Shown: positions 1-64,000 of the stretch, piece after piece | Numbering within the stretch: position 1 is the first letter of the stretch | How the letters are laid out: each line of letters begins with the position of its first letter | NCBI GenBank assembly: GCA_045617665.1 | Contig: JAZLIZ010000053.1 | Span: 2,844-66,843 of the forward strand | DNA from: Acutalibacteraceae bacterium | Lineage (GTDB): Bacteria; Bacillota; Clostridia; Oscillospirales; Acutalibacteraceae | DNA length: 64,000 nt | Reading direction: 5' to 3' | The notes under the pieces: model-generated | The model's database searches: none | Told to the model about the DNA's origin: nothing | Seen by the model: only the letters and a program-made list of their open reading frames with translations | Program-made: the position numbers and the translations under genes

Positions 1-257
1 GCTTTATCCTGACCGATAACATACTCATCAAGCTTAGCCTTGATTTCGTTCGGCTTCGGCAGTTCATCAAAACTCATTGTGCTGTGGGAACGGCTTTCAC
101 CGTAGCCCCTGTCACCCTCGATAATATCAAGGCAAAGCTCAACACATTCGTTACAGATATATACACCGTTACCCTCAATCAGTTTCGCAACCTGATTCTG
201 CTTTTTGTGGCAGAATGAACAGGCGGGAATGCGTGAATGAATATCATCTCTTGCCAT
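1..257 (-). CDS. clpX: ATP-dependent Clp protease ATP-binding subunit ClpX, 5' part (runs off the window)
   Basis: Manual translation from ATG at 257: MARDDIHSRIPACSFCHKKQNQVAKLIEGNGVYICNECVELC, the C4 zinc finger of ClpX; lies directly after clpP. Confidence 0.93.
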   Translation of the reverse strand, partial: MARDDIHSRIPACSFCHKKQNQVAKLIEGNGVYICNECVELCLDIIEGDRGYGESRSHSTMSFDELPKPNEIKAKLDEYVIGQDK

Positions 258-271
258 AAAGTTTAATTCCT

Positions 272-853
272 TTATCTGTGTTCAATTACCTTATCAACAA
301 GGCCGTAGTTCATTGCTTCTTCGGCTGTAAGCCAATTATCTCTGTCCGTATCCTTTGCAATTTCTTCAAGTGATTTGCCGGTGTTTGCGGAAAGGATTGA
401 ATTAAGCTTATCCTTTGTTCTCTGCATATGTGCGGCGGCAATAGCCATATCGCTTGCCTGACCCTGCATACCGCCGAGAGGCTGATGAATCATAATCTCG
501 CTGTTGGGCAGAGCATATCTTTTGCCCTTTGCACCCGATGAAAGGAGAAATGCACCCATAGATGCCGCCATACCGATGCAGATGGTTGAAACATCGCACT
601 TGATATACTGCATTGTATCATAAATTGCCATTCCTGCGGTAACGGAGCCGCCGGGGCTGTTGATATAAAGGCTGATGTCTTTATCGGGGTCCTGGCTTTC
701 AAGGTAGAGAAGCTGTGCAACAACGAGTGAAGCGGTTGCATCGTTTACCTCGTCAGAAAGAACGATAATTCTGTCATTAAGAAGTCTTGAAAAAATGTCG
801 TATGAACGCTCACCGTGACCGGTCTGCTCAATAACATAAGGAACTAATGCCAT
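272..853 (-). CDS. clpP: ATP-dependent Clp protease proteolytic subunit
   Basis: [34 protein letters not shown] (catalytic Ser), IMIHQP; start placed at ATG 853 rather than the ORF-track start 898. Confidence 0.97.
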
Positions 854-947
854 AAGACTATACTCCTTTAACTTGTTTACAGTGGTCTTATTTGTCAATC
901 GGCAACCGGGAAGGCTGCCGATTGGTTTGTCTTTAATTCAGATTGGA

Positions 948-2456
948 TTATTCAGCCTTTGCTTCGTCAGCCTTGGGGGCAGTTTTTTTGGTTGCTGTCT
1001 TTTTTGCTGCGGGCTTCTTTTCGGCATCTGCCTTTTCGGCTGTTTTCTTGGTTGTTGTTTTCTTTGCTGCAGGCTTCTTTTCGGCTTCAGCCTTATCGTC
1101 AGCCTTTTCTTCTGCCTTCTTGGTTGCTGTCTTCTTTGCGGCAGGCTTCTTTGCGACTTTCTTTTCAGCCTTGGGAGCAACTGCAACTGCGGAGTCAAGA
1201 ACAAGCTTTACTGCGGCCTGGCTCTTAACCTGTGAAGCAACCATATCTGCGGGAACAAGCTCCTTGATTTTTTCAACATCAAGGTTATACATTTCAGCCA
1301 TCTTTGTGTACTCTGCTTCAACGGCATCGTCAGCGGCCTCAACCTTTTCAAGCTCAACAATCTTTTCAACAGCAAGGTCATATTTAACATCGTTAACTGC
1401 TCTTGCCTTCATTGTTTCCTTGAATGCGTCAAGGGTCATACCCATATAGCTGAGGTAGGTTTCAAGGTCGATGCCCTGCTGCTGAACCTGCTGTGAGAAG
1501 TTGTTAACATTCTCTTCAGCCTTTGCATCAAACATACACTGGGGAATTTCACCCTCAACATTTTCGCAAAGAGCGTTGATAACCGCATCCTCAAAGTTAT
1601 GCTGTGCTGACTCTTCTTTTCTTGCGATAAGGTCTTTCTTAATGCCTGCCTTGAGGTCGGCAACTGTTTCATAATCGCCCTGGTCCTTTGCAAATTCGTC
1701 ATCAAGCTCGGGCATTTCCTTAAATTTGATTTCATGAAGCTTGATTTTGAATGTGGCATCCTTGCCCTTAAGCTCTTCGGTATAGTCATCGGGGAACTTA
1801 ACATTGATGTCAAATTCGTCACCGATTTTGTGACCGATAATCTGGTCCTCAAAGCCGGGAATGAACTGACCGTCACCGAGTGTAAGATTATATTTTTCCG
1901 CTTTACCGCCCTCAAAAGCAACGCCGTCAACGAAGCCCTCAAAGTCAATAACAGTCATATCGCCTTTCTTTGCGGCTCTGTCATCAACATCAACAAGTCT
2001 TGAGCCTCTGTCAAGCATATACTTGATTTCGCCCTCAACCTCTTCATCTGTAACATCTGATGCGGCCTTTTCAGCCTCAATGCCTTTATACTGCTTAACG
2101 GTGATTTCGGGCTTAACGGTTACCTTGATTGTGAAGTTAAGACCCTCTGCAACTGACATTGTTTTAAGGTCAAAATCTCTGGGCTGGTCAACGGGATTGA
2201 TTTCAGCCTCCTTATAAGCTGCTTCAACCTCTGTGGGGAAGATTGCTTCAAGAGCATCCTCATAGAAGAAATTTTCGCCATAAAGCTTCTCAATCATCTG
2301 CTTGGGAGCTTTGCCCTTGCGGAAGCCGGGAATCTGAATGGACTTTCTGTTTTTCAGGTAAGCCTGCTGAACAGCGGCCTTGAAATCCTCTGCGGAAACA
2401 GCGATTTCAACGGTGTATTCATTGGTGCCTGTTTTGTTTGCTGATACTAAACTCAT
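948..2456 (-). CDS. tig: Trigger factor with Lys/Ala-rich C-terminal extension
   Basis: IPGFRKGKAP ribosome-binding motif, FKBP domain (IDFEGFVDGVAFEGGK, FIPGFEDQIIG); tig-clpP-clpX order. Confidence 0.97.
   Translation of the reverse strand: MSLVSANKTGTNEYTVEIAVSAEDFKAAVQQAYLKNRKSIQIPGFRKGKAPKQMIEKLYGENFFYEDALEAIFPTEVEAAYKEAEINPVDQPRDFDLKTMSVAEGLNFTIKVTVKPEITVKQYKGIEAEKAASDVTDEEVEGEIKYMLDRGSRLVDVDDRAAKKGDMTVIDFEGFVDGVAFEGGKAEKYNLTLGDGQFIPGFEDQIIGHKIGDEFDINVKFPDDYTEELKGKDATFKIKLHEIKFKEMPELDDEFAKDQGDYETVADLKAGIKKDLIARKEESAQHNFEDAVINALCENVEGEIPQCMFDAKAEENVNNFSQQVQQQGIDLETYLSYMGMTLDAFKETMKARAVNDVKYDLAVEKIVELEKVEAADDAVEAEYTKMAEMYNLDVEKIKELVPADMVASQVKSQAAVKLVLDSAVAVAPKAEKKVAKKPAAKKTATKKAEEKADDKAEAEKKPAAKKTTTKKTAEKADAEKKPAAKKTATKKTAPKADEAKAE
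960..1165 (-). repeat. Imperfect coding tandem repeat, KKPAAKKT(A/T)TKK x3, in the tig tail
   Basis: Three copies of KKPAAKK visible in both protein and DNA. Confidence 0.85.
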
Positions 2457-2621
2457 TTTAGTTTCCTCCGTATTCGGCAAATGGATACTTGCCGACAATT
2501 TTTAACTTTTTGATTATAACAGATACTTTCAAAAATTTCTACTGAAAACTGTAAATTTTTCTGTAAATAATAAAAATCAATATATGTAACAAAAAAGTGT
2601 GAATTTCGTGTAAATATTTGA

Positions 2622-3323
2622 TTATTTTCCCGATGATTCCGGCACAAGCATGGGGCAGAATTCAAGAAAATCGCCGGAAATGAGAGAAAAGGTTATGCCG
2701 TCTTTGTTTTTGCCCGTAACCGCAGTTGCATGGGCGTAGGAATGAAGATGACCGTAATAGCACCTTTTTATGCCCTCTTCAAGCAAAACGTTGTATATTT
2801 CTTCACACTGCCTGTCACGGCTGACAGGGGGGTAGTGCAGAAAAACGACAGGCTCAAGCCCTGTCTTTTTTGCTTCGGTTATGGACGCCCTCAATCTGCC
2901 TGCCTCACGGAGCACCACCTTTTTGTTTTCATCATCCTCCGCATCAAAAAACCAGCCTCTTGTTCCGCAGATTGCTATATTACCGCAGGTGTAGGCGTTA
3001 TTATGGAGAATGTTCAGGGTTGTAAAACTGTTGTTTTTGAAGAAATCATCCGCCTTTTTCTTCGTCTGCCACCAATAATCGTGATTACCCTTGAGTATTA
3101 TTTTTCTGCCGGGCAGGGAATCAAGAAATTTGAAATCCTCATAGCCCTCATCCATATTCATACACCATGAAATATCGCCCGGTATTACAACCGTATCTTC
3201 ATCAGTGACCAGATGCCGCCAGTTCTTTTCAAGCCTTTCCTCATAGTCGGTCCAGCCGTTAAAAATATTCATTGTTTTGCCTGTTGAAATGGATAAATGA
3301 GTATCCGCAATGGTGTAAAGCAC
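2622..3323 (-). CDS. Calcineurin-like metallophosphoesterase
   Basis: ADTH, PGDISW, KGNHDYWW and YGHLH motifs; GTG start with GGAGG RBS. Confidence 0.85.
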   Translation of the reverse strand: MLYTIADTHLSISTGKTMNIFNGWTDYEERLEKNWRHLVTDEDTVVIPGDISWCMNMDEGYEDFKFLDSLPGRKIILKGNHDYWWQTKKKADDFFKNNSFTTLNILHNNAYTCGNIAICGTRGWFFDAEDDENKKVVLREAGRLRASITEAKKTGLEPVVFLHYPPVSRDRQCEEIYNVLLEEGIKRCYYGHLHSYAHATAVTGKNKDGITFSLISGDFLEFCPMLVPESSGK

Positions 3324-3437
3324 AGGCTGAACCTCCTTTTTTCAGTGTTGACCCTGCTATAATAACATTTATTACTAAAAGTTTCAAGGTCGGTCAGTAC
3401 AATTTGGGAATCAAACGATTTAGCACTGATTTATGCC

Positions 3438-3480
3438 GTCTTTAAGGAATCTTTCTTGTGTCTTTAAGGAATCTTTCTTG
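3438..3480. repeat. Perfect 21-bp direct repeat with 22-bp period (GTCTTTAAGGAATCTTTCTTG x2), a likely regulator binding site
   Basis: Copies at 3438-3458 and 3460-3480; the second overlaps a TTGACT -35-like hexamer upstream of the gene at 3534. Confidence 0.85.
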
Positions 3481-3533
3481 ACTTTTTTTCAAAAAAGTGG
3501 CATATTATAATCAGCGGAAAGGGGAGTGATTTT

Positions 3534-4037
3534 ATGAAGAAAGCAGTTGCTTTTCTTTTAGTTCTTGCCTGTATGGCTGCAATGTCTTCCTGCGGCTTCA
3601 GTAAAAAAATATATTTTTCCGAAGAAAAGTACAGTGAAAACTTATCAAGGGATGTTTCCGAATACGAAGCGGAGCAATCAAAGCTTGCCGAGAAAAAAGA
3701 AAAGGCGATTTCAGAGGTTGCCGAAAAGGTCGGAAAGAGCGTTAAGAATAAAACCTTCTGCTACAAGCTTACCTACCCCACCTATATAGAGTATTCTGTT
3801 GTAACCTTCAAAAGCGGTAAGGCAAAGAGCAAGGATATTTACAGATTCTTTGAATCCCCCTCAAGATATGAAAGACAGCTCGGCAGGGGTGACAGCGGAA
3901 CTGAAAAGCTTGTAGGTCATGATGACGATGTTCAGATGCTCAGATATAAAGAAACAGAGTTCCCCGACTGGGATTGGGATTATTATGTTGAAAAATACGA
4001 AGACCGTTCCGAGGAGCTTTGCTCAATATTAAGGTAA
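3534..4037 (+). CDS. Hypothetical lipoprotein
   Basis: Signal peptide with lipobox-like AMSSC; GGGGAG RBS. Confidence 0.7.
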   Translation: MKKAVAFLLVLACMAAMSSCGFSKKIYFSEEKYSENLSRDVSEYEAEQSKLAEKKEKAISEVAEKVGKSVKNKTFCYKLTYPTYIEYSVVTFKSGKAKSKDIYRFFESPSRYERQLGRGDSGTEKLVGHDDDVQMLRYKETEFPDWDWDYYVEKYEDRSEELCSILR

Positions 4038-4284
4038 AAGAGAAGAACTGCCGTTCCCTCTGCAAAGGGCTGAAATTTGATAACACTGTAGCCGAGAGCG
4101 GTGGTAAGCGAAAGAATAAAGATAAGACCTGCACAGAACAAATCCGCCGCCACCGTATTGACCTGCTATCCACGGAAATTTCCGGACATTTTCGCAGCCT
4201 ATCGCACACAGCCGGCACTTAAAGAATAAATCCGGGGCGGCTGCCGAGCCGTTCTCTCCGGTTTTCCGTTTTCAATTCATCCGT

Positions 4285-5217
4285 TTATTTTGCTTTTTCG
4301 CTGATAAAATCAAGTGTTACATTGCATAATTCATCGGCTCTGTTTTCAATGCACTGATGACCGCCGCCACTGACAAGGTGTGCTGTTGCATCGGGAAAGG
4401 CATTGTTGACAGCCGATTTTTGTTTACCGTTAAGGATAATATCCTTTTCCGCCTGACAGAGAAGCACGGGGCAGGTGATTTCGCTTGCTTTTTCCATATC
4501 CGTGGGCAAAACATTATACATCATTTCGCAAAGTCCTGCACCGAAGCCGTCATACTGAACGGCGTTTGTCACACCGCTTACATCGTAATTCATTGCAAAT
4601 TGCCGGTCAAAGGTTGCGGCGTAAATAACGAGCTTTACAAGAGGCTTGCACCTCGTTCCGACATTAAAGAAAAAGGTCATAAATCTTTCCACAGGCTTTG
4701 ATGTGCATATTTTTTCCGCAAACGGCGGAAATTCCTCCTGCGGGCAGGGGCAGTAGAGCATAAGTGCTTTAACGGGGATTCTTTCGGCAATGTTGATTGC
4801 GATTCCGCCGCCCATTGAGTGACCTGCCACAATCCATTCCTCCGCAGGGGCAATGCTTTCCATAAGAGAAATGATAAGCTCTTCACGGGGGATAATCTTC
4901 ATGTTCTTTGTTTCTCTTGTGCTGTAACCGAAGTTCGGCACATCCACCATAACACATTCGTAGCCGCTTTCACAAAGAATATCAGCCATATTTCTCCAGG
5001 CGTATGTGGAACAGAGAAAGCCGTGAATCATAAGTATTCTGCCCTGCATTTCACCCTTTGCAGGCTGAACACGGTAATGCAAAGCATAATCACCGGCTGT
5101 GTAATAACTGCTGTTTTCGTATGGCTTAAAATCCTTTGCGGCAAAGCCCTGAACGGAAAGAGAAAAAATCAGCACAAGGCTCAGAAGAATTGCTGAAAAT
5201 TTTTTAACCGACATCAT
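4285..5217 (-). CDS. Secreted alpha/beta hydrolase
   Basis: Signal peptide, IHGF oxyanion motif, GHSMGG nucleophile elbow, C-terminal GGGH. Confidence 0.85.
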   Translation of the reverse strand: MMSVKKFSAILLSLVLIFSLSVQGFAAKDFKPYENSSYYTAGDYALHYRVQPAKGEMQGRILMIHGFLCSTYAWRNMADILCESGYECVMVDVPNFGYSTRETKNMKIIPREELIISLMESIAPAEEWIVAGHSMGGGIAINIAERIPVKALMLYCPCPQEEFPPFAEKICTSKPVERFMTFFFNVGTRCKPLVKLVIYAATFDRQFAMNYDVSGVTNAVQYDGFGAGLCEMMYNVLPTDMEKASEITCPVLLCQAEKDIILNGKQKSAVNNAFPDATAHLVSGGGHQCIENRADELCNVTLDFISEKAK

Positions 5218-6428
5218 TTTTTGACACCGCCTAAAGCATTATCGTTACAAAGTGAAATAACATTTGTATCAAAGGTGTAGTTTATATCGTTTTCGTCACG
5301 GACTCTTTTAAGAGCAAGCTGAATCATTCTGTCAAGAAGCTTGTCATAGCTTATGCCGAGCGGCTCCCAGAGGTAGAATGAAAGCGAGCCGGGAATTGTG
5401 TTTATCTCGTTGACATATACCTTATCCTCCGCACCGTCAATCATAAAGTCGATTCTTGAAACACCGTTACAGCCGAGAGCCTTGAAGGCTCTGACAGCCA
5501 TTTCTCTGATTTCAGTTCTTCTTTCGGTGCTGATATCGGCAGGAATTTTTCTGGCAAGTGAAGCCATACCCTGTGAATCTGTTGAGCCGCCCTTACAGCC
5601 CTTTGCTCCCTTTGAGGAATTGCCGCCGACATATTTATCCTCATAGCTGAGGATATCGGTTGCATTGAGGGGTTCCTCACACTCCGAGGCCTCAGCCTCT
5701 TCAATATCGCCCGCAACGGAGCAGTTGATTTCTCTCAATGATGTGACCGCTCTTTCAACAAGAACCTTTGAAGCAAACGAAAATGCAACATCAAGTGCGT
5801 CTGAAAGCTCATCGTCGGTTTTTGCCTTTGTAATGCCGATGGAGGAGCCGAGGTTAATGGGCTTGACTATTACGGGGTAATCGCTCATTGCCTTGATTTT
5901 TGAAATTGCAGATTCGCTGTTTGAATCATAATCAAATTTATTTATAACAACGCAGTCAAGAACGGGTATTCCGGCATCCTTTAATGCAAGCTTCATAAGG
6001 TGTTTATCCATACCGAGTGCGGATGCGGTAACATCACAGCCCACAAAGGGAACACCGAGAGTTTTTATATAGCCCTGCAGACAGCCGTCCTCAACATTGG
6101 TGCCGTGAACAACGGGGAAAATAACATCAATAAGTGTCTTTTCTTTTCTGAACTTTTTAACAAAGGGGTGGTCGGTAAGGTAAACCCTGCCGTTATCGTT
6201 AATGAATGTTACCTTTCTGCTGCTTTTAAGAAGCTCCGGCACATTGTTATATGATGAAATCAGACCGATTTTTTCGCCTGTGTACATTTCGTTGCTCTTT
6301 GTCATATACACGGGGATGATTTCATATTTATCTTTATTGAGATTGTTAATTGCCTGAATAGCGGAAATAATTGATATTTCATGCTCAACGCTTTTACCGC
6401 CGAACAGAACAGCAAGATTGATTTTCAT
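5214..6428 (-). CDS. ddl: D-alanine--D-alanine ligase
   Basis: FGGKSVEHEIS, VHGTNVEDG, KPINLGSSIGI, NEINTIPG; omega loop YEDKY. Confidence 0.95.
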   Translation of the reverse strand: MKINLAVLFGGKSVEHEISIISAIQAINNLNKDKYEIIPVYMTKSNEMYTGEKIGLISSYNNVPELLKSSRKVTFINDNGRVYLTDHPFVKKFRKEKTLIDVIFPVVHGTNVEDGCLQGYIKTLGVPFVGCDVTASALGMDKHLMKLALKDAGIPVLDCVVINKFDYDSNSESAISKIKAMSDYPVIVKPINLGSSIGITKAKTDDELSDALDVAFSFASKVLVERAVTSLREINCSVAGDIEEAEASECEEPLNATDILSYEDKYVGGNSSKGAKGCKGGSTDSQGMASLARKIPADISTERRTEIREMAVRAFKALGCNGVSRIDFMIDGAEDKVYVNEINTIPGSLSFYLWEPLGISYDKLLDRMIQLALKRVRDENDINYTFDTNVISLCNDNALGGVKK

Positions 6429-6443
6429 TTTCCTTTTCCTTTC

Positions 6444-8012
6444 TCAGAAATTATCGGGCAGGTCGTTTTCAAAAAGAATTGTTTTCTTTCTGCCGTCATT
6501 GTATGCAAAGGCATTGTCGGCACCCTCACGGAGGCTTTCCGCAATGTAAATCTTTTCTTTATCAAAGCCCTTTTCGATAAGTCCGTCATAAATCGGCTGT
6601 GTCTGCTTTTTGCCGACAAGAACAACATAATCGCAAACATCGGCAATATGCATACCGAACTTTTTGTTTTCTTCATACTGAACATCGCCGAGTTCAATCA
6701 TTCCGGGGGTGATGATTATTTTACAGCCCTCAAATAAGCCGAGAGCTTTAACCGCATAGGCAGAGCCGGTGGGATTTGAATTATAGGCATCGTCAATAAT
6801 CGTCATATCGCCCCGTTTCATAAGCTGAAGACGGTGCTCAACGCCTGTCAGCTTTCTGACATAAGGGGGAAGCTTTGCAAGGGGGATGCCCATTTCACAG
6901 GCAACCGCTATTGCACCGACAACATTTATGACATTGTGCTCGCCGATAAGGGAGGTCGTGAAATCAACGGTTTCATCACCGTGTGTAATCGAAAATGTTG
7001 TGCCCTTTGAGGAAACGGAAATGTTGTCGGCATAGTATTTGCATTTACTGTTTAAGCCGTATGTGATTGCGTTTTCGTTTTTATTGTATGAGGCGATGTT
7101 TTCATCCTCACCGTTTATGAAAAGCTTACCTCCGCAGGGCAGGGCATCCGCAAGCTCGAATTTTGCCTTTTTAACATTATCAAGGGTTTTGAAGGTTTCA
7201 AGGTGCTGTGGGCCAACCGAGGTGATTACGCCATGTGCAGGGGAAACAATATCGCAGATTTCCTTAATATCGCCGACCTGCTTTGCACCCATTTCACAGA
7301 TGAAAATATCGTGTGTTGCACGCAGATTTTCTCTTATTGTTCTTGTTACGCCCATCGGTGTGTTAAAGCTTGCCGGGGTGATGAGAACATTATATTTTGC
7401 ACCGAGCAGAGTGCCGAGCATATATTTTACACTCGTTTTACCGAAGCTGCCCGTTACACCGATAACGGTTAAATTGCTGTGGCTTTTAATAATCTTCTTT
7501 GCATCGTTTATATAGTGGTTATTGATTGCCTTTTCGACAGGTGCAATGATAAAACTGCATAACAGCAGGTAAAACGGCGTAATTGTAATCAGGAAGAAAA
7601 ATGCAAACGCCAAAATGCCGATATCCGTTGAAACCCTCATAAAAACAAATGCACAGGCAATGAATAACAAGGCGAAAAGCCCGAAATTCACGCCGAGAAA
7701 TCTTTTAACCCTTGCTGTGTAAACGAGGGGCTTTTTTGCTTTTTTCGGAATATTGAGAATTAAGCCTGCAACAAGCAAGGCACATTCTATGCAAACGGCT
7801 ACGATGAATTTGCTGCTTGATAAAAACGGAACAATCAAAGCCGCCGTAAGGGGGGCGGTTGTAATAAAATAAGGCTTTAATGCGGTTTTGAACCATCTCA
7901 TCTGCCTTTCCGGGCGGTATGAATTGAGCTGGAACATATGGGTATAATGCAATGTTCTCAAAACGAAAATTGCAATAATAAGCAGCAGCATCAGAATATA
8001 TACGACTGTCAT
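6444..8012 (-). CDS. murF: MurF-type Mur ligase with N-terminal transmembrane region
   Basis: GVTGSFGKTS P-loop, ASFNTPMG, DDAYNSNP, ITPGMIELG; adjacent to ddl; ~150 hydrophobic N-terminal residues. Confidence 0.88.
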   Translation of the reverse strand: MTVVYILMLLLIIAIFVLRTLHYTHMFQLNSYRPERQMRWFKTALKPYFITTAPLTAALIVPFLSSSKFIVAVCIECALLVAGLILNIPKKAKKPLVYTARVKRFLGVNFGLFALLFIACAFVFMRVSTDIGILAFAFFFLITITPFYLLLCSFIIAPVEKAINNHYINDAKKIIKSHSNLTVIGVTGSFGKTSVKYMLGTLLGAKYNVLITPASFNTPMGVTRTIRENLRATHDIFICEMGAKQVGDIKEICDIVSPAHGVITSVGPQHLETFKTLDNVKKAKFELADALPCGGKLFINGEDENIASYNKNENAITYGLNSKCKYYADNISVSSKGTTFSITHGDETVDFTTSLIGEHNVINVVGAIAVACEMGIPLAKLPPYVRKLTGVEHRLQLMKRGDMTIIDDAYNSNPTGSAYAVKALGLFEGCKIIITPGMIELGDVQYEENKKFGMHIADVCDYVVLVGKKQTQPIYDGLIEKGFDKEKIYIAESLREGADNAFAYNDGRKKTILFENDLPDNF

Positions 8013-8053
8013 TTTTATTTCTTCCTTTTAGAAAATTCGGTATCTGCCGGAAT

Positions 8054-8911
8054 TCATTTTTCGGTTAACGCCTTTTCGCAGAGTGTTGCCACACGGCAGG
8101 CACGGATGTAAGCCTGAGAAAGGTAGTCAACCGTACTCATTCTGCTGTAAAAATCATTTTCGTGGCGGTTGGGCTTTGAGGTTTTGCTCAGCTCAAAGGT
8201 CAGAGTATCGGTATATCCGCACTTTGCAAGCCTGTGCGCAAGCTCCTGCCAGTCACGGATTCCGTCAAAGGGGAGCAGATGCAAATCATCCGTCCAGTAA
8301 ATTCTGCCGTTATAATCGGAAATGCCGAGATTGTCGTTAATATGGGTCGAGAAAAGATATTTTCCGTAATCCTCAAGCAGATTTTTTGAATAGTTATAGC
8401 ACATCTCGTGGCCTGTATCCAGACAGAAGCCGCAGGTTTTTCCGCCACCGAAGTTGTCGAGAATTTCTCTTAAAAATTCTTCACCCTCCGTATTTTCAAA
8501 GGCGATTTTAACTCCGCACTTTTCCGCTTCTTTTATGATACCGTGGTATCTTTCAAGCCCTGCCGGGTTAGGCTTTAAGTCCGAATCAAAGCCGATGAAA
8601 GCATGAGAAACCATAATCGGAATTTCATTCTGCTCACAGGCGTGAATACAGGCAATAAGCTCATCATAAGCGATTTTGATTTTTTCTTCGTCACAGTCCC
8701 ACAGGTCATCCGTTTTGTTAAACGGAGCGTGAACGGACTGCACCTCAAGACCGCAGCTTTTTGCTTCCTTAACCCATTCGGTAAGGGGAGCATCCTTGCT
8801 CCACGGCGTAAATACGGCATCAAAGCCTGCTTCTTTTATAAGTTTAATCTGGTCTGTATACGGTACTCCGAACTCGGAGCCGAGACCGAGACACAATTTT
8901 CTTTTATACAT
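8054..8911 (-). CDS. Sugar phosphate isomerase/epimerase (TIM barrel, AP endonuclease 2 family)
   Basis: AFENT, CLDTGH, THINDN, HLLPFDG motifs. Confidence 0.8.
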   Translation of the reverse strand: MYKRKLCLGLGSEFGVPYTDQIKLIKEAGFDAVFTPWSKDAPLTEWVKEAKSCGLEVQSVHAPFNKTDDLWDCDEEKIKIAYDELIACIHACEQNEIPIMVSHAFIGFDSDLKPNPAGLERYHGIIKEAEKCGVKIAFENTEGEEFLREILDNFGGGKTCGFCLDTGHEMCYNYSKNLLEDYGKYLFSTHINDNLGISDYNGRIYWTDDLHLLPFDGIRDWQELAHRLAKCGYTDTLTFELSKTSKPNRHENDFYSRMSTVDYLSQAYIRACRVATLCEKALTEK

Positions 8912-9656
8912 TTTTAAGTACCTTCATAACCTCAAAGGGCTGGTCAATAAACGGGAAATGGCCTGCATCCTCTATGATGAAAAGCTCGGAGTCCGGAATA
9001 ATCGAGTGCATTTTTTCGCCGTCTGCAACGGGTGTTGCGGTATCGTTTCTGCCCCATATAAGCAATGCACCTGCCGGAATGAATTTTATCAGCTCCTCCA
9101 AATCCTCATTAACGCTTTTTACAAGAGTCTGCCTCATAACGGGGGAGGCGTTTGCATAATCCGCAGAGCCGTATTTTTTTTGCAGTTTTTCAACTGCACC
9201 GGGGCAAAGCACCGTCATAAGCTTTTTGCTGTAAAACTTTTTAAGCTTTTTATATTTTTCCTGCCTTGCCTTTGCTTCACCGCTTAATTCGTGCTTTAAG
9301 CCTGCGGCATCAATGAGTATAACCTTTTTTATGCTTAATTCTTTTCTTGCACAAAGCTTCAGAATGATTCTTCCGCCGTAGGAGTGACCGCAGACTGTGA
9401 AATCTTCAAGCCCGGTTTTGCTTGCAAATTCCGTAACAAAATCAGCGTAATCATCAACACTCCAGGGCTCACCGGGTTCGGGGGTTACGCCGAAGCCGGG
9501 CAGCTCAAGGGCGTAAATCTTATACCTTTCACTTAACGACTTGACAGGCATATTGTAAGCCGCCGTTACCGCACCCCAGCCCGGGAGCAAAAGTAAGGGC
9601 TCACCCCTGCCGTAAACCTGATATTCGGTTTTGATTCCTTTGACTTCAAGAATCAT
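8904..9656 (-). CDS. Alpha/beta hydrolase
   Basis: LLPGWG, LPGFG, GHSYGG, IWGRND, DAGHFPF. Confidence 0.88.
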   Translation of the reverse strand: MILEVKGIKTEYQVYGRGEPLLLLPGWGAVTAAYNMPVKSLSERYKIYALELPGFGVTPEPGEPWSVDDYADFVTEFASKTGLEDFTVCGHSYGGRIILKLCARKELSIKKVILIDAAGLKHELSGEAKARQEKYKKLKKFYSKKLMTVLCPGAVEKLQKKYGSADYANASPVMRQTLVKSVNEDLEELIKFIPAGALLIWGRNDTATPVADGEKMHSIIPDSELFIIEDAGHFPFIDQPFEVMKVLKNV

Positions 9657-9884
9657 AGTTTATTTCTCCGCCTTGACTGTTAAGATAGATTTTTGCCCTA
9701 ATCAGAATATAAAAACCCATTATCAGTTTATTATACACGATATTCGTATAAATACAAGATTTAATATTGATTTTATTTTGGTTATTTTCATTAATTTTCA
9801 TTAACACAGGATTGAATAACCGCCTTAATTGTGTTATCATTACAGTGAATATATGCTTTAATCAAGCAATTCGGAGGAAGATAA

Positions 9885-11426
9885 ATGAAAAAATATGATT
9901 ACATCGTTGTCGGCTCAGGCTGTGCCGGACTCAGTGCCGCCCTTGAACTGGCCATCAGCAACAGAAAGGTTTTGCTGATTGAACAGCACAATATCCCCGG
10001 AGGATGTGCAACAGGCTTTGTAAGGGGCAGATTTGAATTTGACCCCTCACTCCACGAGCTTTGCGGTGTCGGTTCTGCCGAAAATCCCGGCGGAACAGGG
10101 CTTATTTTCAAACGCTACGGCGTTAATGTTGAATGGAATGAAGCAACGGACTGCTTCAGAGTAATTTCAAAATATTCGGACGGCGAAAAAATGGATGTAA
10201 CAATGCCCTCCGGCAAAGAAGCATTTATTGACAAAATGGAATATTATGTGCCCGGCTCAAGACCGTCAATGGAAAGATTTTTTGAGCTGACACAGAATAT
10301 TGAGGACGGACTTGCTTACCTCGGCGGCGGTAAAATAAATCCGGCAGATATTATAAAAAAATATATGCCTATGGTACGCTCCGGCGGATACAATACATCT
10401 GATGTTCTCAATGCCCTTGATTTGCCCGAAAGAGCAAAGGATATTCTTTCTGTTTACTGGTCATACCTCGGTGTTGATATGGATAAGCTTTCATTCCTCC
10501 ATTACGCCTCAATGGTAAACAGTTATGTTAAATTCTCCGCCTACTATCCGAAGCATACATCCCACGAAATTTCCGTAAAAATGGTTGAAAGATTTACTGA
10601 ACTCGGTGGTGAGGTTATGATGGGCTGCCGTGCAGAAAAATTCATCTTTAACGGTGACAAATGCTGCGGAGCAGAAACAAACCTCGGCACATTTGAAGCA
10701 AAATACGGCGTTCTTGCCAATATCAACCCCGATATTATTTACGGAAAAATGATTCCGAAGGAGCTTGTTCCCGCAAGAGAAAAGAAGCTTTGCGCCGCAA
10801 GAAAAAGAAAACTCGGCGCAAGAATGTTCACCGCTTATTTCGGACTTAATAAAACGGCAGAGGAGCTGGGAATTAAGGATTACAGCATTTTCTTCCCGCA
10901 GTCCTCGGATTCCGTTAAGGAATATGAATCGCTTAAAAAGATTGACACAAACGAGTATTCAATCTTCCTTTGCTATAATATTCACAATCCCGGTTTTTCA
11001 CCCGATGGCACCTGTGTCTGCTCGTTTACGACGATGTTTACCTCCGGCGAGGATTTCAATGACCTTGACGAAACCGAATATTACAAGCTGAAAACAAAAA
11101 TGGCAAAGAGGTTTATTAATACCCTCAAGGAAAAGGCGGGTATTGATATTTCCGGAGCGATTGAAGAAATCACAGTTGCTTCTCCCTATACATTTGCCCG
11201 TTACCTGAATGCGCCAGAGGGTGGCGTTTACGGTTATGAAACCACAGAGTGGGACGGCATTATTTCAAGAACGATTGAAATGACAATGGGCAAGGATTAC
11301 AAGGTTAAGGGACTTTACCCCATAGGTACAAACGGTGTCCGTGGTGACGGATATTCCTCAGCCTATACCGATGGTCAGATTCTCGCTCAGAGAGCATTGG
11401 CAAGCTTTGAAAAGGAGGGCAAATAA
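9885..11426 (+). CDS. FAD-dependent oxidoreductase, phytoene desaturase (CrtI)/retinol saturase-like
   Basis: IVVGSGCAGLSAA Rossmann motif, EQHNIPGGCATGFVRGRFEFDPSLH, SPYTFARY..GGVYG. Confidence 0.8.
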   Translation: MKKYDYIVVGSGCAGLSAALELAISNRKVLLIEQHNIPGGCATGFVRGRFEFDPSLHELCGVGSAENPGGTGLIFKRYGVNVEWNEATDCFRVISKYSDGEKMDVTMPSGKEAFIDKMEYYVPGSRPSMERFFELTQNIEDGLAYLGGGKINPADIIKKYMPMVRSGGYNTSDVLNALDLPERAKDILSVYWSYLGVDMDKLSFLHYASMVNSYVKFSAYYPKHTSHEISVKMVERFTELGGEVMMGCRAEKFIFNGDKCCGAETNLGTFEAKYGVLANINPDIIYGKMIPKELVPAREKKLCAARKRKLGARMFTAYFGLNKTAEELGIKDYSIFFPQSSDSVKEYESLKKIDTNEYSIFLCYNIHNPGFSPDGTCVCSFTTMFTSGEDFNDLDETEYYKLKTKMAKRFINTLKEKAGIDISGAIEEITVASPYTFARYLNAPEGGVYGYETTEWDGIISRTIEMTMGKDYKVKGLYPIGTNGVRGDGYSSAYTDGQILAQRALASFEKEGK

Positions 11427-11428
11427 TT

Positions 11429-12643
11429 ATGGCAATGAAATTCAGAGTTAATTCGGGTGCTGCCGACCTTAAAAAGTTTGTCGGACTTATCACTGACCGT
11501 GAAAATGCAATCAAAAACGCTCCCGAAAATGAAATAAACCCAACATTCAAAATAAATGAAATTGCAAGGGAACTGCACCCCGATTATCAGAAAATGGTGA
11601 TTACGGAAATAGTCAGTCACGAGGGCGCAGATGCAAAAACCTTTGTTTTCAAAAAGGCGGACGGCTCAAAGGCGGCGTTTTTCAGAGCCGGTCAGTATGT
11701 GAGCGTGCTTCTTAAAATGGGTGAAAGCCTTGTTACAAGACCTTATTCGATTTGCTCATCACCTATGGAGGCAAAGCAGGGTATTGTTAAAATCACCGTC
11801 AGAAATGTTAAGGACGGTTATGCCGCTCCCTATATGCTTGAAAACTTCAGGGTCGGTGATAATGTTACTCTTTCCGGCCCGGACGGCACATTTTATTATG
11901 AGCCTCTGCGTGATGCTCAAACCGTTATTGCTCTTGCAGGCGGCAGCGGTATAACACCTTTCCTTTCAATGGCATATGCAATCCGTGACGGACTTGAGGA
12001 TTTCAATTTAACAATTCTTTTCGGCTCAAGAAACGAAGAAAATGTACTCTTCAAAAAAGAGCTTGATGAAATAAGCGCGGAGTGCGAAAAGGTCAAAATT
12101 GTTCATATACTTTCGGATGAAGAAAAGGACGGCTATGAGCACGGCTTTATAAATGCAGAGCTTATTAAGAAATATGCACCTGCTGACGGTAAATATTCCG
12201 TATTTATCTGCGGTCCCGAAGCAATGTATCGCTTTGCCGAAAAAGAGGTTGAAAAGCTCGGCATTGAGAAAAAATATTTCCGCCGTGAGCTTCTCGGCGT
12301 TACAAAAAATGTTTATGCTTTGCCCGATTATCCCGGGGAAGCAAAGGAAAAGACCTTCAAGGTTACAGTTGTTATCGGTGAAAATGAATGGGTTGTTGAT
12401 GCAAAATCCGATGAAACCGTTTTAACGGCTGTTGAAAGAGCCGGTATTCCTGCTCCCTCCCGTTGCAGAAGCGGTGAATGCGGCTGGTGCAGAAGCAAGC
12501 TTGTCAGCGGAACGGTTTATATTCCGGCGGAAAACGATACAGGCAGAAGATATACCGACAAGGAATGCGGTTATATACATCCCTGTGCATCCTTCCCCAC
12601 ATCAGACCTTAAAATAGCGGTTCCCGGTTCATATATGAAATAA
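11429..12643 (+). CDS. FAD/NAD(P)-binding ferredoxin reductase with C-terminal 2Fe-2S domain
   Basis: RPYSICSSP, AGGSGITPFLSM, FICGP, CRSGECGWC...HPC. Confidence 0.87.
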   Translation: MAMKFRVNSGAADLKKFVGLITDRENAIKNAPENEINPTFKINEIARELHPDYQKMVITEIVSHEGADAKTFVFKKADGSKAAFFRAGQYVSVLLKMGESLVTRPYSICSSPMEAKQGIVKITVRNVKDGYAAPYMLENFRVGDNVTLSGPDGTFYYEPLRDAQTVIALAGGSGITPFLSMAYAIRDGLEDFNLTILFGSRNEENVLFKKELDEISAECEKVKIVHILSDEEKDGYEHGFINAELIKKYAPADGKYSVFICGPEAMYRFAEKEVEKLGIEKKYFRRELLGVTKNVYALPDYPGEAKEKTFKVTVVIGENEWVVDAKSDETVLTAVERAGIPAPSRCRSGECGWCRSKLVSGTVYIPAENDTGRRYTDKECGYIHPCASFPTSDLKIAVPGSYMK

Positions 12644-12665
12644 ATTCAGAAAAGAGAGTGAGCTT

Positions 12666-13598
12666 ATGAACAGAAAAGAGTATTCAATTCCGTCAACATC
12701 CGGTGTTTGCAATTTGTTTATCCGCTGCTGGATTCCCGATGAGCCGAAAGCGGTTTTTCAGATTACTCACGGTATGGCGGAGCACGGCGAAAGATATGAG
12801 GATTTTGCTTCACACCTTTGCTCAAAGGGCTTTGCGGTAATTGTTGATGACCATATCGGTCACGGCAAATCCGTTAATTCCGATGATGATTTAGGTTATT
12901 TCGGAGATAGGGACGGCTGGAATGCCTTTGTTGAGGATGAAAAGGCTGTTGCCGAGCTTGCAAAAAAAGAATTTCCGGGCTTGCCGATTATATTCTACGG
13001 TCACAGTATGGGCTCGTTTATAGGCAGAGAGTATATCAGAAGATACGGAAGCGACGAAGCAATCAAGGGAGCAATCATCTGCGGAACTGCCGGTAAAAAC
13101 CCTGCCGCCGCCGTTGCAATAGGCATTGCAGGAGCAATAGCAAAGGCAAAAGGAAATAAATATAAAAGTGATTTTATAAACAACCTTGCTTTCGGCACAT
13201 ATAACAAGAGGATTGAAAATCCCGAAACCCCGTTTGACTGGCTGACCAACGATAAAGAAATCGTAAATAAGTATATTGCCGATAAGTATTGCGGATTTTT
13301 ATTTTCCGCAGTCGGATACAGGGATTTATTCACCGTTCTTAATACCGTTTCTTCAAGGAAATGCTTTGATGAAACAGATAAGAATTTACCCGTTCTGCTT
13401 ACGGCAGGTCTTGATGACCCTGTCGGTGCATACGGTAAGGGTGTAAAAGAGGTTTATAACAATTATAAAAACGCAGGCGTTAAGGATTTAACTCTTAAGC
13501 TCTGGGAAAATATGCGCCACGAGATTCACAATGAGCCCGACAGAGAAAAGGTTTATGAATACCTTTCCGTATGGGCGCTCAATAAAGCTGAGGCGTAA
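12666..13598 (+). CDS. Lysophospholipase/monoacylglycerol lipase-like alpha/beta hydrolase
   Basis: HGMAEHGERY, DHIGHG, GHSMGS, MRHEIHNE. Confidence 0.88.
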   Translation: MNRKEYSIPSTSGVCNLFIRCWIPDEPKAVFQITHGMAEHGERYEDFASHLCSKGFAVIVDDHIGHGKSVNSDDDLGYFGDRDGWNAFVEDEKAVAELAKKEFPGLPIIFYGHSMGSFIGREYIRRYGSDEAIKGAIICGTAGKNPAAAVAIGIAGAIAKAKGNKYKSDFINNLAFGTYNKRIENPETPFDWLTNDKEIVNKYIADKYCGFLFSAVGYRDLFTVLNTVSSRKCFDETDKNLPVLLTAGLDDPVGAYGKGVKEVYNNYKNAGVKDLTLKLWENMRHEIHNEPDREKVYEYLSVWALNKAEA

Positions 13599-13654
13599 AG
13601 AGCTTAACAAGGGCTTAATAAAATCAGGCTGAAAAATCAGGCGATAAAAAATGC

Positions 13655-13683
13655 TTGACACCGCTATAAAACTGTGATAATAT
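13655..13683 (+). promoter_or_regulatory. Sigma-A promoter of the rpmG-secE-nusG operon
   Basis: TTGACA, 17 bp, TAATAT, with TG extension. Confidence 0.7.
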
Positions 13684-13817
13684 ATCAACACCTCTGCGAG
13701 CAGGGTTTATTTTTCGTGCCTGCTGATAAAAAAGGTGCAGAGGGAGGCCGAGCACAGGTCGGTTGCCTGATAGACCGGTCATGATGCTTAAATATTCCAA
13801 AAAATGGAGGTGCCGCA

Positions 13818-13982
13818 ATGGCTGCTAACGGTAAAAGAGTCAAGATTACACTTGCTTGCACCGAATGCAAACAGCGCAATTACAACACAATGAAGAACAA
13901 GCAGAATAGCCCCGACAGACTTGAAATGAACAAGTACTGCAGATTCTGCAAAAAGCACACTCTTCACAGAGAGTCAAAGTAA
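13818..13982 (+). CDS. rpmG: 50S ribosomal protein L33, Zn-binding form (absent from the ORF track)
   Basis: Manual translation [54 protein letters not shown]; GGAGG RBS. Confidence 0.97.
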
Positions 13983-13999
13983 GCAGGGAGGTAAACCTA

Positions 14000-14380
14000 A
14001 TGGCTAAGAAAGAAGTTTCTCAAGCTGCAGAAAAGGTTGCCGCCGCTGAAAAGAAAAAGAATAAAAAGGTTGCCAATCCCAACGGTAACTGGTTCAAGAG
14101 AACCGGCAAGGCAATCAAAAAATTCTTTAAGGATCTTAAGGGTGAAGTCAAAAAGATCGTTTGGCCCGATGGCAAAACCGTTCTCAAATCAACCCTCGTC
14201 GTTCTCGCTGCAGTAGCGATTTGCGGAATCGCAATTTACGGCGTAGACCAGCTTCTCGCACTTGCACTTTCACTGCTTGAAAAAGCCGCCGAAAAGGTCG
14301 GTTCGGGTGCCGATGTCGGCGCAGAGGCACAGGCAGTAACTAAAGAGATGATGAATTTAGGAAAGTTCTTCATCGGCTGA
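14000..14380 (+). CDS. secE: Preprotein translocase subunit SecE
   Basis: FFKDLKGEVKKIVWP motif followed by a TM helix; rpmG-secE-nusG order. Confidence 0.95.
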   Translation: MAKKEVSQAAEKVAAAEKKKNKKVANPNGNWFKRTGKAIKKFFKDLKGEVKKIVWPDGKTVLKSTLVVLAAVAICGIAIYGVDQLLALALSLLEKAAEKVGSGADVGAEAQAVTKEMMNLGKFFIG

Positions 14381-14396
14381 CGCAGGAGGTTTTGAG

Positions 14397-14945
14397 ATGT
14401 CTGCTGAGACAAAATGGTATGTAGTTCATACCTACTCCGGTTATGAAAATAAGGTTAAAACCAATATTGAAAAGTTGGTTGAAAACCGCAGAATGCAGGA
14501 TCAGATTTTTGAAGTACAGATTCCTGTTGAAATCGTTCACGATGTTGAAACAAATAAGGATGTTGAACGCAAGCTTTTCCCAAGCTATGTGCTTGTTAAG
14601 GTTGCCGTAACATACGATGAGTATCAGCATCCCAAAATGAGCGATGAAACATGGCTTCTTATCCGTAACACAAGAGGTGTTACAGGCTTCGTTGGTCCCG
14701 AAAACAAAGCAATTCCCCTTACCGATGAAGAAGTTATCAGGCTCGGAGTCGAGAAGAAGGTTGTTGAAGTATCTTATGCAGTTGGCGACACAGTCAACAT
14801 TGTTGATGATATGTTTGACGGCTTTTCGGGAGTTGTTCAGGAAATCGACCTTGAAAACAATTCTGTTAAGGTTGTTGTTTCCGCACTCTTTGGTAAGGAA
14901 ACCACAGTTGAGCTTGAGCTTGACCAGGTTGAGCTTGCCGAATAA
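14397..14945 (+). CDS. nusG: Transcription termination/antitermination factor NusG
   Basis: WYVVHTYSGYENKV, LFPSYV, RNTRGVTGFVG, KOW domain. Confidence 0.97.
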   Translation: MSAETKWYVVHTYSGYENKVKTNIEKLVENRRMQDQIFEVQIPVEIVHDVETNKDVERKLFPSYVLVKVAVTYDEYQHPKMSDETWLLIRNTRGVTGFVGPENKAIPLTDEEVIRLGVEKKVVEVSYAVGDTVNIVDDMFDGFSGVVQEIDLENNSVKVVVSALFGKETTVELELDQVELAE

Positions 14946-15018
14946 TCACGGTAATTTGAGGGCAATAACCCTTTCAAATTCAGCACCTTAACCGGTGCAG
15001 TCGGAAATTTCCGGCTTC

Positions 15019-15062
15019 GTGGGAGGAGTAGAAAATCCGTTTTACTCCGCCATTTACCACAT
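15019..15062 (+). promoter_or_regulatory. Putative L1-binding autoregulatory mRNA site before rplK
   Basis: GTGGGAGG...TTTACCACAT: GTGG/CCAC stem with purine-rich internal loop; same motif recurs before rplA. Confidence 0.65.
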
Positions 15063-15083
15063 TATATTGGAGGTTAACTAATT

Positions 15084-15509
15084 ATGGCACAGAAAGTTGT
15101 CGGCTTAATCAAGTTACAAATCCCCGCAGGTAAGGCCACTCCGGCTCCCCCTGTAGGTCCCGCACTTGGTCAGCATGGTGTTAACATCATGGCTTTCACA
15201 AAGGAATTCAATGAGCGCACAAAGAACGATATGGGTCTCATCATTCCCGTTGTTATCACCGTTTATGCAGACCGTACATTCACATTTATTACAAAGACCC
15301 CTCCCGCAGCAGTTCTTATTAAGAAGGCTTGCGGAATTGAGAGCGGTTCAGGTGTTCCCAACAAGACCAAGGTTGCATCAATCACCAAAGAGCAGATTAA
15401 GACAATAGCTGAAACAAAGCTTAAGGACCTTAACGCTGCATCTGTTGAAACTGCAATGAGCATGATTGCCGGTACTGCACGCAGTATGGGTGTCACTGTT
15501 GTTGATTGA
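15084..15509 (+). CDS. rplK: 50S ribosomal protein L11
   Basis: [23 protein letters not shown]. Confidence 0.99.
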
Positions 15510-15519
15510 TTGTAAACTT

Positions 15520-15547
15520 GTGGGAGGAAAAATCCGATTAACCACAT
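15520..15547 (+). promoter_or_regulatory. Second putative L1-binding site, before rplA
   Basis: GTGGGAGGAAAAATCCGATTAACCACAT, same architecture as 15019-15062. Confidence 0.6.
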
Positions 15548-15567
15548 GATTGGGAGGAAAAATTAAC

Positions 15568-16278
15568 ATGAAACACGGAAAAAAATATAACGAGAGCGCA
15601 AAGCTCATTGAAAAGGCAAACCTTTATGAACCCGCAGAGGCTCTTGACATTGCTGTTAAGACCGCAACTGCAAAGTTTGATGAAACAGTAGAAGTTCACA
15701 TCCGCCTCGGCGTTGACTCCCGTCACGCTGACCAGCAGGTTCGTGGCGCTGTTGTTCTTCCTAACGGAACAGGTAAGTCAGTTAAGGTTGCTGTTTTCGC
15801 AAAGGGCGCTGATGCCGATGCCGCAGTTGCTGCAGGTGCAGAGGTTGTCGGTGCTGAAGACCTTGTTGCAAGAATTCAGGGCGAAGGCTTTATGGATTTT
15901 GATGTTTGTATTGCCGCACCTAATATGATGGGTCTCGTTGGCCGTCTTGGTAAGGTTCTCGGTCCCCGTGGACTTATGCCCAGCCCCAAGGCAGGCACAG
16001 TTACCCCTGATGTTGCAAAGGCTGTTACAGAAGCAAAGGCAGGTAAGATTGAGTACCGTCTTGATAAGACAAACATCATTCACTGCCCCATCGGTAAGGC
16101 TTCATTCGGTGCTGATAAGCTTAAGGAAAACTTTGATACTCTTCTTGATGCTGTTATTAAGGCAAAGCCTGCCGCATCAAAGGGTCAGTACATCCGTTCC
16201 TGCTGTGTAGCAACAACAATGGGCCCCGGCATTAAAATCAACCCCAACAAGGTTGGCTCAGCTGCTTCCGCTCAGTAA
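15568..16278 (+). CDS. rplA: 50S ribosomal protein L1
   Basis: [30 protein letters not shown]. Confidence 0.99.
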
Positions 16279-16301
16279 TTGAACGGTACAATTTCATAAA
16301 C

Positions 16302-16379
16302 AAAAACGGATAGAAATTTCGGACGGCACAATTTAGCGATTAAACTAAGTTGTACCGTCCTTTACTTCTGTCCGTTTTT
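16302..16379. terminator. Long imperfect inverted repeat, probable bidirectional terminator between rplA and uvrC
   Basis: AAAAACGGATAGAA/TTCTGTCCGTTTTT outer stem and GGACGGCACAA/TTGTACCGTCC inner stem. Confidence 0.75.
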
Positions 16380-16465
16380 GCTGTTCAAAAATGCCATTTT
16401 GAATGAAAAATAAATATGATATGTATTTCAATGCATAAACCCTAATATGAGAAGAAGGGTGCTTT

Positions 16466-18313
16466 TTAATTTCTGAATGCTTCGTAAACTGCCTGTGCTG
16501 ATTTTTCCGTCATACCCTTGACCGATTTCAGCTCATCAACAGTTGCTTCGGAGATTGCCTTGATTGTTTTGAATTTTTTAAGCAAAGCCCTTGCTCTTGC
16601 TTCGCCTATGCCGTCAATATTGACGAGGGTTGTGGAAATGGAAGCTTTTTTATTTTTCAACCTGTGGTATTCAACCGAATAGCGGTGAACCTCCTCCTGT
16701 AGGCTCGAAACAAGCGTAAATGCGGAGCGCACAGAGGTCAAAGCGATTTCATCCCCGGAGGTGGCAATGGCTCTTGTGCGGTGGTGAGAATCCTTAATCA
16801 TACCGAAAAGGGGTATGTTCAGATTATGCTTCTGCAAAACGGGTAAAACAGCGTTGACCTGCCCCTTGCCGCCGTCAAGCAGAATTAAATCGGGCAGCTT
16901 GCCGAAGCCTTCTTCTTTATTTTCGGCAATTTCGTATTCATTCAGTCGTCTGTCAATAACCTCAGCCATTGATGCGTAATCATCCTGACCGCTGAAGCCC
17001 TTGATTGTGAAACGCCTGTATGCTTTCTTAAAGGGCTGACCGTTTTTGAAAACAACCATTCCGGCAACATTGTTTGTGCCGTCTGTGTGGGATATATCGT
17101 AGGATTCAATATATTCCGGCGGTGATTTCAAGCCAAGCAGCTTGCCGAGCTCATCAAGTGCGGCGGTAACTTTTCCGCCCTTTGAGCCCATATATATTGC
17201 AAGCTTTTGTGCAGCATTTGAACGGCACATTTCAATAAGTGAATGCTGTTCGCCACGCTGCGGAATAACTATATTAACCTTTTTACCTCTGATTGATGTA
17301 AGCCATTCCTGTAAAAGCTCGGAATCGGCAACATCACCGTCAAGAGCAACACGGCAGGGGACATCATTACGCATTGAATAATAGCTTCTGAGCAGTTCAC
17401 GGCGTGCCTCGGTTAAATCCTCCGGCAAATCAATGATGAAATGCTCGCTGTCAAAAAGCCTTGAATTTCTGAATCTTAAAACGGATAAACAGGCCTTTGC
17501 GTTGCTGCCGTTTGCTCCGCCGACTATCGCAAAAACATCCTGCTCCTCAACTGCGGCGGCAACAACCTTTTGCTTATCCGTAACCTTATTTATGGCGCTG
17601 ATTTTGTCACGGATTTTAGCCGCTTTTTCGTATTCCAGATTTTCAGAGTAGCTTTGCATTTTTGCGGTCAGCTCTTCAATCACCTTGCCGGAGCCCTCGG
17701 TTATAAAACGGCGAGCGTTATCAACCGCCTCGTTATGCTCTCTCATAGTGATTTTTCCGGCACAGGGTGCGGAGCATAAACCGATTGAATAATTCAGACA
17801 GGGTCGGCTTTTTTTATAATCCCTCGGAAAAACCTTTGAGCATTGTGGCAGCTTGAATATCTTTTTAGCGGAATCAACAGCATTAGAAATACCGAATGAG
17901 CTTATATAGGGTCCTAAATATTCGGCGCCGTCATCCTCCGCACGGCGAACAACGGAAATACTCTTCCAGCCCTTATGCTCAATTCTGATATAGCTGTAGC
18001 CCTTGTCATCCTTCAAAAGAATGTTGTATTTCGGGGAATGCTGCTTAATAAGAGAACATTCAAGAACAAGAGCCTCAAATTCGCTGTCACACATTATGTA
18101 ATCAAAGCGGTCAACATTTTCAACCATTTTTCTTACCTTGGCTGTGTGATTGTTCTGAGAGCCGAAATATTGGCTGACACGGTTTTTCAGTGCCTTTGCC
18201 TTGCCCACATATATTATATTGTCGGTTTTATCCTTCATAAGATAAACCCCCGGCGTAAGGGGGAGGCTCATTGCCTTCTTACGAAGCTCCTTGATTTTTT
18301 CGTTCATTTTCAT
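16466..18313 (-). CDS. uvrC: Excinuclease ABC subunit C
   Basis: GIY-YIG region (PGVYLMKD..IIYVGKAKALKNRVSQYF), ESYDISH, LPDLILLDGGKGQ, C-terminal HhH. Confidence 0.98.
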   Translation of the reverse strand: MKMNEKIKELRKKAMSLPLTPGVYLMKDKTDNIIYVGKAKALKNRVSQYFGSQNNHTAKVRKMVENVDRFDYIMCDSEFEALVLECSLIKQHSPKYNILLKDDKGYSYIRIEHKGWKSISVVRRAEDDGAEYLGPYISSFGISNAVDSAKKIFKLPQCSKVFPRDYKKSRPCLNYSIGLCSAPCAGKITMREHNEAVDNARRFITEGSGKVIEELTAKMQSYSENLEYEKAAKIRDKISAINKVTDKQKVVAAAVEEQDVFAIVGGANGSNAKACLSVLRFRNSRLFDSEHFIIDLPEDLTEARRELLRSYYSMRNDVPCRVALDGDVADSELLQEWLTSIRGKKVNIVIPQRGEQHSLIEMCRSNAAQKLAIYMGSKGGKVTAALDELGKLLGLKSPPEYIESYDISHTDGTNNVAGMVVFKNGQPFKKAYRRFTIKGFSGQDDYASMAEVIDRRLNEYEIAENKEEGFGKLPDLILLDGGKGQVNAVLPVLQKHNLNIPLFGMIKDSHHRTRAIATSGDEIALTSVRSAFTLVSSLQEEVHRYSVEYHRLKNKKASISTTLVNIDGIGEARARALLKKFKTIKAISEATVDELKSVKGMTEKSAQAVYEAFRN

Positions 18314-18393
18314 TTACCGCTTATCTTTGATAACAATATTATATATTCCCGTGCCCGTTTCGTCAAATATTTTTAATTATTATTAAAAAATAC

Positions 18394-18422
18394 TTGATTT
18401 TCTTCGTAAAATACATTACAAT
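18394..18422 (+). promoter_or_regulatory. Sigma-A promoter of tRNA-Ser
   Basis: TTGATT, 17 bp, TACAAT. Confidence 0.65.
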
Positions 18423-18459
18423 ACTAAAGCGTTAAATGCAGATGAAGTTTGACAGATTT

Positions 18460-18552
18460 GGAGAGTTGTCCGAGCTGGCCGAAGGAGCACGATTGGAAAT
18501 CGTGTAAACGGCAAACACCGTTTCAAGAGTTCAAATCTCTTACTCTCCGCCA
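18460..18552 (+). tRNA. tRNA-Ser (anticodon GGA)
   Basis: GGAGAG/CTCTCC acceptor stem, CACGA-TTGGAAA-TCGTG anticodon arm, long variable arm, GTTCAAATC T-loop, encoded CCA. Confidence 0.97.
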
Positions 18553-18595
18553 ACAAATAACACACTTTTGTCTACCAAAAGTGTGTTATTTGTTT
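18553..18595 (+). terminator. Intrinsic terminator after the tRNA
   Basis: Perfect 18-bp inverted repeat ACAAATAACACACTTTTG / CAAAAGTGTGTTATTTGT. Confidence 0.8.
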
Positions 18596-18598
18596 ATC

Positions 18599-18773
18599 CA
18601 AGCCGCAGGCTTGGCATATCATCACGGCGTAGCCGTGTATATCATCCGCCGTATGGCGGTATCTCATCACGGCAACGCCGTGTATTGTTTTCCTGCGGCT
18701 TGATGATATGCAATTCCTACGGAATTGATGAGATACAACACTTCGTGTTGATGATATACAAGGCTTCGCCTTG
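18599..18773. repeat. Mosaic hairpin array 1: seven short palindromes joined by 8-9-nt TATATCAT-type then ATGATATA-type linkers (REP/BIME-like)
   Basis: caagccGCAggcttg, cacggcGTAgccgtg, ccgccGTATggcgg, cacggcAACgccgtg, caattccTACggaattg, caacacTTCgtgttg, caaggcTTCgccttg. Confidence 0.9.
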
Positions 18774-18821
18774 ATTTATTTACCGAAGTATTATTTAATA
18801 CTTTTTGAAAGGAGTGGTTTT

Positions 18822-19196
18822 ATGGCTAAAAATTATTTACTCGATTATTCGGAACAACTTGCGACAGATATAGAATTGCTTTGCCGTAATATTAAAGCAC
18901 CATCCAATACCATTTTCCAAATCCGCAAAAGTTCCAGTAGTGTTTATGCTAACATCCGTGAAGCGAATTACGGTCAAAGCAAAGCGGATATGCTTTCAAA
19001 ATTTGAAATTGCAACAAAAGAATGCAGTGAAACTGAAGGTTGGCTCAAATTATTATTCAATTCAAACGATATTGATGAAGATACATATAAAAAGCACCGA
19101 AATTTGTGCGGAAGAATAAGGCGAATGCTTATTGCAAGTTCTAAAACACTTAAAAATTCTGACAAATCCAAATCTTCGGGAGAAAAACAGTCATGA
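18822..19196 (+). CDS. Four-helix-bundle protein (TIGR02436 / 23S rRNA IVP, Avd-like family)
   Basis: QIRKSSSSVYANIREA..GQSKADMLSKFEIATKECSETEGWLKLL signature; AAGGAG RBS before ATG 18822. Confidence 0.88.
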   Translation: MAKNYLLDYSEQLATDIELLCRNIKAPSNTIFQIRKSSSSVYANIREANYGQSKADMLSKFEIATKECSETEGWLKLLFNSNDIDEDTYKKHRNLCGRIRRMLIASSKTLKNSDKSKSSGEKQS

Positions 19197-19624
19197 ATAT
19201 CGAACTTATTCCTTTGCATCCCGAAGATAAAGATATATCAGATTTGAAGAAGATACACACTTCCTTGTCTGTTGCAAAATACATTTCCATATCCGAAAAT
19301 TACTTTGACTATGTTACAAATACGGACGGAGTAATTTATTATAAAATAATATGGAACGGTATATTAGCAGGTGGCGTTCATTGTGAATATACAGACGGAA
19401 CAATGTTTATGAGTGTATGTGTTGATGAATTATACCGTCGTCGCGGTATCGCCGAAGCGGCATTAAATCAACTGTTTCTTGCGCCGACAAGCGACGTGGA
19501 TGTGATCGAAGTAAATATTGAAGAAACAAATGTACCGTCACTTTTACTTTTTCAAAAACTCGGTTTTTCAAAAATCGGCAAAGAAGATGAATTGATAACC
19601 CTGCGAAAGTTATTACGACGATAA
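19193..19624 (+). CDS. GNAT family N-acetyltransferase
   Basis: VCVDELYRRRGIAE acetyl-CoA motif A, NVPSLLLFQKLGF motif B; ATGA overlap with the upstream gene. Confidence 0.88.
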   Translation: MNIELIPLHPEDKDISDLKKIHTSLSVAKYISISENYFDYVTNTDGVIYYKIIWNGILAGGVHCEYTDGTMFMSVCVDELYRRRGIAEAALNQLFLAPTSDVDVIEVNIEETNVPSLLLFQKLGFSKIGKEDELITLRKLLRR

Positions 19625-19697
19625 ATCCCGGCTTTTTGAGGTGTACCTTTTACTCGTTCTTACCTTAAAAATGTACCTTTTGGTTGCTCTTATACAG

Positions 19698-19731
19698 AAA
19701 AAAGCATCGACTTTTTGTCGGTGCTTTTTTT
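19698..19731 (+). terminator. Intrinsic terminator after the GNAT gene
   Basis: AAAAAAGCATCGAC-TTTTT-GTCGGTGCTTTTTTT. Confidence 0.75.
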
Positions 19732-19733
19732 CA

Positions 19734-20054
19734 ATGATATCCGTTCCTTGCGGAACGGGTGATATACCTTCGGTATGATATCCACCTGCGGTGGATGATA
19801 TATGCTTCGCATATGAAGGAACGGATAGTATATCATATTTGAGCAAAGCGAAAATATATCATACGGCATCAGCCGTATATCATATTGCCGTAAGGCGATA
19901 TATCATTAAATGTTCAATATCATCCGCCGTCAGGCGGTATATCATCAAAGGCGGCTTGCCGCCTTTGTATCTCATCACGGCATCAACCGTGTATTTTTTT
20001 GCGGCTTGATGATATACAACGCTTTGCGTTGATGATATATAAGGCTTCACCTTG
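19734..20054. repeat. Mosaic hairpin array 2: about 12 palindromic units with (A)TATCAT / ATGATAT(A) linkers, related to array 1
   Basis: ccgttccTTGCggaacgg, ccaccTGCggtgg, acggcATCAgccgt, ccgccGTCAggcgg, caaaggcggCTTGccgcctttg, caacgcTTTgcgttg; its 3' part parallels array 1 unit by unit. Confidence 0.88.
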
Positions 20055-20141
20055 ATTTTACAAGAGCTCAACGCAATCCGTCAATTTGTCGGGAATATCT
20101 TTTTTGTTCGTAATCATAAATAAAGTCAATCATAAATTAAA

Positions 20142-20165
20142 GCCACCCGTTTTGTGACGGGTGGT
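20142..20165. terminator. Hairpin left of the CRISPR array (could terminate a minus-strand pre-crRNA)
   Basis: GCCACCCGT-TTTGTG-ACGGGTGGT in AT-rich context. Confidence 0.55.
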
Positions 20166-20240
20166 TATGAATTTTTATAAGCATTATTGATTGGCAGTGG
20201 CGAAAATAAGTTACAGATGTTGAAAAATGAAATATATTAA

Positions 20241-20371
20241 CTGTAAGTTTATCAATATCCATCATAGGGCTAAAACATAACCGGTGTCGTGCAAATCAAT
20301 TTTGTTGTGTAAGTTTATCAATATCCATCATAGGGCTAAAACTGAGGCGTGACATCTTAAAGCAATTTTGG
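20241..20371 (-). CRISPR. Orphan type II CRISPR mini-array: two 36-nt repeats (GTTTTAGCCCTATGATGGATATTGATAAACTTACAC/G on the minus strand) with spacers of 30 and 29 nt
   Basis: Repeats at 20241-20276 and 20307-20342 (35/36 identical); spacers at 20277-20306 and 20343-20371; GTTTTAG start and 36/30 geometry typical of type II. Confidence 0.9.
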
Positions 20372-20493
20372 GTGTAAGTTTATCAATATCCATCAATAGT
20401 TCTAAGATAAGGCAATATGCCGTAGGGTATGGTGGTATCCTGACAAATGTCTAATCCACCGAATTATTACAGCCTGATAGGCTGTATTTTTTT
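20372..20493 (+). ncRNA. tracrRNA (anti-repeat, nexus, 3' hairpins, poly-U)
   Basis: 24 nt perfectly complementary to the repeat 3' part, bulge, CUAAGAU pairing with GUUUUAG (lower stem), AAGGCAAUAUGCC nexus resembling the SaCas9-type AAGGCAAAAUGCC, terminal TACAGCCT/AGGCTGTA hairpin + T7. Confidence 0.85.
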
Positions 20494-20715
20494 ATCTTTT
20501 TTATATATTCTTTTTCTAATTCAATCGCCTTTTCCGGGGCGGTAATTTTCATTTCTCCGGCAAAGGTGAAGAGCCAGCCCCAAAATGTTGGGCTAATTTG
20601 CACATCAACCTTTGTGGTGCAAGTGTTGCCGTTTGCTTTTATTTTTGTGTTATAGCTGAATTCATCATAAATAACAGGAATCAGCTTGCGGTCAAATTCA
20701 AGGGTAACCGCCGAG
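20451..20715 (-). pseudogene. 3' remnant of a WYL-domain transcriptional regulator (WCX domain only)
   Basis: VTLEFDRKLIPVIYDEF...VDVQISPTFWGWLFTFAGEMKITAPE resembles the C-terminal WCX domain of clostridial WYL proteins; no HTH or WYL part and no plausible RBS/start. Confidence 0.7.
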
Positions 20716-21156
20716 CCTCCACAGAGTTGCAGAAAGCAGGTTGCCGTATTTTTTGCTGTCATAAATCTGCTTTACTATTTCGTATTCGCTCCAGAAACGC
20801 AGACACTGTGCAACCATATATTTGACATTGTTTTCCTCTGCGGTTTTGTAGAGCAAGTCAACATCATCCTCGTTAAGAGAAACGGGCTTTTCGGAGAGCA
20901 CATTTATTCCCTTTTTCATTGCTCTTACGGCGTACTCTGCGTGCAGATATGTGGGCAGGCAGATATCAAGAATATCAATCTCGTTTTCATCCGTCATTTT
21001 ATCAAAATCGGTATATTTCTTTTCAACATCGTATCTTTCGGCTTTTTCGGGCAGAATATCGCAAACCGCAACAACCTCAACATCATCCATCGCAAGCCAG
21101 TTAGGCACATGAGCACCGCTGATTCCGCCGCATCCTATAACCGCAACCTTTAGCAT
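20698..21156 (-). pseudogene. Truncated Gfo/Idh/MocA oxidoreductase (N-terminal Rossmann domain only)
   Basis: VAVIGCGGIS, ICLPTYLH, SEKPV motifs; stops at 152 aa where the family is usually over 300 aa; good GGAGG RBS. Confidence 0.8.
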
Positions 21157-21283
21157 TATAAATTTACCTCCGTTATTTTAGCGTATATTATAATCTTTAT
21201 CGCAGTTTTATTCAATAATTTTATTGATATTCAGGTGAAATATTGCTATTATATTTTCCATAAAGCACGGAGGTTTTGGTTCT

Positions 21284-22324
21284 ATGGAAAAGCCTGTTTT
21301 GAAATTCAACAATGAGGGAAAATTCAGAATACTTATGGTTTCCGATTTTCACTCTGCAAAAAACAAAAAACTGCCGGAGGATTATTCCGGCAAGATGATA
21401 AAGGGCATTGATGCTCTTATTGAAAATACGAATCCCGATTTTGTTTTTATCGGCGGTGACCAGTGCATAGATGCTTCTTCAATTGAGGAAGCAAAAGCAG
21501 AAATGTCAAGACTGATTGAGCCTGTTTTGAGAAGAAAGCTTCCGTGGGCTGCCTGCTTCGGTAATCACGATAATGAAATCGGCTTGCCTGTCTGCGAAGA
21601 AGAAAAGGCTTATGAAATGATACCGGGCTGTCTTAATGAGGCAGGGGATGAAGAAATAGACGGAACAGGCAATTTTCGTATTCCCGTTTATGATAAAGAT
21701 GGTAAAGAGCTTAAATTCAATCTTTTTGCCCTTGATTCTCACAGAGAAATAACGGATTTGATTGAAAAATTCAATCTTGATAAGGATACCTGCTTTATTT
21801 TGCCACACCATTTTAACGAGAACGCAACAGGCTGTACTCCCACATTTGAACAGGTTATGTGGTACTATAATACCTCAAAGCAGATTGAAAAGGAGCAGGG
21901 CAAAAAAATCCCTGCGATTATGTTTATGCATATCCCTCTGCCGGAGCTTCTGCATATTTTCAGAAATCCGGAGCAGTGTGATGCAACAGGCAACAAGAGA
22001 GAGGCAAGCGGATGCTGTGAGCTTAATTTCGGCTTGTTCGGTGCGGCTCTGCAAAGAGGAGATGTTAAGGGCTTTTTCTTCGGCCATGAGCATCTGATTG
22101 ATATACAGGGTAAATACTGCGGAATTACCATGGCACAGGATGCCGCAATCGGCTATAATATGTCTGCCCACGATGATTTAAGAGGGGGCAGGGTGATTGA
22201 CCTTTTTGAGGACGGAGCTCTTGAAACAAGAGCAGTTAAGCTGATTGATATTCTCGGCAGAGAGGCTATGCGCCGCCGGGATTATTTTGAGGGCGGATGC
22301 AAATATTTCATCAGAGATTTATAA
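21284..22324 (+). CDS. Metallophosphoesterase (Dcr2/purple acid phosphatase-like)
   Basis: VSDFH, GGDQ, WAACFGNHD, FMHIPLPE, FFGHEH. Confidence 0.85.
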   Translation: MEKPVLKFNNEGKFRILMVSDFHSAKNKKLPEDYSGKMIKGIDALIENTNPDFVFIGGDQCIDASSIEEAKAEMSRLIEPVLRRKLPWAACFGNHDNEIGLPVCEEEKAYEMIPGCLNEAGDEEIDGTGNFRIPVYDKDGKELKFNLFALDSHREITDLIEKFNLDKDTCFILPHHFNENATGCTPTFEQVMWYYNTSKQIEKEQGKKIPAIMFMHIPLPELLHIFRNPEQCDATGNKREASGCCELNFGLFGAALQRGDVKGFFFGHEHLIDIQGKYCGITMAQDAAIGYNMSAHDDLRGGRVIDLFEDGALETRAVKLIDILGREAMRRRDYFEGGCKYFIRDL

Positions 22325-22336
22325 GGAGAAAACAAA

Positions 22337-22600
22337 ATGGACGGCAACCGCTCAACCTATTTTTTACAGGCGGATGAAATAGACCACCTTACAATCAGAT
22401 ATACGGATTTCGGTGAAAAGCTCAATAAGAAAAAGGCAACGGAAATGATACATTTTTATAATGATATTTATTCCGCCGTTTCCGAAAAATTAAAGGCTTA
22501 TGAGTTATCCTTTGAAGCCCTTGACCGTTATTCCGAAAAGGAATTATATGACATTCTTGTAATAATCAGAACGGTTTTGCTTGAACTGGCGAGAATATAA
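22337..22600 (+). CDS. Hypothetical protein
   Basis: AAGGAG RBS; immediately follows the previous gene. Confidence 0.6.
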   Translation: MDGNRSTYFLQADEIDHLTIRYTDFGEKLNKKKATEMIHFYNDIYSAVSEKLKAYELSFEALDRYSEKELYDILVIIRTVLLELARI

Positions 22601-22620
22601 CTTCTTCATTGACAGCATAC

Positions 22621-23211
22621 CTATATAGAGAAAATTCTCTTTCTTATTGCTGGTACTCTTATTAAAACGAATACCACAACTGCGGTTATTATAAATTCCG
22701 GCAGCAGATATATTCCGTTGTAGCAGAGGGAATAAAGAACAGGGGCATTTTCAAAGGTTGAGCCGAAAAGCTCCCACTGCTCAAGGTTTGTGAATATAAT
22801 GCAGCCGGAGAGAAAGTGGGAAGCAAAGCGTAAAAGCACGGCAATAAACAGCCCTGCAATTATTCCGGCTGTTCCCTTTTTTTTGAAAATTCCGGCAATG
22901 CCCAAAACCGTGTAAGCGACAATGTAATCAAACAGAATACAGCCTATGAGCATATTGGCATTTAAGCCCCAGCCGAGCAGACCGCTCATTGTTATGCCGA
23001 AAATAAGCTGAAAAACAGAATCGGCAAAGGCTGAAAGAAAGCCCCATTTTAAGCCGTGCCTGATTGAAACAAGGCAGACGGGCAGCATACTCACAAGGGT
23101 AACACCGCCGCCGAGCGGCATTTGCCATACCTTTATCAGAGATAAAACAACGGACATTGCAACAAGAATTGAGCTTTCTGCAAGTATATTGATTGGATTT
23201 TTACTTTTCAT
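22621..23211 (-). CDS. thiT: Energy-coupled thiamine transporter S component ThiT
   Basis: MPLGGGVTLVSMLP, LFDYIVAY, RFASHFLSG, YSLCYNGIY; TPP riboswitch upstream. Confidence 0.92.
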   Translation of the reverse strand: MKSKNPINILAESSILVAMSVVLSLIKVWQMPLGGGVTLVSMLPVCLVSIRHGLKWGFLSAFADSVFQLIFGITMSGLLGWGLNANMLIGCILFDYIVAYTVLGIAGIFKKKGTAGIIAGLFIAVLLRFASHFLSGCIIFTNLEQWELFGSTFENAPVLYSLCYNGIYLLPEFIITAVVVFVLIRVPAIRKRIFSI

Positions 23212-23239
23212 ATTTTCCTCGATTTCAGCAGGTGAAAAA

Positions 23240-23272
23240 CAAAATGACCGCCGGAAGACCGACGGCCATTAA
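23240..23272 (-). terminator. Expression-platform terminator of the TPP riboswitch
   Basis: Minus strand ATGGCCGTCGG-TCTT-CCGGCGGTCAT followed by TTTGTTTT. Confidence 0.7.
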
Positions 23273-23283
23273 ACTTTTATCTG

Positions 23284-23364
23284 TCTTCCTACGCCGGCAT
23301 TATCCGTTTCAGGTTAAAGGGTTCGCATTCTGCATCTCAGCCGACTTTCAGTCAGCACCCCTGC
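23284..23364 (-). promoter_or_regulatory. TPP riboswitch aptamer
   Basis: Minus strand GGGGTGC..GGCTGAGA..ACCCTTTAACCTGAAACGGATAATGCCGGCGTAGGAAG matches the THI-box consensus. Confidence 0.93.
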
Positions 23365-23413
23365 TTTTTTATTTGTCTGAATTTTATCATAAGAAAAAGA
23401 ACTTGTCAACGGC

Positions 23414-24517
23414 TTATTGCATATTTTCGCTGTTTCTGTGTCTTTCCTGTGCAAAAGAGCCGTTACGGTCAATTTCCATTTTAACATAGCCCTGAAGCCA
23501 GTCTTTTTCTTCATAACCGAGCTTGCTTTCGGCGGTGTATGAGCCGTAACCGGAGGGCTGAAGATAACTCAGCAGTATTCCTTCATATTCAAAGCCGAAA
23601 TCGTTCAGATGGTCATGGCCGAAGAATACAGCCTGTGTTGAGCCCATAATTCTGATTGCTTCAAATAAGCCGGAATCAAAGCCGGATTCACAAATGCCCT
23701 CTCTCTTTTCACCGTAAAGGAACTGACGGCTTTCGTATTGCTGTTCCACCTGAGGCAGGGGAATATGAATAACCATTATTGATTTGAAATCACCGTATGC
23801 AAGCTTTGTTGAGCTGACCTTGTCGGTGTACCATTTAATCTGTGAGGTTTTAACGCCGTCATAGGGGTCTTCATCATCGGGAATGCCGTATTCCGCCTTT
23901 GTATCGGGCAGAACCTCATCGCCCGTATCAAGGAAGAAGAAGCTTTCACAGAGGGTGTTATCGCTGTTGAGAATGTTTAACTGATAGTTGCCGTCACCCC
24001 ATATATCCTCCGGGCCCTCAAGCATAAGGCAATGGTCATAGGATGAAAAGACATCAATCATTTCCGAACGGTTGAGTGAGGTGCTGTTATCTCCCTCGTG
24101 GTTACCGTGACAGCCTGCCCAGTAAACACCGAGATTTTCAAAAATCTGTGCAAGCTGATTACATCTTTTTTTGTTGAAGCCGGAGGTGACGGTATCACCG
24201 CCGAAAATAACAAGGTCGGGTTTTTCTTTAACAATGTTATTTACGATATTTGCAACCGTAATTTTCGAGGTTTTGTTTTTTCCGTCAAGGTGAATATCGG
24301 TAAAGAAAAGCACCTTTATTTTTTCTTCTCCCTTGTTGCGGACTGTAACGGTATCCTCTGTTTTCGAAACAACCTCAAGGTTATCTGTGACAATGCTCTG
24401 AATTGATTCAATATCGTAATTCAGAGGGTGGGGCAAAAAAGAATAGCCTATACTGCCGCCGATTATGAGAAGAACGAGAATAACTGCCGGGATAATGATT
24501 TTTAACTTCTTTTTCAT
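23414..24517 (-). CDS. Membrane-anchored metallophosphoesterase (Dcr2-like)
   Basis: N-terminal TM helix, FTDIH, FGGDT, WAGCHGNHE, HIPLP, FFGHDHLND. Confidence 0.85.
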   Translation of the reverse strand: MKKKLKIIIPAVILVLLIIGGSIGYSFLPHPLNYDIESIQSIVTDNLEVVSKTEDTVTVRNKGEEKIKVLFFTDIHLDGKNKTSKITVANIVNNIVKEKPDLVIFGGDTVTSGFNKKRCNQLAQIFENLGVYWAGCHGNHEGDNSTSLNRSEMIDVFSSYDHCLMLEGPEDIWGDGNYQLNILNSDNTLCESFFFLDTGDEVLPDTKAEYGIPDDEDPYDGVKTSQIKWYTDKVSSTKLAYGDFKSIMVIHIPLPQVEQQYESRQFLYGEKREGICESGFDSGLFEAIRIMGSTQAVFFGHDHLNDFGFEYEGILLSYLQPSGYGSYTAESKLGYEEKDWLQGYVKMEIDRNGSFAQERHRNSENMQ

Positions 24518-24585
24518 AGTTACACCTGCTTTCAAAAACACCGCCATCTGATGATGACGGTGTGGCTGATGAAAATTTGCTGAGC

Positions 24586-24837
24586 TTACTTAATGAAAAG
24601 TACAATAAGGGTTGCAAGAAGAGAAAGAACAAAGAAAACAACTGCAAGAGCTTTTGTAATCTTAACAAGCTTCTGCTCCATTGTTCTGCCCTTGTTTTTG
24701 CCGAGGAAGGTTTCGGCACCGCCTGCAATTGCACCGGAAAGGCCCTGTGTTTTGCTTTCCTGCATAAGAACGACGATAACAAGAACAATTGATGCTGCCA
24801 AAAGAACGGCACCGAGAACGATTTCATACCAAGCCAT
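24586..24837 (-). CDS. secG: Preprotein translocase subunit SecG
   Basis: VLMQESKTQGLSGAIAGGAETFLGKNKGR, two TM helices. Confidence 0.95.
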   Translation of the reverse strand: MAWYEIVLGAVLLAASIVLVIVVLMQESKTQGLSGAIAGGAETFLGKNKGRTMEQKLVKITKALAVVFFVLSLLATLIVLFIK

Positions 24838-24876
24838 ATTTTATTCCTCCAATCAGTTCGCTTAAATACTTGGTTG

Positions 24877-24905
24877 ATTTTAACATACAAGATTGATAAA
24901 TGCAA
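24877..24905 (-). promoter_or_regulatory. Sigma-A promoter of secG
   Basis: TTGCAT, 17 bp, TAAAAT, with TG extension. Confidence 0.65.
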
Positions 24906-25035
24906 GTGCTTTTTTCTTATAAGGCAACATTTATGGTATATTTTATTGCCGAAATATAAAAATTACGCATTTTTATTGAGTTTTTTGTCTGTTTTTGATA
25001 CAATAACCCACAGTTTATGAATTGAGGTTGAACAG

Positions 25036-25254
25036 ATGAAAATTGATTTCAATAATCCGGCTGTAAAAAAAGCCGTAAAGACGGCTGCCTGTGCAGGAGC
25101 TGAAAAGCTTACGAAAAAGGTGATTCCGTCAGTTACAAAAAAGGTGTTTGAATCTGCCGTTAAAAATGCCTGCACCACAGCCCTCTGCATTGCCGTGCTG
25201 AATGTGACCGTGCCGGTTGCCGTTGGTGCAATAAAAAGCATTGCGGCATCTTAA
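25036..25254 (+). CDS. Small Ala/Lys-rich hypothetical protein
   Basis: GAGGT RBS; fills the gap between genes on the opposite strand; no recognised motif. Confidence 0.5.
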   Translation: MKIDFNNPAVKKAVKTAACAGAEKLTKKVIPSVTKKVFESAVKNACTTALCIAVLNVTVPVAVGAIKSIAAS

Positions 25255-25943
25255 AGCTTTTCGAGGATTTCAGGCTCTGCCGTTAAATCGTGGCGCTTGT
25301 AGTTATCGTTTGCATCAAAAAACCATACCTTTGCATCTGGTCTTTTGGGGCAGACCATAATTGAATATTTACCGTTCCTGCATACAAAAGCCGTGTCGTT
25401 TTCACAGGCTATGGATGACAGGGGCGTTTTGTTTGCGTAATTATCAAACTGATGCCAGAATTCGCCCTCATAATGGGGAACATTGTTATATGGAATAAGG
25501 TCAAGGCAGTCTATAAACATAAAGTCGCCTCTCGGTCCGCAGTCATCAAAGCCCTGCTTAAACCAGCACATACTGCCGGAGGAGGAGCCGAAGAGAATTG
25601 CACCTCTGTTATATGCCTCACGGAGATATTTTACTGCATTTGTTCTGTTCCATACATCAAGGCAGAATTTGAGATTTCCGCCGGGCACATTGATTAAATC
25701 CGCCTGAGAAATAAGCTTTGCAACCGTTTCTTCCGTAAGGCAGGGGTCGGTGAGCTTAAGAATATAACAGTCACAGCCCATCTTGCTGTAAACATTTATA
25801 TCACCTGTTGAATCGTCATAGCAGGTGGTGGGAATTGTGAGAAAAACAGGCGTTTTTTTGCCCGTTTCTTTAATTAACTTTTCGGCAAGGTCCCAGCAGT
25901 ATTCACCGTCAAAGCCTCCGCCCATTGCAATGATTGTGCCCAT
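25251..25943 (-). CDS. Peptidase E / S51 family (class I glutamine amidotransferase-like)
   Basis: IIAMGGG, VPGGN, GSSSGSMCWF, PHY. Confidence 0.85.
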   Translation of the reverse strand: MGTIIAMGGGFDGEYCWDLAEKLIKETGKKTPVFLTIPTTCYDDSTGDINVYSKMGCDCYILKLTDPCLTEETVAKLISQADLINVPGGNLKFCLDVWNRTNAVKYLREAYNRGAILFGSSSGSMCWFKQGFDDCGPRGDFMFIDCLDLIPYNNVPHYEGEFWHQFDNYANKTPLSSIACENDTAFVCRNGKYSIMVCPKRPDAKVWFFDANDNYKRHDLTAEPEILEKL

Positions 25944-25946
25944 CTT

Positions 25947-26726
25947 TTATGCCTCCAAGCTCTGCATAAATGCCCAGGATTCTTCAACAGCCTTAAACGG
26001 GTCGCCATCAACCCAGTCAATATCCTGCTCATACATAATATAGGGAATTTCCATTTCACATGCAAGGTCATAAATTGCTTTAAGGTCAACATAGCCTCTG
26101 CCGAGAGAAACGAAACGGCGTACGCCCTCTTCATCAAAAATATAATCCTTGAAATGGAGAACCTTTATTCTGCCCTTCATCTTCTTAAGAACCTCAACGG
26201 GGTCCTGACCTGCATAGTGAATCCACGCAACATCGGGAATAAAATTGAAATATTCCGGGTCGGTTTCCTTAAGAAGAAGGTCCATCATATTGTATTTCAT
26301 ATCGTCCAGGCGGTAAAATTCAAAGGCGTGGTTATGATAGTTAAAGGTCATACCGTTTTCCTTAAGCTTTTTACCTATTTCATTAGCCTGCGCAATAAAC
26401 TTGCGGACATTTCCTCTGTTACCTCTGCTTTCGGAGGGAGCGGAGCCGATGCCCATTGCATCACAGTCGATTGCCTTATGCTCTTCAATCATTGTGTCAA
26501 GGTCTGTGAGCATTCTGTCAAAGCCCTTATGGGTGATGCAAACCTTCATATTATGCTTTCTGACAATTTCACCCTGAATTTCGGCAGGGAAATCGCCTAT
26601 GCCGGAAATCTGAATATCCTTAACTCCGAGCTTTTCAAGGCGCTCAAGAGTTTTGTCAAAATCCTCTGCATTGTCTATGTGGTCACGAAGCGTGTAGAGC
26701 TGAATGCCCATTACCGGTTTTTTCAT
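25947..26726 (-). CDS. Sugar phosphate isomerase/epimerase
   Basis: GIQLYTLRD, FNYHNHAFEF, LHFKD, YEQD. Confidence 0.88.
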   Translation of the reverse strand: MKKPVMGIQLYTLRDHIDNAEDFDKTLERLEKLGVKDIQISGIGDFPAEIQGEIVRKHNMKVCITHKGFDRMLTDLDTMIEEHKAIDCDAMGIGSAPSESRGNRGNVRKFIAQANEIGKKLKENGMTFNYHNHAFEFYRLDDMKYNMMDLLLKETDPEYFNFIPDVAWIHYAGQDPVEVLKKMKGRIKVLHFKDYIFDEEGVRRFVSLGRGYVDLKAIYDLACEMEIPYIMYEQDIDWVDGDPFKAVEESWAFMQSLEA

Positions 26727-28144
26727 TGTCTTTTTTCTCCTTTGCGGTTAAAATTGAGATTTTTTATAAAATTATTTTCAAACACATCATTCCCGGAAAG
26801 GCTGATGTATTTAATGTTTTCTGTTGCAGGCTTCTGCTTTGCGGCAGAGTAAACGGCTGTTCCCAAAAGAGCCGTATTGCCAAGCGGAAAAATTCTGCCC
26901 CCTGTCTGCTTCGGGAAAAGACCGACCTTAATGGCGCTTTCGGTATTTATTGCCTGAGAAAAGCCGCCCGAAACAAAAAGCTTTTCTATTTCATCAAAGC
27001 TTATTCCGACCTTGGAAATCAAGGCGGTTATTCCGCTGTAAATTGCGGATTTTGCGAGCTGAAAGCTTCTGATATCCTCCTGCGTAAGGCTTATATCGTC
27101 GGTTATCTGAAATTCACTCTGCCTCATTGCTCCCGTTTCGTCAATAAAGCCGTTTTTGAGCAGAAAAGCAATTATATCAATAAGTCCCGTGGCACATATA
27201 CCCAACGGGGCTTTACCGCCGATTACCTCAAAGGTTCCGTCCCTATAAAAGAAATTGATTGCGCCCTCCCTTGCCGTCATTCCGCATGAAATGTTTACCC
27301 CCTCAAAGCAGGGGCATGCGGCGGCGGAGGTACATATTGCCTTGTTTTCGGAATAGAGCACAATTTCGGAGTTTGTGCCTAAATCCGCAAGCAGATTGTA
27401 TTTACCCTTTGACGGCTTTTCGCATTCGATTAACCCTGCAAAAATATCCGCCCCGGCAAAGGAATCAATGCACGGCAGGGTCGTGACCGGGGAATCGGTG
27501 TTAAGCCCGATTTCTCTGCCATTAACCGTTTTTTCTTCAAGAAATGACGGAGTATAGGGACTTGTGCCGATTGATGAACAGTCAACTCCGAGAAAAAGGT
27601 GAAGCATTACCGTGTTGCCGCAGACGAATAAAGGCAGCTTTTCGGCGGACGGATATTTTTCAGAAAATTCGGAAAGCATTTTGTTTATTCTTTCCGTAAG
27701 TACCCTTTGAAGCTCCTTTGCACCGTGTTTACTGCAATGTTCTATTCTGGAAATTACATCCGCTCCGTAAAATCTCTGCGGATTTTCTTCCCTGCTGCTG
27801 CAAAGAATATTTCCGTTTCTGTCGGCAATGCCGAGCTCAAGGGTCGTTGTGCCGATATCAAGGACTAAGGCGTTTGCATCTGCACCGCCATCATAATCCG
27901 TGACGGAAGCGGAAAGGAATTTGCTTTCGGGCAGCAGTATTTCAATATTGCTGTTTATTATGTAGCGGCAGGATAATTCTTCCCTGCCGTTTACGGTGAC
28001 GGAGCATTTTTTACATATTCCTTTACCGCCGCAGGGGTGGGCGGTTTCAAAGCCGTTTTCCAAAAGAAAATCAGAAAGAAGCGTACCGCCTTCAGCCTTG
28101 AAGCAGTCACCGGAGTTATTGACTTTTATTTCAAAAGTTCTCAT
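26723..28144 (-). CDS. ASKHA-fold ATPase with N-terminal 2Fe-2S domain (RACo / corrinoid reductive activator family)
   Basis: PCGGKGICKKC, LDIGTTT, GADVISRI, ADLGTNSEI, SAAACPCFEG, GICATG, SGGFS, LGNTALLG. Confidence 0.88.
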   Translation of the reverse strand: MRTFEIKVNNSGDCFKAEGGTLLSDFLLENGFETAHPCGGKGICKKCSVTVNGREELSCRYIINSNIEILLPESKFLSASVTDYDGGADANALVLDIGTTTLELGIADRNGNILCSSREENPQRFYGADVISRIEHCSKHGAKELQRVLTERINKMLSEFSEKYPSAEKLPLFVCGNTVMLHLFLGVDCSSIGTSPYTPSFLEEKTVNGREIGLNTDSPVTTLPCIDSFAGADIFAGLIECEKPSKGKYNLLADLGTNSEIVLYSENKAICTSAAACPCFEGVNISCGMTAREGAINFFYRDGTFEVIGGKAPLGICATGLIDIIAFLLKNGFIDETGAMRQSEFQITDDISLTQEDIRSFQLAKSAIYSGITALISKVGISFDEIEKLFVSGGFSQAINTESAIKVGLFPKQTGGRIFPLGNTALLGTAVYSAAKQKPATENIKYISLSGNDVFENNFIKNLNFNRKGEKRQ

Positions 28145-28201
28145 ATCGGCATTATATAATTATTGACCGCAAAATGCAACGGTTTTATTTATTAAAATCA
28201 C

Positions 28202-28229
28202 TTGACACCTTGTTATCAAGTGGTAAAAT
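28202..28229 (+). promoter_or_regulatory. Sigma-A promoter of luxS
   Basis: TTGACA, 16 bp, TAAAAT, with TG extension. Confidence 0.65.
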
Positions 28230-28267
28230 GTAAGTGTAAACAGATAATTCAGGCAGGAGAATGAAAA

Positions 28268-28783
28268 ATGGATTTGATACCCAGCTTTCAGGTTGACCAT
28301 ACAAAAATAGTACCCGGAATTTACGAATCGAGGGTTGATACACTCGGCGAATACTATGCCACCACCTTCGATATAAGAATGAAAACGCCTAACCTTGAGC
28401 CTGTTATTCACCCGAATGCAATGCACACCGTTGAGCATATCATTGCAACCTTTCTCCGCAATGATGAGGAGTGGAAGGACAGAATAATTTACTGGGGGCC
28501 TATGGGTTGTCTTACCGGCTCTTACCTCATTGTTCAGGGTCGCCCGAAGCCGGAGGAAATTTGCACCCTGCTCATAAGAGCCTTTGAATATCTTGCAGAT
28601 TACGAGGGTGAAATACCCGGCGCAGACCCGAAAAACTGCGGTAATTATCTGCTCCATGATTTGAATATGGCAAAATATGAGGCAAGGCTTTATCTTGATG
28701 TGCTTAAAAATAATCCCTGCTTTGAATATCCCAAATCTGAAAAGCTTATTACAGAAGAGGGCAGAGTATTTTTTGATTCATAA
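28268..28783 (+). CDS. luxS: S-ribosylhomocysteine lyase
   Basis: SFQVDH, FDIRMKTPN, HTVEH, GPMGCLTG, CGNY. Confidence 0.93.
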   Translation: MDLIPSFQVDHTKIVPGIYESRVDTLGEYYATTFDIRMKTPNLEPVIHPNAMHTVEHIIATFLRNDEEWKDRIIYWGPMGCLTGSYLIVQGRPKPEEICTLLIRAFEYLADYEGEIPGADPKNCGNYLLHDLNMAKYEARLYLDVLKNNPCFEYPKSEKLITEEGRVFFDS

Positions 28784-28812
28784 CAGAAATTTTTTATTGG
28801 GGAAGTGATTTT

Positions 28813-29967
28813 ATGCCTTCAATCAGAGAATATATCTCAGAATTCGGCAATGTCAGCTTTTGCAATCGTCCTTTTGGTGATGCGGATGCACTTGCTCTCT
28901 GCGAGGTAACCTATATGCCCTTTGAGAGCATTGTCAGTGAAAGGTTTTCGGATGAGCCTGTTCCGTTTAAGGAAGCGGCTGAAAGGCTTTTTACCGCAAG
29001 AAGTGAAAAGCATCAGAAGCTCGGGCTTATGATTACCGCCGTACCGAGTAAGGATATGACGGCAATGAGCAGGCTCACCCGTTTTAACGAAATGAAAATT
29101 GTTGCCTGCAAGGGAGTTTACAGCAAAAGACCGGCTCTTCAGTTCGGCGCCGCAACAATTATTCTGCCGGACGGAACGCTTGTTGTCTGCTTCAGAGGAA
29201 CAAACGATGATATAGCAGGCTGGCAGGAGGATGTTGAGCTGTTCACCAATAAGGGAACGGCATCCTATACCCTTTGTATTGATTACATTGAAAATGCGGC
29301 AAAGCACCTTGAGGGTGATATTATTGTTATCGGTCACTCAAAGGGCGGCAATGTGGGGCTTTATGCCGCACTTAACTGCAGCGAAGAAACGAGAAAGAGA
29401 ATAAAGGCTGTTTATAACCATGACGGCCCCGGCTTCTGGAATTATGACCTTTTCAAAACCGAGGCTTACAGTGAAATTCTGCCCTGTTACAGGCATTATA
29501 TTCCCTCATCATCATTTGTGGGAGTTATGCTTGCCCATGATTACGATTACAAGGTAGTCAGGAGCAGTAAGCACCTCGGCCCCGTTCAGCACGATTTAGG
29601 CACATGGCAGATTGAAAACGGTGAGCTTGTTTTTGTGAGCGATACCGATAAGCTTTCAAAGATTACCGATGTATTTCTTGCAAAGCTTACATCAAGGGCG
29701 GCTGATGAAAATTATAAAAACGCTCTTAACAAAACGCTTGCAGCTCTGGCAGAGGGAACGGGTCAGAAAACTCTTACGGACTTTGCAAAGCACATACCCT
29801 CATCTGTCTGCGGAATGGTTAAGGGCTGGAAATCCCTTGATGAAAAAACAAAAGCAGATTTCAAGGATGCTTTCAGCGGCTCGGTTGAACTGCTCAAGGA
29901 AACCGTAACGGAAATTAAAAACGGTATGAATCCCGAAGAAATAACAAAAAATCTTTTTAAGTGGTAA
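28813..29967 (+). CDS. DUF2974 (Mbeg1-like) lipase-fold protein
   Basis: FRGTNDDIAGWQED, GHSKGGN, HDGPGF. Confidence 0.87.
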   Translation: MPSIREYISEFGNVSFCNRPFGDADALALCEVTYMPFESIVSERFSDEPVPFKEAAERLFTARSEKHQKLGLMITAVPSKDMTAMSRLTRFNEMKIVACKGVYSKRPALQFGAATIILPDGTLVVCFRGTNDDIAGWQEDVELFTNKGTASYTLCIDYIENAAKHLEGDIIVIGHSKGGNVGLYAALNCSEETRKRIKAVYNHDGPGFWNYDLFKTEAYSEILPCYRHYIPSSSFVGVMLAHDYDYKVVRSSKHLGPVQHDLGTWQIENGELVFVSDTDKLSKITDVFLAKLTSRAADENYKNALNKTLAALAEGTGQKTLTDFAKHIPSSVCGMVKGWKSLDEKTKADFKDAFSGSVELLKETVTEIKNGMNPEEITKNLFKW

Positions 29968-30055
29968 GTCGGATATAAAGTGAACTTTGCTTCATCGGTA
30001 ACAATGCTTCAGCGGATTTTCACGACAGAGCATTGATATGCCCGTCATACCAAAA

Positions 30056-30090
30056 AAGCGGCGACAATCTTTTTAAGACTGCCGCCGCTT
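30056..30090. terminator. Terminator between convergent genes
   Basis: AAGCGGCG...CGCCGCTT stem. Confidence 0.6.
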
Positions 30091-30106
30091 AAATATTGAG
30101 TGCTGT

Positions 30107-30907
30107 TTATTTCAATATTTTTTTGCTGTCCGCTTCCTGTAAAACAGAAATTTGATGAATAGCAATTTGATTTAATTTCACTAACCGTTCCGATTGCGGA
30201 ACATTTTCATTGATCAATACTGCATTGATATTTTCCAGATTTGAAAGGCATATCAGTTCATTCATCGAAGCGTAATCACGGATATTTCCTTTTAGTTCCG
30301 GATTTTCATCACGCCACTGCTTTGCGGTTTTTCCGAACAAAGCGACATTAAGCACATCTGCTTCATCGGCATAGACAAACGAAATTTGCTTTTGTGTCAG
30401 TTCCTCCGGAATCAAATTGTTCTTGATGGCATCCGTATGAATGTGATAATTGATTTTGGCAAGTTCACGTTTTGCTGACCAGCCGAGCAGTTTTTGTTCT
30501 TCAGCCTTCAACCGCTGAAACTCTTTGACAATATAGATTTTAAATTGCGGGCTGATCCACATTGCAAATTCAAAGGCGATATCTTTATGGGCATAAGTTC
30601 CGCCGTATCTGCCTGCTTTTGCCATAATGGAAATGGCGTTTGTCTGCTCCACAAATTCTTTCACGCTGATTTTGAAATTGTTCAGTCCGGCGTGTTTGAT
30701 GATTTCTTCAAAACCGTTCGCATTGAAATCCGGATTATACACACTTTCCCAAGTGCCGATGAACTCCAAAGTGTTGCGATTACGCAGCCAGTCCGTAACG
30801 AAAAACTCGCCGTCTTTTGCTTTCAGCATGTCCGTTATGCAAATATAATCCTCGTCGTTGATGCGGACAACATTGATCTCCGTATTATTCACAGACAGTT
30901 TATTCAT
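30107..30907 (-). CDS. KilA-N domain-containing protein
   Basis: DYICITDM, WLRNRNTLEFIGTWE, AGRYGGTYAHKDIAFEFAMWISP. Confidence 0.92.
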   Translation of the reverse strand: MNKLSVNNTEINVVRINDEDYICITDMLKAKDGEFFVTDWLRNRNTLEFIGTWESVYNPDFNANGFEEIIKHAGLNNFKISVKEFVEQTNAISIMAKAGRYGGTYAHKDIAFEFAMWISPQFKIYIVKEFQRLKAEEQKLLGWSAKRELAKINYHIHTDAIKNNLIPEELTQKQISFVYADEADVLNVALFGKTAKQWRDENPELKGNIRDYASMNELICLSNLENINAVLINENVPQSERLVKLNQIAIHQISVLQEADSKKILK

Positions 30908-31065
30908 CGCACGATCCTCCTTTTAATTGCGGCGAATTCGCCATAATTAAAGCTACTTTTTGATATTCAAATTATATCATAAAATAAGTGAAAAAGTCCA
31001 TACTTTTTCATATTTCGGCGTGATTTCAAAAAACATTATACGATGATAAACAGATAAAGCCACTC

Positions 31066-32079
31066 TTAAAAGGTGGCTTTATTTACTGTGGTATTTATTA
31101 TCTCTTTCAGCTTTTCAGCCATAAAAAAGTGGCCTAAATCGTTGGGGTGTGTTCTGTCAGTGGTGCAGACCTCACGGTATTCATCCGGGAAATATGAAAG
31201 ACCGTCAATGAAATAAACATTTTCATCACCGCTGTTTTTTGCGTTCATATATGTTTGAAAAACGGTATCGTGCCTTTCCTTTGTTTCGGGCATATCGTCA
31301 TAGGGCTTTGTCATCATTATTACCGGGGTGTCGGGCTGTGACTGCCTGAAAATTTTGAAGAATTTTTCGTGAGTTTTTTTCAAATGTCCGGCATTCGGAG
31401 CATTGTGGTCATAATCATAAACAAAAATACTGCAATCTGTTTTTGCAATGTATTCAGCCATTGCTTCTTCACCCCTTGCAGAGCCGGAAAAACCGAGGTT
31501 GCAGAAATCCGCATCAAAAAGCCTTGAAATCAGAGCAGGGTAGGCGTTCTGTGAGGATGTGTGACCGTTTTCCGTGATTGATGAGCCGTAAAAAATTATA
31601 GGCTTACCGCCTGCGAACGAATAGGGTGTGGGAGCAAAAATATACGCATTATCATCAATTTCAAAATCAATATCAAGCACCTCCGGGTTTCTCGGCAGAA
31701 ATACGGTGATTTCATTTGTGCCGCCGGGCAGACTGAATGTGCCGTAAATTTCATTTTCATCGTATGATTTTTCGGCGGAGATTATTCCGTAATAGCTTGA
31801 TGTTTTTCTTTCACCCACATAAATCGCACCGACATTTGCCTGATAAAATGACATACCTCTGTCGGTGTAAACATCATTAAGCTTGATGTTGATTTTGAAG
31901 GTGTCGGCATCTGTTCTCAAACAGATTCTTGTGCCGGTCGGGTGCTTGCTTAAGCCCTTATAAACCTCCGGCAGCCTTGCAATAACATCATTTGGCAGTC
32001 TTTGAATTTTATCGCCTTTTTTATAGCCGTAAATCCCGTGTATTTCACAGGGGCAGTCAAGATAATTTACCTTTTTCAT
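31066..32079 (-). CDS. SGNH/GDSL hydrolase
   Basis: YGSSIT, NLGFSGSARGE, YDYDHN, DRTHPNDLG. Confidence 0.88.
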   Translation of the reverse strand: MKKVNYLDCPCEIHGIYGYKKGDKIQRLPNDVIARLPEVYKGLSKHPTGTRICLRTDADTFKINIKLNDVYTDRGMSFYQANVGAIYVGERKTSSYYGIISAEKSYDENEIYGTFSLPGGTNEITVFLPRNPEVLDIDFEIDDNAYIFAPTPYSFAGGKPIIFYGSSITENGHTSSQNAYPALISRLFDADFCNLGFSGSARGEEAMAEYIAKTDCSIFVYDYDHNAPNAGHLKKTHEKFFKIFRQSQPDTPVIMMTKPYDDMPETKERHDTVFQTYMNAKNSGDENVYFIDGLSYFPDEYREVCTTDRTHPNDLGHFFMAEKLKEIINTTVNKATF

Positions 32080-32372
32080 CTTCTTTTACCTTAAAACTTT
32101 CTTTTCATATCTTTATATGAACGATTTTCGAAAATGGCTACAACTTTTTTGAAAAAATTTTGAAAAAATCTCAAAATAGTTGCCCCAACCCGCAGTTACA
32201 ATAAATCATTATAGCATATAAAACCTGCTTGTAAAGATGAAAACCCGAAAATAATTCAGTTTGAAAAAACCGCCAAATATTATTAAAAAACCATACAAAT
32301 ATTAACTCTTGCATTAAAGATGCGTTTATGTTATATTATAAAAAATTAAAATAGAGAGATGTGGTGTTTTTT

Positions 32373-34307
32373 GTGAAAAAGTTTTTATCCGTTGTGCTCA
32401 CAATTATAATTGCTTTATCTGCCTGCTCGGTTGCCGCTTACGGCATTGATGACGGCGTTGAAATAACCGAATACCCGGTCATTATGGTTGCAGGCTACAG
32501 CTCAACCAATCTCTTTGTTGAGGCAGAGGACGGCTCTCTCGGTGATAAGCTTTGGGGGCTCGGTGTTGAGGATTTTCTGCCGTTTCTTCTCGGCAATATT
32601 GCCAAAATCGGCATAGGTCTCGGTAAGGCTGTTTTCAATAAACCGGAACAGCTTGCAAGGGTTGTCGGCGAGGGTCTGATTGATATACTCGGCGATATGG
32701 CTTGCAATGATGACGGCACGCCCGTCAACAAAACAAGAGTAATGTTCCCCACCGCAGAGGAAAGCAACTGTGCCGTTATGTTTGAAGAATACGGAAATTA
32801 TAAGGATTATCAGTTTGAAACCGATATTATGGGTCTTGCCCGTACCTATGTAGGCGCCGAAAAAATCTATAATTTCAATGTGGATTGGCGTATGGGCGCA
32901 GAATACTGTGCCGACAGGCTTGATGAATATATTCAGCAGGTTAAGGCTTTTTCGGATTGCGACAAGGTAAATATTCTTGCCGTCAGCCACGGCGGTCAGG
33001 TTACGGGAGCTTATCTTGTTAAATACGGCTATAAGCAGGATGTAAACAATGCGGTTATGACCGTTCCGGCTCTTAAGGGCGCAGGTGTGCTCTATGACCT
33101 TTTCAGCAGAAATATAAAGTTTGATGAATTGAATTTAATTTATTTCATTGAAAACGGACTTGTGCTTGAGGATGATTTTCACTGGCTTGTTGAAGCGCAG
33201 CAGCTGGGTTTCCTTGACGAAGTTTTCAATCTTCTTGTTCCCTATATCTTTGAGGTCGGCGGCAACTGGGGCAGCGTCTGGGATTTCTGCCCGAGCGATA
33301 TTTATGAAGAGATGAAAGCAAAGTGGCTTGATGAAGCCGCAAATGCGGAACTTATCGCAAAAAGCGACAGAATGCACTATGAAATAATGCCGGAGTTTTC
33401 AACCGCATTTAAGAAATGCAATGATGAATACGGTATGAATGTTTCCATAGTTGCCGGAACTGATATAAATATGACAACCGGCTGTGCCGTAAACGGTGAC
33501 GGAATTATTTACACCGCCTCTTCAACCGGCGCAACTGTTGCACCCCACGGCGAAAGGTTTGCAGACGGCTATGCTCAGGTTAATGACTGCGGCGGCAAAT
33601 ATAAGGTTTCACCTGCCATGACGGTTGATGCTTCAACAGCCTATCTGCCTGATAACACATGGTTTGTTGAGGGGCTTTTCCACGGAATGACCTTCTGGGA
33701 TGATTACACAAAGGAGCTTATGATGCTTCTCACCCTCACAAATGAGATTGATGATGTTTATTCAAATCCGGCTTATCCCCAGTTCCACGAATCAAGCAAT
33801 GCGGATTATGCCGTATGGGGCTGCTTTGATAAATCGGTTGAGGGTTATCTTTCAGCTGATGACAGTAAAATTATCATAAAGAATCTTTCAAAGAAAAAGA
33901 TTCCTCTGATTTTGCTCGGCGTTACCGCTGACGGCATCGACCTTGAATTTGATGTGAATATTAAAAACAAATTCATCAAGGCAGGGGAGAGCGTTGAAAT
34001 TCCGTTTAAGGGTGAAATTCCCGCAGTCAGCGCAAAAAGAATCAGTATAACCTTTACCTATGCCGCAGTCGGCTCATTAACGCCCCTCGGCCAGAGAACT
34101 ATGAGCTTTACCGTTATGAACGGCGAAAAGGCGGAGTATGACGGCAGTAAGAGCTGTTCAGCCTATGCCGAAACTCCCTTTGATAAATCAAAGCTTTCAT
34201 TTATGAAAAAATGGCTTGTTGATAACGGAAGTTATAATTTTGTTTCGATGATTTACACCATTATTTATGAATGGTTTAACAGCGTAAAGAGGCTGCTTGC
34301 CTTTTAA
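32373..34307 (+). CDS. Secreted lipase-like alpha/beta hydrolase (LCAT/PGAP1-like) with C-terminal extension
   Basis: Signal peptide, IMVAGY, YNFNVDWR, AVSHGG nucleophile motif; likely GTG start at 32373. Confidence 0.72.
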   Translation: MKKFLSVVLTIIIALSACSVAAYGIDDGVEITEYPVIMVAGYSSTNLFVEAEDGSLGDKLWGLGVEDFLPFLLGNIAKIGIGLGKAVFNKPEQLARVVGEGLIDILGDMACNDDGTPVNKTRVMFPTAEESNCAVMFEEYGNYKDYQFETDIMGLARTYVGAEKIYNFNVDWRMGAEYCADRLDEYIQQVKAFSDCDKVNILAVSHGGQVTGAYLVKYGYKQDVNNAVMTVPALKGAGVLYDLFSRNIKFDELNLIYFIENGLVLEDDFHWLVEAQQLGFLDEVFNLLVPYIFEVGGNWGSVWDFCPSDIYEEMKAKWLDEAANAELIAKSDRMHYEIMPEFSTAFKKCNDEYGMNVSIVAGTDINMTTGCAVNGDGIIYTASSTGATVAPHGERFADGYAQVNDCGGKYKVSPAMTVDASTAYLPDNTWFVEGLFHGMTFWDDYTKELMMLLTLTNEIDDVYSNPAYPQFHESSNADYAVWGCFDKSVEGYLSADDSKIIIKNLSKKKIPLILLGVTADGIDLEFDVNIKNKFIKAGESVEIPFKGEIPAVSAKRISITFTYAAVGSLTPLGQRTMSFTVMNGEKAEYDGSKSCSAYAETPFDKSKLSFMKKWLVDNGSYNFVSMIYTIIYEWFNSVKRLLAF

Positions 34308-34352
34308 CTCTTTATGCGTTTCTTAATCTTAATTATGAAAGGAAGTGACTGA

Positions 34353-35222
34353 GTGCAGTATGTAATAATGGACCTTGAATGGAATAATACCTATGCAAAG
34401 AAAACAGCGGGCTTCATTAACGAGATAATTGAAATCGGCGCAATTAAGCTCGATTGCAATTTCAGACCGGCAGATTCCTTTGAATGTATTATCCGTTCTC
34501 AAATAGGCCGTAAGCTCAGGGGCAGCGTTAAAAAGCTTACTCATCTTACAAATGAAGATATAAGCACAGGCGTTCCCTTTACAAAGGCATTCGGTCTTTT
34601 CCGCAAATGGATTGGTGAAACTGATACCGTCATACTCACCTGGGGTGACGGCGATATAAGAGTGCTGATTGAAAATTACTCATACCTCAACGGTATTACG
34701 GTTATTCCTTTTCTCAGAAAATACTGCGATTTACAAAAATACTTTCAAAACAGAATGAACGGTGACCCCGGTCAACAGCCGGGCTTAACTGCTGCGGCGG
34801 AGGCGCTTGATATTCCGCCGGATAAATATGCCCACCACAGGGCGCTTGGTGACAGCCTGCTTACAGGCGACATTTTCACCGCTCTTTATGACAGGGAATC
34901 CTTTGAAAAAGAGATTTATGTTTGCAATGAGGAGTTTTATGACAGACTTCTTTTCAAGGCAAAGGTAATAAAGAGCCTCGAAAATCCCCTTGTTGATAAA
35001 AAAAGACTTGAGCATTACTGCGATTCCTGCGGAAATAAATGCGAAAGACTGACTGGCTGGAAATTCAGCTGTCAATATTTCAGAGCACAGTTCAGATGTG
35101 ACGATTGCGACACCGTTTACGGCATTAAGGTCAGATTTAAGAAAAAATATGACGGCGTTGATTTCAAAAAAATCGTTTCGGTTATTGACCCCGAAGAAGA
35201 CGAAGAAGATGACGATGAATAG
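34353..35222 (+). CDS. DEDDh 3'-5' exonuclease (KapD-like) with C-terminal Cys-rich region
   Basis: MDLEWN, IIEIGA, WGDGD, HRALGDS; CDSC..CDDC. Confidence 0.85.
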   Translation: MQYVIMDLEWNNTYAKKTAGFINEIIEIGAIKLDCNFRPADSFECIIRSQIGRKLRGSVKKLTHLTNEDISTGVPFTKAFGLFRKWIGETDTVILTWGDGDIRVLIENYSYLNGITVIPFLRKYCDLQKYFQNRMNGDPGQQPGLTAAAEALDIPPDKYAHHRALGDSLLTGDIFTALYDRESFEKEIYVCNEEFYDRLLFKAKVIKSLENPLVDKKRLEHYCDSCGNKCERLTGWKFSCQYFRAQFRCDDCDTVYGIKVRFKKKYDGVDFKKIVSVIDPEEDEEDDDE

Positions 35223-35241
35223 AGTACGGTACGGAGAGAAT

Positions 35242-36342
35242 ATGAAAAAATTTTCTGTTAGATTTGCTTCAATTATCATCGCTTTGGCGGTTATGCTTAC
35301 CCCGGCTTTATCGTGCAGTGCTTCAAGCACGGATTCCTTTGAAAATCTGATGAAATATTTACAGTTCAATGAGGAACATAATTTCAGCAATTCCATTGAT
35401 GTTACAATGGATGAGGCAACAAAGGAAATCTGCGACAGAATTGACGAAGCTTCACCGCTTGACCTTGAGCTTCTTGTCGGCAATCTGCCGAAGCTTCAGC
35501 CCATTGCAAGATTCTTTTCGGGCGTTCTCGGCATAAACACTCCGGAGTTTCATAAAAAGCTGAACGATGCCGCTATGGAATATTATCATACCGGCAATGA
35601 TACAGCAGGACTGTTTCTTCAGCTTGCAGGTGTGTTTATCGGTGTTCTTGACAGTATGGAAATTCACCTTGAGCCGACAAAAGAAAATGAAAGCCAGTTT
35701 ATTCTTAATCTGAATTATCTTGACGGCGTTGAGCAAATTCATATTCCCTCGATTTATTATGACAGTCAAACAGGTGAGGTTTACGGCAGAAGCGATAAGG
35801 GTATTGCGGATATAGGCTATAACTTTAATCTCGAAGATATGCTTGTCTATGCTCCCAATGACTGCTGGATGCGTGACACGGGCTTTTGCGTTGAATATGA
35901 TATTCTTGCAAACGGGCTCGGTATGTTTGATTACGATACAAGACGCTTCTATTTTGAATACGGCGATAAGGAATGGCTTATTCAGGCATGGAAAGGTAAC
36001 TATGTTATTTCCAACGGTGCCGAAATAGGCGTATATAACAGAGATAAGATTAAATTCGGAACATATTACGATGTTGTTACAGACAAAGAAAGGCTTGATA
36101 TGTCAATTTCGTTATACCGTTCCGGTGATTTGCTTTTCTCAACCGAAAAGAAGCCTACATGGTGGGCGAATGGCTTTCAGCTCAGCGATGAGATTTATGA
36201 AGCCGATGAATTGACCCTGTGCGGTGAAATAACCTTTGAAAATGAAGAAATGCTTCAGGCGTTCGTAAACGCTGTACAGAACGAGAGGCACAATGATGTT
36301 AAATTCTCCGTCAACGGATTAACAGTATCCGTTGAATGGTGA
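35242..36342 (+). CDS. Secreted DUF4474-like protein
   Basis: Signal peptide; DCWMRDTGFCVEYD, EWLIQAWKGNY, GAEIGVY, WWANGF. Confidence 0.7.
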   Translation: MKKFSVRFASIIIALAVMLTPALSCSASSTDSFENLMKYLQFNEEHNFSNSIDVTMDEATKEICDRIDEASPLDLELLVGNLPKLQPIARFFSGVLGINTPEFHKKLNDAAMEYYHTGNDTAGLFLQLAGVFIGVLDSMEIHLEPTKENESQFILNLNYLDGVEQIHIPSIYYDSQTGEVYGRSDKGIADIGYNFNLEDMLVYAPNDCWMRDTGFCVEYDILANGLGMFDYDTRRFYFEYGDKEWLIQAWKGNYVISNGAEIGVYNRDKIKFGTYYDVVTDKERLDMSISLYRSGDLLFSTEKKPTWWANGFQLSDEIYEADELTLCGEITFENEEMLQAFVNAVQNERHNDVKFSVNGLTVSVEW

Positions 36343-36370
36343 AAATAAATATGAACCCGGTGGTTAAATT

Positions 36371-37972
36371 ATGAAACAGATTTTACCTTGTCAGACCAAA
36401 CTTCCCAGAGCGGTAACGCCAGAAAGCGTTGGTGTTGACAGCAATGTTATCCTTGAGTATGTCAAAGAAGTTGAAAAAAGAGGCTTCCGTTTTGACAGCC
36501 TTATGGTTTTCAGAAACGGAAAGGTTGCAAGTGAGTTTTACTGGAAGCCATATTCACCAGAATACACACACGATATGTATTCATTCAGTAAGACCGTAAC
36601 CGCAACGGCAGTCGGCCTTGCCATTGATGAGGGACTTCTTACACTTGATAAAAAGGTATATGATTTCTTCCCCGAAAAATATGCCGCACTTTCACCCTCA
36701 CAAAAAAAGAGAGCGGATAAAATGACTATCCACACTCTTCTTTCAATGCGCTCCGGCAAAAAGCCCAATATGTTCAATAACACCGAAAAGATGAATTGGA
36801 CAGAAAACTATATGAATACCAAAATCAAGAAAGAGCCCGAAACAAAGTGGGAATATGTCAGCGAAAATATTTATATGCTGGCAAAAATCGTTACCATTGT
36901 TTCCGGCCGGTCTGTTGTTGAGTTTATGACTCCGAGGCTCTTTGAACCTCTTGAAATGGGCGTTCCCGAGTGGGAGGGCGACCATGACGGCGTTGAAGCC
37001 GGCGGCTGGGGTCTTCGTATGTCCACGGAGCAGATGGCTAAATTTACCCTCCTTTATCTTCAAAACGGCAAATGGAACGGCAAACAGATTCTTTCCGAAA
37101 ACTGGATGAAGCTTTGTCAGTCAAAGCAGGTTGCTTCCGTTCCCTGTATCATTCATGACGGTACATATTACGGCTACCAGACCTGGCTTAACACAAACCC
37201 CGTTACCTCAACAAGATTTGACGGCCTGTTCGGTCAGATTTCCGTAATTTTCCCGGAGCAGAACGCATTTATGCTCTTCAATGCTCACGATACGAGAGAA
37301 TATGAATATATCAAAATGATTTTTGATTATTTCCCCAGAGCGTTTGTTGACGGTATAAGCGAAAAAACTCCTGCCGAGGTTGAAAAATTCAAGGCAGAGC
37401 AGAGCAGAAAAACCTACGATTATCTGCCTGCTTCACAGAGAAATCCGAAAATCGAAAAGCTTATCAGCGGTAAAAAAATTACAGTTAAATGCCCCAAGGC
37501 AAACAATTCAATTCTCGGCATTTCATCATATTTTATGTGGTCTAAAAAGCCCGGCAAGGCTGAATACTTCAAATTTGATTTTTCAGGCGATGTGCCCACA
37601 ATGAGCTGGAAAGAAAAGAACAGCCCCGAAAATACGGTTAAAATCGGTATGGACGGCGAATTTGCCGTAACGGATGCAAACTTTGCGGATGTTATAATTT
37701 CGGTAGGCGTTCAGGGCGAATGGAAGGGCGATAAGCTTATTCTCAATATTCACCCAATCGGTATGACCCAAAACAGAACTATGGAGTTTACTTTCAGCGG
37801 TAATAATGTAAAAATCAAATCCGATGCAAATCTTCATATCGGCAACCTGCTTGTTTTCTATATGTATTTCAGCGGTATAAACGCCGGTGTGCTTGCAAAC
37901 ATTATTTATAAATTTGTTCCCCTTGCAAATGCGGTTTTGTTTGACCCGAATATGAAGGGTATTATGGAATAA
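36371..37972 (+). CDS. Serine hydrolase, beta-lactamase class C-like family
   Basis: SFSK (SxxK), EYVS (YxS), GWGLRMST, YGYQTW, DGLFGQ. Confidence 0.85.
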   Translation: MKQILPCQTKLPRAVTPESVGVDSNVILEYVKEVEKRGFRFDSLMVFRNGKVASEFYWKPYSPEYTHDMYSFSKTVTATAVGLAIDEGLLTLDKKVYDFFPEKYAALSPSQKKRADKMTIHTLLSMRSGKKPNMFNNTEKMNWTENYMNTKIKKEPETKWEYVSENIYMLAKIVTIVSGRSVVEFMTPRLFEPLEMGVPEWEGDHDGVEAGGWGLRMSTEQMAKFTLLYLQNGKWNGKQILSENWMKLCQSKQVASVPCIIHDGTYYGYQTWLNTNPVTSTRFDGLFGQISVIFPEQNAFMLFNAHDTREYEYIKMIFDYFPRAFVDGISEKTPAEVEKFKAEQSRKTYDYLPASQRNPKIEKLISGKKITVKCPKANNSILGISSYFMWSKKPGKAEYFKFDFSGDVPTMSWKEKNSPENTVKIGMDGEFAVTDANFADVIISVGVQGEWKGDKLILNIHPIGMTQNRTMEFTFSGNNVKIKSDANLHIGNLLVFYMYFSGINAGVLANIIYKFVPLANAVLFDPNMKGIME

Positions 37973-37984
37973 AACATAATAAAA

Positions 37985-38070
37985 CGAGCTGTCGCAAATC
38001 GTTCTGACTTGCGGCAGCCTTTATGTAATCAAAACGGCTGTCACTTCGGAGCTTTCCGGGTGACAGCCTT
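37985..38070. terminator. Two hairpins between convergent genes
   Basis: GCTGTCGCAA/TTGCGGCAGC and GGCTGTCAC/GTGACAGCC. Confidence 0.7.
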
Positions 38071-38078
38071 ATGATTTA

Positions 38079-39602
38079 TCAATCCTCGGGTAAGGGGTCT
38101 TCTTTGTTCATTGTTTCCATCTGTGAACGCATTGACCTTGCTTTTTCAAGGTCGATATACATTCTTTCACGGGTATCAGCATCAATGTTGTAGAACATCA
38201 TGGGGATGAAGCAGAGGGCGTCAAATATAAGCTTCGGGCCGAATGCCGTTAAGAAAAGCTTCCAGCCGACATCACCGCCGGGAACGATTTCCTGACCGGA
38301 TTCAAAGCCTGCCCAGTTTTCAAGCAGATAGGCATTTGCAATCTTTAAGAAAATGTTTTTAACCTTGGTGAAATAGCCTTTAACAAGTGTAACCGTTGCT
38401 TCAACACGGTAGCCGTTCTGCCATTCGCAGTAGTCAAGGATTTCATAGTTGATTTCATCGTTGATAACCTTGCCTGTTGCGTAGAACAGCATCTGAACGG
38501 TGTTGCCGATGCCGAATGTGATAACCATGGGAATCTTATGGAGGTAAAGTCCGTTCTTTTTACCGCCTATTGTTCCTACAAGGAAGAAAATCAGAGCCTT
38601 GAAGAATACGGAGCCTCTGTCAAAGAACCAGAGCGCCTTGGTTGAGAATTTCTTACGAAGCTTGGGAACGAGGGCGTATGAATAATATGAAACAGGGGAG
38701 CCGGGAATACCGCCGATTGTTTCAAGGGTGTTGAAATGAAGAACATCGTTGTAGTAAAGGTCGCCGCCCATACCGATGTTAATATCATCAATAAAGCCGG
38801 AAAGAACATTTACGAGCAGCGGTCTGTTCCTGAATACGGAGAGCAGACCCTTAATCGGCTGAGGCGGTTTTTCGGACTGCGGAACTCTTTCCTTACTTGT
38901 TATGTACCACATAATCGTTGGCACCATTGAAATAATCCAGACTATCCATTTGCCTGTAACAAACATCTTGGTTAAATCCGCTTTGATAATGCCGTTACCT
39001 CGCAGGTCGAGCAATATCGCAAATAGCTGCGATGGGAATTTACCGAGCAAATCGCCTACAAATTTAGCGGAAACAAGCAGGCTCGTTCGTTCATTCGGGT
39101 TTGGCGTGAAAACATTTTCAATGTAACCGCCGCCGCTGAAAAATGCGTTTACGGTTTCGTTATAATACTGAAGAACCATATAGGCTATGAGCCTTACACT
39201 CGGATTCCATCCGAAGAAATTTGCTATAAGCGGTAACATACAGGTATAAACACCGCCGAGAATACTGGGGAGAAGTGCAAGGAACTGGAAGGGCTTGAAT
39301 TTACCCCAGCGGGTTCTCATATTATCAATGATAGCCGCCGTAACGGGGTCGTTAATCATATCATAGATTGTCAGGGTCGCCTCTGCCTTTGCGAGGGATG
39401 TGGGCTTAACGCCGTACATATCATAAAGCCAGATTTCACTGCCGACATCGTATTTGCCGAGAGTTACTGCACCGTAAGCCTTAAACAGAATATAGGAAAC
39501 ACGCTCTTTGGTTGTACAGAAGAGGCGGTTCATATAGGCTGTGTTCATCTTCTGGGGCTCTTCGTCTTTTTTCTCAATCACTCTGTTGACTTCTTCTGCC
39601 AT
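38079..39602 (-). CDS. MFS transporter, glycoside-pentoside-hexuronide-like
   Basis: IYDMINDP, NMRTRWGKFKPF, DYCEWQNGYRVE, many TM helices. Confidence 0.82.
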   Translation of the reverse strand: MAEEVNRVIEKKDEEPQKMNTAYMNRLFCTTKERVSYILFKAYGAVTLGKYDVGSEIWLYDMYGVKPTSLAKAEATLTIYDMINDPVTAAIIDNMRTRWGKFKPFQFLALLPSILGGVYTCMLPLIANFFGWNPSVRLIAYMVLQYYNETVNAFFSGGGYIENVFTPNPNERTSLLVSAKFVGDLLGKFPSQLFAILLDLRGNGIIKADLTKMFVTGKWIVWIISMVPTIMWYITSKERVPQSEKPPQPIKGLLSVFRNRPLLVNVLSGFIDDINIGMGGDLYYNDVLHFNTLETIGGIPGSPVSYYSYALVPKLRKKFSTKALWFFDRGSVFFKALIFFLVGTIGGKKNGLYLHKIPMVITFGIGNTVQMLFYATGKVINDEINYEILDYCEWQNGYRVEATVTLVKGYFTKVKNIFLKIANAYLLENWAGFESGQEIVPGGDVGWKLFLTAFGPKLIFDALCFIPMMFYNIDADTRERMYIDLEKARSMRSQMETMNKEDPLPED

Positions 39603-39619
39603 ATAAACTTCCTCCTCTC

Positions 39620-40471
39620 TTAAGATTCTTTGTTATTTTTTTTGGATTCCTTAGCCTCTTCATCGGCTTTAAGCTTTGCTTCTTTTTCCTGCTGAAGAAC
39701 GGTCAGTCTTTTATATTGCTCTTCACGAATCTGTTCGGTTGTCCAGCCGTTTTTCTGCATTTCAAAATATTCCTCAATGGGAATACCGCCTACAAAGCAG
39801 GGCTTGTGTTTAATTTCGATTCCCTGCTTGAAGCAGAGCATATCAATAACCATACTGAGAATAAGAAGCAGTATGTATAAAATTCCGCCGATGCCGATTG
39901 AGCCGACAACTGCATCCTGCGGAACAGCCGTAAACAAAATTGCGGGTATAATTACCGTTGCAAGCTGAATAATATTAAGTGTCAAATTTCTCTGCTTGCC
40001 CTTTGGCGAACAGGAGAGGGTAAGCAAAATAAATTTAACAAGCAGCATAACAACCGATAACGCAAGGAGGGCAAATGAAATGCCCAGGGGAAGAAGCTTG
40101 CCCGAAAGCAAATCGCCTAACGCACCGGTAACGCCGTCAATGTTTTTATAAATCGTCATAAAGTTGATTGCGGTTTTTTCCATTGGTGCAAGGGGCTCGT
40201 TGACTTTTGCGTTTATAATCGGGAGAAACAATGCTCCGACAGGTAAAAGTGTTGTAAAGATTCTTACAATAGCAAGCTTTGAACCGACAAAGGAGCCTTT
40301 CAGACGGTCGATTTTTTTCTGAAAATGGTAGTTCTGAACCTCTGCAATATCCGCATCCTTCATCAGTCTTTCCTGCAGGTCATAGACCGTCAGGTTAACT
40401 CCGCAATGAGGACAATGCTGTTTCCAGTTTGTCAGCTTCAGATGGCCGCCGCATTTGGGACAATCTGCCAT
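39620..40471 (-). CDS. Membrane protein with N-terminal zinc ribbon
   Basis: CPKC...CPHC followed by about five hydrophobic segments. Confidence 0.7.
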   Translation of the reverse strand: MADCPKCGGHLKLTNWKQHCPHCGVNLTVYDLQERLMKDADIAEVQNYHFQKKIDRLKGSFVGSKLAIVRIFTTLLPVGALFLPIINAKVNEPLAPMEKTAINFMTIYKNIDGVTGALGDLLSGKLLPLGISFALLALSVVMLLVKFILLTLSCSPKGKQRNLTLNIIQLATVIIPAILFTAVPQDAVVGSIGIGGILYILLLILSMVIDMLCFKQGIEIKHKPCFVGGIPIEEYFEMQKNGWTTEQIREEQYKRLTVLQQEKEAKLKADEEAKESKKNNKES

Positions 40472-40600
40472 TGATACACCTCCTCAAAATATTATGATTA
40501 TTATTACATATTACTAAAATAAAATCAAGCACCCAGCCTTATTTTCGGCTAAGTGCCTATAAATGGTGTGTAATATTTGATAAATCTTCCAAAACAGAGG

Positions 40601-41731
<1,131 letters not shown>

Positions 41732-42202
41732 TTACGCCTTTTTCTCCTTGCTTTTACGCTTACGGGATATGCAGATAATAAGAGCGATAAACGCCGTCAT
41801 AAGTAAAGCCCCGGTTACCGCACCGGCTGAATCAATACAGATATCAAAGATTTCAAATGCTCTGCCGGGCACAAGAATCTGGTGTATTTCGTCTGTTACG
41901 GCATAGGCGATACTGATCATTACGGAAAGAATAACGCTTTTTAACGCCTTAATATCCATTGAACGCAGAAATGTACATATCAGAGCGGAAAAGCCGAGGT
42001 ATTCGATTCCGTGGGCGGTTTCTCTGATGATTGAGTTTAATTCTTCGCTGAATCCGAGAAAAGCAAGCAATGAATAGCTTGTTTCGTTTGAGTCCTCCGC
42101 CACCTGAGATGAAAGGTAAAATATTGTTGCGGCACAGACTATAACGAGAATAAAAAGAATAATTCTCAAAGCAGCTTGCCACGGTGTGATTTTTTTGTTC
42201 AT
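41732..42202 (-). CDS. VanZ family membrane protein
   Basis: IRETAHGIEY, YAVTDEIHQILVPGR, DICIDSAG. Confidence 0.88.
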   Translation of the reverse strand: MNKKITPWQAALRIILFILVIVCAATIFYLSSQVAEDSNETSYSLLAFLGFSEELNSIIRETAHGIEYLGFSALICTFLRSMDIKALKSVILSVMISIAYAVTDEIHQILVPGRAFEIFDICIDSAGAVTGALLMTAFIALIICISRKRKSKEKKA

Positions 42203-42497
42203 ATAATTTATCCTACAAATAAATTTTACATCATTATAAACTACGGTGCATACAAAAGCAAGAAAATCCGTGAATTTATCAAGTACTTTCGATATTTGTT
42301 TATCAAAAAAACGTCAAAAAAACGATAAAATCCCACTGAATTTTGATAATTTCCAAATCGGAAAAAATATTTGTGAATTTAGTGTAAATTTACACCTTTG
42401 ATATTGAATTTTCCGGACGGATGATATATAATACACAAAGAATAGTGGATGAGTGTGCATTTACGAATAAAAAACATCAATATTTTGTGAGGAAAAG

Positions 42498-43400
42498 ATG
42501 AAAAATGTTCTTTTGAAAAGAATATGCGCTTTGCTGACGGCGTTTGTGCTTTCGGCTTCCCTTTGCGTTGTCGCTTTTTCCGCAGTTCTTTTGAATGTTA
42601 CCTATTGCGGCGTGGTTGCGTACGGAAGCTTTGTTCCCACAGATACCGCAATTCTGATTAAGTTTTCCGGCAATATATCTGACGGAAGCGTTAAAAGAAC
42701 CAATCAGCCTAAATTCCGTGTTTACGATTCCTCCGAAAACTTAGTGCCTGTTTATGTTAATGTCGGTGAGGATGACGAGGGGAATGCTATGTCAAACACG
42801 GTCAGCATTATTCCCGCAAAGAATTTCACCGAGGGTGAAAAATATATTGTTTACATTGAAAAGGGCATTAAGGCGGCAGACGGTGCCGTTCTTGCCGAAA
42901 CACAGACCTTTACATTTGTTGTTTCCGGCGAAAAGAAAACCTTAAGGGTTAAAACAAAAACCACAAAGCCAACAACACAAGCCCCGACAACAACTCAACC
43001 CACAACCGCTCCCAATGTTGCTACGGAGCCTTTGACAACTGCACCGACAACCGCAAAGAAAACCGAAGCCGCGAAGACCGAAAAGCAGGATGCTTCAACA
43101 ACCGAGTCCACAACCGCAGAAACCACTACACAGGTGCCCTCCGTTATTGAAAATGTTTCCGGCACCACAATCAGAATTACCGTCAAAGCAAATGCGGATG
43201 AGGATGAAGAGGAAAGCACCGAAAACGAAGAAACAAGCTTCCGTGATGTTTTCGGAATAAAGAGTGAAACCCGTGAGGACGGTAACGGCAGTAAGCAGGA
43301 GCAGAAAAGCTTTGATAAGCTCCCGTTCATTATTGCCGCAGCTGTGGTGGTAATCCTTGCCGCTGCCGCAACCGCAATTCTCAGAAAAAAGTTTTTCTGA
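42498..43400 (+). CDS. Surface protein: Ig-like (SbsA/Big_5-type) domain, Thr-rich linker, C-terminal membrane anchor
   Basis: Signal peptide; IKFSGNI, IIPAKNFTEGEKYIVYIEKGIKA, FTFVV; Thr/Pro/Ala linker; TM helix + RKK. Confidence 0.7.
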   Translation: MKNVLLKRICALLTAFVLSASLCVVAFSAVLLNVTYCGVVAYGSFVPTDTAILIKFSGNISDGSVKRTNQPKFRVYDSSENLVPVYVNVGEDDEGNAMSNTVSIIPAKNFTEGEKYIVYIEKGIKAADGAVLAETQTFTFVVSGEKKTLRVKTKTTKPTTQAPTTTQPTTAPNVATEPLTTAPTTAKKTEAAKTEKQDASTTESTTAETTTQVPSVIENVSGTTIRITVKANADEDEEESTENEETSFRDVFGIKSETREDGNGSKQEQKSFDKLPFIIAAAVVVILAAAATAILRKKFF

Positions 43401-43419
43401 AATAACCTGAAATAAATAC

Positions 43420-43460
43420 AAGGCTGTTGCATCATTTCAATGCTTGCAACAGCTTTTTTT
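43420..43460 (+). terminator. Intrinsic terminator
   Basis: AGGCTGTTGCA...TGCAACAGCTT followed by a T-run. Confidence 0.75.
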
Positions 43461-43532
43461 ATTTGACTATTTATAGGTTTTGTATTATAATCAAAAAATA
43501 TTATGGAAAATTGTCGCAAGGAGTGTCGATTT

Positions 43533-45881
43533 ATGAACTCTGAAAATATTATAAACCTGCCTTTGATGGCTTTAAGAGGAGTTGTTATTTTCCCGGAACA
43601 GCTTCTTCATTTTGATGTTATCAGAAAAAAATCCGTTGAATCTCTGCAAAGAGCGATGGGTGAAAATAGAAAAATTATTCTTGTTTCTCAAAAGGATTTA
43701 ACCTGTGAGGACCCCGGCAAGGATGACCTTTACAAAATCGGTGTTATTGCCGAAATTCAGCAGATTATCCGTATTCCGCAGAAAAAGGGGATTATTCATG
43801 TTTCCGTTAAGGGACTCAAAAGAGTAAAGCTTGTCACCTTTACAGATGACGGCAAGGCTCTTTACGGCGGAGTTACGGAGCTTCGCAAAAGAAATGTAAA
43901 AAAAGAGGATGAGCTTTTTACCGAGGCGCTTATTCGCAGAACAAAGGATGAATTTGTAAATTATGCGGATTTTGCCCCGGAGATGCCTGTTGATATTGTT
44001 ACAAACATCCTTTCAATCAAAGAGCCGGGCGCTCTTGCCGATTACATAGCCGGCAATATAATGATTGAATATCAGGATAAGCAGACTGTTCTTGAGATTC
44101 TTGACCCCATTGAACGCCTTAACGATTTGTGCTTCGTTCTCGCAAGGGAGAGCAAGCTACTTGCCCTTGAAAGCAAAATCGGTGAAATGGTTCAGGAAAG
44201 AATGGATAAGAACCAGAAGGAATATTATCTTTCCGAGCAGATAAAGGTTATTTCCGAGGAGCTTAACGGCTTTTCACAGGAGGATGACCTGACTGAATAT
44301 GTGAGCCGAATTGAATCTATGAAGGCGGATGAAGAAATAAAGCAGAAGCTCAGAAAAGAATGCTCAAGGCTTCAGAAAATGTCGCCGTCTTCACCTGATG
44401 CAACCGTTGCAAGAACATATATCGAAACCTGCCTTGAATTACCCTGGGGCAAATACTCCAAGGAAACGGAAAATGTTGAGAAATCAAGAAAAATTCTTGA
44501 GGCTGACCATTACGGCCTTGAAAAGGTTAAGGAAAGAATACTTGAATACCTTGCCGTTTCAACCATAGCCCCCGAAATAAAAGGGCAGATTATCTGTCTT
44601 GTCGGTCCTCCGGGTGTGGGTAAAACAAGCGTTGCAAAATCAATAGCCCGTGCAACAGGCAGAAAATATGAAAGAATTGCTTTGGGCGGTGTTCATGATG
44701 AGGCTGAAATCAGAGGCCACAGGAGAACATATTTAGGCTCAATGCCCGGCAGAATAGTTGATGCTCTTCAAAAGGCAGGCACAAGTAATCCGCTCATTCT
44801 TCTTGATGAGGTTGATAAGCTTTCGTCCGATTACAAGGGCGACCCCACATCTGCGCTGCTTGAGGTGCTTGACCCGGAGCAGAATTCAACCTTTGTTGAC
44901 CACTATATTGATTTGCCCTTTGATTTAAGCAAGGTTTTATTTGTTACAACAGCAAATGTCAGAAGCAATATTCCCGAGCCGCTGCAGGACAGAATGGAAA
45001 TAATCGAGCTCGGCTCGTATACCTTTGAAGAAAAATTCAATATTGCAAAAAAGCATCTTATTCCGAAGCAGATTAAACGCCACGGCTTAAAGGCTTCAAC
45101 GCTGAAAATTACCGATAAGGCAGTTTCTCTTATGATTGAGGGCTACACCAAGGAAGCCGGCGTCAGAAATCTTGAACAGAATATAGCATCCGTTTGCCGA
45201 AAGAGTGCTATGAAGATTGCCTCTGGCGAAAAGGAGAGGATTACCGTTAAGCCCGATGACCTTGAAGCGCTTTTAGGTGCAAGAAAGTTCAGAAATGACG
45301 AGCTTTCAAGCGAAAATGAAATCGGTGTCTGCAACGGCCTTGCCTGGACAAGCGTAGGCGGTGAAATGCTTGAAATCGAGAGTGCCGTTCTTGACGGTAC
45401 GGGAAGGCTTGAGCTGACAGGCTCTCTCGGTGATGTTATGCAGGAAAGTGCAAAAACCGCCGTCAGTTATATCCGTTCAAAGGCCAATGCTCTGAAAATC
45501 GAAAACGATTTTTATAAGACAAAGGATATTCATATTCATGTTCCCGAGGGCGCAACACCGAAGGACGGCCCCTCTGCCGGCGTAACCATTGCAACCTCCC
45601 TTGCTTCCGCCCTTATGGGTAAGGAAATCCGCAGGGATGTGGCTATGACGGGTGAAATTACCCTGCGTGGCAGAGTTTTGCCAATCGGCGGACTTAAAGA
45701 AAAATCAATGGCGGCTTACAGAGCAGGTATGAAAACCGTTTTTATTCCATACGGCAATGTTGCAGACCTTGACGAGGTTGACGGTAAGGTTAAGGAAAAC
45801 ATAAAATTCGTGCCTGTTAAAAATGTTGAAACAATATGGCAGGATGCCATAGTTGATTACAAACAGGAGCAGAACAGATGA
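43533..45881 (+). CDS. lon: Lon protease
   Basis: [37 protein letters not shown]. Confidence 0.98.
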
Positions 45882-46456
45882 GATACGATAAAACCGAATT
45901 TTCGTCCTCCTACGGAACTTCATCACAGCTTCCGCAGTCCGATGCCCCTGAAATCGTTTTTTCGGGCCGTTCCAATGTAGGGAAATCATCACTCATAAAT
46001 AAACTTTTCAACAGAAAAAATCTTGCCAGAGTCAGCTCTACACCGGGAAAAACCGTTACAATCAACTTCTTTAAGGGTGACGGCGCAAATTTTGTGGATT
46101 TACCCGGTTACGGCTATGCAAAGCGTGACAGAAACGAGAAAGACCGCTGGGCGGAGCTTATGGAGGGCTATTTTCAGTCAGAAAGAAACATTGCCCTTGT
46201 TGTTCAGCTTGTTGATATGCGCCATGAGCCCTCCGCTGATGATATGACAATGCTGAATTTCCTTAAGGACGCCGGTATTCCCTTTGTTATTGCATTGACT
46301 AAATGCGATAAGCTGAATAAAACCGAAACGGAAAAGCGTTCAAAGGAAATCGAAAACGAGCTTTCGGCATTTGACGGTGTTGTAAAAATACCGTTTTCCT
46401 CTGTAAACGGAACAGGCGTAGAGGCACTTAAAAAAGAAATTGAAAAGGTAATCTGA
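45878..46456 (+). CDS. engB: Ribosome biogenesis GTPase EngB/YihA
   Basis: GRSNVGKSS, DLPGYG, TKCD; overlaps the lon stop codon. Confidence 0.96.
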   Translation: MRYDKTEFSSSYGTSSQLPQSDAPEIVFSGRSNVGKSSLINKLFNRKNLARVSSTPGKTVTINFFKGDGANFVDLPGYGYAKRDRNEKDRWAELMEGYFQSERNIALVVQLVDMRHEPSADDMTMLNFLKDAGIPFVIALTKCDKLNKTETEKRSKEIENELSAFDGVVKIPFSSVNGTGVEALKKEIEKVI

Positions 46457-46486
46457 AATATATTTCAAAAAAGAAATTTGTAAGAG

Positions 46487-47773
46487 GTGAACAAAATGTT
46501 CAAATCTGAAAATGTGGCAGACGGCGTAAGAGTTGTCTGCATTGAAACCGACAGATACAAAACCGCAGAGCTTGATATTTCAATGGCATTGCCCCTTGAT
46601 GATAATTGTGCTGCAAATGCACTTGCAATTTATCTGCTAAAGCGTTCCTGCAAGGCTTATCCCGATTTCACAATGCTCCACGGTAAGCTTGATGAGCTTT
46701 ACGGTGCATCTCTGGGTGCAAGTGCGGGAAAATACGGTGATTCGCAGATATTATCTCTCGGAATAACCTGCCTTGACGATAAATTTTCGCTTGATGAAAG
46801 CAGTATCATTGAAGAAGCCATTGAGCTTCTTTCCGGTATGCTCTTTAACCCCAATGTCAGATGCAGGTCATTCGGTAAAGAAAACTTTGAAACCGAAAAA
46901 AGGCTTATGCTTCAGCGTATTCTTGATGAGCAGGATGATAAAAGACTTTACGCAACACAGCAGTTGATTAAAAATATGTTTGCCGGAGAGCCGTACGGCA
47001 GAAGCAAATACGGCACAGAGGAAGAGATAAACGCCGTAACAATGGCTGATGTTTATGAAGCATGGCAGAATATGCTCACAAAATCCCGTATTCAGATTAC
47101 CTGTGTCGGCAGTATTTCAGCCGAAAGGGTAATTGAAATATTCAGAAAGAAATTTGCAAAGCTTCAGAGAACACCGGTTGAAATGAAATCGGTTTTCACA
47201 CCGAAAGCGGAAGCTTCAAAGAGATTTGAAGAAAGATTACCTATGAATCAGGGCAAATTCGTTATGGGCTACAGAACGGGAATGACCCATAACCACGATA
47301 ATGAATTTGCAGAGCGTATAGCGGTTGATATTTTCGGCGGCGGCACATATTCAAAGCTTTTCACCGTCATTCGTGAAAAAATGTCACTTTGTTATTATTG
47401 CCGTGCAACCCTCGTAACAGGCAAGGGCTTTGTGCTTGTTGACTGCGGTATTGATACCGATAAGGAGGAGCCTGCAACAAAGGGCATTATGCAGCAGCTT
47501 GAAGCGGTTAAAAACGGCGACTTTAATGATGATGTTCTTGCATCCTCAAAGCGTTCGCTCCGTGAAAGAATGACCTTTTCAACCCCGGACGGCATCCTTA
47601 TGTGGTATGCCGGCCAGATTACCGATGAAGAGCTTCGCACTCCCGAATATGTGATTGAAAACATTGAAAAGGTTACAAAGCAAGAGGTTATGGAATGTGC
47701 CGCAAAAATGAGCCTTGATACGGTGTTTATGCTGGCGGCTGATGAACCGGAGGGTGAGAAGGATGCAGATTAA
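46487..47773 (+). CDS. M16 peptidase-like inactive subunit (YmfF-like)
   Basis: SKLFTVIREKMSLCYY; no HxxEH; paired with the next gene. Confidence 0.85.
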   Translation: MNKMFKSENVADGVRVVCIETDRYKTAELDISMALPLDDNCAANALAIYLLKRSCKAYPDFTMLHGKLDELYGASLGASAGKYGDSQILSLGITCLDDKFSLDESSIIEEAIELLSGMLFNPNVRCRSFGKENFETEKRLMLQRILDEQDDKRLYATQQLIKNMFAGEPYGRSKYGTEEEINAVTMADVYEAWQNMLTKSRIQITCVGSISAERVIEIFRKKFAKLQRTPVEMKSVFTPKAEASKRFEERLPMNQGKFVMGYRTGMTHNHDNEFAERIAVDIFGGGTYSKLFTVIREKMSLCYYCRATLVTGKGFVLVDCGIDTDKEEPATKGIMQQLEAVKNGDFNDDVLASSKRSLRERMTFSTPDGILMWYAGQITDEELRTPEYVIENIEKVTKQEVMECAAKMSLDTVFMLAADEPEGEKDAD

Positions 47774-49034
47774 AGAATACAGGGATGAAAAGCTTCAGGA
47801 GAGCGTATTCTGTGCAAAGCATTCATCCGGGCTTGAAATCAGAGTTATGCCGAAGGCCGGCTATGATTCCGCTTATGCTGTTTTCGGTGTAAAATACGGC
47901 TCAATAGATACATTTCTCAAAAAGTCTGACGGAACATTTGACCCCATTCCCGAGGGCACGGCACATTTTCTTGAGCATAAATTATTTGAAAGCGAAGAGC
48001 TTGATGCCTTTGAGCTTTTTGCAAGAACAGGTGCATCGGCAAATGCCTACACATCCTTTGAAAGAACGGCTTATCTTTTCAAGGGCTCAAGCAATATTGA
48101 AAAATCCCTTGAATATCTGCTTGATTTTGTTCAGAATCCCTATTTTACGGCAGAAACCGTACAAAAAGAGCAGGGCATAATCGGGCAGGAAATCAGAATG
48201 TATCAGGATATGCCGGACTGGATGGTTATGTTTAATCTTCTGCGTGCTCTTTATAGAGATAACCCGGTCAGAGTTGATATAGCCGGAACGCAGGAATCTA
48301 TTTCACAGATTGACGATAAGCTTCTCTATAACCTCTATGAAACATTTTACAATCCGTCAAATATGGTGCTTTGCATTGTCGGTAATGTTGAGCCGGAGAA
48401 AATTTTCAAGCAGGTTGAGGGCAGCATAAAGAGAGAAAAGAAAACAGTTCCCGAAAGAAAATTTGTCAAGGATTCTCCGAAAGCGGAGCAGTCATATATT
48501 GATTGCAGACTTGCAGTCGGCAGAAAGCAGTTCCTTTTAGGCTTTAAGGAGGCTTTAACAAAGCCGGAAATCACCATAGAGGATGAAACCGCTTCAAATG
48601 TTATGCTTGAAGCACTGTTCGGAAAATCCTCACCGTTTTACAGAAAACTCCTTGACGAGGGGCTTATTGATAACGATTTCGGCTCTGAAATGTTTAACGG
48701 CTACGGCTTCTCGGCTGTTATGATAGGCGGACCGAGTGATGACCCGGAAAAGACGGTATCACTCATCAGGGCTGAAATTGAAAGAGCAAAGGCGGAGGGC
48801 ATAGACCCTGTTTTGTTTGAAAGGGCAAAGAAAAAGCTCTACGGCAGAACGGTTATGTGCTATAACGATATTGACGATATGGCAAATATGCTTATGACTC
48901 TCTATTTTACGGGTTACAAGCCCTTTGATGAGGTTGAAGCAATTAAAAATGTTACTCTTGAAACGGCACAGGCAAGGCTTGAATGTCTGAATGAAGAGGG
49001 AAGCGCATTATCTGTTGTGCTTCCTGTTGCCTGA
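47763..49034 (+). CDS. M16 zinc peptidase (YmfH-like)
   Basis: GTAHFLEHKLFE, NAYTSF, EQGIIGQEI. Confidence 0.9.
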   Translation: MQIKEYRDEKLQESVFCAKHSSGLEIRVMPKAGYDSAYAVFGVKYGSIDTFLKKSDGTFDPIPEGTAHFLEHKLFESEELDAFELFARTGASANAYTSFERTAYLFKGSSNIEKSLEYLLDFVQNPYFTAETVQKEQGIIGQEIRMYQDMPDWMVMFNLLRALYRDNPVRVDIAGTQESISQIDDKLLYNLYETFYNPSNMVLCIVGNVEPEKIFKQVEGSIKREKKTVPERKFVKDSPKAEQSYIDCRLAVGRKQFLLGFKEALTKPEITIEDETASNVMLEALFGKSSPFYRKLLDEGLIDNDFGSEMFNGYGFSAVMIGGPSDDPEKTVSLIRAEIERAKAEGIDPVLFERAKKKLYGRTVMCYNDIDDMANMLMTLYFTGYKPFDEVEAIKNVTLETAQARLECLNEEGSALSVVLPVA

Positions 49035-49045
49035 GGTGAAATGAA

Positions 49046-50008
49046 ATGTCTGATTATACTGTTGTATATTTTAACGCACTGGATAAAGGCTTTAATGTTG
49101 CATCCGTGTTGGCTGAATTTTCCCTTTTCGGAATGGATATTACAATTAGGTGGTACGGTGCAATTATTGCATTCGGCTTTTTGCTTGCCGTTCTTCTCGG
49201 CGGCAGAATTGCCTACACCTGGAAAATGTCGCTTGATAAAATGATAGATGTTCTGATTTACGGAACATTTTCCGGAATAATCGGTGCAAGGCTTTACTAT
49301 GTTTTTTCAAAGTGGGATTATTACGGAAAGCATCTCTCCGATATTCCCAAAATCTGGGAGGGCGGCCTTGCAATTTACGGCGGAGTGATTTTCGGACTGC
49401 TTGCGGCATATTTTGTCTGCAGGGCGGAAAAGCTCAGCTTCCTTAATCTTCTTGACTGCGCCGGCATTTCATTGCTTGTGGGTCAGGGGATAGGCCGCTG
49501 GGGCAACTTTGCAAATCAGGAGGCGTTCGGCACAAACACCGACCTGCCATGGGGAATGTTCAGCGAAAAAACACAGGCTTATTTAATTTCACACTATGAT
49601 GAAATAACGGCAAACGGAATAGCGGTTGACCCGTTAAAATCCGTTCACCCCACATTTCTTTATGAATCATTATGGTGTCTGCTTGGCGTCTTAGTGCTTT
49701 ATCTTGTTTGCAGAAAATTCAGAAAATTCAGCGGACAGATGATACTCTGGTACGGCGTATGGTACGGCTTTGAAAGAATGATAGTCGAGGGCTTGAGGAC
49801 AGACAGCCTCTACCTCGGCAGTACGGGTATCAGAACATCACAGCTTGTTTCGGGCATCCTTTTTGTCGGCTGCCTGATTGCGTTGATTGTGTTCACGGTA
49901 AAATATACGAAAAATCCGCAGCCCATAGACGGAATTGACTGTTTCAGTTCAGCAACCGAAGAGCAGAAAAAAGAGGGAGAGGAAAATACGGATGGCAGTA
50001 ATAATTGA
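49046..50008 (+). CDS. lgt: Prolipoprotein diacylglyceryl transferase
   Basis: IRWYG, GARLYYV, GGLAIYGG, GRWGNFANQEAFG, HPTFLYES. Confidence 0.96.
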   Translation: MSDYTVVYFNALDKGFNVASVLAEFSLFGMDITIRWYGAIIAFGFLLAVLLGGRIAYTWKMSLDKMIDVLIYGTFSGIIGARLYYVFSKWDYYGKHLSDIPKIWEGGLAIYGGVIFGLLAAYFVCRAEKLSFLNLLDCAGISLLVGQGIGRWGNFANQEAFGTNTDLPWGMFSEKTQAYLISHYDEITANGIAVDPLKSVHPTFLYESLWCLLGVLVLYLVCRKFRKFSGQMILWYGVWYGFERMIVEGLRTDSLYLGSTGIRTSQLVSGILFVGCLIALIVFTVKYTKNPQPIDGIDCFSSATEEQKKEGEENTDGSNN

Positions 50009-50849
50009 CGGAAAAAAGATCAGAGATTATAACCTTGACCTTATGAAAAATGAGGTGGCGGAGCTTAACGGCAAGGGTATATATCCCTGCCTTGCGGTAA
50101 TAATAGTCGGCAATGACCCCGCTTCAAGGATTTATGTTAATAATAAAAAAGCGGCTTGCGAAAAAATCGGCATAATTTCAAAGGAATATGCCATGCCGGA
50201 GGAAACAACCACCGATGAACTTCTGAAGCTGATTGATGAGCTTAATGCGGATAACAGCGTCAGCGGTATTCTCTGCCAGATGCCTGTTCCGAAGCACATT
50301 GATTCCACGGCAGTGCTTGAAAGAATAAATCCCTCAAAGGATGTGGACTGCTTCCACCCCTATAATGTGGGCAAGCTTGCCCACGGTGACGGTGTGCTCT
50401 TGCCCTGCACCCCCTGGGGAATGGTTAAAATGCTTGAATACCATAATGTTCAGATTGAGGGTAAGCACTGTGTAATCATCGGCAGAAGCGATATTGTGGG
50501 TAAGCCCATGGCAATGTTTATGCTTTCAAAAAATGCAACAGTAACCGTTTGCCATTCAAAAACAAAGAATCTTAAAGAGATGACAAAGCAGGCGGATATT
50601 CTTGTTGCCGCAGTCGGCAAGCCGAAATTCGTAACCGCCGATATGGTTAAGGACGGCGCAATCGTTCTTGATGTCGGTATGGACAGGGACGAAAACGGAA
50701 AGCTTTGCGGTGATGTTGATTTTGATGAGGTTGAGCCGAAGTCGTCAATGATAACCCCCGTGCCAGGCGGAGTAGGGCCTATGACAATTACAATGCTTAT
50801 GCAGAATACAATTACGGCTGAAAAAGCAAAGGCAAACGCATTGGATTAA
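49992..50849 (+). CDS. folD: Bifunctional methylene-THF dehydrogenase/cyclohydrolase
   Basis: YVNNK, KDVDCFHP, PCTP, GRSDIVGKP, TPVPGGVGPMT. Confidence 0.97.
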   Translation: MAVIIDGKKIRDYNLDLMKNEVAELNGKGIYPCLAVIIVGNDPASRIYVNNKKAACEKIGIISKEYAMPEETTTDELLKLIDELNADNSVSGILCQMPVPKHIDSTAVLERINPSKDVDCFHPYNVGKLAHGDGVLLPCTPWGMVKMLEYHNVQIEGKHCVIIGRSDIVGKPMAMFMLSKNATVTVCHSKTKNLKEMTKQADILVAAVGKPKFVTADMVKDGAIVLDVGMDRDENGKLCGDVDFDEVEPKSSMITPVPGGVGPMTITMLMQNTITAEKAKANALD

Positions 50850-50883
50850 ACTTTCAAAGAAAAATATTTATAATAAAAAACTC

Positions 50884-50912
50884 TTTACAAATTCAAAACA
50901 ATGTGGTAAAAT
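50884..50912 (+). promoter_or_regulatory. Sigma-A promoter of rpsO
   Basis: TTTACA, 17 bp, TAAAAT, with TG extension. Confidence 0.65.
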
Positions 50913-50921
50913 ACATTTCGC

Positions 50922-51000
50922 TTTTAACCCGATTCACGGTTTTCGGAGTAAGCCCCACGGGCATTCACCTGCCGTCTACTGAGATTCGAGGAATATATTT
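50922..51000 (+). promoter_or_regulatory. Putative S15 autoregulatory leader
   Basis: ~95-nt structured 5' UTR between promoter and rpsO; assigned by position, not aligned to a model. Confidence 0.5.
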
Positions 51001-51015
51001 AATGAGGTGAAAATT

Positions 51016-51279
51016 ATGACACAGGCAGAAAAGCAGGCAATTATGCAGGAGTATGCAACTCACGAGGGCGATACAGGTTCACCCGAAGTTCAGATTGCAG
51101 TTCTCACAAAGAGAATCAACGACCTTAACGAGCATCTTTCAGTTCACAAGAAAGACTTCCATTCAAGAAGAGGTCTTCTTATGATGGTTGGTCGCAGAAG
51201 AAACCTTCTCGCATATCTTCAGAAGAAAGATATTGAGCGTTACCGTGCAATCGTTGCAAAGCTCGGTCTTCGTAAGTAA
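51016..51279 (+). CDS. rpsO: 30S ribosomal protein S15
   Basis: [32 protein letters not shown]. Confidence 0.99.
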
Positions 51280-51288
51280 TTGCAAAAT

Positions 51289-51327
51289 AAAAGCAGGTAG
51301 GAACGAAATCGTCTCCCGCCTGCTTTT
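51289..51327 (+). terminator. Intrinsic terminator after rpsO
   Basis: AAAAGCAGGTAGG...CCCGCCTGCTTTT. Confidence 0.75.
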
Positions 51328-51520
51328 CACACTTTTATACCCTTGAATTTGCTTAAAAAGGGTGTAAATCCCGTTATTTTTATCAAATCCAATCGGCAAG
51401 CCCGCCATCTTTTAGCGGTAAATCGAGGACTGAATAATGTCGGAAAAGGCGCTCTTCAATCCCGGATTTACAGCTAAAGTACGGGTGTGCCGTGGAAATA
51501 TTTTATGAGAGGTAAACCAA

Positions 51521-53698
51521 ATGTTTTTTGAAGCTTTCAAAAAGTATGAAACCGAAATTGCCGGCAGACCCTTTGTTGTCGAAGTCGGTAAAATGGCACA
51601 GCTTGCAGGCGGCTCTTGTCTTGTCCGTTACGGCGAAACAAATGTTCTCTGTACTGCAACCATGGCTCCCAAGCCCCGTGAAGGAGTAGATTTCTTCCCT
51701 CTTTCAGTTGACTATGAGGAGAAGCTCTATTCAGTAGGCAGAATTCCCGGCTCTTTCCAGAGAAGAGAGGGTAAGGCAAGCGAAAAGGCAACCCTTGCTT
51801 CCAGAGTTATTGACAGACCCATCCGTCCTCTTTTCCCCAAGGATATGAGAAACGATGTCGGCGTTGTTGCAACAGTTATGTCTGTTGACCCCGACTGTGA
51901 GCCCGGCATTACCGCAATGCTCGGTGTTTCAATCGCTATTTCAATTTCGGAAATTCCCTGGGACGGCCCCGTTTCAGGCGTTGTTGTAGGTCTTGTTGAC
52001 GGCGAATATGTTATTAACCCCACTCTTGAACAGAGAGAAAAGAGCGATATGTATGTTACCGTTGCTTCAACAAGCGACCTTGTTGCTATGATTGAAGCAG
52101 GTGCAAACGAAGTTTCCAATGACGATATGTATGACGGAATTATGTTTGCCCACAAAGAAAACCAGAAGATTGTTGAATTTATCAACAAGATTAAGGAAGA
52201 GTGCGGTAAGGAAAAGGTTGATTTTCCCTCAAATGACCCCGACCCCGAAATGTATGAGGCAATCAAGGATTTTGCCATTGAGGATATCCGCCTTGCTCTT
52301 GACACAGATGACAAGAGAATCCGTGATGAAAGACTTAAGCCTGTTTACGATAAGGTACACGAGAAATTCGATGAAAGCTATCCCGAAATGGAAGTTAAGA
52401 TTGAAGAATGTCTTTACAAGGTACAGAAATATGTTGTTCGCCGCTGGCTTCTTGATGACGGCAAGCGTGTTGACGGCAGAGGAATAAACGAAATCCGTCC
52501 TCTTAATGCAGAGGTTGACCTGCTTGACAGAGTTCACGGCTCAGGTATGTTCACAAGAGGTCAGACACAGGTTCTTTCAGTAACCACACTCGGACCTATG
52601 AGCGATATGCAGATGCTCGACGGTCTTGATGAAGAAGAGTCAAAGAGATATATTCATCACTATAATTTCCCCTCATATTCAGTTGGTGAAACAAAGCCCT
52701 CCAGAGGCCCCGGCAGAAGAGAAATCGGTCACGGTGCTCTTGCTGAGCGTTCACTTATTCCCGTTCTTCCCTCCGTTGAGGAATTCCCCTACACAATCCG
52801 TGTAGTTTCAGAGGTTCTTTCTTCAAACGGCTCAACCTCACAGGGCTCTGTTTGCGGCTCAACTCTTTCACTTATGGCTGCAGGCGTTCCCATTAAGGCT
52901 CCCGTTGCCGGTATCTCCTGCGGTCTTATTACCGAGGGCGACCGCTTTATGACTATGGTTGATATTCAGGGTCTTGAAGATTTCTTCGGCGATATGGACT
53001 TTAAGGTTGCCGGTACAAAGAAGGGTATCACATCAATTCAGATGGACCTTAAGGTTCACGGACTTACTCCCGCAATCATCAGAGAAGCTCTTGATAAGAC
53101 CTATAAGGCAAGATGCTACATCCTTGATGAAATTATGGCTCCCGTTATTGCAGAGCCCCGTAAGGAGCTTTCAAAGTGGGCACCCAAAATGGTTACCACC
53201 AAGATTGACCCCGAAAAAATCGGTGATGTTATCGGTAAGCAGGGTAAGGTTATTCAGAAGATTTGTGCTGACTGCAACTGCAAGATTGATGTTCAGGAGG
53301 ACGGCAGCGTATTCATTTCTTCAACCGATATCAATGATGCAAACAAGGCACTCTTCATTGTTGAAACAATTGCACAGGGACCTGACGAGGGTTCAATCTA
53401 TAACGGCGTTGTTACCCGCCTTATGAGCTTCGGAGCATTTGTTGAAATTGCTCCCGGAGTTGAGGGTATGGTTCACATCAGTCAGCTTGATGTTAAGAGA
53501 ACCGAAAAGGTTGAGGATGTTGTTCAGGTTGGCGATACTGTAATGGTTAAGGTTCTTCCCAAGGATGACCAGGGCAGGCTTAATTTCTCACGCCGTGAGG
53601 CTCTTATCGAGGTTAAGGGTCTTGTTCCCGAAAACGAGGTTTCAGATGCTCCCCGCAAGGAGTTCAGAGGCCCCAGAGGAAACAGAAGCCACAGATAA
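51521..53698 (+). CDS. pnp: Polyribonucleotide nucleotidyltransferase
   Basis: DFFPLSVDY, FTRGQTQ, RREIGHGALA, SNGSTS, GDMDFKVAGT, KH and S1 domains. Confidence 0.99.
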   Translation: MFFEAFKKYETEIAGRPFVVEVGKMAQLAGGSCLVRYGETNVLCTATMAPKPREGVDFFPLSVDYEEKLYSVGRIPGSFQRREGKASEKATLASRVIDRPIRPLFPKDMRNDVGVVATVMSVDPDCEPGITAMLGVSIAISISEIPWDGPVSGVVVGLVDGEYVINPTLEQREKSDMYVTVASTSDLVAMIEAGANEVSNDDMYDGIMFAHKENQKIVEFINKIKEECGKEKVDFPSNDPDPEMYEAIKDFAIEDIRLALDTDDKRIRDERLKPVYDKVHEKFDESYPEMEVKIEECLYKVQKYVVRRWLLDDGKRVDGRGINEIRPLNAEVDLLDRVHGSGMFTRGQTQVLSVTTLGPMSDMQMLDGLDEEESKRYIHHYNFPSYSVGETKPSRGPGRREIGHGALAERSLIPVLPSVEEFPYTIRVVSEVLSSNGSTSQGSVCGSTLSLMAAGVPIKAPVAGISCGLITEGDRFMTMVDIQGLEDFFGDMDFKVAGTKKGITSIQMDLKVHGLTPAIIREALDKTYKARCYILDEIMAPVIAEPRKELSKWAPKMVTTKIDPEKIGDVIGKQGKVIQKICADCNCKIDVQEDGSVFISSTDINDANKALFIVETIAQGPDEGSIYNGVVTRLMSFGAFVEIAPGVEGMVHISQLDVKRTEKVEDVVQVGDTVMVKVLPKDDQGRLNFSRREALIEVKGLVPENEVSDAPRKEFRGPRGNRSHR

Positions 53699-53714
53699 GG
53701 CAAAATGAATCATT

Positions 53715-53750
53715 AAACGGGTAATCGGAATTTTCCTATTACCCGTTTTT
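53715..53750 (+). terminator. Intrinsic terminator after pnp
   Basis: AAACGGGTAAT / ATTACCCGTTT followed by T-run. Confidence 0.75.
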
Positions 53751-53791
53751 CAGAATTATAACATTAAATTTTTATCAAAGCAGGTGTTATT

Positions 53792-56700
53792 ATGGAACAG
53801 GACCGTAAAATATACACAATAGGTGATGCTCACCTTGATACATCATGGGTTTGGACCTTTGAAACCACGGTTGAGGAGTATATTCCGAAAACTCTCAGAG
53901 AAAATTTTTCTCTTTTTGAAAAATATCCCGAATATAAATTTAATTTTGAGGGCAGTTACCGTTATGAGCTGATGAAAGAATACTACCCTGAGGAATATGA
54001 AAAATTAAAGGGATATATAAAAGAGGGCAGATGGAATACCTGCGGCAGCTGTTATGAAAACGGTGATGTAAATATTCCCTCGCCCGAATCACTCATCCGT
54101 AATGTTATTTACGGTAACGGCTATTTCAGAGATGAATTCGGCACGGAGTCAAACGATATTTTTCTGCCCGACTGCTTCGGCTTCGGCAAGGCTCTTCCCG
54201 GTATTGCCGCCCATTGCGGAATAAAGGGCTTTTCAACACAAAAGCTTTCATGGGGCTGCTGTGTGCCTGTTCCCTTTGATATAGGTAAGTGGACATCAAT
54301 TGACGGCAAATTCCTCTGGTGTGCGCTTATGACCGGAAATTACACATCCGTTCTCAAAAATGTCAGAGATGATAAGAGATTAAACGAAAAGCTTGAGAGA
54401 AACTATCAGAAATACGGTCTTGACCGCACTATGGAATACCACGGTGTAGGTGACCGTGGCGGCGCTCCGAAGGAGGAATCCGTTAAAACCGTTGTTAAAG
54501 AGCTTCGTGATAACCCCACAAGCAGAATCAAAGTTCTTGCATCAACTACACAGGAATTTTTTGATGATATGGAGGCCCTGCCCGAGGAAATCAAAAGCAA
54601 GCTTCCCGTTCACGAGGGTGAATTTCTGATGACAGAGCACGGCGCAGGCAGTTATACCACAAGAACAGCATCCAAGAGATTTAACAGAAGATGTGAGCTT
54701 CTTGCCGATGCCGCAGAAAGAACAGCCGTTTCATCCTTTATTCTCGGTCTTTCGGATTATCCGCAGAATGTTCTTGATACTGCGTGGAAAAGGACTATTG
54801 CCCATCAGTTCCATGATGATATTACAGGAACATCGTGGATGATAGATTACAAGAGAAACTGGAACGATTATGTTCAGGCTCTTAACAGCTTTTCAACCGA
54901 ATATACAGCCGGCGTCAGAGCAATAACCGGTCAAATGGATACAAGCTTTGCAAAGGGTATTGCGGTTGCCGTTTCAAACAATGTTCAGTCTGCAAAAACT
55001 GTTAAGCAGGCTGTCAGCACAGAGGTTGACGGTGAATTTTTGCCGGAATATGTAAGAGTATTTGACCGTAAGGGCAAGGAGGTTCCCTCACAGCTTCTTG
55101 CTTTGAAAAACGGTAAAAAGAAGGTTACATTCATTGCCGAAATCCCCTCAAACGGTATTGCGGTTTACGATGTTCAGCCCTCATCCGCACCCTATAAAGA
55201 AAACACAGGTCTTTTCCTTGACGGTAAGACCGTTGAAAATAAGAGATATATTCTCAAAATTGACACAAACGGCGATATTTCAAGCCTTTTTGATAAGAAG
55301 CTTGATAAGGAGCTTCTTAAAGCGCCCGTCCGCCTTCAGCTCATAAATGATGTTCAGATTTACCACTATTCCGCATGGGAGGTGAAATATAAGGACATTA
55401 TGAGCAAGCCCTATGCCTACGCCGAAGAGCCGATGTGCATAGTTGTTGATAACGGCCCTGCTCTCTGTACTCTTGAAATCGTCAGAAAAATCGGCAAATC
55501 GTCAATCAAGCAGTTCATTTCTCTTGATGCCGAAAGCGATTTTGTCAATGTTTATAATGAGCTTGACTGGAGAAACGAATCCTCAAACCTTAAGGTTGCT
55601 TTTCCGTTCAGCGCAAAGAATGAGAACGCAAGCTATGATATAGGCCTGGGTTATTATCAAAGGCCCACCAACACAAAGGAATGCTTTGAGGTTCCTGCAC
55701 AGAGATGGGCTGATATTACAGATGAAGAAGAAAATTACGGCGTTGCAGTTCTCAGCGATTCCCGTTTCGGATGGGATAAGCCGAATAAAAACACTCTCCG
55801 TCTGACTGCCGTTCATTCCGCAACAAACAGTTATATGTGCCAGTGCTGTCAGCACATTGCGGATTTCGGTATCAACAGATTTTCGTTCGGAATCTGCGGC
55901 CACGAGGGTAAGCCCGATTATGTTCAGTCGGTTGCAGATTTGTTCTGCCAGCCGATGCACACATTTGTTGTTGATAAGCACAGCGGTGAGGCAGAGGCAA
56001 GCTGTTCTCTGTGCTCCGTTGACAGCGATACAGTCCGTATTCTCGGCATAAAGAAAGCACAGAAGAGCGATGATATTGTTATCCGCCTTGTTGAATACAC
56101 AGGCGAAAAGCAGGAAAAAGTATTCTTAAGCTTTACCTTGCCTGTCGCCGGTGCAAAGGAAATCACGGGTGATGAGCAGGTGCTCGGTGATGTGTGCGTT
56201 GAAAACGGAAAGCTTGTTCTTGACTTTGAGCCTCACCAAATCAGAAGCTTTATGTTTAAATTTGACGGTGTTAAGACTTATGAAAAGAAAAACGGCGTAA
56301 TCGACCTGCCCTTTGACACGGAAATCTCATCATATAACGGCGATGAAAAGAAAGATAAGCTTGCAGGCTACAGTATCCCCGCAGAGCTTATTCCCGAAAA
56401 AATTACTGAGGGCGGAATAGAATATTCGCTAAAAAAAGACGGCGTAAACGCTCTTACCTGCCGTGGTCAGGTTATTGCAGTTCCCGAAAATGCAAAATCG
56501 GTTCATTTCCTTCTGACATCCGTTTCCGGCGACAGATTTGCAGTTTTCTCCGTTGACGGCAAAGAAACCGAAGCGGTTGTTCAGAACTGCTTTGAGGCAG
56601 TCGGTGCTTGGGACCTTATAGGTCTTGGTGAAACGGGATATATCAAGAAAAATCCGCAGTATCTTACCTTTACTCATACCCATTCCGCAAAGGGTGATGA

Positions 56701-57109
56701 AATTGCAAAGCAGTTCTATGTTTTCCATACCGCCCTTGAATGTGACGGCTGTGCTGAAATAAAACTGCCGGAAGATGACCGCATTGTAATTCTTGCCGCT
56801 TCTTATGACGAAAACGGTAACAGCGCAGTTCCGACTGATGAGCATTTTGATTCTCTTGAAAAGAGAGAAAATGATTATGTTCTTTCAAAGTATGCAAAGA
56901 AGTATCTCTATGAAACACCCTTTGAAACAAAGATGAACAGGCTTAAAGAAAGGGTTGAATATGCTAACACCAACAATTTCTTTACGCCGGAGCGCAGAGA
57001 TAAGCTTGCGGAAAGAATAAAAGACCATAAAGAAAACAAATCAGAAAGAATCAAAAAACGCAGAGCATTCAGAGTAAAGCTCGGCAGAAAGCTCGGAAAG
57101 AATATTTAA
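53792..57109 (+). CDS. Alpha-mannosidase, glycoside hydrolase family 38
   Basis: AHLDTSWVW, FLPDCFGF, HGVGDRGG, HQFHDDITGTS, FEVPAQRWAD. Confidence 0.92.
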   Translation: MEQDRKIYTIGDAHLDTSWVWTFETTVEEYIPKTLRENFSLFEKYPEYKFNFEGSYRYELMKEYYPEEYEKLKGYIKEGRWNTCGSCYENGDVNIPSPESLIRNVIYGNGYFRDEFGTESNDIFLPDCFGFGKALPGIAAHCGIKGFSTQKLSWGCCVPVPFDIGKWTSIDGKFLWCALMTGNYTSVLKNVRDDKRLNEKLERNYQKYGLDRTMEYHGVGDRGGAPKEESVKTVVKELRDNPTSRIKVLASTTQEFFDDMEALPEEIKSKLPVHEGEFLMTEHGAGSYTTRTASKRFNRRCELLADAAERTAVSSFILGLSDYPQNVLDTAWKRTIAHQFHDDITGTSWMIDYKRNWNDYVQALNSFSTEYTAGVRAITGQMDTSFAKGIAVAVSNNVQSAKTVKQAVSTEVDGEFLPEYVRVFDRKGKEVPSQLLALKNGKKKVTFIAEIPSNGIAVYDVQPSSAPYKENTGLFLDGKTVENKRYILKIDTNGDISSLFDKKLDKELLKAPVRLQLINDVQIYHYSAWEVKYKDIMSKPYAYAEEPMCIVVDNGPALCTLEIVRKIGKSSIKQFISLDAESDFVNVYNELDWRNESSNLKVAFPFSAKNENASYDIGLGYYQRPTNTKECFEVPAQRWADITDEEENYGVAVLSDSRFGWDKPNKNTLRLTAVHSATNSYMCQCCQHIADFGINRFSFGICGHEGKPDYVQSVADLFCQPMHTFVVDKHSGEAEASCSLCSVDSDTVRILGIKKAQKSDDIVIRLVEYTGEKQEKVFLSFTLPVAGAKEITGDEQVLGDVCVENGKLVLDFEPHQIRSFMFKFDGVKTYEKKNGVIDLPFDTEISSYNGDEKKDKLAGYSIPAELIPEKITEGGIEYSLKKDGVNALTCRGQVIAVPENAKSVHFLLTSVSGDRFAVFSVDGKETEAVVQNCFEAVGAWDLIGLGETGYIKKNPQYLTFTHTHSAKGDEIAKQFYVFHTALECDGCAEIKLPEDDRIVILAASYDENGNSAVPTDEHFDSLEKRENDYVLSKYAKKYLYETPFETKMNRLKERVEYANTNNFFTPERRDKLAERIKDHKENKSERIKKRRAFRVKLGRKLGKNI

Positions 57110-57110
57110 T

Positions 57111-57152
57111 AAAAAGAGGATTGCTGCCGTGAAAGCGGTGACAATCCTCTTG
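57111..57152. terminator. Bidirectional terminator
   Basis: AAGAGGATTG...CAATCCTCTT between convergent genes. Confidence 0.7.
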
Positions 57153-57171
57153 TGCTTGTGTGCAGAAATTA

Positions 57172-57414
57172 TTATTTCAGTTCCTTAAACATCAATGAAG
57201 CATTTTCCTTGGTGGCATATTCATTTATGCTTAAAACCTCAAATTTTGATGTTTTTGAGCCGAAGGTTATTTCAATAATATCTCCGATTTTAACATCGTA
57301 TGATGCTCTTTGAGGCCTGCCGTTAACAGAAACATGCTGTGCATCACAGGCTTCGTTTGCAACAGTTCTTCTCTTTATTATTCTTGAAACCTTAAGGTAT
57401 TTATCAAGTCGCAT
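57172..57414 (-). CDS. RNA-binding S4 domain protein (YabO/RqcP-like)
   Basis: MRLDKYLKVSRIIKRRTVANEACD. Confidence 0.93.
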   Translation of the reverse strand: MRLDKYLKVSRIIKRRTVANEACDAQHVSVNGRPQRASYDVKIGDIIEITFGSKTSKFEVLSINEYATKENASLMFKELK

Positions 57415-57567
57415 ATTATTTTCTCCTTGCTTTTTGTATAATTTATTATATCACCGAATTTATCTTAAATCCATACAAAAGAGCGATATTTCAAAAAAAT
57501 CTTGCAAAATATATTATATATTAGTATAATTATAATAGAAATTTATTTTTGAAATCGGGAAAATATT

Positions 57568-57852
57568 ATGAAAGATAAAAAGAAGCTTATCATCGTTTCC
57601 GTAATCCTTGTTGTTTTTCTTGTATTTGCAGTTGCGCTTGCAAAAAGAATGATAAGAACAAGCAGACAAAAGGAAGAAATTGCTTCCCTTAAACAGACCG
57701 TTTCACAGATTGAAGAAGAAAACAGTAATCTTAAAGAAACTCTTTCTGATACCGAGGATGAATCCTATATGGAAAAAATCGCAAGGGATAACGGTTATGT
57801 TTACCCGGAAGAGCGTATTTATTATGATTCCGATGCCAAAGAGGGCAACTGA
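57568..57852 (+). CDS. Septum formation initiator (DivIC/FtsB family)
   Basis: TM helix, coiled coil, YMEKIARDNGYVYPEERIY. Confidence 0.85.
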   Translation: MKDKKKLIIVSVILVVFLVFAVALAKRMIRTSRQKEEIASLKQTVSQIEEENSNLKETLSDTEDESYMEKIARDNGYVYPEERIYYDSDAKEGN

Positions 57853-57866
57853 AATAGAGATTGATT

Positions 57867-58709
57867 ATGATTAGAGAAATAGATACCTCGTCTGTAATCG
57901 AGGCTGTTAAAAAGGGCTGCATTGATGCAAATAAGAATTTGCCGGCAGACCTTGAAAAAAGAATAAACGAATGTACAGCCTGTGAAAATCCGGGGCTTGC
58001 AAAATCGGTTATGGAATGTCTTTGCGACAATATGAATTCCGCAAGAGCGCTTGATATTCCCGTTTGCCAGGATACGGGTATGGCTGTAATTTTTGCCGAA
58101 ATCGGCAGAGATGTGCATTTCAGCTCCGATTTTGAAGCGGCAGTAAACGAGGGTGTAAGGCAGGGCTATACGGAGGGATATCTGCGTAAAAGTGTTGTCA
58201 GTGACCCTCTTGAAAGAATAAATACAGGTGATAATACCCCTGCGGTTATTCACACAAAAATCACCGAGGGTGACAGGGTAAAGCTGACCATAGCGCCAAA
58301 GGGCTTCGGCAGTGAAAATATGAGCACAGTTAAAATGTTTACCCCTGCCGCCGCAAGAGAAGATATAGAAAGCTTTGTTGTTGAGGCAGTAAAAAATGCA
58401 GGTAGTAATCCGTGCCCTCCCGTTGTTGTGGGGGTTGGAATCGGCGGCACATTTGAAAAGTGTGCTTTACTTTCAAAGCAGGCGCTTTGCAGAAGCATAT
58501 CCGTGCCGAACGGTACTCCCTATTATGCTGAAATGGAAAAAAGTATTCTGAATAAGCTGAATGAGCTTAACATAGGGCCGCAGGGCTTCGGCGGTAAAAC
58601 AACAGCACTTGCGATTGCAATTGAGGTTTACCCGACACATATTGCAGGTCTGCCTGTTGCAGTCAATATGGGCTGCCATGTTACAAGGCATATCACAGTT
58701 ACGATTTAA
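57867..58709 (+). CDS. Fe-S hydro-lyase, fumarate hydratase/tartrate dehydratase alpha subunit
   Basis: PVCQDTG, KGFGSENMS, AGSNPCPP, YPTHIAGLPVAVNMGCHVTRH. Confidence 0.92.
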   Translation: MIREIDTSSVIEAVKKGCIDANKNLPADLEKRINECTACENPGLAKSVMECLCDNMNSARALDIPVCQDTGMAVIFAEIGRDVHFSSDFEAAVNEGVRQGYTEGYLRKSVVSDPLERINTGDNTPAVIHTKITEGDRVKLTIAPKGFGSENMSTVKMFTPAAAREDIESFVVEAVKNAGSNPCPPVVVGVGIGGTFEKCALLSKQALCRSISVPNGTPYYAEMEKSILNKLNELNIGPQGFGGKTTALAIAIEVYPTHIAGLPVAVNMGCHVTRHITVTI

Positions 58710-58722
58710 TTGAGGAAATGTA

Positions 58723-59841
58723 ATGCAGAAATTCAATATGGTTATTCCCTGCCTGTTAGGTATGGAATCGCTGATTTCAAATGAACTGAAAAATCTTGAA
58801 GCGGAAAATGTTGTTGCCGAAAACGGCAGAGTGTTATTCAGCGGAGATGAAAATATACTTGCCCGTGTGAATATATGCTCGAGATTTTCCGAAAGAGTAC
58901 AGATTTTGGCAGGCTCCTTTACGGCAAAGACCTTTGAAGAGCTTTTTCAGGGCACAAAGGCTCTTGACTGGGAGAGATATATTGCAGATGATGATGAATT
59001 CCCGGTTAAAGGCTATTCAATCAATTCAACCCTTTTTTCAACAAGAGACTGTCAGGCGATAATAAAAAAAGCGGTTGTCGAAAGACTTAAACAGAAATAT
59101 AAAAAAGAGTGGTTTGACGAAACGGGCCCCGTCCATCAGATTCAGTTTTCAATAAACAAGGATGTTGTTTCGCTTTTGATTGATACCTCCGGCGCGGGGC
59201 TTCACAAAAGGGGATACAGGCTTGATGCCAACGGCGCTCCCATTAAAGAAACCCTTGCGGCGGCTTTGTGCGAGCTTTCACATCTTCGCCCCTACCATAA
59301 ATTTTATGACCCTCTCTGCGGCTCCGGAACAATTCTTGTTGAGGGTGCTTTAATGGCAAGAAATATCGCCCCCGGAATAAACAGGCATTTTTCCGCAGAA
59401 CGCTTTGAGCAGATTAACAGGGCTGTTTGGAATGAGGAGAGAGAAAGGGCAAAATCTCTTGAAAGAGAGTGCCGCAATTTTCAGGCGTTCGGCTCGGATA
59501 TTGACCGTGGTGCAATAGAAATTGCCAAAACGAATGCCGAAAGAGCCGGCGTTGCGGATTTAATAGATTTCAGACTTGCGGATGTAAAAAGCTTTGCAGG
59601 CTCCACCGAAAGGGGAACGCTTATTTGCAACCCTCCCTACGGTGAAAGAATGCTCGATTTAGAGGAATGTGAAAAGCTTTATAAGGAAATGGGCAGAGTG
59701 TTTGAGAAAAAACACGGCTGGTCATATACGGTTATCAGCCCGGATGAGGAGTTTGAAACGGCGTTCGGCAGAAAGGCGGATAAACGCAGAAAGCTTTATA
59801 ACGGTATGATTAAATGCCAGGTATATATGTACTTCAAATAA
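58723..59841 (+). CDS. THUMP-domain RNA methyltransferase (RlmL/YpsC-like)
   Basis: LHKRGYR, APIKETLAA, DPLCGSGT, NPPYGER. Confidence 0.92.
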   Translation: MQKFNMVIPCLLGMESLISNELKNLEAENVVAENGRVLFSGDENILARVNICSRFSERVQILAGSFTAKTFEELFQGTKALDWERYIADDDEFPVKGYSINSTLFSTRDCQAIIKKAVVERLKQKYKKEWFDETGPVHQIQFSINKDVVSLLIDTSGAGLHKRGYRLDANGAPIKETLAAALCELSHLRPYHKFYDPLCGSGTILVEGALMARNIAPGINRHFSAERFEQINRAVWNEERERAKSLERECRNFQAFGSDIDRGAIEIAKTNAERAGVADLIDFRLADVKSFAGSTERGTLICNPPYGERMLDLEECEKLYKEMGRVFEKKHGWSYTVISPDEEFETAFGRKADKRRKLYNGMIKCQVYMYFK

Positions 59842-59853
59842 GGAGACAGAGTT

Positions 59854-60774
59854 ATGAAACATTATTTTGTAGTTAACCCCAATGCGGGTCAGGGTAAGTT
59901 ATCTGCCTATGAATTTATTAAAGGCGAGATAAAAAAGGTTGCGGAAAAATATGACCTTGATTATGAAATACACACCACGGTAAAGCAGGGTGACGGTAAG
60001 GATTTTACAAGGCAGATAGGTGAAAGCGGAGAGGAAGCAAGAATTTATGCCTGCGGCGGTGACGGAACACTCTATGAGGTCGTAAACGGTGCATACGGCT
60101 ATAAAAATCTTGAGGTAACCGCTGTTCCTCTTGGCTCGGGTAACGATTTTGTACGCTATTTCGGTGAAAGAGAACAGTTTCAGAATCTTGAGAATCTCAT
60201 CAATGGCGTTCCCTGTGAAATGGATGTTATTAAGTGTGATGATGAAATTGCAATTAACCAGTGTTCCATGGGTATGGATGCAGAGGTCTGCGCAATGCAG
60301 AGCAAAATAAAAAAATATCCCCTTGTAACAGGTGAGGGCGCATATACAATCGGTTGCCTTTACGCAATAATAAAAAAGTTCAGAAACAGATTTACACTCA
60401 CCTATGAAAACGGTGAAACCGTAACAAAGGATGCTCTCCTTTGCGTTATCGGTAACGCCAGCTATTACGGCGGCGGCTATAAGGCTGCTCCTCTTGCAGT
60501 ACCCAATGACGGATTGCTTGACAATATTGTGCTTGAATCTTCATTTTCAAGGCTGAAGCTTGCTAAAATTCTCGGTAAATATAAAAAAGGTGAGCATCTT
60601 GGCTGGAAAGAAACGGATTTCAGAAGAATAAAGAAGCTTGAAGTGCATACCGAAACTCCATCGGCTGTTAATGTTGACGGTGAGTGCCATTTCACAACGG
60701 ATGCAAGCTTTGAAATTGTTGAAAAGGCAATTAAATTTGTTTTGCCAAAAGATAATGAGTTTTTGAAAAAGTGA
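59854..60774 (+). CDS. Diacylglycerol kinase family lipid kinase (DagK/YegS-like)
   Basis: VNPNAG, CGGDGT, PLGSGNDF, GNASYYGGG, NVDGE. Confidence 0.9.
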   Translation: MKHYFVVNPNAGQGKLSAYEFIKGEIKKVAEKYDLDYEIHTTVKQGDGKDFTRQIGESGEEARIYACGGDGTLYEVVNGAYGYKNLEVTAVPLGSGNDFVRYFGEREQFQNLENLINGVPCEMDVIKCDDEIAINQCSMGMDAEVCAMQSKIKKYPLVTGEGAYTIGCLYAIIKKFRNRFTLTYENGETVTKDALLCVIGNASYYGGGYKAAPLAVPNDGLLDNIVLESSFSRLKLAKILGKYKKGEHLGWKETDFRRIKKLEVHTETPSAVNVDGECHFTTDASFEIVEKAIKFVLPKDNEFLKK

Positions 60775-60784
60775 GGAAATGATT

Positions 60785-61282
60785 ATGAAATACTGTGTAA
60801 ACTGCGGCGCATCGCTTGATGATGATGCAAAATTCTGCGTTTCGTGCGGCACAAAGGTCGAGGAGCAGAATGTTAATTCGGGCGAATATAACAGCACCGA
60901 AAGTTATGAGGGTCAGACTGTAAAGGACAAGGTGTTTGATGCCTTTGAAAACACGGAGGATACCACTGCCGATTTTGACCCCTATGATGTTGAGCATAAT
61001 AAGCTTCTTGCTCTGCTCTCATATTTAAATATTCTGTTTATCGTTCCCCTTGTTGCGGCTCCCGATTCAAAATTTGCAAGATTTCACGCAAACCAGGGGC
61101 TTGTGCTTTTCCTTTTCAGCTTAATAACAAAGGTTGTTTTTGCAGTTCCGGTTGTCGGCTGGATTGTCGGCGCCGTTTTTGAGGTGATAATCGTTATCGG
61201 CCTCATTTCGGGCATTATTAATGTTCTTAAGGGCAAGGCAAAGGAACTGCCCGTAATCGGAAAGTACAGGATAATCAAATAA
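60785..61282 (+). CDS. Zinc-ribbon / DUF4870-like membrane protein
   Basis: YCVNCG..FCVSCG, FARFHANQGL, KELPVIG. Confidence 0.82.
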   Translation: MKYCVNCGASLDDDAKFCVSCGTKVEEQNVNSGEYNSTESYEGQTVKDKVFDAFENTEDTTADFDPYDVEHNKLLALLSYLNILFIVPLVAAPDSKFARFHANQGLVLFLFSLITKVVFAVPVVGWIVGAVFEVIIVIGLISGIINVLKGKAKELPVIGKYRIIK

Positions 61283-62427
61283 TGAAAAATGAACTTAAAT
61301 TTAATGCTGACGGCAAGCTTAAAATACTTCAGGTCAGCGACCCGCAGGATTTGAAGTTTGTTCGCAAAGCAATGGTTGAAATGCTTGATGCGGCTTATGA
61401 TAAAATTCAGCCCGACCTTGTTTTGTTCACAGGCGATAATATTCTCGGTAATCATCTGCTTGATAAAAGAATAGGTGACGGCCATTTTGCAGAGGGCAAA
61501 GAGGCTACACTGCAGAGTATGAAGGAATCCATAAGTTATATTATGGAGCCTCTTGAAAAAAGGCAGATTCCCACCGCAATGATTTACGGCAACCATGATG
61601 ATATGAACCTTATCACCAAGGAAGAACAGATTGAAATTTACAGAGCCTATTCCTGCTGTATGGAGATGAATACGGATAATCCGTCTGTTGACTGTGACAC
61701 CTATTCAATCGCCTTAAAGGATGATGAGGGCAGAACTGTATTTAATCTGTTTATGCTTGATTCTGCCTGGCAGGATAATGACGGCGAAAGAAAATGCCAT
61801 TGTGAAATAAAAAAAGAAACCGTTGAATGGTATAAAAAAGAAAGCCAGCGTCTTCGTGATGAAAACGGCGGCGGCAATATTCCGTCAATTATGTTTTTGC
61901 ATATTCCTCTGCCCGAAATATTTGAGCTTACGAAGGAGTGCGGCAAGGATGTTGATTTTGCCATTAAAACTCCCGATGATAAATATATTCACCTCATACC
62001 CGGCAAAGCAAAGGGCTATATGATGGAATATCCGTCTGTCGTAAACGAATCAAACGGACTTTTTGATGCTGTAAAAGGGCAGGGGAATGTAAAGGCAATT
62101 GTCAACGGCCACGACCATATAAATAACTTTGCGGGTACTGTTGACGGCGTTGATTTTATTTCAACCGGCTGTGCTTCATTCCGCTGTTACGGTGACAGCA
62201 GAACAAGGGGCGTTCGCCTTTTTGAAATCAGTAAGGACGGAACATATACAACAAAGTTCTTTACCTATGAGGATTTGTGCGGCAACAGCCTTAAAACAAA
62301 ACTTCATTACTATAATGATGCGGATGAATTTGCCCGCAAAAAATGGACAATAATCGGTGCCGCCGGAGCAGTTGCTCTTGTCGGTATTACCGCCGCAGTA
62401 ATAGTAAAAAAACGCAAAAAGAAATAA
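61282..62427 (+). CDS. Metallophosphoesterase (Dcr2-like) with C-terminal membrane anchor
   Basis: VSDPQ, FTGDN, YGNHD, FLHIPLPE, NGHDHINN; TM helix + KKRKKK. Confidence 0.85.
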   Translation: MKNELKFNADGKLKILQVSDPQDLKFVRKAMVEMLDAAYDKIQPDLVLFTGDNILGNHLLDKRIGDGHFAEGKEATLQSMKESISYIMEPLEKRQIPTAMIYGNHDDMNLITKEEQIEIYRAYSCCMEMNTDNPSVDCDTYSIALKDDEGRTVFNLFMLDSAWQDNDGERKCHCEIKKETVEWYKKESQRLRDENGGGNIPSIMFLHIPLPEIFELTKECGKDVDFAIKTPDDKYIHLIPGKAKGYMMEYPSVVNESNGLFDAVKGQGNVKAIVNGHDHINNFAGTVDGVDFISTGCASFRCYGDSRTRGVRLFEISKDGTYTTKFFTYEDLCGNSLKTKLHYYNDADEFARKKWTIIGAAGAVALVGITAAVIVKKRKKK

Positions 62428-62433
62428 AAAAAT

Positions 62434-62467
62434 ATCCTCCCGAGTCTATGAACTGACTTGGGAGGAT
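62434..62467. terminator. Bidirectional terminator
   Basis: ATCCTCCCGAGTC / GACTTGGGAGGAT. Confidence 0.72.
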
Positions 62468-62483
62468 GAAACTTTTTATTCTG

Positions 62484-62711
62484 TTAACCCTGCTTTTCTT
62501 CTATATATTTTGCAACTTCACCGACGGTGCGCATTTTCATCAGCCTGTTTTCATCAATATTGATGTTAAATTCACTTTCAATAGCAACGGCAATGTTTAC
62601 AATATCAAGCGAATTAAGACCGAGGTCAGACCTTAATTCCGTGTTTTCATCAATAGAATCAGCGTCTGCATCTGCAAAATCAAGAATAAGATTTTTTAAT
62701 TTTTCAAGCAT
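62484..62711 (-). CDS. Acyl carrier protein / thiolation domain
   Basis: DLGLNSLD (phosphopantetheine Ser), IESEFNINI, TVGEVAKYI. Confidence 0.9.
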   Translation of the reverse strand: MLEKLKNLILDFADADADSIDENTELRSDLGLNSLDIVNIAVAIESEFNINIDENRLMKMRTVGEVAKYIEEKQG

Positions 62712-62723
62712 AAGTTTTCTCCT

Positions 62724-64000
62724 TTATGCGAGAGCATTGTAAATTTCTTTTATTTTCATTTCAGGATTTTTACAGCCCATATTAAGCGCCTTAACGGTGT
62801 TTTCGTGAAGAGCGTTTATATTTTCTTCGGTAATATGGTTTGTTCTGTAAAGATAGGCAAATTTAAGAGAATTATTTTTGAAATCTTTCATTGTGTAGGT
62901 GTAGAGGGGCATAACATATCTGCCGATGTTGTAGCCGTTAAATTCATATTTCCAGCCGTTCATAGTGCTTTCCTCAAGCGGAAACCATGAAAACATCATT
63001 GTTGAAGCACCGTCAGCCATACCGTAGTTAAAGATTTCTCCCTCAACATCTCTCCATTCTGTAAAGGGATAATCCTGATGCCTGAATATTTTATATTGCA
63101 ATTCTTTCATTTTGTCAAGTGCTTCGCTGAAAGTTAATTCCGGGTCAAGAATAATCCGCCAGGGCAGGGTGCTTGTCATTGAGCCGCCGCAGCGCTTATC
63201 GGCAAGGGTCTTTCGTCTTGTGCAGAGGGTGACGAAATATGTGTCAATAATGCCGTCATTTACGCTTTCATTCAGCTTTGCAAGGTATAATCTCATACCG
63301 AGCTGAATAAGACATTCGGGCGAAACGCCGTTGTTATCAATATAATCAAGGATTGCACGGCTGTCTTCACTTGAAATGGGTTTTTTCAACAGCTCTGATT
63401 TATCGTGTATCGGGTCAAAGCTTGCCAAAACTCTGAGCTTCGGATTTTTCTTTTTTACTCTTGCTTTTTGCAGCAGCTCCGGGCCGTGAACTCCGTTAAA
63501 AATCGGCGCACCGCCGGATTTGAAAAAGTCTGCGTAAAATTCCTTATCCGCATTGACCTTTTCTTCATCATTTATATATGCAAGCTCTTTTGCGATTGCG
63601 TTTTTGAAGCTTGCAAGAGGCTTCGGCATTTGAGCTTCGCCTGTCAAGGCATCATAAACGGCAAATAAATCCGAAAAGAATACAAAAACTGCGGCGGCAT
63701 CCATTGTTAAATGGTTAACATTGATGTAAATTCCCTGTCTGCCGTCATAGGTGTTAAAGAAAATAAAACGGTATATTTCACCTTTCATATGGTGAACGGT
63801 TTCCTTAGCATCCTTTTCTAAATACCGTTCCTGCTCCTCTTTGGTTGAAAAGCTTAAAACGGGTATATTTTCTTCTTTATATTCATCAAGAAAATACTGG
63901 TAATATTTACCGCTCTTTTTGAAATAACGCAAACGCATACAGTCGTTTCGCTCAATCTCAATATTAAGGGCTTTTTTCATTATTTCAAAATCAACTTTTT
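62724..64000 (-). CDS. Stand-alone NRPS-type condensation domain protein (5' end probably beyond the window)
   Basis: NHLTMDA variant of HHxxxDG, RHQDYPF; frame stays open upstream of ATG 63980 (KVDFEI-M). Confidence 0.82.
   Translation of the reverse strand, partial: KVDFEIMKKALNIEIERNDCMRLRYFKKSGKYYQYFLDEYKEENIPVLSFSTKEEQERYLEKDAKETVHHMKGEIYRFIFFNTYDGRQGIYINVNHLTMDAAAVFVFFSDLFAVYDALTGEAQMPKPLASFKNAIAKELAYINDEEKVNADKEFYADFFKSGGAPIFNGVHGPELLQKARVKKKNPKLRVLASFDPIHDKSELLKKPISSEDSRAILDYIDNNGVSPECLIQLGMRLYLAKLNESVNDGIIDTYFVTLCTRRKTLADKRCGGSMTSTLPWRIILDPELTFSEALDKMKELQYKIFRHQDYPFTEWRDVEGEIFNYGMADGASTMMFSWFPLEESTMNGWKYEFNGYNIGRYVMPLYTYTMKDFKNNSLKFAYLYRTNHITEENINALHENTVKALNMGCKNPEMKIKEIYNALA

Follow-up and report, generated by a model that had tools for sequence, protein, structure and literature searches.

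The hairpin-array region of this window (the whole stretch of 64,000 nucleotides analysed here) is best explained, with a probability that we put at about one half, as a pile-up of three copies of a portable module found at the flank of tRNA genes, and not as one cassette lying between two sites. As we picture it, a full module would start, immediately 3' of the CCA of a tRNA or tmRNA gene, with a bidirectional terminator and continue with an element of about 180 bp, of class A or B, folding as a nested palindrome; a closing stem would surround three short hairpins, and a second part would hold three more hairpins in the opposite orientation, with TGATAT/ATATCA linkers throughout. An outward sigma-70 promoter, whose -35 box would be the last repeat unit, would then serve a very conserved, basic, Avd-like four-helix-bundle (4HB) gene whose clade corresponds to the class of the element, and optionally a translationally coupled accessory gene that is not the same in every copy. 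Of the window copies, module 1 is complete, its cargo being a GNAT, while the gene of module 2 (class B) has been lost and module 3 (class A) is truncated. The anatomy, the anchoring at tRNA and tmRNA genes, the cognate pairing, the position of the promoter, the high copy number, the variation in cargo and the fold of the protein are all observed in the data described below.

Read 5' to 3', the order is tRNA-Ser, bidirectional terminator, class A element, 4HB gene, GNAT gene, terminator, class B element and truncated class A element. The anchor of the arrangement is tRNA-Ser(GGA), with an encoded CCA (18460-18552, plus strand; ARAGORN, Rfam tRNA 49.6 bits). The terminator hairpin behind it (18552-18594), found as an inverted repeat with perfect 19-nt arms, a GTCTAC loop and A/T-rich flanks, forms the left part of module 1 and leads into the complete class A element (18594-18777, plus strand), identified by our nhmmer class A model (150 bits, model positions 1-182) and by the hairpin parse. 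A second terminator hairpin of 14-15 bp (19697-19731), with an A-run before and a T-run after it, closes the 4HB-GNAT operon and at the same time forms the left part of module 2, whose complete class B element (19729-19908, plus strand; nhmmer class B model, 137 bits) is not followed by a 4HB-B gene in the window copy. The last element is a 5'-truncated class A copy (19917-20058, plus strand; model positions 23-159, nhmmer 79 bits, aligned with array 1), devoid of terminator, first hairpin and gene. Its sequence occurs elsewhere with an intact 5' hairpin, as seen in metagenome contigs with loose ends at 19917.

The arrays lie where the earlier note had placed them, and their repeats are far beyond chance: TATATCAT is present 14 times in the window versus 1.9 expected (shuffle maximum 7), with 10 of the 14 copies within 18638-20039, and GATGATAT 20 times versus 2.3. 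Each array is built from triplets of units in opposite orientation. Array 1 comprises seven short perfect hairpins (18598-18773) separated by 8-nt linkers, its left units being a hairpin plus ATATCAT and its right units ATGATAT plus a hairpin. More precisely, the class A copy opens with the hairpin CCAAGCC-gca-GGCTTGG, followed by three hairpins each with (T)ATATCAT; its centre, CCTGCGGCTTG, is complementary to the 5' arm plus loop, and its 3' half holds three hairpins each preceded by ATGATAT(A) before a terminal TTGATTT. The class B copy begins with CAATGATAT-CCGTTCC-ttgc-GGAACGG and three hairpins each after TGATAT, then has the centre GGAACGGATA and three hairpins each before TATATCAT; the order A-run, hairpin, T-run, CAATGATAT is common to all class B copies, the window one included. 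L015 carries a variant in which the linkers read TTACAT, and has a 4HB protein of its own. Array 2 is therefore composite, a full element of the second class followed by the 5'-truncated copy of the array 1 class. That copy is colinear with array 1 and in the same orientation, as had been claimed for the 3' part of array 2; whole hairpin units have been gained or lost between the two. A fourth array called by the unit detector at 47098-47208 was discarded as a chance cluster of TGAAAT within a gene.

The arrays do not constitute a new motif, since part of them is Gut-1 of Rfam (RF01706), which matches 19732-19806 on the plus strand with 66.1 bits over the full model (1-77; gathering score 50). 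The match is confined to the first half of the class B element; other triplets stay under the gathering score, with 34.4 bits (19851-19925, minus strand) and 18.4 bits (18611-18690, minus strand). Class A is a relative missed by Rfam. In its original description Gut-1 is an orphan small RNA of human-gut metagenomes, to which neither a context nor a function was assigned (Weinberg et al. 2010, PMC2864571). Class B elements have this motif as their first half, with three hairpins joined by U/GUGAxAU linkers; the canonical Gut-1 class has GAAAT linkers. Here, by contrast, the motif makes up one half of an element that has two-fold symmetry, a length of about 180 bp and a sister class A, and the candidate RNA is found behind tRNA/tmRNA genes and ahead of 4HB genes.

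We then looked at the distribution of the elements. Strong matches number 79 in about 75 loci from gut Clostridia MAGs, mostly Acutalibacteraceae and Oscillospiraceae. Of 64 strong elements, 36 lie 30-43 nt 3' of a co-oriented tRNA or tmRNA gene, covering 22 anticodons among the tRNA-anchored ones, and no strong element of these 64 has any other arrangement relative to a tRNA or tmRNA. Counting tRNA genes only, 35 of 65 elements have one on their own strand that ends 30-43 nt upstream. Seen from the other side, an element follows 39 of the 58 tRNA/tmRNA run-ends in the loci; the upstream gene is tmRNA in four loci (L025, L121, L122 and L138). Starting from the protein gave the same picture, with a tRNA or tmRNA and then class A in 4 of 5 contexts of 4HB-A, the clade of the window gene. 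Most contigs carrying a 4HB gene are shorter than 2 kb, and many start 60-340 nt ahead of it. The strongest genomic association of the arrays is thus with tRNA and tmRNA genes, at their 3' ends, and it had been missed in the earlier note. The terminator begins right after the CCA end of the tRNA or tmRNA gene, and families of terminator hairpins, cttttgtctaccaaaag and cgacaagtttcgacttgtcg among them, recur behind many tRNA species and with both element classes. Gut-1 also scores above its gathering threshold in L005, L053, L073 and L093 (54-69 bits). The 118 viral loci (1.08 Mb), which double as a specificity control, match neither element model among the linker-pattern matches listed (0 of 118). 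A phage origin was considered and set aside, as these viral loci lack the elements and no 4HB-A relative was present in the viral contigs scanned.

We asked whether the arrays are RNA or DNA structures. Stems vary with compensatory changes while linkers are conserved: covariation supports 24 of 42 consensus pairs in class A (38 copies) and 15 of 49 in class B, whose consensus fold has a 14-bp closing stem, and the long-range complementarity between the 5' arm and the centre of class A reaches 10.8 nt versus 6.2 nt when permuted. This abundant covariation in both classes would fit arrays that are a non-coding RNA, transcribed by read-through from the strongly expressed tRNA or tmRNA gene or from an unseen promoter, with the 4HB protein as RNA-binding partner in a ribonucleoprotein, in the manner of Avd with the DGR RNA. 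Such an RNA would also agree with the Gut-1 scores above gathering in the window and the four other loci, with the loop polarity (TTC/TTCG/TTGC after TGATAT), with the class B strand bias (the plus strand folds 6.3 kcal/mol better in 16 of 19 copies, p=5e-4), with Avd relatives being bound to RNA in 8UB7, and with one metatranscriptome contig that spans a tRNA 3' end and the terminator and continues into a class A element. The element, however, has an intrinsic terminator before it and the next promoter after it, class A shows no preference for either strand in folding energy, and the two halves of an element are reverse-complementary, so that one strand would hold three "antisense" units. Moreover, arrays are found at 20-80 times the depth of flanking genes in gut metagenome DNA and are not enriched in RNA runs, a weak comparison as the latter consists of assembled metatranscriptome contigs only, without read direction. 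The parsed stems are also nearly pure Watson-Crick (1155 pairs, 1 G:T), which speaks against RNA but is not decisive; we rejected the poverty in G:U as a test of RNA versus DNA, nearby terminators being equally poor and hence not discriminating, and compared strand free energies instead. Taken together, an RNA element has some plausibility but is on balance doubtful.

The same features can be read from the side of host DNA, the arrays being palindromes of the BIME/REP type kept by the host in order to buffer topology or transcription between very strongly expressed stable-RNA genes and the promoter that follows, of which 4HB would be a frequent passenger. The position is fixed, at the end of a tRNA/tmRNA transcription unit and before a promoter, the short palindromes are perfect on both strands, class A lacks a strand bias, the module is stable at a tRNA-Lys in two species, and many elements sit in front of ordinary genes. 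The arrays resemble the REP/BIME-RAYT, BOX (pneumococcus) and Correia (Neisseria) families, which are high-copy intergenic palindromes with alternating modules, located after genes and able to carry promoters, and REP too has a dedicated associated gene. On the other hand, the REP palindrome is conserved beside a GTAG, while here stems vary freely and the 8-nt linkers are conserved, and the partner gene is a non-catalytic four-helix bundle instead of the HUH Y1 transposase of REP/BIME-RAYT systems. To our knowledge, strict placement at tRNA or tmRNA genes is not a feature of the REP/BIME, BOX or Correia families. A host-kept palindrome would not account for the strict A/A and B/B pairing between elements and 4HB clades, nor for 4HB being so extremely conserved and so high in copy number. 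It would also leave unexplained why unrelated tRNAs share terminators, why tandem and truncated copies exist and why the GC is low, and we regard this explanation as unlikely.

The pairing involves a gene located at 18822-19196 (plus strand) that encodes a 4HB-A protein of 124 aa and pI 9.1, matching PF05635 with 66.2 bits (cutoff 33.8) and TIGR02436 with 72.1 bits (cutoff 24). Its AlphaFold model (pLDDT 90.8) has helices at residues 5-22, 28-48, 54-80 and 86-118, and Foldseek TM scores are 0.8-0.9 to 2RLD, 0.72-0.83 to 2GSC and 0.65-0.82 to 4DWL/8UB7 (DGR Avd), so that the predicted fold is a four-helix bundle as in BT_0352, Xcc0516 and Avd. Avd and BT_0352 are pentamers in crystals, and Avd is bound to RNA in DGR ribonucleoprotein entries (8UB7). 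The relatives of 4HB form 3735 protein clusters, of which the best 120 are at 83-97% identity, in contrast with UvrC, whose relatives fall to 75% identity or less after two matches. The earlier note had proposed that arrays and four-helix-bundle genes belong together, and this link proved real and clade-specific: all 12 4HB-A genes lie behind class A and all 8 4HB-B genes behind class B, with no cross pairs; the two clades are 45% identical, and the cognate genes start 41-78 nt downstream of the element on the same strand. The association holds in that the cognate pairing is strict, but not in the other direction, since about two thirds of the elements have no 4HB gene. This, together with a 4HB-A gene that has no array in L128, counts against the module; in addition, the cognate pairing could be simple linkage.

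With the DGR Avd proteins (4DWL, 8UB7), 2RLD and 2GSC, the window protein shares family by HMM, fold and basic character, and relatives in the Avd/PF05635 family form pentamers, binding nucleic acid beside a structured RNA. Unlike in a DGR, 4HB has no adjacent reverse transcriptase or template/variable repeat, the repeats here being hairpin arrays, and unlike the DGR Avd gene it is multi-copy and tRNA-linked, with a hairpin array ahead of it. Likeness extends to the ORF of the 23S rRNA intervening sequences (IVS), which belongs to the same protein family, is located at a stable-RNA gene and has strongly pairing flanking repeats; in Coxiella and Leptospira this sequence is regarded as a selfish element (PMC4990558). 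The 4HB gene differs in being outside the rRNA helix, with which it is not excised, and downstream of a tRNA or tmRNA, past a terminator and with a promoter of its own; no rRNA match was found in the 64-kb window.

Between the array and the 4HB gene, the sequence suggests an outward sigma-70 promoter (18771-18799, plus strand), with a -35 box TTGATT that is the end of the last repeat unit, a 17-nt spacer and a -10 box TTTAAT. It was read from the sequence and by homology to 4HB-linked copies; a consensus promoter scan made no call for it in the window, and the window -10 is weaker than the TGnTATAAT of the relatives, whose extended -10 lies 16-18 nt past the element end. This order also sets the module apart from type III toxin-antitoxin systems (ToxIN-like: promoter, tandem direct RNA repeats, terminator, toxin), the order here being terminator, inverted triplets, promoter, gene.

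The start of the GNAT acetyltransferase gene (19193-19624, plus strand; 143 aa, PF00583 32.5 bits) overlaps the 4HB stop codon in an ATGA, thus confirming, together with the terminator hairpin at 19697-19731 and a PF05635 score of 66 bits, the coupled and terminated four-helix-bundle/GNAT pair of the earlier note. Across 11 loci, nucleotide conservation is 0.65-0.94 from the tRNA end to about 4HB codon 110, then falls to background by about 19150-19196, and the conserved unit extends from the terminator to about codon 110, with the cargo outside. The window GNAT is variable cargo, as conservation drops at the 3' end of 4HB and unrelated genes occupy this place elsewhere. The prediction that cargo varies was borne out, as the gene after 4HB differs among loci and is often ATGA-coupled; GNATs, a WapI-like immunity protein, a beta-lactamase-fold protein and a lipoprotein were found there, and the syntenic loci L006 and L087 carry different cargo. 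The GC content of 4HB plus GNAT is 35% versus 42.7% for the window. We also considered the GNAT as a toxin of the TacT/AtaT type with 4HB as antitoxin and rejected this pair, as the GNAT has only generic RimI/NAT-like matches in the PDB and unrelated proteins take the cargo position elsewhere.

Variable cargo is what an integron- or REP-like cassette would show, in which the two arrays are paired recombination sites that 4HB recognises in order to swap cargo. In the window 4HB-GNAT does sit between related arrays, the variable genes (GNATs, immunity protein, beta-lactamase-fold protein) resemble those of integron cassettes, in which small accessory genes also lie near folded repeats in tandem modules, and the syntenic loci differ in cargo. 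Yet flanking by two arrays is not conserved (L001, L006, L087, L138): no array lies downstream in the L001 copy, whose 4HB protein is identical and whose DNA is 94% identical over the 1087 nt in common. Instead of a second site of the same cassette, the window's downstream arrays are two further decayed modules, separate from the first and with their own terminator, and the array does not enclose the cargo but sits upstream of the 4HB promoter, between terminator and -35 box. Also, the conservation breakpoint falls at the 4HB 3' end and not at an array, variable stems with conserved linkers are the reverse of REP and attC, and no integrase, HUH transposase or other recombinase is nearby. An integron, moreover, has an integrase with attI beside its cassettes, and its attC is one imperfect palindrome (R''-L''...L'-R') 3' of a promoterless cassette, while the repeat here is an array of six to seven hairpins 5' of a promoter and a constant gene, with cargo joining at the 4HB stop. 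Two paired sites are thus very unlikely; from the cassette system first proposed, the link between array and 4HB and the variable cargo are retained, and the bracketing and the inclusion of cargo within the unit are not.

We also searched for signs of movement. As traces of spread we counted the depth of the arrays, the copy number and identity of 4HB, the same terminators behind different tRNAs, the tandem, truncated and interrupted element copies that exist among the loci, the low GC, and the finding in L039 and L080 of array, 4HB and cargo between the tRNA and a direct repeat of its 3' end. In L006 and L087, from two species, the module is kept at the same tRNA-Lys, which indicates vertical stability. 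L138 and L141 share 4HB and cargo behind tmRNA and tRNA-Ser(GCT), respectively; because the L141 contig of 1.5 kb is possibly chimeric, we do not take this as proof of movement. Among the relatives reachable through UvrC, no empty site or strain-level presence/absence allele was found; those at 72% and 84% identity have no tRNA adjoining uvrC, and in the one at 94% the contig stops within the tRNA. Neither UvrC nor the metallophosphoesterase has an exact match on record. Joints from 18615 to 19917 in DNA and RNA metagenome contigs, which might have been a cassette deletion, turned out to be further class A copies, intact and following different tRNAs.

The 3' ends of tRNA and tmRNA genes are classical integrase targets, and the arrays could in principle be arm-type binding regions of small integrative elements, remnant islands served by tyrosine integrases in trans. 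Direct repeats of the tRNA 3' end, 16-20 nt long, are present in eight loci (L005, L022, L039, L042, L054, L055, L062 and L080), and in L039 and L080 a repeat of 15-16 nt encloses array, 4HB and cargo between itself and the tRNA. Genomic islands at tRNA/tmRNA genes and cis-mobilisable elements share this target, and the repeats in some loci are a further likeness; the modules differ in measuring 0.6-1.3 kb, in having no integrase and usually no repeat, and in lying behind more than 20 tRNA species. Indeed, most modules lack a tRNA-end repeat, which among 4HB loci is found only in L039 and L080, and in the window the tRNA-Ser 3' end is not repeated directly, at up to 3 mismatches in 17 nt. Five loci have the repeat between tRNA and array, which makes the array the older flank and the repeat the product of a different small insert. 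Furthermore, 22 anticodons would demand many specificities. The genes within about 8 kb of the window locus encode no recombinase, integrase, HUH transposase or reverse transcriptase domain, the neighbours being housekeeping genes, and contain no rRNA, as the earlier note had observed; nor did the called genes of the related loci examined yield a recombinase or integrase domain. We consider remnant integrase islands highly improbable.

Returning to the portable tRNA-flank module, it would spread or duplicate as one unit, reaching stable-RNA genes at their 3' ends. The array would act as a structured nucleic acid, either through hairpins that extrude from the DNA or in single-stranded form, and the 4HB protein, probably a pentamer like its solved relatives, would bind its own array. 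This putative binding would control the array-embedded promoter and might also flag the module to a recombination or replication function of the host, by which it would be moved. The module and its surroundings encode no enzyme for movement, and a helical bundle of about 115 aa is itself unlikely to be a catalyst, both of which argue against the mobility of the module. A bolder and distinctly unlikely proposal is that the modules represent a small mobile cassette of a new kind, homing precisely to the 3' CCA end of tRNA or tmRNA genes, with the array as a cis-acting single-strand fold and the 4HB pentamer as specificity factor. The pentamer would then recruit a host polymerase or recombinase, one possibility being a reverse transcriptase for which the tRNA CCA end of a terminator-ended transcript serves as priming site. 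This would account for the constant junction of CCA, A-run, hairpin and T-run; translational coupling would let new genes be captured at the stop codon of 4HB.

The three-way link between a Gut-1-type repeat, tRNA/tmRNA genes and a four-helix-bundle gene was not found in the searchable literature, and the connection of repeat, stable-RNA flank and matching 4HB gene appears to be undescribed. Gut-1 has reportedly been an orphan "RNA" since 2010, and PF05635/TIGR02436 is, as far as we know, a very large family with DGR Avd as its only understood member. Tying the two to each other and to tRNA/tmRNA ends gives both orphans a concrete context in which they are testable, and opens a direct experiment, which asks if the 4HB protein of each clade binds the array of its own class, and as what form of nucleic acid. 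Considered together with the ORFs of 23S rRNA intervening sequences, our results suggest that four-helix-bundle genes lodge at stable-RNA genes beside strongly folding repeats. In practical terms, the elements break short-read assemblies at tRNA loci. Finally, if the module is mobile, it would offer acetyltransferases, immunity proteins and hydrolases a new route to gain a promoter and spread among gut Clostridia.

In the window, tRNA-Ser(GGA) (18460-18552) is directly followed by a hairpin with perfect 19-nt arms (18552-18594) and by array 1, seven short perfect hairpins (18598-18773) that hairpin parsing and a profile model (150 bits) resolve as a complete class A element, one of two classes of a nested-palindrome hairpin array of about 180 bp. 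Hairpins 1-4 are each followed by (T)ATATCAT and the last three each preceded by ATGATAT(A), and the central CCTGCGGCTTG pairs with the 5' arm and loop of the first hairpin. On the 3' side, a ribosome-binding site precedes a 124-aa four-helix-bundle (4HB) gene (18822-19196; PF05635, 66.2 bits; TIGR02436, 72.1 bits), whose stop overlaps (ATGA) the start of a gene for a generic GNAT protein of 143 aa (19193-19624). A terminator of 14-15 bp (19697-19731) comes next, with array 2 directly 3' of it, in which the profile models recognized a complete class B element (19729-19908, 137 bits) and a class A copy without the first 22 model positions (19917-20058, 79 bits). The linker word TATATCAT was found 14 times in the window against 1.9 expected, 10 of them within this 1.5 kb, and GATGATAT 20 times against 2.3. 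As these words are far above chance and the arrays and genes could be located, the observation of the earlier note, two related hairpin arrays around a 4HB-GNAT pair, is confirmed. At the far end, a promoter-like site (TTGACG-18-TAAAAT, 20055-20084, minus strand, 10/12) points left into array 2 and, as no more than a consensus match, could be a source of an antisense element transcript.

We then looked for relatives in one genome per species, requiring three ATGATAT linkers at hairpin spacing, and obtained at least 120 loci. Those listed came mostly from gut MAGs labelled Acutalibacteraceae, Oscillospiraceae, Eubacteriales or Clostridia; among them, 75 of 122 had at least four units (a hairpin plus its linker), most commonly three inverted then three direct units, or the opposite. 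Two profile models were built from the copies adjoining 4HB genes: class A starts with CCAAGCCGCAGGCTTGG and ends with TTGATTT, and class B starts with CAATGATATCCGTTCC..GGAACGG, has GGAACGGATAT at its centre and ends with ATATCATTGAAA. Among the loci listed, the models gave 79 strong matches whose orientation was clear, one strand scoring about 150 bits and the other about 50, and no match in the 1.08 Mb of viral DNA from listed loci with the same linker pattern.

The strongest association of the elements is with tRNA and tmRNA genes, an anchor that the earlier note had missed. Of the 65 elements that had sufficient room and an undamaged 5' end, 35 had a same-strand tRNA, of 22 anticodons in all, ending 30-43 nt upstream, and tmRNA takes this place in four loci (L025, L121, L122 and L138). 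The anchored arrangement was seen in 36 of 64 strong elements; in none of the 64 did a tRNA lie at the other end or on the opposite strand. Conversely, 39 of the 58 tRNA/tmRNA run-ends in these loci had an element within 100 nt, and several others a weaker or displaced one. An A-run, a hairpin and a T-run invariably separate the CCA end from the element. A rival reading, in which the array is a host insulator, does not explain the terminators: a few hairpin families recur after unrelated tRNAs and with both element classes, indicating that the terminator is part of the repeated unit. Tandem modules also occur in L015, L042, L062, L111 and L118. In L111 (101-641), three class B elements stand head to tail after tRNA-Leu(GAG) with no genes between them, read by the unit detector as a 19-unit run of alternating triplets; in L128 (300-570), a 68-nt insert splits the class B element that lies behind tRNA-Ser(GGA).

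Another rival takes the element to be an RNA, and part of array 2 has an Rfam identity, also missed by the earlier note, as Gut-1 (RF01706): cmscan places a match at 19732-19806 (66.1 bits, gathering score 50), with two weaker minus-strand matches, one of 34.4 bits at 19851-19925 and one of 18.4 bits at 18611-18690. A 2010 publication introduced Gut-1 as a candidate small RNA, seen only in human-gut metagenomes and given no function or context (PMC2864571); the searchable literature yielded no later paper about it. For 16 of 19 class B copies, the plus strand gave the better RNA fold (p=5e-4), and class A was unbiased. Elements with the canonical Gut-1 spelling of the linkers (ATTTCA/TGAAAT) also lie behind tRNA genes (L053:2985-3149, L093:222-358, L095:7728-7844) and sometimes have a class A or B element after them; none of these three showed a 4HB gene downstream, in a sample selected for TGATAT linkers.

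In 202 parsed hairpins, 1155 stem pairs were Watson-Crick and 4 were not, with stem sequences varying freely; loops are pyrimidine-rich on the TGATAT-reading strand and reverse-complemented in inverted units. RNAalifold detected compensatory changes in 24 of 42 consensus pairs of class A and 15 of 49 of class B, where it favoured enclosing the first triplet in a closing stem of 14 bp. The class A 5' arm and centre covary through at least 6 sequence variants, their perfect complementarity averaging 10.8 nt against 6.2 nt when arms and centres are re-paired; 0 of 200 permutations reached the observed value. Copies differ by gain or loss of whole hairpin units. In a variant class A element (L015:7541-7713), left linkers TATGTAAT and right linkers ATTACATA replace TATATCAT and ATGATATA, the two sides remaining reverse-complementary despite the change; the most divergent 4HB-A protein is encoded 3' of it, and the two may represent a matched change of specificity.

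Results also showed that arrays and 4HB genes belong together, as the earlier note had proposed. Using the window protein as phmmer query, we found 4HB genes in 18 loci, each directly adjoining an element. Genes of clade 4HB-A (MAKNYLL.YSEQLATDIELLC...) follow 12 class A elements and those of 4HB-B (MSENKLLDLSFEFAVAIVN...) 8 class B elements, 41-78 nt 3' of the element and on the same strand, with no cross pair among these 12 and 8, the clades being 45% identical; the association is real and cognate. When the protein was taken as the starting point, the contexts with sufficient upstream sequence were tmRNA-A-4HB (L138), tRNA-Ser(GCT)-A-4HB (L141), tRNA-Gln(CTG)-A-4HB (L264) and the window. In most copies an extended -10 box (TGnTATAAT) lies 16-18 nt past the element-final TTGATT or TTGAAA, so that the array is upstream of a promoter and overlaps its -35 box; the window has a weaker TTTAAT, and metatranscriptomes contain contigs covering the coding region. 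In L128 (3549-3950), one further context reached from the protein, a gene for a DUF559 protein (Vsr-like endonuclease) between CCTCCCTC...GAGGGAGG repeats occupies the array position directly upstream of the 4HB-A promoter. A conserved promoter and leader (…GGCACCCGCA.CCGATTGTAATTT…TGTGGTATAATCA.TTCGATAAATAAGAATTT…), found 3' of both classes, precede unrelated genes (L044, L095, L118:245-330, L043, L114 and L080:760-860, minus strand) and may be a further portable expression module or operator.

The AlphaFold model of the protein is a four-helix bundle (pLDDT 90.8), for which Foldseek returned 2RLD first (TM 0.8-0.9), then 2GSC, then Avd of DGRs (TM 0.65-0.82), both by itself (4DWL) and as part of the DGR ribonucleoprotein (8UB7 and related entries). 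Because crystal entries of relatives contain five chains, 4HB, a basic protein (pI 9.1), is likely a pentamer by analogy. The family is known in 23S rRNA intervening sequences (PMC4990558), and PF05635 genes are reportedly scattered in cas loci (PMC3936711). It is also known from DGRs.

Among 11 4HB-A loci of different organisms, conservation at the nucleotide level is 0.65-0.94 between the tRNA end and 4HB codon ~110, array and promoter included, and drops to a background of about 0.45 at window positions ~19150-19196, the C-terminal tail being variable. The cargo, the gene after 4HB, varies, as the earlier note had proposed: a GNAT of one of two kinds, an immunity protein resembling WapI, a lipoprotein, a protein with a beta-lactamase fold, small acidic or membrane proteins, or none, with ATGA overlaps in the window, L001, L039, L048, L087 and L138. 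The syntenic loci L006 and L087 (88-94% identity) differ in just such a gene. An integron-like system is a rival here; genes within ~8 kb of the window locus include no reverse transcriptase, recombinase or cas gene, which agrees with the earlier note on the first two. The geometry given in that note, a cassette bracketed by two arrays, did not hold. L001 and L002 encode the window's 4HB protein and share 1087 nt at 94% nucleotide identity (most of array 1, 4HB and GNAT) in a different neighbourhood; both are without the downstream array, so that the bracketing is an accident of the window locus.

Several signs point to spread. In gut metagenomes, array words reach 20-80 times the depth of flanking genes. 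The best 120 of 3735 clusters in a 4HB-A search were 83-97% identical, mostly on contigs <2 kb; UvrC of the same organisms fell to 75% identity or less after two matches. GC content is 35.2% for 4HB plus GNAT versus 42.7% for the window. A remnant left by an integrase is the remaining rival, and direct repeats bear on it. In L039 and L080, terminator, array, 4HB and cargo are enclosed by the tRNA and a direct repeat, 15-16 nt long, of its 3' end; such a repeat is absent in most 4HB loci. In L005, L022, L042, L054 and L055, it lies between tRNA and array, behind a different short insert, which makes the array the older flank there. No empty site was found, the UvrC relatives reached having no tRNA beside uvrC or lying on a contig that ends inside the tRNA. 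A second small insert type was noticed at tRNA 3' ends in these five loci and in L062, L080 and L039 (for example L055:4750-5070 and L080:960-1170, both minus strand): tRNA, own terminator, 140-480 nt and the tRNA 3' end once more as a direct repeat of 16-20 nt. Within the insert are a T-arm-like piece in inverted orientation (GAAGGGATTCGAACC...) and a hairpin, AAACAGTCCGGnGGACTGTTTTT, that these inserts share. It lacks an integrase and resembles a miniature integrative element or the scar of one.

Other features lie near the locus. About 180 nt past the last element, a mini CRISPR-like array (20242-20407) has three 35-36-nt repeats (TGTAAGTTTATCAATATCCATCATAGGGCTAAAAC), the third degenerate, and spacers of 30-31 nt; the repeat's reverse complement starts GTTTTAGCCC and looks type II-like, and no cas gene lies within ~8 kb. 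Beside it, a GFO/IDH/MocA oxidoreductase gene (20451-21156, minus strand) retains only the N-terminal Rossmann part (152 aa), followed by a separate overlapping 103-aa ORF; the L260 homologue has 352 aa, and the gene is probably disrupted. A low-GC patch (35-39%, ~18000-20700) contains this fragment. An ordinary TPP riboswitch (23269-23372, minus strand, 57.3 bits) precedes a thiamine transporter gene (22621-23211).

In conclusion, terminator, nested-palindrome array, promoter and cognate 4HB gene form a modular repeat unit that is anchored at the 3' ends of stable-RNA genes, is present in high copy, is often tandem or decayed, and carries variable downstream genes. We infer that this unit propagates as a whole and that its array would act as a folded nucleic acid, with a 4HB oligomer as the putative array binder that would, at minimum, regulate the embedded promoter.

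Follow-up and report, generated by a model that had tools for sequence, protein, structure and literature searches.

Two abutting solo mini-hairpin arrays of the Gut-1 type, likely members of the leader family of IVP cassette modules behind tRNA genes

To our knowledge, the Gut-1 motif has been an orphan since 2010, and we know of no function for the IVP/S23p protein family outside DGRs. This family (PF05635, TIGR02436) has thousands of members, which are found inside rRNA genes, in cas operons and in DGRs. IVP genes elsewhere sit inside stable-RNA genes as selfish inserts (PMC4990558), and the Avd pentamer grips an RNA stem-loop with all five protomers, with flipped-out bases between the protomers (bioRxiv 10.1101/2023.10.23.563531). 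Gut-1 was described from gut Clostridia as GC-rich hairpins joined by RUGAWAU linkers and was rated a confident RNA from covariation (Weinberg et al. 2010, Genome Biol 11:R31, PMC2864571); the published alignment contains GUGAUAU variants and an inverted second arm, preceded by a tRNA gene and a terminator (PMC2864571). In addition, C-GNA-G and C-GNNA-G are extraordinarily stable DNA mini-hairpin motifs whose RNA counterparts are much weaker (PMC13037366, PMC3201870); such mini-hairpins are known from priming sites (G4, ssiA) and from N4 promoters, and are poorly bound by SSB (PMC13037366).

In the window (the whole stretch of 64,000 nucleotides analysed), a mini-hairpin array, here array 2, was found at 19734-20056 (323 bases), with 13 linkers between ~13 GC-rich hairpins. 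Four RTGATAT linkers are followed by seven of ATATCAT/ATCTCAT and then by two of ATGATAT, starting at the following positions:

19734, 19759 (GTGATAT), 19775 and 19795: forward linkers, first block
19830, 19856, 19877, 19900, 19917 and 19939 (ATATCAT), and 19969 (ATCTCAT): reverse linkers
20009 and 20032: forward linkers, last block

Since these positions run forward, reverse, forward, the orientation switches twice, as the first-pass annotation had stated. ATGATAT is found 34 times in the 64-kb window, against 10.3 ± 3.3 in shuffled sequences (0 of 100 shuffles reached 34), with 12 of the 34 exact ATGATAT/ATATCAT copies falling inside the 323-base array 2 (13 linkers when the GTGATAT and ATCTCAT variants are included). 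Folded as single-stranded DNA, the array reached −70.7 kcal/mol (+) and −71.5 kcal/mol (−), versus −38.8 ± 3.8 kcal/mol for shuffles (z = −8.5, both strands). The same annotation had described some stems as perfect and others as degenerate. The former holds for CAAAGGCGG/CCGCCTTTG at 19946-19967; the latter holds in part, as imperfect stems are present (TTGAGC-AAA-GCGAA at 19839-19852 and CACGG-CATCAA-CCGTG at 19976-19991), yet some of them are conserved non-canonical G.A hairpins rather than products of decay. TTGAGC-AAA-GCGAA was thus rejected as a decayed unit, being of a conserved type, present in many arrays (CGAGC-AAA-GCGAG), that contains a tandem G.A/A.G pair. A CRISPR-like array, as defined by repeats of ~23-50 nt, unique spacers and cas genes, was also rejected: the invariant stretch spans 7-8 nt, the variable stretch is self-complementary, and a search of the source genome for Cas1 found none. 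Type III toxin-antitoxin repeats were rejected on unit anatomy and absent partner genes.

Array 2, array 1 (the array of the preceding module, described below) and contig C87 (26700-26890) were aligned. By this alignment, array 2 is two abutting 'solo' elements placed end to end, namely a complete A-type element (A) and then a B-type element without its first hairpin (B'). The greater length and the three orientation blocks, which had been ascribed to unit-wise expansion, are thus those of two separate elements. The features of this part of the window are:

19698 to 19731, unstranded: terminator, left end of module 2, bidirectional, AAAAAAGCATCGACTTTTTGTCGGTGCTTTTTTT, called from sequence
19732 to 19912, unstranded: element A, complete two-armed Gut-1 element (Rfam RF01706)
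element A, arm 1: four RTGATAT linkers; hairpins 19741-19758 (X), 19764-19776, 19782-19794 and 19802-19812
element A, centre, 19816-19826: AAGGAACGGAT, complementary to the X 5' strand
element A, arm 2: four ATATCAT linkers; hairpins 19839-19852, 19863-19876 and 19884-19899
19913 to 20056, unstranded: element B', B-type copy without X hairpin, aligned to array 1 and C87:26700-26890
element B', reverse part: three reverse linkers; hairpins 19924-19937, 19946-19967 and 19976-19991
element B', 20000-20008: distal X' copy, TGCGGCTTG
element B', forward part: two forward linkers; hairpins 20017-20031 and 20041-20053
20055 to 20106, unstranded: conserved flank of solo arrays, with homologues at C87, L007, L011, L026, L028, L113 and L119

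The architecture of element A is common to three loci in relatives, and at one of them (L014) the layout of terminator 19698-19731 plus array recurs after a tRNA CCA. By the alignment, B' (plus flank) is a 5'-truncated paralogue of array 1 that has lost the first hairpin and in which several stems are imperfect. On the minus strand, a promoter-like site TTGACG-18-TAAAAT (20084 to 20055; promoter scan, 10/12 matches) points into array 2.

The Rfam Gut-1 model RF01706 (curated gathering score 50 bits) matched 19732-19806 (+) above its cut-off (66.1 bits, E = 6e-11), while arm 2 of element A (19851-19925, −; 34.4 bits) and array 1 (18.4 bits) scored below it. As in Gut-1, at least three GC-rich hairpins of free sequence are set on RUGAWAU linkers in the window, the first block being the one above threshold, and stems covary between constant linkers, with 128 distinct hairpins found between RTGAWAT linkers. 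By model match and unit anatomy, array 2 is assigned to a family of mini-hairpin arrays, one variant of which has been catalogued as the Gut-1 RNA motif. Rfam, however, models a single 77-nt arm in one orientation and classes it as an sRNA, whereas the window element is two-armed and ~180 nt long. Moreover, the window's family adds an alternative long-range pairing and an 'inside-out' B form, uses many other linkers, serves as the leader of IVP cassettes, and has a structural polarity that favours the strand opposite to the Rfam orientation.

Each unit consists of a 7-nt linker and a free-sequence hairpin and is polar; this polarity is new here. On the ATWTCAY strand, 108 of the 128 distinct hairpins have a C-G closing pair, 45 of the 75 triloops are GNA and 27 of the 41 tetraloops are GNNA; tandem G.A pairs are tolerated, and across the 128 hairpins, 36 G.A mismatches were counted on this strand versus 3 on the other. 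The more stable strand was ATWTCAY for 54-57 hairpins and the other for 20-22 (Wilcoxon p ~1e-4, ignoring hairpin kinship). Both arms carry an equivalent polar unit on opposite strands and are thus arranged as mirror images. The C-G closing pair and GNA/GNNA loop that define mini-hairpin DNA are therefore present, by sequence, on the ATWTCAY strand. The call of DNA over RNA is a tentative one based on these loop statistics, as nearest-neighbour energies favour the ATWTCAY strand under DNA and RNA parameters alike. With the mini-hairpin DNAs d(GCGNAGC)/d(GCGNNAGC) of Hirao and co-workers (PMC13037366), the units have in common the C-G closure, the GNA/GNNA loop and the sheared G.A pair; the known cases, however, are single hairpins in phage or plasmid origins, whereas here a constant linker joins three to four of them in a row, with mirror copies on the two chromosome strands. 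Polar units of the DNA mini-hairpin type, mirrored on two strands, offer a concrete physical reading of the hairpins and therefore make Gut-1 and IVP testable by simple binding and reporter assays.

Pairing, rather than sequence, is kept in the stems. A check for compensatory stem changes, proposed in the first-pass annotation, found them, for example CAAAGGCGG/CCGCCTTTG versus CAAAAGCGG/CCGCTTTTG, and the series CAACAC/GTGTTG, CAACGC/GCGTTG and CAACTC/GAGTTG. Across 71 loci the stems were 96-100% paired, versus 48-55% when the 3' half was taken from another locus (chimeric control), with 13-28 distinct stems per array unit position and 10 for the X hairpin. That units have been gained, lost and swapped while linkers stayed fixed, as had been proposed, was borne out by near-identical cassettes (IVP 96-100% identical) that carry different unit strings: the second arm of array 1 reads a-c-t in the window, a-b-c-t in locus L095 (the extra unit b being ACAGCCCTTTCGGGCTG plus linker) and a-b'-d-t in L103. 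Likewise, the four B-type copies of the source genome (array 1, B', C87 and C61) have common units in differing numbers and orders. Unit number is constrained, with 3 + 3 linkers in 50 of 71 B-type arrays. Units would be gained, lost and exchanged via recombination or slippage at the identical linkers, with stem pairing maintained. Furthermore, the 5' strand of X can also pair with the distal copy of its partner, thereby enclosing arm 1; for A-type arrays, where an alignment-free test was noisy, this claim is based on six distinct X sequences with matches of 9-12 bp, and it is further based on a pairing test on B-type arrays.

Upstream of array 2, a complete module was annotated directly behind a tRNA gene:

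18460 to 18552, + strand: tRNA-Ser(GGA) (ARAGORN; Rfam tRNA 49.6 bits)
18553 to 18597, unstranded: intrinsic terminator, left end of module 1, bidirectional, ACAAATAACACACTTTTGTCTACCAAAAGTGTGTTATTTGT plus TTAT, called from sequence
18598 to 18775, unstranded: array 1, B-type; paralogues at C87 and C61, orthologous arrays in 71 of 83 IVP loci
18822 to 19196, + strand: IVP gene, 124 aa, four-helix-bundle, Avd/S23p-like
19193 to 19624, + strand: GNAT acetyltransferase cargo gene, 143 aa, PF00583
19643 to 19692, + strand: cassette tail, right end of module 1, two direct repeats of GTACCTTTTNNNNGNTCTTA

Module 1 starts at the first base 3' of the CCA of tRNA-Ser(GGA), and a terminator nearly identical to 18553-18597 was found at another locus after tRNA-Val(CAC). 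In array 1, an X hairpin (CCAAGCCGCAGGCTTGG) is followed by three reverse linkers with hairpins, by a distal X' copy (CCTGCGGCTTG, 18692-18702) and by three forward linkers with hairpins; the last hairpin (CAAGGCTTCGCCTTG) contains TTGATT, a candidate −35 element. The IVP protein matched PF05635 (E = 4e-18), TIGR02436 (72 bits) and PDB 2RLD (E = 2e-14; five chains in the entry), and is 82-96% identical in the best 80 loci, one species each. The GNAT cargo gene is translationally coupled to it via an ATGA overlap. Exact look-up found the window's IVP protein in two Logan contigs and its GNAT protein in no record, and PADLOC gave no defence-system match for either. The tail motif lies downstream of four cargo families at five loci and upstream of the next array at two others. 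At L095, the cassette is 94.6% identical to that of the window over 1072 bp in another context, and the homology stops at the tail. As annotated, the window thus carries a module stack behind tRNA-Ser that consists of the intact module 1 (array 1, IVP and GNAT), solo A and solo B'. Among 29 genus members (one genome per species), synteny of the region upstream of uvrC is absent and none has the tRNA-Ser there.

In 71 of the 83 loci of the window's IVP subfamily the same order was found, namely terminator, B-type array, promoter, IVP gene (PF05635) and variable cargo. Of 30 IVP loci in 41 relatives, ~18 are directly preceded by a two-armed array or by tandem heptamers, and more than ten different linker sequences occur among them. 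IVP-linked arrays of relatives have a canonical promoter between array and IVP start codon (for example, TTGAAA-17-TATAAT), and in the B-type copy at C61 the last hairpin supplies TTGATT as −35, 18 nt upstream of TGATATAAT. The modules begin 0 nt past the CCA of 17 tRNA species (anticodons) and past tmRNA; 34-48 nt separate the tRNA 3' end from the X hairpin (17 anticodons, tmRNA), and one terminator fills this gap. One type of terminator plus array is found behind nine tRNA genes without homology in their upstream regions, and the 66 ORFs at the cargo position in relatives fall into 40 clusters. On this comparative evidence, the complete array is the non-coding leader of a module made up of bidirectional terminator, array, promoter, IVP, hypervariable cargo and conserved tail, and such modules can be stacked. 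No integrase, transposase or dedicated reverse transcriptase was found within the module. The window and 80 related loci tie two orphans, Gut-1 and IVP, into a single module whose ends are defined, whose target is the base that follows the tRNA/tmRNA CCA, and whose cargo is hypervariable; should the modules prove mobile, abundant gut Clostridia would have a cassette system without a recognizable integrase.

The modules share with integron cassettes small units with conserved structured ends, hypervariable and mostly unknown cargo, and stacking at one platform; the attC recombination sites work as folded single strands and are likened to the arrays, which are predicted to fold. In contrast to integrons, there is no IntI or attI near the platform (the ORFs of 15550-24547 include no recombinase). 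Every cassette brings a promoter and an IVP gene of its own, any tRNA/tmRNA gene serves as platform with its 3' end, and the cassettes are bounded by a hairpin array and by a tail with two 20-nt repeats, not by an R''-L''/L'-R' attC. With the Avd/DGR system, the window's IVP has the Avd fold family in common (PF05635/TIGR02436; 2RLD), and the Avd 'grapple' is an RNA stem-loop bound by five protomers. However, no DGR reverse transcriptase lies beside the module (RVT_1 matched the source genome only at contig ends, where the two parts of a split group II intron RT lie), and the array offers several repeated sites versus one stem-loop. Insertions in 23S rRNA (IVS, removed by RNase III) with an IVP/S23p ORF resemble the module in that ORF, yet they lie inside 23S rRNA helices whereas the module is located behind tRNA/tmRNA.

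Our preferred explanation, at a probability of about 0.5, is that array 2 consists of solo arrays of the IVP-module leader family and that arrays of this family, when single-stranded, give IVP pentamers a place to dock at the borders of cassettes. The array would act when single-stranded, as DNA or RNA; its compact, stable hairpins would keep three to four identical linkers at set distances and so form a docking platform for pentameric IVP, and the mirrored arms would let the site function in either orientation. IVP binding would then serve to control cassette expression, as the overlap of the last hairpin with the −35 suggests, or to mobilize the cassette, or both. Kinship of IVP with Avd is based on published structure comparisons, since the profile search of PDB from IVP found only 2RLD. 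The IVP tree tracks linker family rather than host family, and A- and B-type arrays with the same linker cluster twice with moderate support; this correlation could alternatively reflect simple co-inheritance of a linked module. At the genome level, Gut-1 and IVP co-occur in 18 genomes, with Gut-1 only in 5, IVP only in 6 and neither in 12. Solo arrays far exceed IVP genes (34 Gut-1 versus 4 IVP in one genome, 31 versus 2 in another), an IVP gene adjoins only ~5 of the 28 best Gut-1 loci, and a genome that is 100% complete has 21 Gut-1 matches and no IVP. Arrays thus persist without IVP, and IVP binding is therefore not their sole reason to exist. Array 2 itself is probably such a platform, left over or kept as a spare.

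The arrays might instead be a free-standing structured sRNA, a longer Gut-1 with a trans-acting role; its repeated single-stranded linkers could, for example, soak up an RNA-binding protein in the manner of a sponge, although this is judged unlikely. CsrB and RsmZ are protein-sponge RNAs with repeated unpaired motifs between hairpins, and the arrays may be compared to them by analogy. In the window, transcription would lead from the minus-strand promoter-like site (20084-20055) through B' and A to a stop at the terminator (19731-19698), giving ~350 nt. This solo layout is gene-like, running from the promoter-like site in the conserved flank to an intrinsic terminator on the far side; solos are abundant and present in IVP-free genomes, and Gut-1 had been rated a confident RNA on covariation (PMC2864571). 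However, whichever strand is transcribed, one arm is left with the unfavourable polarity, with UNC loops and C.U mismatches (36 versus 3), and C-G-closed GNA triloops are a stability motif of DNA, not of RNA (PMC13037366). Moreover, the flank promoter is only loosely conserved, and IVP-linked arrays lack it because the IVP promoter takes that place.

Less likely still, the arrays could be selfish or near-neutral extragenic palindromic repeats that propagate and recombine by themselves and at most insulate neighbouring units or protect 3' ends, with proximity to IVP arising from joint build-up in permissive gaps behind tRNA terminators. They do lie strictly between transcription units and directly after terminators, are multi-copy (~18 of 80 contigs end in or near an array), range from 0 to >30 copies among genomes of one genus, and are mosaic in unit content; the REP/BIME (REPIN) repeats with RAYT in Enterobacteria and Pseudomonas are likewise alternating palindromes after operons, multi-copy and variable between relatives. 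REP, however, keep their stem sequence while the connectors vary, the reverse of the free stems here, and need the RAYT transposase. Four genomes with 21-34 Gut-1 matches yielded no Y1_Tnp (PF01797), and two genomes free of Gut-1 matches did yield it; a RAYT/IS200-type transposase was thus rejected as driver because Y1 transposase and arrays fail to co-occur. The 3 + 3 units (50/71), polarity, X/X' pairing and overlap with the IVP promoter are kept across at least 71 loci of different species, and therefore the arrays show more order than neutral repeats do. To a single-stranded DNA site for recombination or priming (attC, ssi or sso-like) we assign even less credit. Hairpins on the lagging-strand template or on transferred single strands would mark cassette insertion, excision or priming, and the mirrored arms would guarantee one correctly oriented arm for either fork direction. 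The mini-hairpin DNA signature, as at G4, ssiA and N4 promoters (PMC13037366), the mirror-symmetric arms, and the cassettes with conserved ends and variable cargo stacked behind tRNA genes are in line with such a site; against it, recombinase, relaxase and primase genes are absent in or beside the module, phage and plasmid collections gave no match, and no pair of empty and filled sites within one species was found (genomes being one per species).

Beyond the docking of IVP pentamers, a highly speculative route, to which the least credence is given, can be drawn for the spread of the modules, in which they would represent a novel type of mobile element that attaches to the free CCA-3'OH common to all mature tRNAs and tmRNA. 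An antisense module RNA would end at the bidirectional terminator, the tRNA 3' end would prime DNA copying while the Avd-like IVP holds the array for a host reverse transcriptase, and the tRNA-linked copy would then be fixed through recombination with the tRNA gene. If true, this would explain the 0-nt junction behind 17 tRNA species and tmRNA, the A-run that begins every module, the stacking behind pseudo-CCA ends, and the IVP genes inside rRNA of other phyla.

A few minor observations concern the loops and the flank. A UUCG-tetraloop reading of the CTTCGG loops was rejected, as the stem register permits only a UUC triloop. In the conserved flank, a small ORF was rejected since frame and ATG vary among relatives and the window has no ATG there, and descent of the flank from a decayed piece of an IVP module was rejected as similarity is absent. 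In relatives, the last bases of the solo-array flank are ...GCCA or ...GACA, and next to them comes a further terminator with its array.

Array 2, the second hairpin array of the window, holds 13 copies of a 7-nt linker within 19734-20056, distributed as follows.

19734, 19759, 19775 and 19795, forward: linker RTGATAT, four copies
19830, 19856, 19877, 19900, 19917 and 19939, reverse complement: linker ATATCAT, six copies
19969, reverse complement: linker ATCTCAT, one copy (seven reverse linkers in total)
20009 and 20032, forward again: linker ATGATAT, two copies

The segments between linkers are GC-rich hairpins of 9-22 nt, no two stems of which are alike; the first-pass annotation was correct in its description of the array. 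The pattern exceeds chance, with ATGATAT found 34 times in the window versus 10.3 ± 3.3 in shuffles, and with a folding z of −8.5 on both strands for the 325-nt stretch. At 19732-19806 the Rfam family Gut-1 (RF01706) was matched with 66.1 bits, and at the reversed second arm (19851-19925) with 34.4 bits (cut-off 50). The original description of Gut-1 drew solely on human-gut metagenomes and classed it as a probable non-coding RNA, with no function proposed (Weinberg et al. 2010, PMC2864571). The raw alignment of that study includes members with GUGAUAU linkers; these are preceded by a tRNA and a terminator and followed by an AUAUCAC block in reversed orientation.

Five array loci of the Gut-1-like kind are present in the genome of the window (2.12 Mb, 42% G+C): array 1 (18598-18775), array 2 and, on other contigs, C65:2860-3055, C87:26700-27000 and C61:~47990-48200. 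Array 2 had been taken as one longer array with three blocks, yet alignment of the genome's own loci resolves it into two elements joined end to end.

19732-19912: element A, canonical layout as in relatives
19913-20056: element B′, paralogous to array 1 and to the arrays on C87 and C61

Element A comprises, in order, a terminator, the first hairpin X (CCGTTCC-TTGC-GGAACGG), three further RTGATAT-linked hairpins, a centre whose sequence, AAGGAACGGAT, complements the X 5′ strand, and an ATATCAT-linked second arm. B-type arrays carry ATATCAT in the first arm and ATGATAT in the second; element B′ is without the initial X hairpin (CCAAGCCGCAGGCTTGG). The three orientation blocks therefore correspond to A arm 1, A arm 2 plus B′ arm 1, and B′ arm 2. 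A conserved flank (20055-20106) directly follows B′ and also the C87 copy. Such flanks of solo arrays (that is, arrays without an IVP gene) span ~50-75 nt (window 20055-20106, C87:26890-26945 and the related loci L007, L011, L026, L028, L113 and L119) and read ..GAGGGTTCGAA..ATACGC..AAAATATCTTTTT..GTAGCCCATAGCCA; in relatives they end in a pseudo-CCA, followed by a new terminator and array. A conserved ORF was rejected as their identity, and so was a piece of the IVP module, to whose interior they have no similarity.

Array 1 is preceded by tRNA-Ser(GGA) and then a bidirectional terminator, and is followed by two overlapping genes, of which the first (18822-19196, plus strand) encodes the four-helix-bundle protein IVP, matching PF05635, TIGR02436 and PDB 2RLD (five chains in the entry), and the second a GNAT acetyltransferase. 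Of the 30 IVP loci in 41 relatives, ~18 have the gene immediately preceded by tandem heptamers or a two-armed array; over 10 linker sequences occur among them, each in both orientations and in blocks. Searching named genomes with the window's IVP gave 381 relatives, of which the best 80 were analysed (82-96% identical; each from a different species, among gut Acutalibacteraceae, Oscillospiraceae and other Clostridia MAGs). In 71 of 83 loci the B-type array is complete and the order is terminator, array, promoter and IVP; this count, like all those among loci here, is descriptive, as the relatives are not independent. In several of the remaining loci a contig end falls within or close to the array. 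Contig ends of this kind, ≤350 nt upstream of IVP, occur in ~18 of 80 loci (L103-L182).

In B-type loci the X hairpin is separated from the 3′ end of the tRNA by 34-48 nt, which a single terminator fills. The upstream tRNAs represent 17 anticodons in all, with tmRNA instead in two loci. Moreover, a near-identical terminator plus array lies behind nine tRNA genes (eight anticodons) in nine loci, and no homology was detected among the regions upstream of these nine genes. Thus the terminator is a component of the module, which arrived at these sites independently.

The cargo gene that follows IVP is hypervariable and mostly coupled to it by an ATGA overlap. The 66 ORFs at this position form 40 unrelated clusters (lipoproteins, small membrane proteins, a WapI-like immunity protein, YbjQ, a nucleotidyltransferase and GNATs among them), and most of the 66 have no Pfam match. 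The IVP-GNAT cassette ends on the right in a tail (19643-19692) of two direct 20-nt repeats of GTACCTTTTNNNNGNTCTTA. This motif is found downstream of four cargo families (L103, L148, L167, L168 and L177), and in L166 and L179 it adjoins the next module, just upstream of its array. Two Logan contigs encode the window's exact IVP protein in a cassette 94.6% identical but set in another context; there the homology ends at the tail, with no array 2 beyond. The window therefore contains a stack behind tRNA-Ser, consisting of the intact module 1, solo A, solo B′ (truncated, with several imperfect stems) and then remnants. The broken genes at 20451-21156 fit decay that rises with distance from the tRNA. 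An orphan CRISPR-like remnant lies beyond B′, and then the broken genes.

20242-20395: CRISPR-like mini-array, three copies of the 35-nt repeat TGTAAGTTTATCAATATCCATCATAGGGCTAAAAC (reverse complement starting GTTTTAG), 66-nt period
20451-20762, minus strand: 103-aa ORF, weak WCX-domain match
20698-21156, minus strand: broken gene, 152-aa N-terminal fragment of a GFO_IDH_MocA oxidoreductase

Neither a further copy of this repeat nor Cas1 was found in the window's genome. On C61 (~47000-48500, minus strand), the fourth B-type array of the genome, with 3 + 4 linkers, lies behind another tRNA and terminator; next come a promoter (TTGATT-18-TGATATAAT) and a truncated IVP gene that breaks off at ~75 codons, and this locus is a decayed cassette.

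The suggested gain and exchange of units was upheld by whole-unit differences in arm 2 of array 1 among cassettes whose IVP proteins are 96-100% identical, and by common units in different orders among the genome's four B-type copies. The window has units GCAATTCC.., CAACAC.. and CAAGGC.., the Logan locus L095 has one more (ACAGCCCTTTCGGGCTG plus linker), and L103 has this extra unit plus one replaced unit. Compensatory changes were likewise encountered, as double changes among the four B-type copies. Across 71 loci, 5′ stems come in 13-28 distinct forms per unit position (10 for X), and stem pairing is 96-100% versus 48-55% when the 3′ half is taken from another locus, this chimeric control being higher (71-73%) for X and the terminal hairpin. 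Unit number is constrained, 50 of the 71 arrays having 3 + 3 linkers. Besides its own partner, the X 5′ strand pairs with a distal copy of that partner: in B-type arrays the mean exact run is 7.6 nt versus 4.0 nt with mismatched partners, with covarying variants that include GACAG/CTGTC and GTCGCAG/CTGCGAC, and in A-type arrays six different X sequences give matches of 9-12 bp. In L117, ~330 nt upstream of IVP, the X-hairpin loop of a B-type array carries a 46-nt insert (CCAAGCCGCAG-[TAGGGGTTCCCC...GGGGGTTCCCGTAG]-GCTTGG).

A new observation is that the units are polar and the arms mirror images. Among 128 distinct hairpins oriented so that the linker reads RTGAWAT, 108 have a C-G closing pair, loops are TNC or TNNC (TTC 24, TGC 11, TAC 8, TGAC 9 and others), and mismatches within stems comprise 36 of C.T or T.C type versus 3 of G.A. 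On the ATWTCAY strand this becomes C-GNA-G in 45 of 75 triloops and C-GNNA-G in 27 of 41 tetraloops, with mismatches that read as tandem sheared G.A pairs; nearest-neighbour energies favour this strand in 54-57 hairpins versus 20-22 (Wilcoxon p about 1e-4, without correction for hairpin relatedness). C-GNA-G and C-GNNA-G are 'mini-hairpin DNA' motifs, known from ssDNA priming sites and from N4 promoters; they are extraordinarily stable, resist nucleases and bind SSB poorly, and as RNA they are far weaker (PMC13037366, PMC3201870). As polarity flips with the linker, the second arm repeats the unit of the first on the opposite strand, and any strand or transcript therefore has one favourable and one unfavourable arm in either orientation. 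A-type and B-type differ solely in whether the favourable strands are directed from or toward the centre. The mirrored polarity argues against a simple one-strand RNA with equivalent hairpins and suggests orientation-independent action as a single strand; that the array acts as DNA rather than RNA is suggestive only.

Array 2 can be read, with a probability of about 0.5, as two stacked solo leaders of IVP-led cassettes targeted to tRNA ends. Each array would present three to four identical linkers between rigid hairpins as a single-strand platform, most likely for IVP pentamers, that may serve cassette regulation and/or mobility, and recombination at linkers would turn the units over. By cryo-EM, an Avd pentamer binds an RNA stem-loop via all five protomers, with flipped-out bases placed between protomers (bioRxiv 10.1101/2023.10.23.563531), and Avd is reported to be similar to S23/IVP proteins. 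The IVP tree of 25 relatives tracks linker family and not host family, and twice groups A-type and B-type arrays with a common linker (moderate support); this agreement fits cognate recognition, but co-inheritance would give the same pattern. An obligatory partnership is disfavoured, because solo arrays are several times as numerous as IVP genes, and IVP is absent from one complete genome with 21 Gut-1 hits.

Among the alternatives, a free-standing sRNA is unlikely, although the flank holds a promoter-like site (TTGACG-18-TAAAAT, 20084-20055) directed to the terminator at 19731-19698. Selfish REP/BIME-like repeats are somewhat less probable still, given that arrays do not correlate with Y1 transposase and that their order is conserved. 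An ssDNA site for recombination or priming is doubtful, slightly more so than selfish repeats. We give least credence to insertion of modules at the free CCA-3′OH of tRNAs via an RNA intermediate; the only RVT_1 matches in the window's genome are the two halves of a group II intron reverse transcriptase/maturase at contig ends (C53:2-781 and C25:19293-19856). A literature search of limited coverage found no report linking Gut-1, IVP and tRNA-adjacent cassettes.

Other IVP genes have upstream either plain tandem heptamers (GGAATTC, CAATTCG or AATTAGG) or two mirrored heptamer arms without hairpins (heptamer-type loci L040, L042, L044, L059; L050, L052, L053, L056, L063; L071, L081), and the hairpins resemble an optional insertion between the heptamer repeats. 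Two relatives have similar hairpin-less mirrored repeats upstream of uvrC, where no adjoining IVP was seen. Elsewhere in the window, an ordinary TPP riboswitch (23269-23372, minus strand; 57.3 bits) lies upstream of the thiamine transporter gene Thia_YuaJ (22621-23211).

Follow-up and report, generated by a model that had tools for sequence, protein, structure and literature searches.

A ligase, condensation protein and carrier protein operon of an Acutalibacteraceae bacterium is a distant relative of the fatty acid amide systems of gut Clostridia

The stretch of DNA analysed here (64,000 nucleotides, hereafter the window; positions 2,844 to 66,843 of the forward strand of contig JAZLIZ010000053.1, assembly GCA_045617665.1, denoted G000:C53:2844-66843) holds the downstream two-thirds of a three-gene operon on the minus strand. 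When the contig is read past the window edge (stretch L002, in which 1568-2965 corresponds to window-equivalent positions 62724-64121), the order of the genes is ligase, condensation (C) protein and acyl carrier protein (ACP), tightly coupled and followed by a terminator. The free-standing, OaaC-like C protein occupies 62724-64000 of the window (minus strand) and was identified by Pfam family PF00668 and by its match to the structure 12KH. Its open reading frame has its stop at 62724 and runs past the window end to the true start at window-equivalent position 64121 (L002:2965), giving a full length of 465 aa; codons 42-465 lie inside the window, and the ATG at 63980, from which 418 aa would be read, is an internal methionine. 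The discrete ACP (75 aa, PF00550) lies at 62484-62711 on the same strand, and the 12 bp that separate the ACP start from the stop of the C gene contain an AGGAG ribosome-binding site. The preliminary description had recognized this pair as a C-domain-only gene followed 12 bp later by a discrete carrier; both genes are indeed present, read on the minus strand, and the C gene is longer than the part seen there. It had also suggested that an acyl-activating gene might lie beyond the window edge, and such a gene is found directly upstream: a stand-alone AMP-binding, OaaA-like ANL ligase of 518 aa (PF00501; minus strand, L002:2962-4518, window-equivalent 64118-65674, outside the window, in which 63990-64000 is only a window-end marker), the stop of which overlaps the C start by ATGA.

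The terminator scan located a hairpin at 62433-62468 (L002 1277-1312, unstranded), with a 14-pair stem, seven GC pairs and T/A runs on both sides, in the interval that separates the ACP gene from the convergent gene for a metallophosphoesterase; judging by its sequence, it is a probable bidirectional terminator closing the operon. Downstream of the ACP, there is no acceptor carrier, thioesterase or megasynthase partner, and neither an exporter nor an amine-supplying gene is present in the operon as seen. The upstream view stops with the contig, 660 bp 5' of the ligase, in AT-rich non-coding DNA, so the operon could contain additional genes; up to the contig end, the upstream sequence shows the stand-alone ligase and no multimodular non-ribosomal peptide synthetase (NRPS). 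The three open reading frames are separate, each with its own start and stop, and do not form the single C-A-T polypeptide of a modular NRPS. Rfam and tRNA scans of the 660-bp region returned nothing above noise. Close to the end of the contig, a perfect hairpin with a 20-bp stem and a plus-strand T tail comes after a (CTGT)7 microsatellite (L002:4860-5002, window-equivalent about 66016-66158); this region has no Rfam match, and the repeat together with the hairpin may have caused the assembly break. The GC content of the operon is 40% vs 42.7% for the window, and its composition shows no signal of horizontal transfer.

The 465-aa sequence of the C protein matches PF00668 with an E-value of 1.7e-29 over profile positions 3-444 of 456. 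The best relative in the PDB is 12KH (phmmer, E = 7.6e-43, residues 5-462), ahead by about 38 orders of magnitude of the next match, tyrocidine synthetase (E = 2.7e-05). The 12KH structure is that of OaaC from Coprococcus eutactus, which acts as the stand-alone C domain in the pathway to oleoyl-aminovaleric acid (PMC13310621). In total, 602 relatives were found, with E-values down to 0, so that the observation of a C gene with an ACP is not due to chance; the closest homologues in the protein search are 97% and 81% identical. The AlphaFold model of the C protein (pLDDT 96.5) has the C-domain fold, and its best Foldseek matches are the starter C domains of CDA and RzmA, with TM scores of 0.78-0.80 (CDA, 0.80). 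Given that the PDB library used in this search ends on 2026-04-08 and apparently predates 12KH, the fold comparison confirms only the C-domain fold, with starter C domains as the nearest.

The catalytic motif of the C protein, as read from the sequence, is NHLTMDA (N136 H137 ... D141 A142; 63696-63716, minus strand). In an alignment of 88 family members, H137 and D141 are invariant. In a census of the motif across the family, the second histidine and the aspartate are invariant or nearly so, the first position can be S, N, F, H, C, D, I or T, and the aspartate is followed by A, S, G or N; internal C domains of NRPS included there have HHxxxDG in 10 of 10 cases. Thus, NHLTMDA fits the non-canonical family motif xHxxxD(A/S/G). 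The preliminary description was right that the catalytic histidine and aspartate are kept, but the asparagine, which it singled out as a replacement of the first histidine, is ordinary for this family given that the position varies freely. A second family trait is an insertion helix, described in OaaC as a 17-residue insertion (Gln214-His224; PMC13310621). In the multiple alignment, the query shares the corresponding block (residues ~205-235 of our protein) with OaaC and relatives, whereas it is gapped in both internal and starter C domains of NRPS, and the AlphaFold model has a helix at 215-223.

The ACP matches PF00550 with an E-value of 1e-14, and its phosphopantetheine serine is S34 in the motif LGLNSLD (codon 62610-62612). 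It scores below the NCBIfam cut-offs for AcpP (62 vs 70-71 bits) and hence is not the housekeeping ACP; a housekeeping-type ACP is encoded on contig C64. The ligase contains PF00501 (E = 3.3e-46) and AMP-binding_C_3 domains, and its top NCBIfam matches are the long-chain-fatty-acid--CoA ligase and MenE families, all under the equivalog cut-offs. In the ligase tree, it falls in the same 9-row clade as OaaA (SH-aLRT 100). A D-alanylation system of the Dlt type was also considered and rejected, given that the ligase resembles fatty-acid/MenE-type ligases and its partner is a C domain rather than an MBOAT protein.

The oaa cluster of Coprococcus eutactus, consisting of OaaA, OaaACP and OaaC, was reportedly described by Chang et al. 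in 2021. For a direct comparison, the protein-search representative P0209, which is OaaC itself (1069 bits to 12KH), was used to retrieve the oaa locus from metagenomes of the human gut, and OaaC, OaaACP and OaaA were read from locus L027. Each protein of the operon aligns end to end with its counterpart: the C protein with OaaC (BLASTP, 25% identity, E = 2e-47, 465 vs 463 aa), the ligase with OaaA (34%, E = 2e-95, 518 vs 519 aa) and the ACP with OaaACP (28%, E = 4e-11, 75 vs 82 aa, with the serine aligned), although identities of only 25-34% are too low for substrate prediction. The two systems thus share three free-standing proteins of near-identical size that are all full-length homologues, the ligase clade, the non-canonical motif xHxxxD(S/A) and the OaaC-type insertion helix; as far as the contig reaches, a thioesterase and an acceptor carrier are not seen here either. 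They differ in gene order (A-C-ACP here, C-ACP-A in oaa), in the motif (NHxxxDA here, DHxxxDS in OaaC), in the deep sub-clade of the C protein and in the host, Acutalibacteraceae of the Oscillospirales here and Lachnospiraceae for oaa. The split adenylation/thiolation/condensation arrangement for fatty-acid amides that the preliminary description proposed is supported by the gene content of the contig and by this homology. The gene that follows OaaA, which also encodes 208 aa, was considered as a phosphopantetheinyl transferase (PPTase) and rejected: it is a TetR-like regulator unrelated to the PPTase of this genome.

The locus has all the features by which a C domain of a fatty acid amide (FAA) pathway has been delineated, namely, similarity to OaaC, a length within 300-520 aa, and an A protein and a carrier encoded next to it as free-standing proteins (PMC13310621). 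Compared by description with the ebf/ecf FAA clusters of Enterocloster bolteae and clostridioformis, which make N-acyl amines and N-acyl lysine (PMC10871352), the operon similarly consists of stand-alone C, T and A proteins, but those clusters additionally contain genes for a PPTase, a lipid-transfer protein of the SCP2-like type and a hydrolase (PMC10871352), none of which is linked to the operon here. The starter C domains CDA-C1 (4JN3/5DUA) and RzmA-Cs (7C1L), the best structural matches and the sister group in the trees, take an acyl donor, as here, but are fused to A-T modules, lack the OaaC-type insertion and use an acyl-CoA or acyl-ACP donor with a carrier-bound aminoacyl acceptor.

To place the C protein among its relatives, an exhaustive protein search (E <= 1e-30) was reduced to 119 clusters at 50% identity, almost all of ~460 aa, and a FastTree phylogeny of 147 rows was built from the stand-alone proteins, C proteins of related genomes and C domains excised from three megasynthases. 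The 134 stand-alone C proteins all group in one clade (support 99), with N-terminal starter C domains as the sister group and internal C domains as the outgroup. Within it, a clade of 115 rows that is free of NRPS domains (support 99) contains both the query and OaaC, the latter being the one characterized FAA C protein in these trees. An IQ-TREE analysis of 63 rows recovered both the split between stand-alone and NRPS domains (SH-aLRT 100) and the clade of the query and OaaC (97). The topology agrees with the published description, in which the FAA clade is nearest to starter C domains. Inside the shared clade, however, the query and OaaC belong to different deep branches, of 69 and 18 rows, respectively, and, together with the 25% identity, this makes any assignment of acceptor class and product an extrapolation from Oaa.

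The C protein is patchily distributed. It is encoded in 15 of the 150 sampled genera of Acutalibacteraceae and, in a sample of 398 other genomes from across the class, in 10, and is absent from the one genome of the same genus that was searched. The nearest genomic relatives that are named are Acutalibacteraceae or Clostridia MAGs, which puts the host in the class Clostridia. Among 24 related loci, an ACP gene is adjacent in 18 and a ligase gene in 16-17, and no other neighbour gene is conserved. The gene order is A-C-ACP in L002, L007, L021 and L023, C-A-ACP in L008-L012, L015 and L017, and C-ACP-A in L019, L020 and L022, as in oaa. In six loci, among them that of the closest relative from the collection of genomes (71% identity), the C gene is an orphan, and given that the nearest relatives are orphans, the C protein may also use other acyl donors. 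In L003 (7992-9395, the 71% relative) and L004-L006 (C gene at about 8001-9389, ~51% identity), no ligase or ACP gene is found within 8 kb; the flanking genes encode SecA, EF-G, oxaloacetate decarboxylase and polysaccharide deacetylase, unrelated housekeeping functions.

Two types of ligase accompany the C proteins, the OaaA type of ~510-520 aa, to which those of the query and L007 belong, and a type of ~585 aa that is found with the nearest non-orphan C cousins of the query. The trees of the C proteins and of the ligases are in conflict, in that the C clade of the query pairs mostly with the ~585-aa ligase (compare L008-L012, L015 and L017 with L002, L007, L021, L023 and L024), and five loci (L015, L021, L023, L024 and L025) encode two ligases each. 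These mismatches and double-ligase loci suggest that FAA clusters have exchanged parts. In genome G145, where the gene order is the same as in the query (L007:602-5160), the ligase is immediately preceded by four genes of the same orientation; three of these resemble NAD-dependent epimerases/reductases, one with the NAD_binding_4 'male sterility' reductase signature, and all four may belong to the G145 cluster.

Taking together the homology, domain content, catalytic residues, operon structure and clade membership described above, we infer the chemistry from that of Oaa and consider it probable that the operon encodes an NRPS-like FAA pathway of the Oaa type. By analogy, the ACP would be converted to the holo form by a PPTase of the Sfp type whose gene lies elsewhere in the genome; the one PPTase found is indeed of this type (208 aa, contig C5). 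The ANL ligase would adenylate a free fatty acid and load it onto the ACP as a thioester. The C protein would then, with His137 as the catalytic residue, promote the reaction of the acyl-ACP thioester with a small amine that diffuses freely, or perhaps with an amino acid, and the N-acyl amide would be released without a thioesterase. The additional proposal of the preliminary description, that many local lipases supply the acyl chains, does not hold. The 15 kb adjoining the operon encode housekeeping proteins, namely, PNPase, a GH38 mannosidase, fumarase, an RlmL-like methyltransferase, a DagK/YegS lipid kinase, a zinc-ribbon protein and a metallophosphoesterase, and, among thirty genes annotated across 21-62 kb of the window, the only two lipase-like ones, for an SGNH/GDSL hydrolase (31066-32079) and an Mbeg1-like hydrolase (28813-29967), are both more than 30 kb from the operon.

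Three other explanations, all less likely than an FAA pathway, deserve consideration. The one that survives best retains the three-protein logic with another acceptor, so that the product would be an ester or an acylated envelope component, lipid or peptide rather than a diffusible N-acyl amine. Members of the C-domain superfamily can form esters, the sub-clade of the query is deep and only 25% identical to OaaC, the closest relatives carry orphan C genes, and both an exporter and an amine-supplying gene are missing from the operon. Nevertheless, the protein retains the catalytic histidine and aspartate as well as the OaaC-type insertion, the operon has no linked gene for a membrane or glycan-handling function, and every characterized member of the stand-alone clade makes amides (PMC13310621, PMC10871352), so that we regard a different acceptor as unlikely. 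A related and broader idea is that the entire deep sub-clade of the query follows a donor/acceptor logic unlike that of the characterized FAA enzymes, with, for example, a housekeeping acyl-ACP as the donor or a non-amine conjugate as the product. This sub-clade is common in Acutalibacteraceae, its members are often orphans or paired with the ~585-aa ligase, and no description of it was found in the literature searched. We consider this idea doubtful; if it is true, the mismatch between the C and ligase trees would reflect parts being mixed in nature in a way that gives rise to new lipid signals.

The second alternative is that the triad serves in trans as a lipo-initiation module for an NRPS, with a lipodipeptide as the product. 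The 2.1-Mb genome encodes a dimodular NRPS-like frame (2433 aa, C-A-T-C-A-T type; contig C19, about 7058-13063, minus strand), G145, the closest relative with the same A-C-ACP order, has a similar dimodular frame of ~2450 aa, and starter C domains form the sister group of the stand-alone clade. However, the C19 protein has its own N-terminal C domain and is encoded on another contig, and the Oaa system is self-sufficient in vitro (PMC13310621). Furthermore, three genomes that are 97-100% complete (G060, G073 and G132) keep the triad in the absence of any other C domain, which argues that the triad acts on its own and renders the lipo-initiation role very unlikely. Finally, a decaying or silent remnant with no product, to which the patchy distribution, the absence from the same-genus genome searched and the contig-end position beside the (CTGT)n repeat might point, is highly improbable in view of the three intact frames, the catalytic residues, the coupled starts, the ribosome-binding site, the terminator and a GC content like that of the surroundings.

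The operon, then, is a distant, uncharacterized Acutalibacteraceae relative of systems already demonstrated in gut Clostridia. FAA pathways make lipids that mimic host signals and act on human GPCRs, and for some of them a link to inflammatory bowel disease has been described (PMC13310621, PMC10871352). In a survey of isolates, 95.4% of FAA clusters were found in Clostridium cluster XIVa (PMC10871352), a group that does not include the Acutalibacteraceae, and no paper connecting Acutalibacteraceae with fatty acid amides turned up in a literature search. The locus and its relatives would place the same three-protein chemistry, by analogy with Oaa, in about 10% of the sampled genera of this family. 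The operon leaves the understanding of the pathway unchanged and adds a candidate for substrate-panel screening.

Apart from the genes discussed above, the window holds a gene for a DUF4474 protein (35098-36342, plus strand), a 648-aa open reading frame with no Pfam match (32361-34307, plus strand) and three genes for calcineurin-like metallophosphoesterases (21284-22324, plus; 23414-24547, minus; 61282-62427, plus). The last of these proteins has a hydrophobic tail at its C terminus, with a KKRKKK anchor after it.
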